From an uncultured virus (IMG/VR IMGVR_UViG_3300009034_000029) (taxonomy: Duplodnaviria; Heunggongvirae; Uroviricota; Caudoviricetes): a stretch of DNA of 20,000 nucleotides. Both the position numbers and the translations under genes were made by a program. Shown here piece after piece: positions 1 through 20,000 of the stretch. The stretch lies in IMG/VR virus record IMGVR_UViG_3300009034_000029; one strand, given 5' to 3'. Under the pieces are notes generated by a model. It had not been told where the DNA came from and did no database searches. It saw only the letters and a program-made list of their open reading frames with translations. How positions within the stretch are numbered: the stretch's first letter is position 1; every line of letters starts with the position of its first letter.

Positions 1-12
1 ATATCTTGCCAT
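1..12 (-). CDS. 5' end of the next gene (MARY...), runs off the window; by position likely the major tail (tube) protein
   Basis: ATG at 12-10 directly follows the TAA stop of the 13..726 gene, preceded by GAGGTGA RBS; position follows a tail-terminator-like gene. Only 4 codons visible. Confidence 0.4.
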
Positions 13-726
13 TTATTTCACCTCTAATCTAGCATGCATTTTTATAACATATCTCCACTCCAGACCTTCTGTACGTTCAAAATAACCCGGAGTGAGTTCG
101 TCAATTTCAGTTGTCTGAACCGTTCCATTTAATGAACGGTCAGCAACCAACACATCATAAACCTTAGCAATCAAGTCTGTAGATTCTCGTATTCCTAATT
201 GCACGTCATTATTTTTACCATGTACTGCTATTCTAAATTTAGCAAATACAGTATCACCATAAATATTCCTAATCTCTATAGTTGTAGGACTTCCCATAAC
301 ATATGCCGAAGGCCATTGTGTAATAGGTACCTTCGGACTATAACTCACATACTTCAAATCCCCAGACACTACAAGAGGATCCAACTTACCCTTAATAGCC
401 TCCAAGGCTTCTGTAAATCTCCCAAACAACTTCCAGCTCTGAGTAATCGTCAATGTACTAGCCATATCCAATTGATGTCCACCATCAGCATTTGATGCTA
501 CATAATGACCATCAGTCGTTGCAAAAGCTGCAACACCAATTAGGGCTCCTAATATCTCAGTCCGATACGTAGTACCTGAAATAAACCTTAATACCCAAGA
601 CTTGCCATTGATCGAGAAAAGTACCTCACCAGGTGAATTAGACACATCACATTGGATGACATAATACTCCTCAGTCCCACCCGATGTAGGAGTTACCGAT
701 TGATTACTAATCACTGGTACAGCCAT
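13..726 (-). CDS. Putative tail terminator/completion protein with an extra N-terminal beta-rich domain
   Basis: C-terminal ~140 aa fit tail terminators (helix 'EALEAIKGKL', 'WPSAYV', 'LIAKVYDVLVADRSLNGTV'); lies after a gp10-like gene; the first ~97 aa are an additional beta-rich segment. Confidence 0.55.
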   Translation of the reverse strand: MAVPVISNQSVTPTSGGTEEYYVIQCDVSNSPGEVLFSINGKSWVLRFISGTTYRTEILGALIGVAAFATTDGHYVASNADGGHQLDMASTLTITQSWKLFGRFTEALEAIKGKLDPLVVSGDLKYVSYSPKVPITQWPSAYVMGSPTTIEIRNIYGDTVFAKFRIAVHGKNNDVQLGIRESTDLIAKVYDVLVADRSLNGTVQTTEIDELTPGYFERTEGLEWRYVIKMHARLEVK

Positions 727-730
727 TATA

Positions 731-1273
731 TCACTTCCTAAACACAGACTCTATCAAATTTAATATCTCTTCTCTTGCTCTCTTCATCATAGCTTGTTTG
801 GCTTTACCCATCCATTCATATTTCTTCTTAACCTGATGTGTTCCAAAATCTTCTCTTGGAACTTCCATTCTCTTCTTAACTGCAGGATAACCTTTCCTAC
901 CCTTCTTCCCCGGAGCAAGTTTTACCCATTTCGTTATCGTAGGCTTTTTTAATCTCTTCCCAATCTTAGGTACGAACCTACCAGGTGTCTGTCTTGACCC
1001 ACCATGAAGTACCCTTGCATATGGTGCATCTGATGTAAGAAACACATTGTCGCCTTCTACCACATATCTTAGAGATTTGTGAAATCCTCCAGTCTTCCCG
1101 GATGGTACTACTTCCTTAGCCCTTGCGACACCCGCCTGACCAATCCTTTCCAATATTTGTGGTATCTTTGCTCTCACACCTTCAAATCTTCTAGCTAATT
1201 CATTAAAGGTATACCTATAAGTTATCTCTACACCATCTTCAAATGTACGTCCTTTATCAGCCAAACTATCCAC
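731..1273 (-). CDS. HK97 gp10-like / virion morphogenesis (neck) protein
   Basis: Basic protein with 'AKEVVPSGKTGGFHKSL' (P-x-x-T-G-x-L-x-x-S-like) and 'SDAPYARVLHGGS' (YA..vh.Gt-like) motifs; position in the neck module. Start codon uncertain (GTG). Confidence 0.65.
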   Translation of the reverse strand: MDSLADKGRTFEDGVEITYRYTFNELARRFEGVRAKIPQILERIGQAGVARAKEVVPSGKTGGFHKSLRYVVEGDNVFLTSDAPYARVLHGGSRQTPGRFVPKIGKRLKKPTITKWVKLAPGKKGRKGYPAVKKRMEVPREDFGTHQVKKKYEWMGKAKQAMMKRAREEILNLIESVFRK

Positions 1274-1631
1274 TCCAATCTTTTAACTTCGAGACTGGAG
1301 ATGCTGCAGCAGGAGTACCCTTCCAACGTGATTTGGAAATTGACTCTAGCGTCCGCTCAGCTTTATCTCTCAGTATTGCTATATGTGTTACTGCATTCTC
1401 TGGATAGGTACCCTGATCCCTCTCAACCATGGTAATATAACTAGTATACGCCTCAAGAGTTGCCCAGTCCTTAATACAGGCCTCTAACAAATCTATTGGT
1501 GCATTACTATCAGCCTTTCTCTGTACATATGCAGCAGCACTCTTAATACCTTCCGAAATGGTATCATCCGGGATTTGCTCAATCCCTATATTATTAAGCC
1601 TATCCCGAATCATTTGTATTGTCACTGCCAT
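1266..1631 (-). CDS. Putative head-tail adaptor/connector protein
   Basis: 121-aa helical protein with typical adaptor layout ('VTIQMIRDRL', 'IPDDTISEGIKSAAAYV', 'PIDLLEACIKDWA'), upstream of the gp10-like gene. Confidence 0.6.
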   Translation of the reverse strand: MAVTIQMIRDRLNNIGIEQIPDDTISEGIKSAAAYVQRKADSNAPIDLLEACIKDWATLEAYTSYITMVERDQGTYPENAVTHIAILRDKAERTLESISKSRWKGTPAAASPVSKLKDWSG

Positions 1632-1633
1632 GT

Positions 1634-1990
1634 CTATCCCTTCTGCCAGCCAACTAGGAACCCTAATCCTAATCCACCAAGTAGTGGTAATACTATCATA
1701 GCATTTACCATTGCTGCAAACGCATTAATGATAAAGCTTGGATTAGCTGTCAGCCATCCTGAGGTTTTCCCAAAGATACTCCCAACTATGGCTCCTAAAT
1801 CAAACCCAGCATAAAGCATTAGAGCTCCGGTTGCAATAAGTAATACCAACCCAATGGTCATAAAAGCCCTAACTAGTTTTCTCATCATAAAACCTGAGAA
1901 GAATCCCATACCTACACTTAGTATTGGAATTCCCCATATCACTGGATTTGCTGCTATCCATCCTACAATTGACCCTATTATTTCTTGCAT
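1634..1990 (-). CDS. FUN14-family-like membrane protein
   Basis: 'GMGFFSGFMMRKLVRAFMTIGLVLL' and C-terminal 'LPLLGGLGLGFLVGWQKG' match the FUN14 pattern (G-F-x-x-G-F-x-x-K/R-K-L ... LP..G...GF..G.K.G); GAGGTGA RBS. Confidence 0.65.
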   Translation of the reverse strand: MQEIIGSIVGWIAANPVIWGIPILSVGMGFFSGFMMRKLVRAFMTIGLVLLIATGALMLYAGFDLGAIVGSIFGKTSGWLTANPSFIINAFAAMVNAMIVLPLLGGLGLGFLVGWQKG

Positions 1991-2000
1991 CTAACTCACC

Positions 2001-2501
2001 TCATGGTTTCTTTTCTGGTGGTGGTGGAGGAGGAGCTCCTTTAGGTTGTTCTGGAACTATACCTTGCGCTCTTAATGCCATTTCTTCAAGTCTCTTGTAT
2101 TTGGTTTCGAATTCCTCTTGCATCTTTGCTAATCTAACATCGTACTCAGACTTTGACATCCCAAATTTTCTCTCTTTTAGTTTCCATGCACCATAATCAA
2201 CAACCATATGTGCTATTTCCTCAAAGAAATATCCAGTACCAAAAGCAACTATTAATGCCCAATTCCAATAAAAGTCTGGGAATATAAACAATTGCCATGT
2301 TCGGGAGAGTATCTCTCCGCCAATAACAAACACACATACAAATATCCCAAAATACTTATAGTCAAAGTCCTTCAACGAACCCTTCTTCTTTTTAAACCAA
2401 TATGGATAGGCCATCCTGAGTGTTTGTCCTAATAGTAATCCCAACATAATCATCCATGTAGTAAATGGTATTCTTGTCCACCAAAACGGATCTTGCATCA
2501 T
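2001..2501 (-). CDS. Membrane protein (about 3 TM helices) with C-terminal coiled coil and poly-Pro tail; holin/egress candidate
   Basis: Three hydrophobic segments, a charged coiled-coil stretch and C-terminal GAPPPPPPEKKP; GAGGTGA RBS. Confidence 0.6.
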   Translation of the reverse strand: MMQDPFWWTRIPFTTWMIMLGLLLGQTLRMAYPYWFKKKKGSLKDFDYKYFGIFVCVFVIGGEILSRTWQLFIFPDFYWNWALIVAFGTGYFFEEIAHMVVDYGAWKLKERKFGMSKSEYDVRLAKMQEEFETKYKRLEEMALRAQGIVPEQPKGAPPPPPPEKKP

Positions 2502-2511
2502 ATATCACCTC

Positions 2512-3090
2512 TTAATATCCTGGTATGAATCGAACTATAAATTCTCTTAATAACTCAAAGATCAGTACTAAATCAAACGGGAGTTGGATACCCATCATAC
2601 CTAGTAACCAAACTAATGTTCCCGCAAATAATGTGAAGAACCCCGTGACTATTGCTATAAATGCTACTAGAGACCATCCGAAAAGTTTTCCAATAAACGC
2701 TGCAAGAACCCACAATGGATGAGGATCCTTTTTCTCCAACTGCTCAGTAATTGTTTCTGCTAAACTTTTAACCTTCTTCCCAACAAATTCTTGGATCTTT
2801 CCTGCAACGGCTGCAAACATTTGTTCTTTCTCAATCTGTTGCAGAAGTCTTCTCAGTTGTCTCGGCCTTCTCTTAAATTTATTTAAGATCTTAAAGAGGA
2901 GGGTTTGTCCTTCTTGAAGATTGGCCACTTCCCAACCAGCTAACACTACAAATTCTGATCTCTCTGTCTCAGACATACCCGCGCCCTTTTGCATTAAGTA
3001 GTTTAATCTTTCTCTATTCACCTCATACGGAAGTTTAATAACTTCACCGAGTAGCTCCAACTGCTTTTGTTCTTCTGTGGCCTCGCTCAT
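2512..3090 (-). CDS. Membrane protein: N-terminal helical/coiled-coil soluble part plus C-terminal TM segments
   Basis: Charged helical N-terminal ~120 aa followed by a long hydrophobic stretch (LWVLAAF...LVWLLGMMGI); GAGGTGA RBS. Confidence 0.6.
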   Translation of the reverse strand: MSEATEEQKQLELLGEVIKLPYEVNRERLNYLMQKGAGMSETERSEFVVLAGWEVANLQEGQTLLFKILNKFKRRPRQLRRLLQQIEKEQMFAAVAGKIQEFVGKKVKSLAETITEQLEKKDPHPLWVLAAFIGKLFGWSLVAFIAIVTGFFTLFAGTLVWLLGMMGIQLPFDLVLIFELLREFIVRFIPGY

Positions 3091-3100
3091 AGAATCACCT

Positions 3101-3814
3101 CTAAAGCTTTACAATATCTTCGTCTGAGGTTACAACCAAGTTGTCAACCCATAAATCAACGGCAGTAGCAGTCTTAGCTTCCACACCCACAAGTAATTCA
3201 GTATATGGGTCTGCAGCATTTGCCGCTGTTTGAAATTGTATTCCCTTTAGACGTATAACTTGGTTATCGGATATTAATATTCCATAATACCTTTCGTTTA
3301 AATCTGCAGACAACTTAAATGCATGCCAAACAGGAACTACACCTACATTTAATAGCTGTGCACCTCCAACAACATCAACAAATACACCAGCTGTGTTTAG
3401 GTACTGCCACTTTTCATTTGTCTCTCCAAGATATTTCACGGCACTTGTATGTACATTTGTCCCATCAAACTGTTTTAGTTGTATCAATATCTCAGTAATA
3501 TTTGCTGATAGAGCATCACTTGCCCACCAGAATTCTACGCCAATTTTTTGGCTTCCTTGTGGTCCTAAACCCCATGCCCTAGAGGCCTGTGCAACATCAT
3601 CAGCAGCACCAGCAGTTGTTAATTTAAGACTCTGTTTACCCATAAACGCAAGATCTGTACCTGCCGCAATTGTTCCATCAACTGTTGTCCATCTAGCAGT
3701 TATAGTTGTACCGTCCTCCATATCATCCTTAAATAATATCCTTCCCGACGGATCGATCCTATGAAACTTATCTATATCAAATAATATTCTTCTCATCGCA
3801 TCTGATAATCTCAT
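3101..3814 (-). CDS. Beta-sandwich (carbohydrate-binding/lectin-like) putative virion protein
   Basis: 'DDMEDG', 'W', 'GKQSLKL' and final 'LWVDNLVV' strands resemble CBM/jelly-roll domains; the ATG at 3814 sits 9 nt after AGGAG and is preferred over the TTG at 3823. Confidence 0.5.
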   Translation of the reverse strand: MRLSDAMRRILFDIDKFHRIDPSGRILFKDDMEDGTTITARWTTVDGTIAAGTDLAFMGKQSLKLTTAGAADDVAQASRAWGLGPQGSQKIGVEFWWASDALSANITEILIQLKQFDGTNVHTSAVKYLGETNEKWQYLNTAGVFVDVVGGAQLLNVGVVPVWHAFKLSADLNERYYGILISDNQVIRLKGIQFQTAANAADPYTELLVGVEAKTATAVDLWVDNLVVTSDEDIVKL

Positions 3815-3833
3815 GGTTGACAACTCCTAATAT

Positions 3834-3860
3834 AAAAAATAGGGGAGAAAAATCCCCTAT
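3834..3860 (-). terminator. Hairpin + T-run terminator/attenuator after the capsid-decoration genes
   Basis: Minus strand reads ATAGGGGA-TTTTTC-TCCCCTAT followed by TTTTT, overlapping the stop of 3857..4822. Confidence 0.7.
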
Positions 3861-4822
3861 GGACTTAATTTCGCATCGAAGTAATTTCCTCGTGCAGCGG
3901 CCGGAGATATAGATTTTCCAACTTTGATGTTCTCATCCTCTTCTGAACCAACATTAACAGTAATGTTAGTACCAGAGGCAACATCACCAACAAGTATATA
4001 CTCTACAGTATGTACCTCTGTCGGAAGTATTACGGTAGTTGTACCATTCAGAGCTATACAATTATCATACATCTCTGTATAGGCATTACCATAACCAATT
4101 GCTGCGATCTTCTTAGTTGATGCACCTGAAGCAACAGCCGTGACTTTAACATTAAAACCACGGGTCTCACCATCAGGTACGATCATACCAGCTAGCGTGT
4201 TAGTTGCTGTAATTGTAGTGATTGTCAGATCACCAGATGCTTCACGAATAGTAATTGTACCTACTGCGGCAGATGCTAAAATTACTCCTAGTATCTCACC
4301 CCAGTCAGTTTTAACTGTGCTCTTCGGAGACGTACCCGTCAGAGTAATAGTCTCCTTCACAACAGTCGCCGTACCATTCGTAGTTCCGTATATCGTACAG
4401 TCCTGTACATCACTAGCACTGTCCGATATTACCTCTACACCATCATTCGTTGGTTGGTTTCCAAAGTTCCCGCCAGCAGTTGCACTTAATATCTCATCCG
4501 CTTCGTTATCTGCATCGACACATCTTCCACTTCTGCCCTCTTCATAACACTTGATCGGATAGCCAGCCTCTACAGGTTGACTAGCCACTAACTTGGCAAA
4601 ACCAAGGGCAACATTAATACCCTGGTTAACCGTTCTTATTGCATTGTCCGCTTCTGCCCCAATGATATTCTTTGAATCTACTGTACCTACAACAGCCTTA
4701 CCCGAGGCATCTGGTTTGACTAAACGTCTTCCATTCACTGTCCCACCAGCTTCCATTGGATAGTAAGTTGTAGCCTTTTCGAGTTCCATTATCTTCTTCT
4801 CAATTATATATGGTCCTGGCAT
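3857..4822 (-). CDS. Capsid decoration/cement-like protein (DUF2190-like) with a large internal insertion
   Basis: N-terminal ~100 aa (AGGTVNGRRLVKPDASGKAVV...VEAGYPIKCYEEGR) and C-terminal 'KVGKSISPAAARGNYFDAKL' form the decoration-type fold, split by ~190 Thr/Gly-rich residues; GGAGTGA RBS; directly after the MCP. Confidence 0.55.
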   Translation of the reverse strand: MPGPYIIEKKIMELEKATTYYPMEAGGTVNGRRLVKPDASGKAVVGTVDSKNIIGAEADNAIRTVNQGINVALGFAKLVASQPVEAGYPIKCYEEGRSGRCVDADNEADEILSATAGGNFGNQPTNDGVEVISDSASDVQDCTIYGTTNGTATVVKETITLTGTSPKSTVKTDWGEILGVILASAAVGTITIREASGDLTITTITATNTLAGMIVPDGETRGFNVKVTAVASGASTKKIAAIGYGNAYTEMYDNCIALNGTTTVILPTEVHTVEYILVGDVASGTNITVNVGSEEDENIKVGKSISPAAARGNYFDAKLSP

Positions 4823-4858
4823 TGTTTTATCACTCCTGAATAAAATAGGTGATGGCTA

Positions 4859-5842
4859 TTAAGCCACCACATTGTCGATTTTAGATATTCTATAAGAGGT
4901 TGATACCGAATCACTCTCAGGCGTAATTTTGGTATTGTAAAACTGCCTGATTATCCACTCGAATCCAGACCCAGCAACACGCTCTCTCTCAGTAAGAGGT
5001 ATGCGTGTGGTCTGTAATTCACCGTGGGTACCTGTTTCGGTTCCCTTGACAAGCAGATATGCAGAGTCTGTAAAGTACCTTGTTGGATAGAATGCTATTC
5101 CAGATGAACTGGCCATGTAGTCACTTAGTCGTTGCTGAACGTTGTTTATCATGTGTAAGCCTCTCAGCTTTGCATGACATTTCACTGGGTAAACCAATGC
5201 TGTTCGTCTCATGTCATCCGTAGAGACATTAGACTCATCTAATATGTTCTCCCAAGCTTCCTCAATATTTCCAACAATATCCACTGCAGCACTATTGCTG
5301 TTCCATTCCTGGCCAGCTGGTACAGTAACTTGTGTAGCTCCTGCACCTGCAGATATGGCATCGAGGATATTCTCATCCTTTTTCTTGGCTAGCGCCTCTG
5401 AAGCACGTCGTAGTGAAGTTTGGACTTGTAAATTCCCGGTCCCTCGAAGTACAGCCTGATCAGATATGAATAATCTAACCATAGCAGCTTCAAGTGTCAA
5501 TCGGAACGGAGTCCATTCAATGCGTTGTCTCATACCAATAGCTGTTTCTCCCATAGGCCAATCTGCCGTGATCTCACTTGGAAAATCATATCTCACATCC
5601 AGGTCACCAAAGGTTACTGGAGGAAATACTTTTGTTCCAACTGAAATGAACGCAGCAGTTTTATATAGTACTCTCTGCACAACGGCCTTTCGATATGCTA
5701 CATCTGATGTTGCACCACCAGCAGCCATTAAAGACTTCGCATAGCTGTCAATTTCCCCTTTCCAAGCTTTTAGTTGTGCCTCGGAGACATTATACTTCTT
5801 AATAAACTCCGGCTGTTCCGTCAATAAACTATCTACTGACAT
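4859..5842 (-). CDS. Major capsid protein (HK97 fold)
   Basis: 327 aa, follows protease/scaffold and a decoration gene; E-loop-like 'WPMGETA', spine-helix-like 'LRRASEALAKKKDENILDAI'; strong GGAGTGA RBS. Confidence 0.8.
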   Translation of the reverse strand: MSVDSLLTEQPEFIKKYNVSEAQLKAWKGEIDSYAKSLMAAGGATSDVAYRKAVVQRVLYKTAAFISVGTKVFPPVTFGDLDVRYDFPSEITADWPMGETAIGMRQRIEWTPFRLTLEAAMVRLFISDQAVLRGTGNLQVQTSLRRASEALAKKKDENILDAISAGAGATQVTVPAGQEWNSNSAAVDIVGNIEEAWENILDESNVSTDDMRRTALVYPVKCHAKLRGLHMINNVQQRLSDYMASSSGIAFYPTRYFTDSAYLLVKGTETGTHGELQTTRIPLTERERVAGSGFEWIIRQFYNTKITPESDSVSTSYRISKIDNVVA

Positions 5843-5854
5843 TTCATATCACTC

Positions 5855-6289
5855 CTAAGCTCTTCCAAGGACTAATTTGACGTCCATCTTTCCACCGGCA
5901 GATGCACCAACAGCTTCTAATGCAAACCCAATTAGGATCTGCATGTCGGCATTATGGTTTGCTAGAGAATCCTCTCGAATAGTGTGTTTATCGGCGAGTC
6001 CGCCAGACACTACTTTGATTGGATCTCCAGGAACGATGGCAGAATTGGCAGCTGTTACTTTGACTCGTGCAACACCGTCTTGTATCAGTCCACCCCAACC
6101 TTTTATTGCAGCTAATTGTTGGTCTAATATAGCCATCTGATTTATCCCACATGGAATATTCCCAGATGTCCATATCTGCACATTCAGGGCTGTGGCGCTT
6201 GACCACATACAAATATATCCTTCATCATCAAAGTTGGTTTCATCGAAGTATACATTCAGTGGTTCTCCAGGTAGATGTCGTTGTGCCAT
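5855..6289 (-). CDS. Head decoration/cement protein (DUF2190-like)
   Basis: 'QDGVARVKVTAANSAIVPGDPIKVVSGG' and 'IGFALEAVGASAGGKMDVKL' match the beta-clip decoration pattern; located between scaffold and MCP. Confidence 0.7.
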   Translation of the reverse strand: MAQRHLPGEPLNVYFDETNFDDEGYICMWSSATALNVQIWTSGNIPCGINQMAILDQQLAAIKGWGGLIQDGVARVKVTAANSAIVPGDPIKVVSGGLADKHTIREDSLANHNADMQILIGFALEAVGASAGGKMDVKLVLGRA

Positions 6290-6817
6290 TTATATACCAC
6301 CCTCAAATAGTCTCTTCAAGTCAACACCAAAAACATCCGTTGCCGCTTTATCAGATGGATCAAGAGCCGATTGCGAATCAGCTATTCCTGGTGCTTTAAG
6401 GTTCGCAGGGCCTGATACCTCACGAGCCTTCTTCGCCAAGTCAATCATCCGAGTTAGCATACTAATCCGAGCGGCAGCAGGAACATCTTTATATTCCTCC
6501 TCATCGAAAGAAGGATCTAGCTCCTTATATTTCTCATGCAACTCAGTTAGTTTTGCTTTCTCTTCAGCCGCTCGCGCATCAGCTTCTGTCTGTCGCTGAG
6601 CCTGGATGGCCTCGAGATTCTTCTGAAGCTCGTCCACCCGCGAGGTCATGGCGTCAATACCTTCCGTTGTTTTATTCACCATACCTTCTAATTTAGAAGT
6701 ATCTGGCTTTACCACGGGAGGTACACTTGGCGCACTTACTGGAGGAGTTGCTGGAGGCTTTGTAACCTCAGCTCCCTCCACTTGTGTATCCGGTTTAGTT
6801 GTTTCGTCTTCTGTCAT
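6290..6817 (-). CDS. Nested in-frame scaffold protein (internal start M369)
   Basis: GGAGG at 6832-6828, 10 nt upstream of an in-frame ATG at 6817; product is acidic/Pro-rich then coiled coil, like nested scaffolds of lambda C/Nu3 and Mu I/Z. Confidence 0.6.
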   Translation of the reverse strand: MTEDETTKPDTQVEGAEVTKPPATPPVSAPSVPPVVKPDTSKLEGMVNKTTEGIDAMTSRVDELQKNLEAIQAQRQTEADARAAEEKAKLTELHEKYKELDPSFDEEEYKDVPAAARISMLTRMIDLAKKAREVSGPANLKAPGIADSQSALDPSDKAATDVFGVDLKRLFEGGI

Positions 6818-7921
6818 ATGTTGTGCGCCTCCTAAATAGGCGATCTCAGTATGGCTAACTCTACAGTTAGTACACGCAGGGGTCTTAGTTAATGCCCCAC
6901 CAGTAAACTCCATACTCGTGATATCGGGGATTGGTTTGTATCCATTATTCAGATACAATAGCTCACCTGATAATCCCCAATCGGGTTCATTCATAACTCT
7001 CCCTTTCATCTCGTTGTTATATATTCCCCCTCTGACCCACATTTCATCTCCCTTCATGTATGATCTCATGAAGAACCCTATGTTTTTCTCCTTATTATGT
7101 TCGAGGTTTAATGTTGTATCCTCGATTGATTTGTGAGCTAACTTTATCGGTTCCGCTGGATAGTTATTAGTTCTACCCAACATGTCCGTATAGACCCCTG
7201 GTATTAACAGAGGTCCCTCAAATATTACAATGTCTTTTCTTTCAATAAACGTAAACCCACTTAAGGGTACGGTTAATGTAGCCACTTGCATGCTATTCTT
7301 TCCAGTCTGCGGTTTATGTGATGCAGCCCATTTCTTAGCCCTATCCATAGTCCATCCTGCTTGTTTACTAAACCTATAACCCGTAATGACTTTATTATCC
7401 CCACAAGTTGCTCTTATTGCAGCAACTCCCTTAGAGAAGTTAACCCTATGAAAGTCTGTACATTCACCAGATTCCCTAACTCGGTGCCAGATTTCTTTCT
7501 CTTTAGACTCCCAAATAAGCTTAGCTTCCTGAGGCTCTGACAATGCTCCTTCTTCCCATTTAAAGTCTGCATTCCACCCCATCGCTACCTTATTCACGGT
7601 AAGCTTCCCTGTGCCTTTTAACACATAAGTCCCTTTATATGGAGTCTCACCATTCTCTATTGTATACTCACCACTCCGAAGGATATTAATCTTAGCCTTT
7701 TTATCCTTTTTGGCACCTGGTAATCCCGCTGGGATTCCTCCCTCAAAAGCCAACCATCTTTCATGGTGAGGGCCTTTTCTCTTTGCTAATGCATTTTTAG
7801 TATCACATAAAGTCCCACAGTAAACTTCATAACCCTCTAACTTACCATTTTCCTTCTGGAATCTAAAATCCAAATGGGGATCTTCACCCTCAACTTCATG
7901 TAATTGCACTACATACTTCAT
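6290..7921 (-). CDS. Multidomain maturation protein: LigD 3'-phosphoesterase-like domain + unknown module + prohead serine protease + scaffold
   Basis: aa 1-~120 'YVVQLH...HLDFRF...PHHERWLAFEGGIPAG...SGEY' resemble LigD PE; aa ~230-356 carry 'LNLEH' (H275), 'IG', 'GLSGE' (S318) and 'GALTKTPAC' of assemblin-like phage proteases; aa 369-543 are a Pro-rich linker plus coiled coil. Lies between portal and MCP. Confidence 0.75.
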   Translation of the reverse strand: MKYVVQLHEVEGEDPHLDFRFQKENGKLEGYEVYCGTLCDTKNALAKRKGPHHERWLAFEGGIPAGLPGAKKDKKAKINILRSGEYTIENGETPYKGTYVLKGTGKLTVNKVAMGWNADFKWEEGALSEPQEAKLIWESKEKEIWHRVRESGECTDFHRVNFSKGVAAIRATCGDNKVITGYRFSKQAGWTMDRAKKWAASHKPQTGKNSMQVATLTVPLSGFTFIERKDIVIFEGPLLIPGVYTDMLGRTNNYPAEPIKLAHKSIEDTTLNLEHNKEKNIGFFMRSYMKGDEMWVRGGIYNNEMKGRVMNEPDWGLSGELLYLNNGYKPIPDITSMEFTGGALTKTPACTNCRVSHTEIAYLGGAQHMTEDETTKPDTQVEGAEVTKPPATPPVSAPSVPPVVKPDTSKLEGMVNKTTEGIDAMTSRVDELQKNLEAIQAQRQTEADARAAEEKAKLTELHEKYKELDPSFDEEEYKDVPAAARISMLTRMIDLAKKAREVSGPANLKAPGIADSQSALDPSDKAATDVFGVDLKRLFEGGI

Positions 7922-9561
7922 TCTCTCGCACTCCTTTGACCTTGTCTTTGAGTACGCTCATAAGTTGGAAGTTCTGTCCCTGGATCCTGAGTAGCTCTTT
8001 GTCCCCTATCTGCCTGTATCTCTCGTGTAGTCGACGTATGCTTATGTTCCTGAATCTTCTTTGCCCATTCAAGAATCTCTTTCTTCTGATCATCAGTCAA
8101 TGGTTCCTTATTAAACAGCTCTCGTATCTCAGTTGGAGTAAAGTCTCCAGTCTCTATCAATACAGCAGCTATTCTTGCTAACTCAGCTCTATCCTTATCT
8201 AATATCAATTGGTGCTTAATTTCCAACTTTTTCATTAATTCCTGATAACCTTGATAATTCGCCAACCTAAAATGACTCTCGATAAGCTTAATAACTTCCT
8301 TGGAGATGATATCAGCCAACACAGAAGCTCGCATTAACATATAACTATTCGGGAATGTTGCAGCTGCAAATGCCTGACTCTCCCTAGTAGCCATAGCCAC
8401 TTCAGGGTTGAATAGAGAATTATAGATAGATCTATTCAAATTCTCCAACATGGGGTTTGGATCAGTATACTTCATCTTGGGTTCTAAATAACTAGGCACT
8501 ACATTATCTGAAATTACCCAACCCTGTTCGGTTTCCTTCCATCTAATCTTCTTCTCGAAATCATCCAATGCGGTCTGCATATCGGCTAATGCTGCAGTTC
8601 TCCTTTGTGTTGGAGTTCCATCATAAAATTCTGGATTGAATGCTTCGACTTTCAGACTAAATACTGGCCTAGGAACTGCATAATGTCTCCATTTCATATC
8701 ATCCAGTTGCATGTTAAGTTTCCACAGTATTATCTGTCTACATGACTCCAATGGAGAAATTGACCATACACCAAAGGTCCATCTATCCACAATATCAATA
8801 ACTTCACTATTACTCATTAAACTGCAATGGAATATTTTATCTGTAGTAGCCTTATCGGGTTTAAATGTCTGTCTCCCTTCAACGATCTGGGCACCCGTAT
8901 ACTGTTCATTCAACACATATATATTCTTATTCATAATCTCTACATCAAAATGCCCGATCTGAGCTGCATTCTCCACGATAGTCGTCCTTGAAATCGGCCA
9001 AGTCTGCAATCCAGTTATATTCCCATCAATAAGAACTTTCGAGATATGATCACCATGCCGCAACATATCTCTCGCAGCAGTCTCATAAATCAATGGAACA
9101 TCAATTTTCTTCGCGAAGTCTCGTGCTTCCTCAAGGAATTTCTTCTCTGTTTCCTCTTCCTTCTCACCCATCTTTAACCCTAACCCAGCATAAACCCTAC
9201 GAGTCATCATTGAAATTGTATCTATAGCTCCTCTTACCTCAGGATCTACCTGATACATTGTATCATACCCGAAGTGTTTATTCACCGGATAACTAATATT
9301 AAATATAATCCCACGTAGGTTTTCAACGGAATGTAGCAATGGAGGTTCCTTATATGCCGCACCAATATTCACAAACTCCGATAATTTTGATTTCTTACCC
9401 TTTAAACTGGCCTTATACATCTTACTCCATCGATGTTGAATAAACTCCCGATGTTTTGTAACACCATCAATCTCGGGCTCGGGGATTGGAGCAACCAAAA
9501 ATCCCTTAAATGGCTGTTCTTTCTCTGGTTTCGTCCATTTTTCCCAAAACTTCCACTTCAT
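7918..9561 (-). CDS. Portal protein
   Basis: 547 aa between TerL and protease, with ATGA overlaps on both sides; portal-like features 'ARDMLRHGD', 'FGVWSISPLES' and C-terminal 'GDFTPTEIRELFNKEPL'. Confidence 0.8.
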   Translation of the reverse strand: MKWKFWEKWTKPEKEQPFKGFLVAPIPEPEIDGVTKHREFIQHRWSKMYKASLKGKKSKLSEFVNIGAAYKEPPLLHSVENLRGIIFNISYPVNKHFGYDTMYQVDPEVRGAIDTISMMTRRVYAGLGLKMGEKEEETEKKFLEEARDFAKKIDVPLIYETAARDMLRHGDHISKVLIDGNITGLQTWPISRTTIVENAAQIGHFDVEIMNKNIYVLNEQYTGAQIVEGRQTFKPDKATTDKIFHCSLMSNSEVIDIVDRWTFGVWSISPLESCRQIILWKLNMQLDDMKWRHYAVPRPVFSLKVEAFNPEFYDGTPTQRRTAALADMQTALDDFEKKIRWKETEQGWVISDNVVPSYLEPKMKYTDPNPMLENLNRSIYNSLFNPEVAMATRESQAFAAATFPNSYMLMRASVLADIISKEVIKLIESHFRLANYQGYQELMKKLEIKHQLILDKDRAELARIAAVLIETGDFTPTEIRELFNKEPLTDDQKKEILEWAKKIQEHKHTSTTREIQADRGQRATQDPGTELPTYERTQRQGQRSARE

Positions 9562-11060
9562 ATCGTATCAATCCTCCCAACAACAAACATAGGTCTGTAT
9601 ACAATCTCTACTGTATCAAACCCATAATTGACTAATGCTACTGCATCAGCCACATCTTTACTTCCACCCGGAGGATGGTCAACACGTCTTCCGTTAATAA
9701 TCTCCAAACACTCTAATTCCTCGGTTAAAAATGGAAAATCACACACATCAATAGTTCCTCTAACAAACCTCTCTTGGAGTGAATCTTGTTCTGGTAGCTT
9801 TATGATATGATTTTCGACCTGTATACCCTTATTAATCAATTTTTGCTGTAAAATCGGATAGTTCCAAGTATCAAACACAGCCATTTTTACTGGGAATGTC
9901 TCAGTAATATCCATAATAAACTTTAAAACTTCCTCGGGGTTAATACCAAACTTCCTCTCTGGTTTGAATCTCCATATACCATCTATCACCAAAACATCCA
10001 TAGAAAACTTATTACCCGTATTGGGGTCGGTTTTCTTCCAATATTCCCTATGACCCAGAGCTATCCCAAATGCATCTCTCTTGGCTGCAGGGTCTCCACC
10101 CAACACATAAGTATAATCTCCAGGGACTATTCCTTCAGTATTCCCATCTTTTATCCTTTTTAATATATTCTCCCTCAGTGGGTTTATCTTAATCACATCA
10201 GGGTTGGTGTAGTATGGCAATATTGCAGATGTAGGTTCTGCTCCATAATCTCTTAGAGCCTTAGCATAATCTAACCTAAACTCCGTATCGAAGCTTTCCC
10301 TCGTAAGGTTAGGATTGAACTCCCATGTAGCCAATTTATACCCCAACATATGAGAATGTTTTTGTGTGCCATCTACCTTTAATGCAATCGCATCCTTATA
10401 TAAAGTCATTAAAAAGTCATTGGGGTATAAGGGTGAGGAGATAACAATTCGGTAGCCGTCATTTCCGAATGTCTTCGTTGCTCTACCCAACGAGAAATAC
10501 ACTGCCTCACCCGACCGCTTACCAGAGGTGTCTTGGAACCTCGCCAATTCATCGAAGGTTACAATTTTCGCAGTTCTACCCACTATGGATGCACTATTGG
10601 AACCACCAGATCTAATACGCACTCTTTTCGGTAATCTTATAGTATCATATGTTGATTCATACCCGATAAAGTTAAAATAAGGCGACTTTTCAACCTTAGC
10701 ATCAATTTGAGCAAATACAGTATCTCGAGCCTGAGTTTGACTTGTCGCCGTGTTGATAATAAATATCTCAGATCCCTTAGACAATCCCCAATGTGCTGCG
10801 GGATCATCATACTGTTGGAGGCAGAAAGCCTCGTAAGTAGAGAATAAAGCAGCCTCAAATGTCTTGCCGCTCCTCATACCCGCAACCACAACTAGATCTG
10901 TCTTTTTCTCTCTATAAAACCTATCAAACATCTCCTTCTGCATGGGGTATAAAGTTTCTCCCAAGAAATACGGATCCTCTGCAAAGAAAGATGGAGTCTC
11001 AAGTGCTCGCATTTTTTTCAAGGTTTGTTCCTTGTAATCGAGATCCTCCCATCTTAACAT
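9558..11060 (-). CDS. terL: Terminase large subunit
   Basis: Adenine-binding 'LYPMQ', Walker A 'AGMRSGKT', Walker B 'IVTFDE', coupling motif 'ISSP', RNase H-like nuclease motifs 'LGGDPA', 'FDTW' and 'SKDVADAVA'. Confidence 0.93.
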   Translation of the reverse strand: MLRWEDLDYKEQTLKKMRALETPSFFAEDPYFLGETLYPMQKEMFDRFYREKKTDLVVVAGMRSGKTFEAALFSTYEAFCLQQYDDPAAHWGLSKGSEIFIINTATSQTQARDTVFAQIDAKVEKSPYFNFIGYESTYDTIRLPKRVRIRSGGSNSASIVGRTAKIVTFDELARFQDTSGKRSGEAVYFSLGRATKTFGNDGYRIVISSPLYPNDFLMTLYKDAIALKVDGTQKHSHMLGYKLATWEFNPNLTRESFDTEFRLDYAKALRDYGAEPTSAILPYYTNPDVIKINPLRENILKRIKDGNTEGIVPGDYTYVLGGDPAAKRDAFGIALGHREYWKKTDPNTGNKFSMDVLVIDGIWRFKPERKFGINPEEVLKFIMDITETFPVKMAVFDTWNYPILQQKLINKGIQVENHIIKLPEQDSLQERFVRGTIDVCDFPFLTEELECLEIINGRRVDHPPGGSKDVADAVALVNYGFDTVEIVYRPMFVVGRIDTI

Positions 11061-12649
11061 TACATCAGCACTTCCGTTTCAATTTTTGGTTCTTCTATTG
11101 ATTGATCAATCTTATTTTCCTCAACACTCGCAATTATGTAGAATCCTATATCCATATGTTCGATAATCAGATCAGCCGTGAATGATACAAGCTGTGTCTT
11201 TCGTATGCGGATATTTGCCAGATAGGTCTTTGTCATATAACCTACTTCAGACCAAATTATAAGATCCGCAGTGAAAGTCTTTTCTTGTATCTTTAACGTC
11301 CGCATATCTGCAGAATATGTTTCCTCATATACCTTGGCAGTTCTCATATTTGCAGTAAAGTCTTTCTCTATAGTCTTCCTAATTCTTAAATCCGCAAGGA
11401 ACGTTTTTGTTTGAGTCTTACGAATTCTAATATCTGCAGTAAATGTCTTCTCGAACGTTCGCATTGTACGTAAATCAGCAGTGAAGGTTTTCTCAATCGT
11501 CTTACGTGTTCGTAAATCAGCCGTATAAGTTTGTTCTTGTGTTTTCTGTACTCTCAAATCTGCAGTGAATGTTTTATCATACAACTGCATAATCTTGACA
11601 TCGGCATTAAATGTCTTATCCAATGTCTTTCTTATACGTAGATCTGCAAAGTATGTTTTCTCAACTATACCACTAATCTTAACATCCGCTGTAAAGGTCT
11701 TTTCTTGCGTTTTTCTCGTTCGGAGGTCAGCAGTGAACGTTTTGGTATATGGCTGCATTATCTTAATGTCAGCCAAAAATGTCTTAGTCTGAGTTTTCCG
11801 CGTTCTTAAATCAGCCGTAAAAGTTTTCTCAGTTGTCTTACGAATCCTCAAATCTGCAGTGAAGGTCTTCTCATAACCCTTCATTGTACGAAGATCTGCA
11901 GTAAATGTCACAGTCTGAGTCTTTCTTATTCGTAGGTCAGCCAGAAATGTCTTTTCTTGTTCCTTTAAAGTCCTCATATCAGCCGTAAATGTCTTTGTAT
12001 ACGACTGCATGATTTTTACATCAGCAGTAAAGGTCTTAGTCTCAGTCTTTCGAGTCCTTAAATCTGCAGTAAATGTTTCTGTGAATGTTTTTCTCGTACG
12101 TAAGTCTGCAGTGAAAGTTTTAGTCTGCGTCTTCCTAATTCTTAAATCAGCCGTGAATGTCTTCTCATACGTTGTATATCCAGCAGTATAATATACCGTA
12201 ACGGTACATGAATCCTGCCGATAATTGCTTGCTGCCTTACCAGAAATAACTGGAGTTACACGAATCCTGAAACTTGTCGATTTGATATGAGTGGCAGTCC
12301 ATGTTCCGCCCCACAGATTGGTTGGACTACCAACAGTTGCATCTGTCGATGCTGCACAATTAGCTAAAACTCCCTGTGCTGCAGTATTCAAAGCACGCCA
12401 TGTTGATGTACTGTCATACAACTCAACAGTGAACATATCGTTAGAGTCATCACAACCACCATGTATTGTCACTTCAATACCATCGATTGTCCCGGCCACA
12501 TTAACAAAGGCAAAACTAAACTCACCAGATACCGCTGTACCGGAAGTTGTGCTCATACATGCATCATCACCAGCACCAGTGAAATTGCTTTCATTTGTCC
12601 AGGCGCCGGCAGCTTCTAATGTATTAGCATTTTTTGCTTCACTCGCCAT
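11060..12649 (-). CDS. Putative virion fibre/spike protein: N-terminal beta domain + ~24 tandem 14-aa repeats
   Basis: N-terminal ~160 aa Thr/Gly/Ser-rich beta domain, then repeats with consensus KTFTADLRxRKTxE; its stop overlaps the TerL start (TAATG). Confidence 0.6.
   Translation of the reverse strand: MASEAKNANTLEAAGAWTNESNFTGAGDDACMSTTSGTAVSGEFSFAFVNVAGTIDGIEVTIHGGCDDSNDMFTVELYDSTSTWRALNTAAQGVLANCAASTDATVGSPTNLWGGTWTATHIKSTSFRIRVTPVISGKAASNYRQDSCTVTVYYTAGYTTYEKTFTADLRIRKTQTKTFTADLRTRKTFTETFTADLRTRKTETKTFTADVKIMQSYTKTFTADMRTLKEQEKTFLADLRIRKTQTVTFTADLRTMKGYEKTFTADLRIRKTTEKTFTADLRTRKTQTKTFLADIKIMQPYTKTFTADLRTRKTQEKTFTADVKISGIVEKTYFADLRIRKTLDKTFNADVKIMQLYDKTFTADLRVQKTQEQTYTADLRTRKTIEKTFTADLRTMRTFEKTFTADIRIRKTQTKTFLADLRIRKTIEKDFTANMRTAKVYEETYSADMRTLKIQEKTFTADLIIWSEVGYMTKTYLANIRIRKTQLVSFTADLIIEHMDIGFYIIASVEENKIDQSIEEPKIETEVLM
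11160..12163 (-). repeat. Coding tandem repeat, 42-bp / 14-aa unit, ~24 copies
   Basis: Counted 24 units of (K/E/V/Q)T(F/Y)xAD(L/V/I/M)(R/K)xxKTxx in the translation; the DNA shows a recurring 'tc(a/t)gc(a/c)gt(a/g)aa' every 42 bp with many synonymous differences. Confidence 0.92.
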
Positions 12650-12947
12650 CTACCCTCACCATCCTAAAACCACACCCTTTTGGTAAATGGTAAATTGGAG
12701 GAACATGTGCTGGTCTGTTTGGATCAGGAAACGGTAAACATTCCTTCAACCAATAATCATACACCCACTGTGGAATATCTGGTGGCCTCAACCTATCCCT
12801 CTTAACAATACATGCATATTTCCCACCAGGTTGTCCTTCTAAATATCTACATGCAGTCCTCTTAGGATTCATCAACGTTAACGGCGGCTCAATCTTACAA
12901 CAAACCCCACACTGTATACACTGACCCTCTAATACCCAGGAACTCAT
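12639..12947 (-). CDS. CxxCxxCC (YkgJ/FliB-like) zinc- or iron-sulfur-chelating protein
   Basis: 'CIQCGVCC' followed by 'CRYL', 'YACIV', 'CLPFP' and 'GCGF'; ATG at 12947 overlaps the upstream stop (ATGA) and follows GGAGG. Confidence 0.7.
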   Translation of the reverse strand: MSSWVLEGQCIQCGVCCKIEPPLTLMNPKRTACRYLEGQPGGKYACIVKRDRLRPPDIPQWVYDYWLKECLPFPDPNRPAHVPPIYHLPKGCGFRMVRVDGE

Positions 12948-13462
12948 TCTTCTTCGTCCTCCTTTACCCATCTGAACTCCTGCGCACTGTATCCATCGTA
13001 GATATTTGAAAACTTTCCACCTAGTTGTACCGAACCATCTTCATAGATATACATTACACTCTGTAAATTTTTCCCTTCCACTGTCATCTGCCATCCAAGC
13101 AGATACACCGTTCTTTTTGGTACATTAGAAGGTTTAAGTTCTCCATCTCTGCTCACATCTATTGGAGCAAAATTTCTACTCAACCGAATAATTCTTCGTC
13201 CAGGCAATACATGCATAATATGAGGTTGTAGCCTAGGATCTCTCTTCACATTAATCCCTTGGCTTGCCAATACCCATGCTAATTCATCGTCAAATGGAAA
13301 CCATCCTACATACACAGCCTTTGATTGATCAACCTCCTTCCAGTTATGTTGTTTTCCGGTGATAAAATGATACTGCGGAAACATAATAAATCGACCGGGA
13401 CGTTCCTCATCTGGATAAAAGACAATCCAGTAAAAACTCGGTGGGTTGTATCCCAAATCCAT
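12944..13462 (-). CDS. Hypothetical beta-rich viral protein
   Basis: GGAGGTGA RBS 6 nt before the ATG at 13462; coupled to the downstream gene; no recognisable catalytic motif. Confidence 0.7.
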   Translation of the reverse strand: MDLGYNPPSFYWIVFYPDEERPGRFIMFPQYHFITGKQHNWKEVDQSKAVYVGWFPFDDELAWVLASQGINVKRDPRLQPHIMHVLPGRRIIRLSRNFAPIDVSRDGELKPSNVPKRTVYLLGWQMTVEGKNLQSVMYIYEDGSVQLGGKFSNIYDGYSAQEFRWVKEDEEE

Positions 13463-13499
13463 TCCCAATCACCTCCATTGTATTGGTTGATGTTATTTC

Positions 13500-14078
13500 C
13501 TATATCTCATCATACATAAAGGTAAATGTCTCGTCTGGTTGTTCACCTGGTGTTGCATCAGTAGCTAATTTAACTTGGTACACGATAGAGTCACATCTTC
13601 CTGGGGCGACAATAGATTGTGTATCTACAACCATAGCATTACCGGATGAGTTGAATGTATCCGCGTTTGCTACTGCTGCGGTTTGACCAAGATAATAAGA
13701 ATGCCCATTTGTGGCATGTTTAATATCATCTCCAGTCTCACCCAACGTACCAGTTGCTTGATCATATGAACCTTCTGGACACCCATGATCACCAGCATCT
13801 CGTTGCCCAACCTCTAATTGCCCACCAGTTCCAAGGTTCCAGTTAGTCGCAACGTTCCCAGAACAATACCACTTGATGTTTGTAATCTCAGTAAATGTAC
13901 CTGAGAAATTCACACAGTGGTGTTTCCAATAACTATAATTATTCCCTGCTCCTGGTACCTTACATGGGTTGGCATTCACCGGGTTATGATCATCCATCGT
14001 ACAGAACCTTACAGTTGTCTTAGTCGTCCAAGCTACAGTCGCACCATTACCTTCTTGTACATCTGCTGTTGCTGCCAT
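13500..14078 (-). CDS. Putative virion structural protein
   Basis: Gly/Thr/Ala/Asn-rich, all-beta-like 192-aa protein ('NYSYWKH', C-terminal 'ETFTFMYDEI'); GGAGTG RBS; inside the morphogenesis operon. Confidence 0.55.
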   Translation of the reverse strand: MAATADVQEGNGATVAWTTKTTVRFCTMDDHNPVNANPCKVPGAGNNYSYWKHHCVNFSGTFTEITNIKWYCSGNVATNWNLGTGGQLEVGQRDAGDHGCPEGSYDQATGTLGETGDDIKHATNGHSYYLGQTAAVANADTFNSSGNAMVVDTQSIVAPGRCDSIVYQVKLATDATPGEQPDETFTFMYDEI

Positions 14079-14079
14079 A

Positions 14080-14388
14080 TTACGACACTCCTGTTTCTAC
14101 TATATCATGAATATTTCTTTCCTTATGCGGATTACCACCAATAGTAGCTCTCCACTCTATAATATAAGCCCCCAGAGTCATATCATCAGGTACACTCCAC
14201 CAGTAATAATAAACACCTGTACCGTCTTGGGTTGTAGTAAATGGTCCACTGATTTCTTCGCCTCCCTGTTTGATATATATCTCAGGCAAGGCATCAGCAT
14301 TGACAATAATTCCGTTCTCATTATACACAGTACCCTTAAGCTTATACGATGAACCTACCTCAAGCTGTAAAAGTATTGATACTGACAT
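14080..14388 (-). CDS. Small Ig-like beta-sandwich protein (putative virion accessory protein)
   Basis: 'GTGVYYYWWSVP...GAYIIEWRATIGG' pattern typical of phage Ig-like domains; the ATG at 14388 follows the upstream stop. Confidence 0.55.
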   Translation of the reverse strand: MSVSILLQLEVGSSYKLKGTVYNENGIIVNADALPEIYIKQGGEEISGPFTTTQDGTGVYYYWWSVPDDMTLGAYIIEWRATIGGNPHKERNIHDIVETGVS

Positions 14389-14389
14389 C

Positions 14390-14875
14390 CTACGACCCCA
14401 CAACTACTGTCTCTGGCTTTTCTTTCTCTAGGAACTTCCTAAATTCAACCTTACAGTCTTCACATGCATGTTCCAGCATATAGGACTGAAATCTTTCTAA
14501 TTGTGCTTGGTTGTTTTGAATTATGATCATATGATCGGGCATATTCTTTCCTCTAAGTTTCTGTATGTCTTGTGCTAACTGACTGAGCTCACGAATGTAA
14601 TCTTTAATAGCTCTTTCCACACGGGGGTCTATGTCTTTTGTCATTAACCCCTCGAGTCGTTCCTGGACACGGTCATACATATTTTCTAATAACTTAACAC
14701 GATCTTCTACACTCACATATTTATCTAATATATGATTCTTCATATGCATCCAGATAATTTTCGGATCGGCTTTTAACTGTTCCCCGACATCGTGCGCGGA
14801 CAGTGAACCTAATGTCAGTTGCTTCTCGTAGTATCTTCTATTCGGTGCCTTACAAAGCGGACAATTTCCGGTCAT
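14390..14875 (-). CDS. Putative terminase small subunit / Zn-binding DNA-binding protein
   Basis: First gene of the operon; N-terminal CPLC...HMKNH (C2H2-like) around an HTH-like segment, central coiled coil, C-terminal CEDC. Confidence 0.5.
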   Translation of the reverse strand: MTGNCPLCKAPNRRYYEKQLTLGSLSAHDVGEQLKADPKIIWMHMKNHILDKYVSVEDRVKLLENMYDRVQERLEGLMTKDIDPRVERAIKDYIRELSQLAQDIQKLRGKNMPDHMIIIQNNQAQLERFQSYMLEHACEDCKVEFRKFLEKEKPETVVVGS

Positions 14876-14893
14876 ATAAACACAACCAAGTAC

Positions 14894-14928
14894 AAAGAAT
14901 TATTCTTTTGCGTGTATATAAAGCTTCG
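14894..14928 (-). promoter_or_regulatory. Archaeal-type promoter of the morphogenesis operon with a palindromic operator
   Basis: Minus-strand TTTATATA at 14922-14915, about 40 nt upstream of the ATG at 14875; perfect palindrome AAAGAAT-T-ATTCTTT at 14894-14908 between the TATA box and the expected start site. Confidence 0.6.
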
Positions 14929-15059
14929 TATAGGGCTCACAGCATTATATTATATCCTGTTTTGGAGTTAGCAAAAAGAAACTTGTGTTAGCAACACAAT
15001 GTTTAGAAACAGGGGTAATTTGTTTAAGTCAGGTGTTTAGCGTTTTTGCTAAAAGAAAC

Positions 15060-15720
15060 ATTTGCAATTTATAATGTAATGTTAATTAAATAGATAATTA
15101 TTAAATTAAATAAATAAAATATTATTGTATATAAAATTTTATTATAAAATTAGATGATAGGTTATATATATAATCAAGATGTTATATAATTAAAAGTTTG
15201 TATATAAAAATAAATAAGAGGTTAAATATATATGAAAAATGTTGAAAAGATAGATAAACATCTATTTAATTCGAAATTGATTGATATAGTATTAAAAATT
15301 GTTATAGAAATAGTAAAATGTAAAAATAATAAAGAAAAGATTTATATATATACGGAATTGTTTTATTATCAATGGAATAAGTTAATTAAATAGATAGATA
15401 GTTAATTAATCAATTAAACTATTATTTATATATAGACTATTTGATATAATCAAGTAGTCATATAAATATATAGGAGAAGATCTATATAAAGCATAAAGTA
15501 GCTAATCAAATACGAAGATTGTTGAATAAGCAAGAGAACAGTTATATAATCAAGCATAAGCTTAAAACTATAAAGCTAAACAAAGATAAATAGATAAACG
15601 CTTATTTAACTAGCAAGAAGTTTGAATAAGGAAATGATCTGTTGAATAAATAGACAGATCATTATACTTTATATTGACTATTTATAAATATAGATAGTCA
15701 TTGATACATTCAAGGAGATG
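15060..15720. other. Extremely AT-rich divergent control region (candidate origin/terminus) with direct and inverted repeats
   Basis: Abrupt drop in GC; GTTAATTAAATAGATA at 15081 and 15381; recurring TATAATCAAG, AAATAGA and TTGAATAA; several hairpins; coding strand switches here. Confidence 0.6.
15232..15393 (+). CDS. Small hypothetical protein, 53 aa (MKNVEKIDKHLFNSKLIDIVLKIVIEIVKCKNNKEKIYIYTELFYYQWNKLIK)
   Basis: Below the ORF-track cutoff; GAGGT RBS-like sequence and TATA-like elements upstream, hairpin just after the stop. Confidence 0.45.
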   Translation: MKNVEKIDKHLFNSKLIDIVLKIVIEIVKCKNNKEKIYIYTELFYYQWNKLIK

Positions 15721-15725
15721 ATTGA

Positions 15726-15989
15726 ATGAATAAGCAAAAGCTTAAAAGACCAACAATAGCTCTATTAGTTAAAGAAGGATCTGATTCAAAGAAGAAATCA
15801 GGTAAAATTTCAATGAAACAGTTAAACAGTCTATTAAACAAGTATAAAGTTATATCAGTAAGTGATCTTGCAAACAAATGTAAAGTTGTTCACCAATGGA
15901 GTTACAAGTATTTACAGAAACTTGTACAATCAAAAGTACTAGTGAAAAAATACATGAATGGTAGAACATATTACTTCAGATCTAAATAA
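15726..15989 (+). CDS. Small basic winged-HTH protein (paralogue 1)
   Basis: AAGGAG RBS; 'ISVSDLANKCKV...YKYLQKLVQSKVLVKKYMNGRTYY' helix-turn-helix plus wing; N-terminal RPTI motif. Confidence 0.75.
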   Translation: MNKQKLKRPTIALLVKEGSDSKKKSGKISMKQLNSLLNKYKVISVSDLANKCKVVHQWSYKYLQKLVQSKVLVKKYMNGRTYYFRSK

Positions 15990-15992
15990 ATA

Positions 15993-16032
15993 GATAGTTG
16001 ATAGAACAATCAACTATTTCCCTCTTCTTTTT
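15993..16032 (+). terminator. Hairpin + pyrimidine/T-run terminator
   Basis: ATAGTTGAT-AGAACA-ATCAACTAT followed by TTCCCTCTTCTTTTT just after the stop at 15989. Confidence 0.65.
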
Positions 16033-16040
16033 AATAGAGT

Positions 16041-16120
16041 ATTGAACAAATAAACAAGTGATTGAAAGAATAAAGAGGTGATTGAAAGATTAGAAAAGTA
16101 ATTGAGGACATAGGTAAAGG
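16041..16120. repeat. Degenerate 20-bp tandem repeat x4 (iteron-like)
   Basis: ATTGA at 16041, 16061, 16081 and 16101; units ATTGAACAAATAAACAAGTG / ATTGAAAGAATAAAGAGGTG / ATTGAAAGATTAGAAAAGTA / ATTGAGGACATAGGTAAAGG. Confidence 0.6.
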
Positions 16121-16248
16121 ACATGAGGCTCAATAACATTATAAAATATATATTGAGATTAACGTTACCCTGAACCCGCGCCTTGACCTGATCCAGGTCG
16201 CTGATCCCGGGACTTGAGTTAAGGGGACTATTGAAATTGGCATTGACC

Positions 16249-16300
16249 AAAAAGTATATATAGTTGTACATTGTAATATATATATGATAAATAAAAATTA
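16249..16300 (+). promoter_or_regulatory. Archaeal-type promoter (copy A of the duplicated cassette)
   Basis: AAAAAG-TATATATA-GTTGTACA..GTAATAT..TGATAAATAAAAA, closely matching 17765-17812. Confidence 0.65.
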
Positions 16301-16407
16301 AAAGGTGATAAAGTTCATGTTCAAGTTCGTAAATCATCATTCATTCGTCATAGTTACTTTATCATTAAGTAACAACACACAGCTCAAACTACAAGGAGGT
16401 AGATAAT

Positions 16408-16707
16408 ATGAGCAAGCAAGACAATACCCAAACGAAAGACAAACGACCAAGCATCAAGGTGCTTGAGAGCATGCCAGAAGGAACAGGTGTTAAAGGACAC
16501 CTGATCAGAAGCGACGATGAAATCGTTGCGTACATCAAACGCAAAGGACCACAGAGCAAAGCAGACCTAGCATCCTGGCTCAGTGACCCGAAGAAACCAA
16601 CTCTAGGCACAGTGTTCATCAACAAGGTGATGGCACGTGTTGTAGGGACAACGGCCGTTGAGAAACGGATACACGGAGGAAGAAACTGGTACTTCGTCCG
16701 TAAGTAA
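16408..16707 (+). CDS. Small basic winged-HTH-like protein (paralogue 2)
   Basis: AAGGAGGT RBS; RPSI motif, 'IVAYIKRKGPQSKADLASWL', C-terminal 'VEKRIHGGRNWYFV'. Confidence 0.75.
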   Translation: MSKQDNTQTKDKRPSIKVLESMPEGTGVKGHLIRSDDEIVAYIKRKGPQSKADLASWLSDPKKPTLGTVFINKVMARVVGTTAVEKRIHGGRNWYFVRK

Positions 16708-16708
16708 G

Positions 16709-16734
16709 AGGAGCTTCGGCTCCTTCACTTTTTT
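16709..16734 (+). terminator. Intrinsic-type terminator with UUCG tetraloop
   Basis: AGGAGC-TTCG-GCTCCT then TCACTTTTTT immediately after the stop at 16707. Confidence 0.8.
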
Positions 16735-16827
16735 AGGACCAAGGATGCGTTCCTAGTCCAAAAGTAAATCGAATGAACGTCCCAATGTCCCAAGAGTGAC
16801 GTTGAGGACCAAAGGAGGCATGTCCAA

Positions 16828-17202
16828 ATGTCATTATGGAAACGAATACCACTAGACGGAATGGTGCACAGAGCCCTGAAGAGGGCTATAGTAAGAGGAA
16901 AATGGGACTACACACCAGGTGTAGAGTCCAAGATCGTGAGACATTCCCAGATGCGAGGGAATGAGTTTCACGCTGCCGATATACAGAGACTACTCGAGTA
17001 CGGACTCATACAGAGATTCATGAGAGGATACTACTACGTCCTAGACGCAGGCTTCAGAGTCTACATGAGACTAGAGTCAGAGAGACTTGCAAGTACACTG
17101 AAGAGGACCAACAGAGACCAATACAATAGCAATCGTCGACCACTATGCGAAGTGCCGGGCTCCGATCAATGGAGAGAGTACTTCAAACATAAGACCTGGT
17201 GA
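16828..17202 (+). CDS. Hypothetical protein with a winged-HTH-like segment
   Basis: AAAGGAGG RBS; 'IQRLLEYGLIQRFMRGYYYVLDAGFRVY' matches a wHTH recognition helix/wing ending (Y-x-L/T-x-x-G). Confidence 0.6.
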   Translation: MSLWKRIPLDGMVHRALKRAIVRGKWDYTPGVESKIVRHSQMRGNEFHAADIQRLLEYGLIQRFMRGYYYVLDAGFRVYMRLESERLASTLKRTNRDQYNSNRRPLCEVPGSDQWREYFKHKTW

Positions 17203-17226
17203 ACAGGTCCTTCTTCTCTTTTCTTT
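17193..17226 (+). terminator. Hairpin + pyrimidine-run terminator
   Basis: GACCTG-GTGAA-CAGGTC spanning the stop codon, followed by CTTCTTCTCTTTTCTTT. Confidence 0.6.
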
Positions 17227-17764
17227 ATGTCCATTATATCCGACAGTGACGTTGACGATTGTCCAAGGACCAAGACCGATCGATTATTAGTCGTGCCTGG
17301 TCCTGGAGTTGAACCTAAGTGGGTCCTGGTCATGATGTTAACGACCTCATGGGTCTAGGGAACTGGTCATGAACTATTTTTCTGGTCGTTCCCGACCAAC
17401 GGCGCCGCGATCATTGATAATAAAAGATTGATATGATTAAATGAAAGAAACATGTCCAGGTACATGACACGCTCCATGCGATCCTAATATTCTAGGAGCT
17501 CTAAGGTTTACGTTATATCACTTCGTTCACCTCATACAATATAGGTTGAGTGAAAAATAGGGATTTATAATGGATGTATGTTTGAAGATTAAGATTAGAC
17601 ACGTGTATAATTAACAAGTACACTGGCTCTATATACTATTCTTAGAAATATATAGAACTCTTTGAACAATGAAGGGTTTATGTAATTAATCACGGACCAA
17701 TGTTGACCATCACGACCACGACTTGAACTTGATTATTGAAAAGTTGAACATTGGTCCGGCAACA

Positions 17765-17812
17765 CAAAATTTATATAGTTGTTCAGGGGTAATATTATTG
17801 ATGAAATAAAAA
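17765..17812 (+). promoter_or_regulatory. Archaeal-type promoter (copy B of the duplicated cassette)
   Basis: CAAAA-TTTATATA-GTTGTTCA...GTAATAT..TGATGAAATAAAAA; homologous to 16249-16300. Confidence 0.65.
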
Positions 17813-17914
17813 CGAAAAGTTGAACTGAAACATGAACACGAAGAAAAATCATTTCAAAGTCATTGATTTATTGAATGACATTGCTCAAACAACAACAACA
17901 GGAGGTATGATAAA

Positions 17915-18187
17915 ATGAGCAAGAAATCTAAACAAGTAGTACGACCAACGATTGAAGACTTAGAGAACGCGCCCGAAGGTCGAGGACGAAGTACGATCAA
18001 CATGGACAAACTCCTCGAGCTAATGCGTCGAACAAACAAAGCGTACAGTCTCAAAGAAATACTAACGGAACTAGGAACTACATCACATAACTACGTACGC
18101 AAGTTGCTAGACAACCTTAAAGACAAAGGTGAAGTCAACAAACGGTTCCATGGGGGAAAGTGCTGGTATTATGTCACGCCGACATAA
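17915..18187 (+). CDS. Small basic winged-HTH protein (paralogue 3)
   Basis: AGGAGGT RBS; RPTI motif, 'YSLKEILTELGTTSHNYVRKLLDNLKDKGEVNKRFHGGKCWYYV' is a clear HTH plus wing; T-rich tract after the stop. Confidence 0.8.
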   Translation: MSKKSKQVVRPTIEDLENAPEGRGRSTINMDKLLELMRRTNKAYSLKEILTELGTTSHNYVRKLLDNLKDKGEVNKRFHGGKCWYYVTPT

Positions 18188-18222
18188 TATCACTTCCACT
18201 TTCTTTTTCAAGGTGAAGAAGT

Positions 18223-18636
18223 ATGACAAGGAAATACGGAATAGAGCGTCCCCGAAGACATAAGTTATGGTGTAATGATCCAGAGTTACCGGTCGGGGAT
18301 TATGTGATAATACGACGATCAACGAAACAGCCTTTGAAACCGTTCTATGTTTGGGATATTGAATTGTATGTACTAGAACCGCCAAGTGAATTACCTACGT
18401 TGAAGATGTATATACCAAGAGTAAGGATAATTGACCACTTTAATGTCGATGCACGGATCAAGGACGATACGATTAAGTTAATGCCCTCGAATTCGACTAT
18501 GATAGCGGTAACGTCAGATTCAGATGAAAAGATACATGTCTTCTTAGAAGTACATGTGTATGGGTTGTTACAAACAAAACGTAGGGAAATAAGTCCAACA
18601 CCATATAGAGCAAAGTTCATATGGAAGAATATGTAG
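18223..18636 (+). CDS. Hypothetical beta-rich protein
   Basis: AAGGTGA RBS; 137-aa ORF whose stop abuts the RBS of the next gene. Confidence 0.65.
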   Translation: MTRKYGIERPRRHKLWCNDPELPVGDYVIIRRSTKQPLKPFYVWDIELYVLEPPSELPTLKMYIPRVRIIDHFNVDARIKDDTIKLMPSNSTMIAVTSDSDEKIHVFLEVHVYGLLQTKRREISPTPYRAKFIWKNM

Positions 18637-18647
18637 GAGGAATGTAT

Positions 18648-19010
18648 ATGGTATATGAAATAAGTAAGATGTACGGAGACTGGAAACAGTTAATAGCCGT
18701 CGTACAGAAGTTTTGGGACGACATGAAGAAAGCAGGAGCTGATACATTGGAGGCATTCATTCAATGTATAGCGTTAGATAAATACGCGAGAAAGGCATGG
18801 CTCTATCTAATGTTCGAGATATGGTATGGGAATGTAGAATTAATGAAGGAATTAGGACTGGGATGGTGGCCTGATCTTGACCACGACGATATAAAAGTCA
18901 AAGATACAATTTTAAGGAACATATTGGAACTAGATACCAGTGACCATGTAGGAGCAATGAAAGTACTAGAACTATTCACGGAGGGAAAATGCAATGAGTG
19001 TGTCAAGTGA
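18648..19010 (+). CDS. Hypothetical helical protein (paralogue family B, copy 1)
   Basis: GGAGG 7 nt before the ATG at 18648 (preferred over 18621); aligns by eye with 18994..19386. Confidence 0.7.
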   Translation: MVYEISKMYGDWKQLIAVVQKFWDDMKKAGADTLEAFIQCIALDKYARKAWLYLMFEIWYGNVELMKELGLGWWPDLDHDDIKVKDTILRNILELDTSDHVGAMKVLELFTEGKCNECVK

Positions 19011-19386
19011 ACAATATCATCTAAGAACACAAGCAGCGTTACAGAATGTACAACATTACCTTGAACAATTTGGATTACAGAACCCAGATGAGTTTATAAG
19101 ATACATAGCACGACATCCAGAACTACGACAACATTTCGTGAGAGTGTTCTTCGAAGTATGGACAGGATCAGTTCATATAGAGAAGTTAATAGAAGGGTTC
19201 AAGTGGAAACAAGAGACTCCAAGGGACAATCGTATCTACGAGGAAGATATACTGAGACCACTGTTAAGCTTCAGAAGTGGAAGGGACGGTGAATTATGTT
19301 TGAAGATATTTGATACAATAGTTCAATGGGCGGAGAGAAAGACTTCGTTGGGGAATGTAATAGATCAACTTGCTGATCTATTATAA
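18994..19386 (+). CDS. Hypothetical helical protein (paralogue family B, copy 2)
   Basis: GGAGG upstream, overlaps the previous gene; shares the FI..IA.....R.......FE.W.G.V and ILR motifs. Confidence 0.7.
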   Translation: MSVSSEQYHLRTQAALQNVQHYLEQFGLQNPDEFIRYIARHPELRQHFVRVFFEVWTGSVHIEKLIEGFKWKQETPRDNRIYEEDILRPLLSFRSGRDGELCLKIFDTIVQWAERKTSLGNVIDQLADLL

Positions 19387-19459
19387 TTCCAATTCCTCTT
19401 TCTGGAATTAGGGAGTGAGTAAGTATTCATTCCCTTCCAAGAACAAGGAGTGATGTAAT

Positions 19460-19717
19460 ATGGAACTTGAAATGAAATTGTTTGTACAATTCAACGTCGG
19501 TGACAATTACGACCTAAAGTTTTGGAACTTAGATACTATTGAAGAGGATATGATGAAATACTTCGATGTTCTCTTACATGACTTGTTTGAAGAAATGGAA
19601 GATCAGTTAAGTACGGAACAAGTCAAAAAGATCAGTACTAGTCTAAAAGACAAAGTCAGTGGAATGATAAGTGAATATTTTGAGGACTATAAGATCGAAC
19701 TACATCAGGAGGAATGA
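19460..19717 (+). CDS. Small acidic hypothetical protein
   Basis: AAGGAGTGA RBS; 85 aa, rich in D/E. Confidence 0.7.
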   Translation: MELEMKLFVQFNVGDNYDLKFWNLDTIEEDMMKYFDVLLHDLFEEMEDQLSTEQVKKISTSLKDKVSGMISEYFEDYKIELHQEE

Positions 19718-19720
19718 TAT

Positions 19721-20000
19721 ATGGAACTATTAGAAATGATACAGTTGATAAAGACCGAAGACGATGCACATCTATTTTTAAGTGACGTGTGTGGAGCAAT
19801 AAATCTGTTTTTGAACAATGAAGCACGACTAAAGTTCTGTGAGCAGATTGAAGAATCATTAGATGTTGCAGGAGAATGTGTTGTTCACCAGCCCAATGAG
19901 ATGGAAGAGATGATAAGATATACAGCACATCATGGAATATGGGATGTGATCGTCAAACAGATGAGATTAACAGTAGAGCACTACCAAAAACATGACTTGG
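19721..20000 (+). CDS. Hypothetical protein, 3' truncated by the window end (MELLEMIQLIKTEDDAHLFL...)
   Basis: AGGAGG RBS, ATG at 19721, open frame to the end of the window; contains 'EEMIRYTAHH', similar to 'DEFIRYIARH' of 18994..19386. Confidence 0.7.
   Translation, partial: MELLEMIQLIKTEDDAHLFLSDVCGAINLFLNNEARLKFCEQIEESLDVAGECVVHQPNEMEEMIRYTAHHGIWDVIVKQMRLTVEHYQKHDL

Follow-up and report, generated by a model that had tools for sequence, protein, structure and literature searches.

Class I holins such as lambda S105 have three transmembrane helices in an N-out/C-in arrangement, a charged C-terminus, and a dual-start motif, and holins as a whole are very diverse. XhlA-type 'hemolysin' membrane proteins (PF10779; phrog_937, phrog_1193) are found in the lysis cassettes of Bacillus prophages. 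HK97 gp15 is a moron-encoded superinfection-exclusion membrane protein in a phage structural operon; exclusion proteins typically come from a prophage or are expressed early, and the middle of a late structural operon is not their usual source. T4 gp40 anchors the portal to the membrane. The FUN14 family (PF04930) comprises the eukaryotic FUNDC1/Fun14 proteins and uncharacterised archaeal and bacterial homologues, and FUNDC1 is described as having three transmembrane helices (PMC5526904). In phage P2, the lysis genes Y (holin), K, lysA, lysB, and lysC lie between capsid-completion and tail-completion genes, and lysA encodes an antiholin with four transmembrane domains (PMC3091744). Reviews state that no holin of an archaeal tailed virus has yet been identified and that the same holds for S-layer-degrading enzymes in these viruses (PMC10791045; bioRxiv 10.1101/2022.10.18.512658).

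The DNA analysed here is a stretch of 20,000 nucleotides (the window) from an uncultured tailed virus, studied through its predicted genes only. It carries three consecutive genes for membrane proteins of 192, 166, and 118 aa (Table 1), which we propose, tentatively and with less than even confidence, as a candidate late-expressed, holin-like, membrane-permeabilising cassette. Such a cassette would offer three concrete and cheaply testable egress candidates for archaeal tailed viruses, in which egress is an open problem. Its value is limited because the virus is uncultured, there is no conservation in the few relatives, and the link to lysis consists of architecture and position; we therefore regard the module as an interesting lead and not as a demonstrated egress system.

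Table 1 Features of the membrane-gene module and its surroundings in the window (feature, position, strand, remarks)
Major capsid protein	4859..5842	-	Phage_capsid_4, E 0.0047; phrog_1650, E 2.3e-4 (weak, HK97-type)
Two unknown genes	3101..4822	-	321 aa at 3857-4822; 240 aa at 3101-3823
GAGGTGA Shine-Dalgarno of 192-aa gene	3095..3101	-	4 nt before ATG
192-aa gene	2512..3090	-	ATG-started ORF
GAGGTGA Shine-Dalgarno of 166-aa gene	2505..2511	-	3 nt before ATG
166-aa gene	2001..2501	-	ATG-started ORF
GAGGTGA Shine-Dalgarno of 118-aa gene	1996..2002	-	5 nt before ATG
118-aa gene	1634..1990	-	ATG-started ORF
121-aa conserved protein, putative head-tail adaptor	1266..1631	-	Directly downstream of module; adaptor by position only
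180-aa Neck1/tail-completion-like protein	731..1273	-	phrog_5, E 7.6e-4

The initial annotation had described three consecutive membrane genes, each with a GAGGTGA ribosome-binding site, between head and neck genes. Both statements were confirmed, the first by the ORFs, by hydropathy, and by sites 3-5 nt before each ATG, and the second by capsid genes upstream and neck and tail genes downstream. The gaps in the module are 10, 10, and 2 nt. GAGGTGA occurs eight times in the window against an expectation of 2.52 ± 1.62, a count reached in 0 of 200 shuffles, and a match of at least 7 nt to the anti-Shine-Dalgarno complement is present in 4 of the 19 minus-strand genes examined, three of these four being the membrane genes. 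That the ORFs are non-functional, either chance or decaying frames, would fit the fact that two of the three proteins have no homologues. It is nevertheless exceedingly improbable, since the ORFs are tightly spaced and non-overlapping, each preceded at a suitable distance by a perfect ribosome-binding site, all three population differences within the module are synonymous (a contig from run X1 spans 934-3385), and the 118-aa protein is FUN14-related and 89% conserved in a second contig. The three ORFs thus look like real, conserved genes. Because they lie 2-10 nt apart within a gene string that runs from the terminase to the tail, co-transcription with the late genes is probable, and from this operon position alone we infer their late co-expression.

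The major capsid gene, which has relatives with 38-44% identity in L002, L007, and L009, forms the upstream boundary of a variable slot. The two genes that follow it gave DUF6772 as their sole family match (weak, E 3.7e-4) and no BLASTP homologues in the relatives, and their 321- and 240-aa products may be head-decoration or fibre proteins. On the other side of the module, the 121-aa protein has no family match and no PDB match, and is homologous to positions 1051-1395 of L015 (E 2e-5), which in turn match positions 12384-12770 of L002 (E 3e-21). In the near-identical IMG/VR contig G001, which shares 99.95% identity with the window across a 3879-nt overlap, tail tube and tape-measure genes follow the neck gene. 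A tail-tube profile scan matched only the contigs of this virus and of L002, and locus scans of viral and genome collections with the 118-aa protein, the 192-aa protein, and the A1 profile either gave no match or found just the IMG/VR contig of this virus. An archaeal host is probable; this assignment is weak because, among 401 genomes of the phylum to which G003 belongs, the capsid type was found in only one, namely G003 itself (a Thermoplasmata MAG that holds L007), through a 4.5-kb contig. No tRNA genes were found.

The 118-aa protein has hydrophobic segments at about 18-36, 42-60, and 86-104 followed by a Gly-zipper C-terminus, amounting to three or four hydrophobic helices. Glycine makes up 16% of its residues, and its AF2 model is all-helical with low confidence (pLDDT 64, pTM 0.39). 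The initial annotation had called it FUN14-like, and this label survived as remote homology and failed as a Pfam assignment. Neither the protein nor P0001, a relative with 89% identity that differs from it exclusively by conservative changes, matched Pfam FUN14 even at E<=10 in hmmscan, and a six-frame FUN14 scan of contigs G001 and G002 gave no match. The sole distant relative from an exhaustive phmmer search, P0005 (29% identity, E 9.7e-4), matched FUN14 from position 5 to position 91 of the 92-position profile at 14.7 bits (E 0.042), below the gathering cut-off of 22.5 bits. Another phmmer match, the Calx-beta repeat protein P0004, was rejected as spurious. The contigs of P0005 and P0001 measure 559 and 2098 nt, and genomic context is therefore absent for both.

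Profile comparison carries the relationship. The A1 profile aligned by hhalign with seven genuine archaeal FUN14 proteins at 95.8% probability (E 7.4e-9, 88 columns), and the 118-aa window protein alone did so at 82.7% (E 9e-6, 98 columns). The controls were clean: against the real score of 51.9, 100 column shuffles scored 11.5 ± 2.3 (maximum 21.2), the reversed alignment 14.3, and a set of six further membrane proteins from this virus at most 17.3. In a reciprocal search, the A1 profile matched 8 of 401 genomes, and in three of the eight the match was the PF04930 gene at nearly full length; an ESM Atlas search with the 118-aa protein listed FUN14 clusters first. PHROGs returned no match at E<=0.1 for the 118-aa protein, P0001, or P0005, nor for six genuine FUN14 proteins, and nothing was found among PDB sequences with A6 (the combined FUN14-like profile) or A8. 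Judged by its sequence, the 118-aa protein is a remote FUN14 homologue below Pfam detection. Our literature searches listed no virus-encoded FUN14, tblastn of the 118-aa, capsid, and portal proteins against 50,697 phage records gave no match, and as far as our searches reach, this is the first FUN14-like gene on a virus.

The protein resembles the FUN14 family in size (about 100-120 aa), in its three or four hydrophobic helices, and, in the alignment, in a G-x3-G motif that comes after helix 1 and has a basic pair behind it, and in P-x3-G-x3-G-x3-G-x-K-x-G at the C-terminus. It differs in the middle segment, which is glycine-rich and hydrophobic here whereas it is charged and amphipathic in genuine FUN14, and in gene setting, since the 118-aa gene lies in a viral structural operon whereas the seven cellular FUN14 genes lie among housekeeping genes, where they have no common partner and no viral genes nearby.

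In the 166-aa protein, hydrophobic helices lie at about 6-28, 48-66, and 69-97, and a KKKK loop comes after the first. No 19-residue window attains 1.6 on the Kyte-Doolittle scale, and segments 6-24, 48-66, and 69-87 are clearly hydrophobic on the Wimley-White octanol scale. The C-terminal tail of 66 aa is highly charged (13 K/R and 11 D/E in residues 100-166), contains a predicted helix, and ends in PPPPPP; the gene begins with two Met codons, and the AF2 model is of low confidence (pLDDT 58, pTM 0.32). The charge distribution suggests that the three predicted helices are arranged N-out/C-in, leaving a long, charged tail in the cytoplasm. We considered a spanin-like function of this coiled-coil/proline tail and rejected it, because the tail would, by the charge distribution, lie in the cytoplasm. 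The protein shows the combination taken as a holin criterion, a small membrane protein that has at least one transmembrane domain and a hydrophilic C-terminus of high charge, and its helices, KKKK loop, and charged C-terminus match the textbook holin description in the cited part of a review (PMC10791045). Such a C-terminus is absent from the 118-aa protein, which has only K117 near its end, and from the 192-aa protein, which is charged at the N-terminus instead: a charged, helical, soluble part of about 120 aa is followed by residues 122-182, which are hydrophobic and probably form two helices, and then by an amphipathic tail.

A search of 5.8 billion proteins returned only self matches for both the 166-aa and the 192-aa protein. 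The former had no family match in Pfam, PHROGs, NCBIfam, or PADLOC, and the latter had only sub-threshold matches in Pfam, PHROGs, and NCBIfam and no usable match in the ESM Atlas, so that in terms of detectable sequence relatives both are orphans. No holin-family match was obtained for the module from Pfam (E<=10) or NCBIfam, and PHROGs at E<=10 gave only phrog_881 'holin' for the 192-aa protein (E 2.8).

Synteny in related viruses had been named in the initial annotation as a check on the module, and here the outcome was negative. No homologue of any of the three membrane proteins was found in L002, L007, L009, or L015, of which L002, L009, and L015 extend past the capsid gene. With no detectable homologues there, linkage in relatives cannot be shown, and it is seen only in near-identical strains (G001 and the X1 and X2 contigs). 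The content of the slot between capsid and adaptor differs among all the genomes compared: it is about 0.4 kb in L015, with one 51-aa ORF lacking a hydrophobic segment, about 1.5 kb in L002, with four ORFs including a LAGLIDADG endonuclease, and 3.2 kb with five genes in this virus. HRTV-25, a cultured haloarchaeal tailed virus, has no membrane protein at the corresponding position. In L002 (114 aa) and L009 (about 94 aa), the slot encodes coiled-coil proteins that are homologous to each other (E 2e-5) and carry an anchor at the C-terminus. These weakly match phrog_937 'hemolysin' (E 0.02 and 0.009, respectively), the L002 protein alone also weakly matches phrog_1193, and the L009 protein alone matches Pfam XhlA (E 0.18). 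By hhalign, they show no relation to the 192-aa protein (probability 0.6%) or the 166-aa protein.

A slot that differs in every genome compared may instead indicate that the module is an accessory 'moron' membrane cassette in a variable insertion site, with a non-essential, lineage-specific role other than egress, such as superinfection exclusion (blocking the entry of competing viruses) or alteration of host membrane physiology. This possibility, the main rival and in our view only slightly less likely than the holin-like reading, also agrees with all three proteins being orphans or near-orphans among 5.8 billion and 1.84 billion proteins, and with further small membrane genes elsewhere in the genome that could serve lysis. 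However, the 2-10 nt gaps leave no room for a separate promoter, and the GC content is not odd (0.38-0.41 in the membrane genes against 0.40-0.44 in their neighbours), so that there is no mark of recent insertion or independent expression; no PADLOC match was found, and a location in the middle of a late structural operon is atypical for exclusion proteins.

The statement that the window encodes no endolysin or pseudomurein endopeptidase was borne out for the 25 window ORFs scanned with Pfam (E<=0.1), in which neither domain was found; this set excludes some small plus-strand ORFs at 15-20 kb. Lysin domains were likewise absent from the 30 ORFs of G001 and from the approximately 49 kb of the virus seen (the source contig is 67 kb). 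No gene for a wall-degrading enzyme adjoins the module, the neighbours being structural or unknown genes. Other candidate egress genes are present on G001, where a chymotrypsin-like serine protease at 94-1101 (phrog_20754, E 5e-54) is followed by multi-helix proteins of 113 and 147 aa, and a 126-aa three-helix protein comes after the tail genes.

The position between head and neck genes, together with strong ribosome-binding sites like those of abundant virion proteins and the membrane-anchored coiled-coil protein in the relatives' slot, could also point to morphogenesis or entry factors, which would anchor head or neck assembly to the membrane or form a packaged DNA-entry channel. We consider this quite improbable, because packaging into a tailed virion is difficult for integral membrane proteins that cross the membrane several times, because the three proteins are not conserved where capsid, adaptor, and tube proteins are, and because none of them matches a structural-protein family.

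Under the holin-like reading that we tentatively prefer, the three products would accumulate in the host cytoplasmic membrane during virion assembly and then permeabilise or break it, so that the cassette would act as a holin-type timing and lysis device without a murein hydrolase, which would not be needed in a host without a murein wall. The 166-aa protein would be the most holin-like part; the 118-aa FUN14-like glycine-zipper protein might be another membrane component that oligomerises, acting as co-holin or as antiholin on the model of P2 LysA; and the 192-aa protein might be a membrane-anchored cytoplasmic regulator or adaptor. We infer the topology, oligomerisation, membrane permeabilisation, and all of these role assignments. 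What favours this reading is the lack of lysin domains, the operon position, the holin-like build of the 166-aa protein, the fact that, of the four best Shine-Dalgarno matches in 19 genes, three belong to the module, the weak matches of the L002 and L009 slot proteins to 'hemolysin'/XhlA-type families, and the P2 precedent of lysis genes between capsid- and tail-completion genes. It is disfavoured by the lack of a holin-family match and of an adjoining lytic enzyme, by the missing homologues in relatives, with L015 and HRTV-25 lacking any membrane protein in the slot although one would expect stronger conservation of a function essential for egress (a point tempered by the great diversity of holins), by the other membrane and protease candidates on G001, and by the housekeeping neighbourhoods of cellular FUN14 genes, which hint at no lytic role.

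A bolder version of the holin-like reading, which we hold to be improbable, is that archaea and their viruses have, in the FUN14-fold proteins, an unrecognised membrane-permeabilising class that resembles holins or viroporins, used here for the lysin-free lysis of a wall-less or S-layer-only host. In that case, a divergent FUN14 protein with a glycine zipper would act together with a three-helix protein like the class I holins and with a regulator anchored in the membrane, all produced from the late structural operon. If true, this would be the first molecular handle on the egress of archaeal tailed viruses, and would be a hint that eukaryotic FUNDC1 took its membrane domain from a membrane-perturbing ancestor.

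Compared with known systems, the module resembles HK97 gp15-type morons in that small orphan membrane proteins are inserted into a row of structural genes at a place where the content varies, and differs from them in showing no sign of a separate promoter or of deviant base composition and in not resembling known proteins of exclusion or defence. The likeness to XhlA-type proteins lies in the N-terminal coiled coil and single C-terminal anchor of the L002 and L009 slot proteins and, in general layout, in the soluble helical N-terminus and C-terminal anchor of the 192-aa protein; the matches of the relatives' proteins are all far below significance, and the 192-aa protein is unrelated to them. 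Unlike lambda S105, the 166-aa protein is longer, has a 66-aa tail in which a long helix is predicted and which ends in polyproline, lacks a charged residue between its two start codons, and has neither a holin-family match nor an adjoining lysin, whereas the three helices, the positive loop after the first, the charged tail, and the two consecutive Met codons are features that it shares with S105. The P2 lysis region differs in having an endolysin and spanin, to which the module has no counterpart, and there is no sequence similarity between the two; our candidate belongs to a virus that probably infects an archaeon lacking murein. The two loci are nevertheless alike in their plan (PMC3091744), a run of small membrane genes within a late morphogenesis operon that includes a three-helix and a four-helix protein.

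The three adjoining genes belong to a single tight string of genes from 13 to 14875, in which all long genes lie on the minus strand (see table). The near-identical IMG/VR contig G001 (32.6 kb), the end of which corresponds to window 1-3879 at 99.95% identity, encodes, past the left end of the window, a tail tube (Phage_tube_2, E 1.9e-26), a chaperone, a tape measure (E 5.5e-31) and large proteins of the distal tail. With the capsid gene upstream, and the Neck1-like gene and these tail genes downstream, the module sits between head and neck/tail genes in a siphovirus-type operon, as the initial annotation had placed it. A role of its proteins in virion assembly or in entry is improbable in our estimation. 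Where the minus-strand operon ends and plus-strand ORFs start, a strongly AT-rich kilobase in which GC skew flips sign may be a regulatory region or replication origin.

Features of the window, of contig G001 and of related loci
Feature	Position	Strand	Evidence or remark
Large terminase	9558-11060	-	phrog_17415, E 1.9e-16; 26% identity to annotated terminases
Portal-sized protein, 547 aa		-	in the minus-strand string
543-aa protein, upstream of decoration and capsid genes	6290-7921	-	middle resembles relatives' protease/scaffold proteins; N-terminal segment weakly resembles LigD 3'-phosphoesterase domain (Pfam LigD_N, E 0.05), and similar segments end very large multi-domain proteins of relatives (BLASTP)
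Loci matching the 543-aa protein	L007 10-1524; L002 3220-7296; L013 4929-7103		BLASTP
Decoration-like protein, 144 aa		-	in the minus-strand string
Major capsid protein	4859-5842	-	weak HK97-type matches; relatives 38-44% identical
Two proteins of unknown kind, 321 and 240 aa		-	capsid side of module
Module gene, 192 aa	2512-3090	-	
Module gene, 166 aa	2001-2501	-	
Module gene, 118 aa	1634-1990	-	
Conserved 121-aa protein ("adaptor" by position only)	1266-1631	-	directly after module
Neck1/tail-completion-like protein, 180 aa		-	phrog_5, E 7.6e-4
237-aa protein		-	after the Neck1-like gene
AT-rich region	15001-16000		GC 0.218, about 0.40 elsewhere
130-aa protein	18994-19386	+	sub-threshold match to N-terminal stabilising domain of NlpC/P60 proteins (E 6e-4, 20.3 bits, cut-off 25.4); catalytic domain not seen
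G001 serine protease, chymotrypsin-like, 335 aa, with the membrane-protein genes after it	L004 94-2078		protease: phrog_20754 "protease", E 5e-54; Nal1_C, E 4e-6
G001 putative base-modification set	L004 3579-7813, 11748-12158; L005 3204-3539		PAPS-reductase-like protein, QueT transporter, QueC, nucleoside 2-deoxyribosyltransferase-like protein, DUF1599 domain
126-aa three-helix membrane protein	L005 10692-11072 (= L001 9581-9961)	-	right after distal tail genes
Radical-SAM protein, 345 aa	L005 9692-10729	-	after the 126-aa gene
Anchored coiled-coil proteins of relatives	L002 11616-11960; L009 about 2149-2433		homologous, E 2e-5

The description of the module as three consecutive membrane proteins, each with a GAGGTGA ribosome-binding site, was confirmed, as hydropathy gave helix-length hydrophobic segments in all three and GAGGTGA stands 3-5 nt before each ATG. 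The window contains 8 copies of this heptamer (2.5 +/- 1.6 expected; none of 200 shuffles reached 8), and three of the four genes, among 19, with an anti-SD match of at least 7 nt are those of the module. In the 118-aa protein (16% glycine), hydrophobic segments at about 18-36, 42-60 and 86-104 precede a glycine-zipper end. The three stretches of the 166-aa protein (peaks at 6-24, 48-66 and 69-87) remain below 1.6 on the Kyte-Doolittle scale, yet the Wimley-White scale rates them as strongly favourable; after the first comes a KKKK loop, and a very charged 66-aa C-terminal tail ends in PPPPPP. The 192-aa protein combines a soluble, charged N-terminal part of about 120 aa with a hydrophobic region at 122-182. 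AF2 modelled the 118-aa and 166-aa proteins as all-helical at low confidence (pLDDT 64 and 58), and the ESM Atlas returned nothing usable for the 192-aa protein. The two larger proteins are orphans, matching only themselves among 5.8 billion proteins and no family significantly in Pfam, PHROGs, NCBIfam or PADLOC. It is very unlikely that these ORFs are not genes, and we regard the module as real. Its GC content is similar to that of neighbouring genes. G001 differs from the window by 2 mismatches in 3879 nt and is otherwise identical across the module, and a contig from sequencing run X1 bridging 934-3385 carries three differences within the module, all synonymous. Because X1 is possibly the window's own source, however, its contig is not independent support.

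The initial annotation had called the 118-aa protein FUN14-like, which held in substance as remote homology, although not as a Pfam match: the FUN14 profile (PF04930) gave no match to it even at E<=10, and none in six-frame translations of G001 and a second contig, G002. Exhaustive phmmer, run against 1.84 billion representatives, gave three matches at E<=0.001. P0001 is 89% identical; P0005 (130 aa) shares 29% identity across the whole length (E 9.7e-4) and has a sub-threshold FUN14 match of its own (E 0.042, 14.7 bits against the gathering threshold of 22.5, profile positions 5-91 of 92). The third, P0004, is a Calx-beta repeat protein and was set aside as spurious. We aligned the 118-aa protein with P0001 and P0005 and compared this alignment by hhalign with seven FUN14 proteins, all above the cut-off, from 81 genomes (7 of which have such a protein) of the phylum of G003, the Thermoplasmata MAG containing the related locus L007. 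The match had 95.8% probability (E 7.4e-9, 88 columns, query residues 25-118) and a score of 51.9, against 11.5 +/- 2.3 (maximum 21.2) for 100 column shuffles and 14.3 for the reversed alignment. The window protein alone still reached 82.7% (E 9e-6, 98 columns), and six further membrane proteins from this virus scored at most 17.3, with probabilities of at most 2.2%. In the reciprocal profile search of 401 genomes of that phylum, 8 gave matches with E<=0.01; those three that cover nearly the full length (G026, G036, G015) were exactly the PF04930 genes, and the others were partial, three of them with stops. Motifs in common in the joint alignment are G-x3-G plus a basic pair following the first helix, and a C-terminal P-x3-G-x3-G-x3-G-x-K-x-G. 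FUN14 clusters also ranked first in the ESM Atlas by features (0.88; 204-205 of 256 in common) and structure (TM-score 0.67), which is a lead only by the tool's own bar. These comparisons point to a real but remote relationship, the 118-aa protein being best described as a divergent FUN14 homologue below the family's curated threshold. An internal duplication is also possible in this protein, where W-[IL]-[AT]-A-N-P is present twice (residues 11-16 and 79-84) and the halves align at a score of 46 (shuffles 28.4 +/- 6.1; 7 of 500 get there). According to the consulted part of PMC5526904, FUN14 proteins occur in each of life's three domains, and FUNDC1 contains three transmembrane helices. Since none of six genuine FUN14 proteins matched a PHROG, and the papers listed on FUN14 in archaea, phages or holins, and virions were mitophagy or general work, a virus-borne FUN14-like gene appears to be undescribed so far.

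Linkage of the three genes in related viruses was not borne out. Capsid-based scans yielded few relatives, four of them distinct and with sequence downstream of the capsid: L002 (= L011 contig), L009, L015 and L007 (= L008 contig); L010, L012, L013, L014 and L016 stop at or near the capsid gene. The capsid-to-adaptor slot of L015 spans about 0.4 kb, with one 51-aa ORF without a hydrophobic segment. That of L002 (1.5 kb) holds four ORFs (138 aa, 123 aa, a 114-aa anchored coiled-coil protein and a LAGLIDADG endonuclease); L009 has 143-aa and 121-aa proteins and an anchored coiled-coil protein, then a fibre-like protein and a glycosyltransferase, and L007 a single 172-aa ORF before the contig ends. 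The anchored proteins of L002 and L009, each a coiled coil with one C-terminal anchor, weakly resemble "hemolysin"/XhlA-type families (phrog_937, E 0.02 and 0.009; phrog_1193 for L002 only; Pfam XhlA, E 0.18, for L009 only). The L002 protein also weakly matches SlaB, an S-layer protein, at its coiled-coil and anchor end (NCBIfam, E 9.5e-4). None of the window's five slot genes resembled the slot proteins of these four relatives by BLASTP or hhalign. In HRTV-25, a cultured myovirus of haloarchaea, no membrane protein is encoded between the capsid gene and the head-completion genes. The differing contents indicate that the slot is variable, often but not always holding a predicted membrane-anchored protein, and that the three-gene set is apparently restricted to, and stable inside, this virus lineage. 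Such variability, like the genes' orphan status, speaks for the main rival explanation, an accessory moron cassette for exclusion or host-membrane change, which we consider a doubtful but serious alternative. The lack of conservation also weakens the egress role, which stays a plausible candidate function.

The host is likely an archaeon, with no particular archaeon assigned. The best 12 listed matches of the G001 family-B DNA polymerase, among 50,697 phage records, were all haloarchaeal tailed viruses (25-26% identity), and other G001 genes code for QueC, QueT, a PAPS-reductase-like protein and an ERCC4 nuclease that has helix-hairpin-helix domains. A capsid relative (44% identity) sits on a contig of 4.5 kb assigned by binning to a Thermoplasmata MAG, the only one of 401 genomes of its phylum with this capsid type. 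One G001 gene set suggests DNA base modification; beside it lie the polymerase, the ERCC4 nuclease, a PD-(D/E)XK nuclease and a CcdA-like protein. The reported absence of an endolysin was upheld for the 25 window ORFs scanned (Pfam, E<=0.1), and 30 further ORFs on G001 likewise showed no lysin domain; together these cover about 49 kb of a source contig of 67 kb. Egress may have other homes in this genome. The G001 protease is directly followed by multi-helix membrane proteins of 113 and 147 aa and then by an ASST-like protein of 322 aa, in which one hydrophobic segment is predicted; protease and small membrane proteins could form an alternative cassette, the former acting on the S-layer and the latter holin-like, and the 126-aa protein is another candidate. 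The relevant portions of PMC10791045 and bioRxiv 10.1101/2022.10.18.512658 describe holins of archaeal viruses as still elusive and no S-layer-degrading enzyme as known; for some viruses of Poseidoniales and proviruses of archaea, annotation has suggested putative holin-endolysin pairs (PMC11706807; PMC11705971).

For the module, we infer everything beyond architecture, position and translation signals. Tentatively, we prefer to read it as a holin-like cassette for permeabilisation, made late. The 166-aa protein has the outline of a class-I holin, with three helices and, by charge distribution, its charged C-terminal tail in the cytoplasm; the 192-aa protein may be an anchored cytoplasmic regulator, and in a host without murein an endolysin would be unnecessary. 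The FUN14-like glycine-zipper protein could act as a second component that oligomerises, or as an antiholin, modelled on LysA of phage P2, a separate four-helix antiholin. In the part of PMC3091744 concerned, the P2 lysis cassette lies between capsid-completion and tail-completion genes, and lysis genes can thus occupy a head-to-tail-completion position.

Follow-up and report, generated by a model that had tools for sequence, protein, structure and literature searches.

An uncultured tailed virus from sediment encodes, between its portal and major capsid genes, a protein of 543 amino acids in which a domain of the LigD 3′-phosphoesterase (PE) superfamily is very probably fused to a prohead protease and a scaffold. 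On the evidence of profiles and alignments, residues 1 to about 125 of this protein are a divergent member of that superfamily. The explanation that we favor, with a probability of roughly one half, is that the domain would be a packaged, manganese-dependent cleaner of 3′ ends, released by the protease with which it shares a polypeptide.

The stretch of DNA that was analyzed (the window) is 20,000 nucleotides long, and the open reading frame occupies 6290..7921 on the minus strand. Its start ATG is preceded by the Shine-Dalgarno sequence AGGAGTG and overlaps by 4 nt with the stop of the portal gene. The PE-like domain comes first, followed by a small module, the prohead protease, a linker and the scaffold. 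Directly upstream lies the portal-like gene (547 aa, 7918..9561, minus strand), named from a weak match to phrog_12 (E = 0.012) and from its position between the protease gene and that of the terminase large subunit (TerL; 500 aa, 9558..11060, minus strand; phrog_17415, E = 1.9e-16), which has 228 homologues. On the other side, a 144-aa open reading frame (5855-6289) separates the protease-scaffold gene from that of the major capsid protein (327 aa, 4859..5842, minus strand; phrog_1650, E = 2.3e-4; Phage_capsid_4, E = 0.0047), a protein with six relatives in related loci. The segment that a sequence-only reading had singled out as a DNA end-healing domain, 7556-7921 on the minus strand, corresponds to residues 1-122 of the 543-aa protein, and the residues it quoted are present in the translation.

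The identification of the PE-superfamily domain (residues 1-125, 7547..7921, minus strand) comes from profiles and alignments. The Pfam comparison that the sequence-only reading had proposed gave a mixed outcome: LigD_N was the sole family at E ≤ 1 for the 122-aa piece (E = 0.0034), but its score of 17.9 bits lies below the 31.1-bit cut-off. The top NCBIfam match, TIGR02777 (LigD_PE_dom; E = 2.5e-4), was likewise below its cut-off, at 20.9 versus 144 bits. When the single sequence was searched against the PDB, the best three of nine sequences at E ≤ 10 were PE enzymes, with CkoPE (3P4H) at E = 0.067, and a profile of two rows retrieved 3P4H alone at E = 0.46. A profile of 11 rows (A5) was then assembled from the PE-like domain, its homologue P0002 and nine viral relatives, canonical PEs being left out, and this profile matched 3P4H at E = 2.6e-9 (residues 4-113 of 118), 3P43 at 9.6e-6, 3N9B at 0.01 and 2LJ6 at 0.011, such that PE enzymes accounted for all four sequences that reached E ≤ 10 in the PDB. 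With the nine relatives as its sole input, an HMM recovered the 543-aa protein at E = 2.8e-4, whereas 200 shuffled versions of residues 1-127 and the reversed protein all failed to appear at E ≤ 10. The kinship that had been suggested by eye is thus borne out by the profile match to solved PEs and by an intact core catalytic set. As for the fold, the ESM Atlas model of the PE-like domain matches LigD_N clusters with TM scores of 0.75-0.84 over 115-122 residues, the mean pLDDT of that model over the whole protein being 0.59. AlphaFold2, run with two-row alignments, gave a pLDDT of 41.1 for residues 1-127 and 44.4 for residues 128-365; because models at this level (41 and 44) are unusable, the evidence for the fold rests on the Atlas's own model.

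Alignment with HMMER places Q6, H8, H16, D18, R20 and H52 opposite Q40, H42, H48, D50, R52 and H84 of the Pseudomonas aeruginosa enzyme (PaePE) and opposite Gln7, His9, His15, Asp17, Arg19 and His51 of CkoPE. On the minus strand, the codons of the core residues lie at 7898-7900 (H8), 7874-7876 (H16), 7868-7870 (D18), 7862-7864 (R20) and 7766-7768 (H52). In functional terms, the His-His-Asp manganese ligands of CkoPE (His9, His15 and Asp17) are matched by H8, H16 and D18, and its phosphate binders, Arg19 and His51, by R20 and H52. The tyrosine that coordinates water (PaePE Tyr88, CkoPE Tyr55) is absent from its alignment position, which is taken by W56 (7754-7756, minus strand), and G50 stands at the position of Glu82/Glu49. 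The spacing is nonetheless that of the solved enzymes, with H52 four residues before W56 as His51 is before Tyr55 in CkoPE. All of the residue correspondences drawn earlier, including the change of Tyr88 to Trp and the loss of Glu82, therefore hold in alignments to solved PEs. Six positions (H8, H16, D18, R20, H52 and W56) are invariant in P0002, to which residues 1-127 are 94% identical and residues 128-365 80% identical, making the PE domain the best-conserved part.

Substitution of alanine for the His-His-Asp, Arg or His residues of CkoPE has been reported to lower substrate conversion to ≤1.6%, versus >90% for the wild type, while a Tyr-to-Ala mutant retains about 20% of diesterase activity (PMC3082917). 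Since the tyrosine mutants keep this much activity, Trp56 would be compatible with catalysis. The diesterase reaction is the safer prediction, because in the phosphomonoesterase step the water nucleophile is held by the very Tyr that is Trp here. We put the prospects of the PE-like domain being catalytically active at about even.

A survey of viral contigs for PE domains beside proteases, another suggestion of the sequence-only reading, was made through 140 loci related by TerL. PE-like domains lie directly upstream of the protease in seven of them, all viral contigs, so the arrangement is less singular than the sequence-only reading had supposed. Within related loci these domains often form part of giant ligase/glycosylase polyproteins. 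The post-portal gene of L002, L005, L007 and L008 specifies a polyprotein of 1358 to >1666 aa with an ATP-dependent ligase above the Pfam cut-off; L005 adds a pyrimidine-dimer glycosylase and a radical-SAM domain, and L002 an MBL-fold hydrolase, again above their cut-offs. These polyproteins occupy the same slot as the 543-aa protein and carry a PE-like domain directly before the same type of protease, and that of L008 also has a ‘RVRxP...GWT’ module in common with it; by comparison, the 543-aa protein is a minimal version without ligase. L002 encodes its protease and its repair polyprotein in two different genes.

Outside these loci, a set of 5.8 billion proteins yielded only the protein itself and P0002. 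No cellular PE came up at E ≤ 0.001 when 1.84 billion representatives were searched exhaustively by phmmer with residues 1-127; three repeat proteins that appeared beside P0002 were false positives. No relative of the 543-aa protein was found in IMG/VR, JGI metagenome contigs or GTDB genome contigs. Among GenBank phages, tblastn with the N-terminal part gave only chance-level matches (E 0.6-0.8) to Bordetella phage exonuclease genes, and the remainder of the protein gave no match.

The state of the catalytic residues in the relatives complicates the picture. The His-His-Asp triad is found in seven of nine PE-like domains, the Arg in four of nine and an equivalent of His52 in none of the nine; the four domains that align at W56 have Trp there, and the domain of L031 is almost fully degenerate. 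The full catalytic set occurs, among these viral PE-like domains, in the 543-aa protein only. Because the His (0/9) and the Arg (4/9) are so seldom kept, the conserved role of the domain beside the protease may not be catalysis. It may instead have come down together with the protease as a noncatalytic module for structure or binding, perhaps as an anchor for metal or DNA or as a pro-domain that regulates the protease, with the catalytic set as an ancestral retention. This alternative, which we regard as possible but on the unlikely side, draws on the presence of mostly incomplete domains before the protease in seven related loci (Arg 4/9, His52 0/9, L031 degenerate), on the change of Tyr to Trp and the missing Glu82 equivalent in the 543-aa protein itself, and on the lack of a partner enzyme, given that no ligase, polymerase or Ku was found within the 20-kb window. 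It must contend, however, with the fact that the 543-aa protein alone keeps all five residues whose alanine mutants nearly abolish PE activity (PMC3082917), that its PE domain has changed less than the remaining protein (94% versus 80% identity), and that the persistence of the metal triad in seven of nine relatives speaks for selection on metal binding, if on nothing else. The nearest relative of the head module, L019 (capsid protein, E = 9e-55), has a protease-scaffold protein without any PE domain, and the domain is accordingly dispensable for assembly.

The remainder of the polypeptide would tie the domain to the head. The small module (residues 137-205, 7307..7513, minus strand) has the pattern ‘RVRxxG...GWT..AKKW..H’ and is also found at the N-terminus of the L008 polyprotein (E = 1.4e-5); in L019 it forms a gene of its own (159 aa). 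AlphaFold2 pLDDT over the module is 57-85, and a wide fold search of model residues 1-84 with VIA-align gave no clear PDB fold, the best Z being 5.1 to a BRX domain. No protease family matched the whole protein, whether among PHROGs at E ≤ 0.1 or among Pfam entries at E ≤ 1. In contrast, an assemblin-like fold is seen for residues 206-365 (6827..7306, minus strand) in the Atlas model, with TM scores of 0.76-0.83 to Peptidase_S77, Peptidase_S78 and DUF2213 clusters, five rows of matches being strong enough for a name. Within this region, His275 (EH/GH; 7097-7099), Ser318 (G-L/I/F/Q-S; 6968-6970) and, toward the C-terminus, P348-A349-C350 align with the same residues in L005 and L014; His and Ser are common to the proteases of L002 and L004, and Ser and PAC to that of L019. 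By analogy, we take His275 and Ser318 (both minus strand) as the candidate catalytic dyad of a prohead protease, with P348-A349-C350 as its ‘PA’ strand motif. Judged by the model and by these conserved residues, the segment is an HK97/T4-type prohead serine protease, and the proposed fusion of a PE domain to a prohead protease and scaffold is supported accordingly by fold and by residues conserved in relatives.

A Pro/Thr-rich linker (residues 366-410, 6692..6826, minus strand) contains an in-frame Met369 (ATG at 6815-6817), and an AGGAGG (6828-6833, minus strand) lies 10 nt ahead of this ATG and resembles the Shine-Dalgarno sites of most other genes in the window. A Met at the junction of protease and scaffold is kept in P0002 and in L019, the latter with a weaker Shine-Dalgarno-like site. 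Met369 is a candidate nested start that would give a scaffold protein of 175 aa alone, in the style of lambda C/Nu3. The C-terminal region (residues 411-543, 6293..6691, minus strand) appears to be a coiled-coil scaffold: its weak Pfam matches are of coiled-coil type only, and it aligns with the L019 protease-scaffold protein, with which it has the end motif DVFGVDLKxxF in common. A scan of the 140 loci for DVFGVDLK found L019 only, and a predicted complex of the capsid protein with residues 411-543 scored 0.00.

From these parts a route can be envisioned. The C-terminal scaffold part would take the whole protein into the assembling procapsid, the bulk of the scaffold probably being made separately from the Met369 nested start, as in lambda C/Nu3. 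Once activated, the protease would cut the protein and free a PE domain of about 14 kDa inside the head. As a manganese-dependent 3′-end cleaner, this domain could remove a 3′-phosphate, a 3′-ribonucleotide or other 3′-blocking groups on the viral genome. The most plausible site of action would be the next cell on entry, where nicked or broken DNA would be readied for polymerase and ligase. Carriage of the PE domain into the procapsid seems to us slightly favored; its delivery with the genome for repair we rate as less likely than not. Healing of ends cut by the terminase, a role that the sequence-only reading had also put forward, was rejected as unlikely because terminases leave 3′-OH ends.

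It is also conceivable that the domain is an active enzyme but not cargo. It would then be fused for late coexpression and work in the cytoplasm, cleaved or uncleaved, on replicating DNA or DNA awaiting packaging, and would be lost with the scaffold fragments at maturation. The separate genes of L002 agree with this, since they show that the repair set can do without a covalent link to the protease. We nevertheless hold it to be improbable: the full-length protein is linked to the procapsid both by its C-terminal scaffold segment and by the place of its gene in the interval from portal to capsid genes, proteases of the HK97 type do their work within the procapsid, and a folded 14-kDa domain would be less likely than scaffold peptides to exit through capsid pores.

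An artefact, be it a spurious joining of two genes during sequencing or assembly or a likeness to PE that arose by chance, could draw on the single-sequence scores, all under curated cut-offs, and on the fragmentary Logan contigs of runs X1 and X2, which have holes over the gene, but it is largely refuted and scarcely credible given a continuous reading frame with a good Shine-Dalgarno at Met1 only, the profile match to solved PEs (E = 2.6e-9) with 0/200 shuffles at E ≤ 10, and two further contigs. One of these carries P0002, which is 78% identical and colinear, with the same order over 416 residues. The other (X3, record 14; 2282 nt), from an independent study, spans 6600-8229 and bridges all of the junctions between PE domain, module, protease and scaffold, with no frame-breaking indels and no indel at all in the PE-to-protease part. 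The earlier worry about a frameshift or misassembly is thereby largely answered.

Among known enzymes, the closest counterparts are the stand-alone archaeal PEs CkoPE (3P4H, 117 aa) and MbaPE (3P43), which are of the same minimal size (Smith et al. 2011, PMC3082917). Both stand at the top of the PDB matches of the A5 profile, and the viral domain resembles them in its ‘VVQxH’ strand from residue 2 and in having metal ligands and Arg/His phosphate binders at matching positions. It differs in the Trp that replaces the water-holding Tyr, in an identity of only ~20-25%, and in standing at the N-terminus of a viral protease-scaffold rather than free. With the PE of P. aeruginosa LigD (3N9B/2LJ6), the elements Q-x-H, H-x-D-F-R, H...(Y/W) and FEGxIPxG align over residues 2-70, but the 543-aa protein lacks the ligase and polymerase domains, the N-terminal extension and the Glu82 equivalent.

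The phage polyvalent proteins offer another comparison. Those with an assemblin-like peptidase have been proposed to be packaged in the head and processed by that peptidase (Iyer et al. 2017, PMC5512222), and the 543-aa protein is like them in joining an enzymatic domain and a peptidase of the capsid-maturation type in one polypeptide of a virus with terminase and portal. However, the peptidase of polyvalent proteins is described as always C-terminal (PMC5512222), whereas here a linker and scaffold follow it and there is one effector domain. Defined by several effectors and a C-terminal peptidase, that class does not include the 543-aa protein; the polyproteins of L005 and L007 fit it better. 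In the text of PMC5512222, LigD has 0 occurrences, and the phosphoesterases treated there are of the 2H and polymerase/NTase-associated kinds, none of them a LigD PE.

The assembly systems of model phages provide further parallels. Lambda C/Nu3 and Mu I/Z are nested protease/scaffold genes, and in T4 the head cargo (the internal proteins and Alt) is trimmed by gp21. As in lambda and Mu, the protease and scaffold here share one frame, with Met369 as a candidate internal start deduced from the sequence, and as with the T4 cargo the PE would reach the head attached to the assembly machinery and be set free by the head protease. To our knowledge, no DNA-repair domain is carried on the protease in the lambda, Mu or T4 systems.

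A few proteins ejected together with the DNA are known from the heads of tailed viruses, among them anti-restriction proteins, ADP-ribosyltransferases and RNA polymerases. Searches of the literature turned up no account of a DNA-repair enzyme as an ejected head protein, and no connection between LigD PE and phage capsids or prohead proteases. What the PE superfamily does outside bacterial NHEJ is described as unknown in the discussion of PMC3082917. If the domain is active and packaged, viruses of slow, damaging habitats, sediments among them, would come equipped to restore 3′ ends that can be ligated or extended, which would change thinking on genome integrity and virion longevity and would give the PE superfamily a second biological context. 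The 543-aa protein would also offer a compact natural PE variant of 125 residues, with Trp for Tyr, for mechanistic work.

Because related viruses show the same theme, this single instance is less singular than it seemed at first. We raise, as speculation that we consider rather doubtful, the existence of an undescribed class of sediment tailed viruses that tether repair enzymes to the capsid-maturation protease; the head protease would free a repair kit within the virion, and the kit would travel with the genome and mend damage built up over long extracellular survival or caused by host nucleases at entry, with the 543-aa protein as a minimal and catalytically complete member. The enzymes of this putative class would be a 3′-end cleaner here and a ligase, a pyrimidine-dimer glycosylase, a radical-SAM enzyme and an MBL nuclease in the relatives.

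The host had been taken to be archaeal, which the data do not bear out. Sigma-70-like sites are not enriched (56 versus 60.7 expected), and one named TerL relative only comes from a Pacearchaeota bin. The relatives of TerL, at ≤33% identity, are found in bacterial and DPANN-archaeal MAGs alike.

The studied protein is encoded on the minus strand by a 543-codon ORF (6290-7921), a protease-scaffold gene with a domain like the LigD 3′-phosphoesterase (PE) at its 5′ end. Its start overlaps by 4 nt the end of the upstream portal-like gene (7918-9561), which itself lies downstream of the large terminase gene (TerL, 9558-11060; phrog_17415, E=1.9e-16), and it is followed by a 144-aa ORF and then by the major capsid protein gene (4859-5842; phrog_1650, E=2.3e-4). 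In tailed viruses this portal-to-capsid slot is usually occupied by the prohead protease and scaffold. The ORF, like most genes in the window, has an AGGAG/GAGGTG Shine-Dalgarno sequence 6-10 nt 5′ of its ATG.

Single-sequence comparisons of the N-terminal domain point weakly but unanimously to PE. LigD_N is the sole Pfam family matched by residues 1-122 (E=0.0034), at 17.9 bits against a cut-off of 31.1, such that the LigD_N profile check agreed in family and fell short in score. The top NCBIfam match is TIGR02777 LigD_PE_dom (E=2.5e-4), and the best three PDB matches are the archaeal enzyme CkoPE (3P4H; E=0.067, residues 3-116 aligned to 5-113 of 118) and two P. aeruginosa LigD PE entries. 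Searched exhaustively with phmmer, 1.84 billion representatives yielded no cellular PE at E<=0.001 and a single true relative, P0002, a homologue from a different contig. AlphaFold models of the protein's parts built from 2-row alignments reached pLDDT values of 41 and 44.

The decisive evidence came from the domains of relatives. Through the terminase, 80 viral and 60 genomic loci were retrieved, and phmmer together with repeated rounds of local HMM searching located PE-like domains in them; LigD_N is the top or only weak Pfam match in four of nine such segments (E 3.8e-4 to 0.011). When the studied domain, P0002 and these nine segments were combined in a profile, with canonical PEs left out, its PDB matches at E<=10 numbered four, each a PE enzyme (3P4H, 2.6e-9; 3P43, 9.6e-6; 3N9B, 0.01; 2LJ6, 0.011). 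An HMM built solely from the nine relatives detects the studied protein (E=2.8e-4, residues 2-110); neither the reversed sequence nor any of 200 shuffles reached E<=10. Independently of these searches, the model of the protein in the ESM Atlas superposes on LigD_N clusters with TM 0.75-0.84 over 115-122 residues. Homology to the PE superfamily can be regarded as established; by curated cut-offs the protein does not count as a canonical family member.

HMMER alignments with PEs bear out the residue correspondence first read from the sequence alone: Q6, H8, H16, D18, R20 and H52 align with CkoPE Gln7, His9, His15, Asp17, Arg19 and His51, and Trp56 replaces the Tyr that holds a phosphate-bound water in PEs. 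In the account of CkoPE by Smith et al. 2011 (PMC3082917), His9, His15 and Asp17 are Mn ligands and Arg19 and His51 bind phosphate, and Ala mutants of these residues convert at most 1.6% of substrate, versus more than 90% for wild type. Tyr-to-Ala mutants are described there as keeping ~20% of diesterase activity, with the phosphomonoesterase step more impaired. These positions, Trp56 included, are invariant in P0002, against which the PE domain is the best-conserved part of the protein (94% identity, versus 80% for residues 128-365).

PE-like domains occur in 7 of the 140 loci, all viral contigs. Among the eight loci with TerL identity of at least 38%, the domain is present in five and absent in one, and in two the contig ends within the gene. 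Where viral loci resemble the window most closely in their terminases (38-43% identity), a giant polyprotein is often encoded after the portal. That of L005 (2531-7690, 1719 aa) ends in the prohead protease and also contains pyrimidine-dimer glycosylase, radical-SAM and ATP-dependent DNA ligase domains, a pair of PE-like domains and a DUF6884 match at 27.1 bits, under the 30-bit cut-off. In L002 (9701-13777, 1358 aa) an N-terminal MBL-fold hydrolase is joined to a ligase and a PE-like domain, and another PE-like domain sits in a 203-aa ORF just upstream of a separate protease gene; the L007 polyprotein (>1666 aa) pairs a ligase with two PE-like domains, and L004, L013, L018 and L031 each have one PE-like domain upstream of the protease. 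The relative closest in its head module, L019 (capsid protein E=9e-55), has a protease-scaffold protein devoid of PE. Given this recurrence and the PE-less L019, a PE-like domain adjoining the protease is an ancient trait that recurs in this virus group but can be dispensed with. The slot hosts other enzyme cargo too, since in the more distant L025 (3383-5587) the post-portal 734-aa protein carries two domains of glycosyltransferase type, among them one of the 'GT4-conflict' family. The post-portal protein of L003 (3597-4919) starts with an MBL-fold hydrolase and has a weak ASCH match under cut-off.

PE homology, domain order, an intact core site and a genuine fusion being demonstrated, a mechanism can be proposed in which the scaffold part would take the full-length protein into the procapsid, the protease would liberate the PE domain, and this domain would strip 3′-blocking groups off viral DNA. 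Its association with glycosylase/AP-lyase-type and ligase domains in relatives fits a role in cleaning ends after a lesion is incised and before it is sealed. The main rival reading holds that the PE-like domain is now structural, and decayed copies in relatives support it: of their nine PE-like domains, seven keep the His-His-Asp triad, four the Arg and none the His52 equivalent. The studied protein is the smallest version, and it alone has the full catalytic set. Repair of terminase-cut ends, one of the roles put forward in the sequence-only reading, is unlikely because terminases leave 3′-OH ends; that reading's observation is confirmed and its interpretation partly supported. An assembly artefact is very unlikely as the source of the fusion, given that P0002 is colinear with the studied protein over 416 residues (78% identity) and that, when public contigs were aligned to window 5800-8300, a 2282-nt contig from X3, a sequencing run of a different study, spanned 6600-8229 and crossed every domain junction. 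This contig has two diverged patches and no indel from the PE part to the protease part.

Between PE and protease lies a small module (residues 137-205; 7307-7513; pattern 'RVRxxG...GWT..AKKW..H') that matches no Pfam family and found no stand-out match in a PDB fold search (best Z 5.1). Related copies form the N-terminal part of the L008 polyprotein (2413-2640; E=1.4e-5) and, in L019, a 159-aa gene of their own (6794-7273), the pattern across all three being 'RVRxP...GV...QS..F.K..GWT..AK.W..H'. Residues 206-365 have no protease match in Pfam or PHROG; their Atlas model matches Peptidase_S77, Peptidase_S78 and DUF2213 clusters (TM 0.76-0.83), and His275 ('EH'/'GH'), Ser318 ('G-x-S') and a C-terminal 'PAC' are kept when the post-portal proteins of related loci are aligned with it, which is the HK97-type prohead protease pattern. 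After a Pro/Thr-rich linker (366-410), residues 411-543 have coiled-coil-type Pfam matches only and end in DVFGVDLKxxF, common to the C-terminus of the L019 protein. Met369, directly after the protease domain and preceded by AGGAGG at 10-nt spacing, suggests a candidate nested scaffold gene start; a Met at this junction is kept in P0002 and L019, and the arrangement presumably resembles lambda C/Nu3.

The studied protein is a variation on two kinds already known, PE-superfamily enzymes and head cargo linked to the protease. Polyvalent phage proteins carry an assemblin-like peptidase and have been proposed to be packaged in capsids (Iyer et al. 2017, PMC5512222), an article whose text does not contain 'LigD'. 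Literature searches, with thin coverage of subscription journals, found nothing on a LigD phosphoesterase with a phage capsid or on a prohead protease and DNA ligase polyprotein, and nothing beyond a ligase review on a LigD phosphoesterase in virus metagenomes.

The window sequence is present in sediment metagenomes. The attribution to an archaeal virus is unsupported, as TerL relatives (<=33% identity) mix bacterial MAGs (Chloroflexia, Methyloceanibacter, Armatimonadota, Omnitrophota, Planctomycetia) and archaeal ones (Woese-, Pace-, Aenigmatarchaeota). Some large terminases among the TerL relatives (P0014, P0034, P0120; 846-868 aa) contain intein and LAGLIDADG domains (PF14890, PF14528).

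Elsewhere in the window, bacterial-type, terminator-like GC-rich hairpins with a T-run follow the capsid gene directly (4849-4870, minus strand) and the gene after it (3839-3860, minus strand); the scan gave 17 such sites versus 10.9 expected. Next to the terminase on its upstream side, an ORF of 529 aa (11060-12649) has weak matches only, to a bifunctional-nuclease domain (E=9.5e-6, just under cut-off) and an ArnR1-like winged helix. The non-coding stretch at 14900-16000 (GC 0.22), which separates the structural block, running leftward, from a rightward one, has a sign flip in GC skew, AT-rich direct repeats around 'AAATAGATAG' at ~300-nt spacing and several palindromes, and may be an origin or divergent control region. 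In the rightward block, a 90-aa ORF (17915-18187) with a TBPIP/Hop2 winged-helix domain (25.6 versus a 22.8-bit Pfam cut-off) is probably a small DNA-binding regulator.
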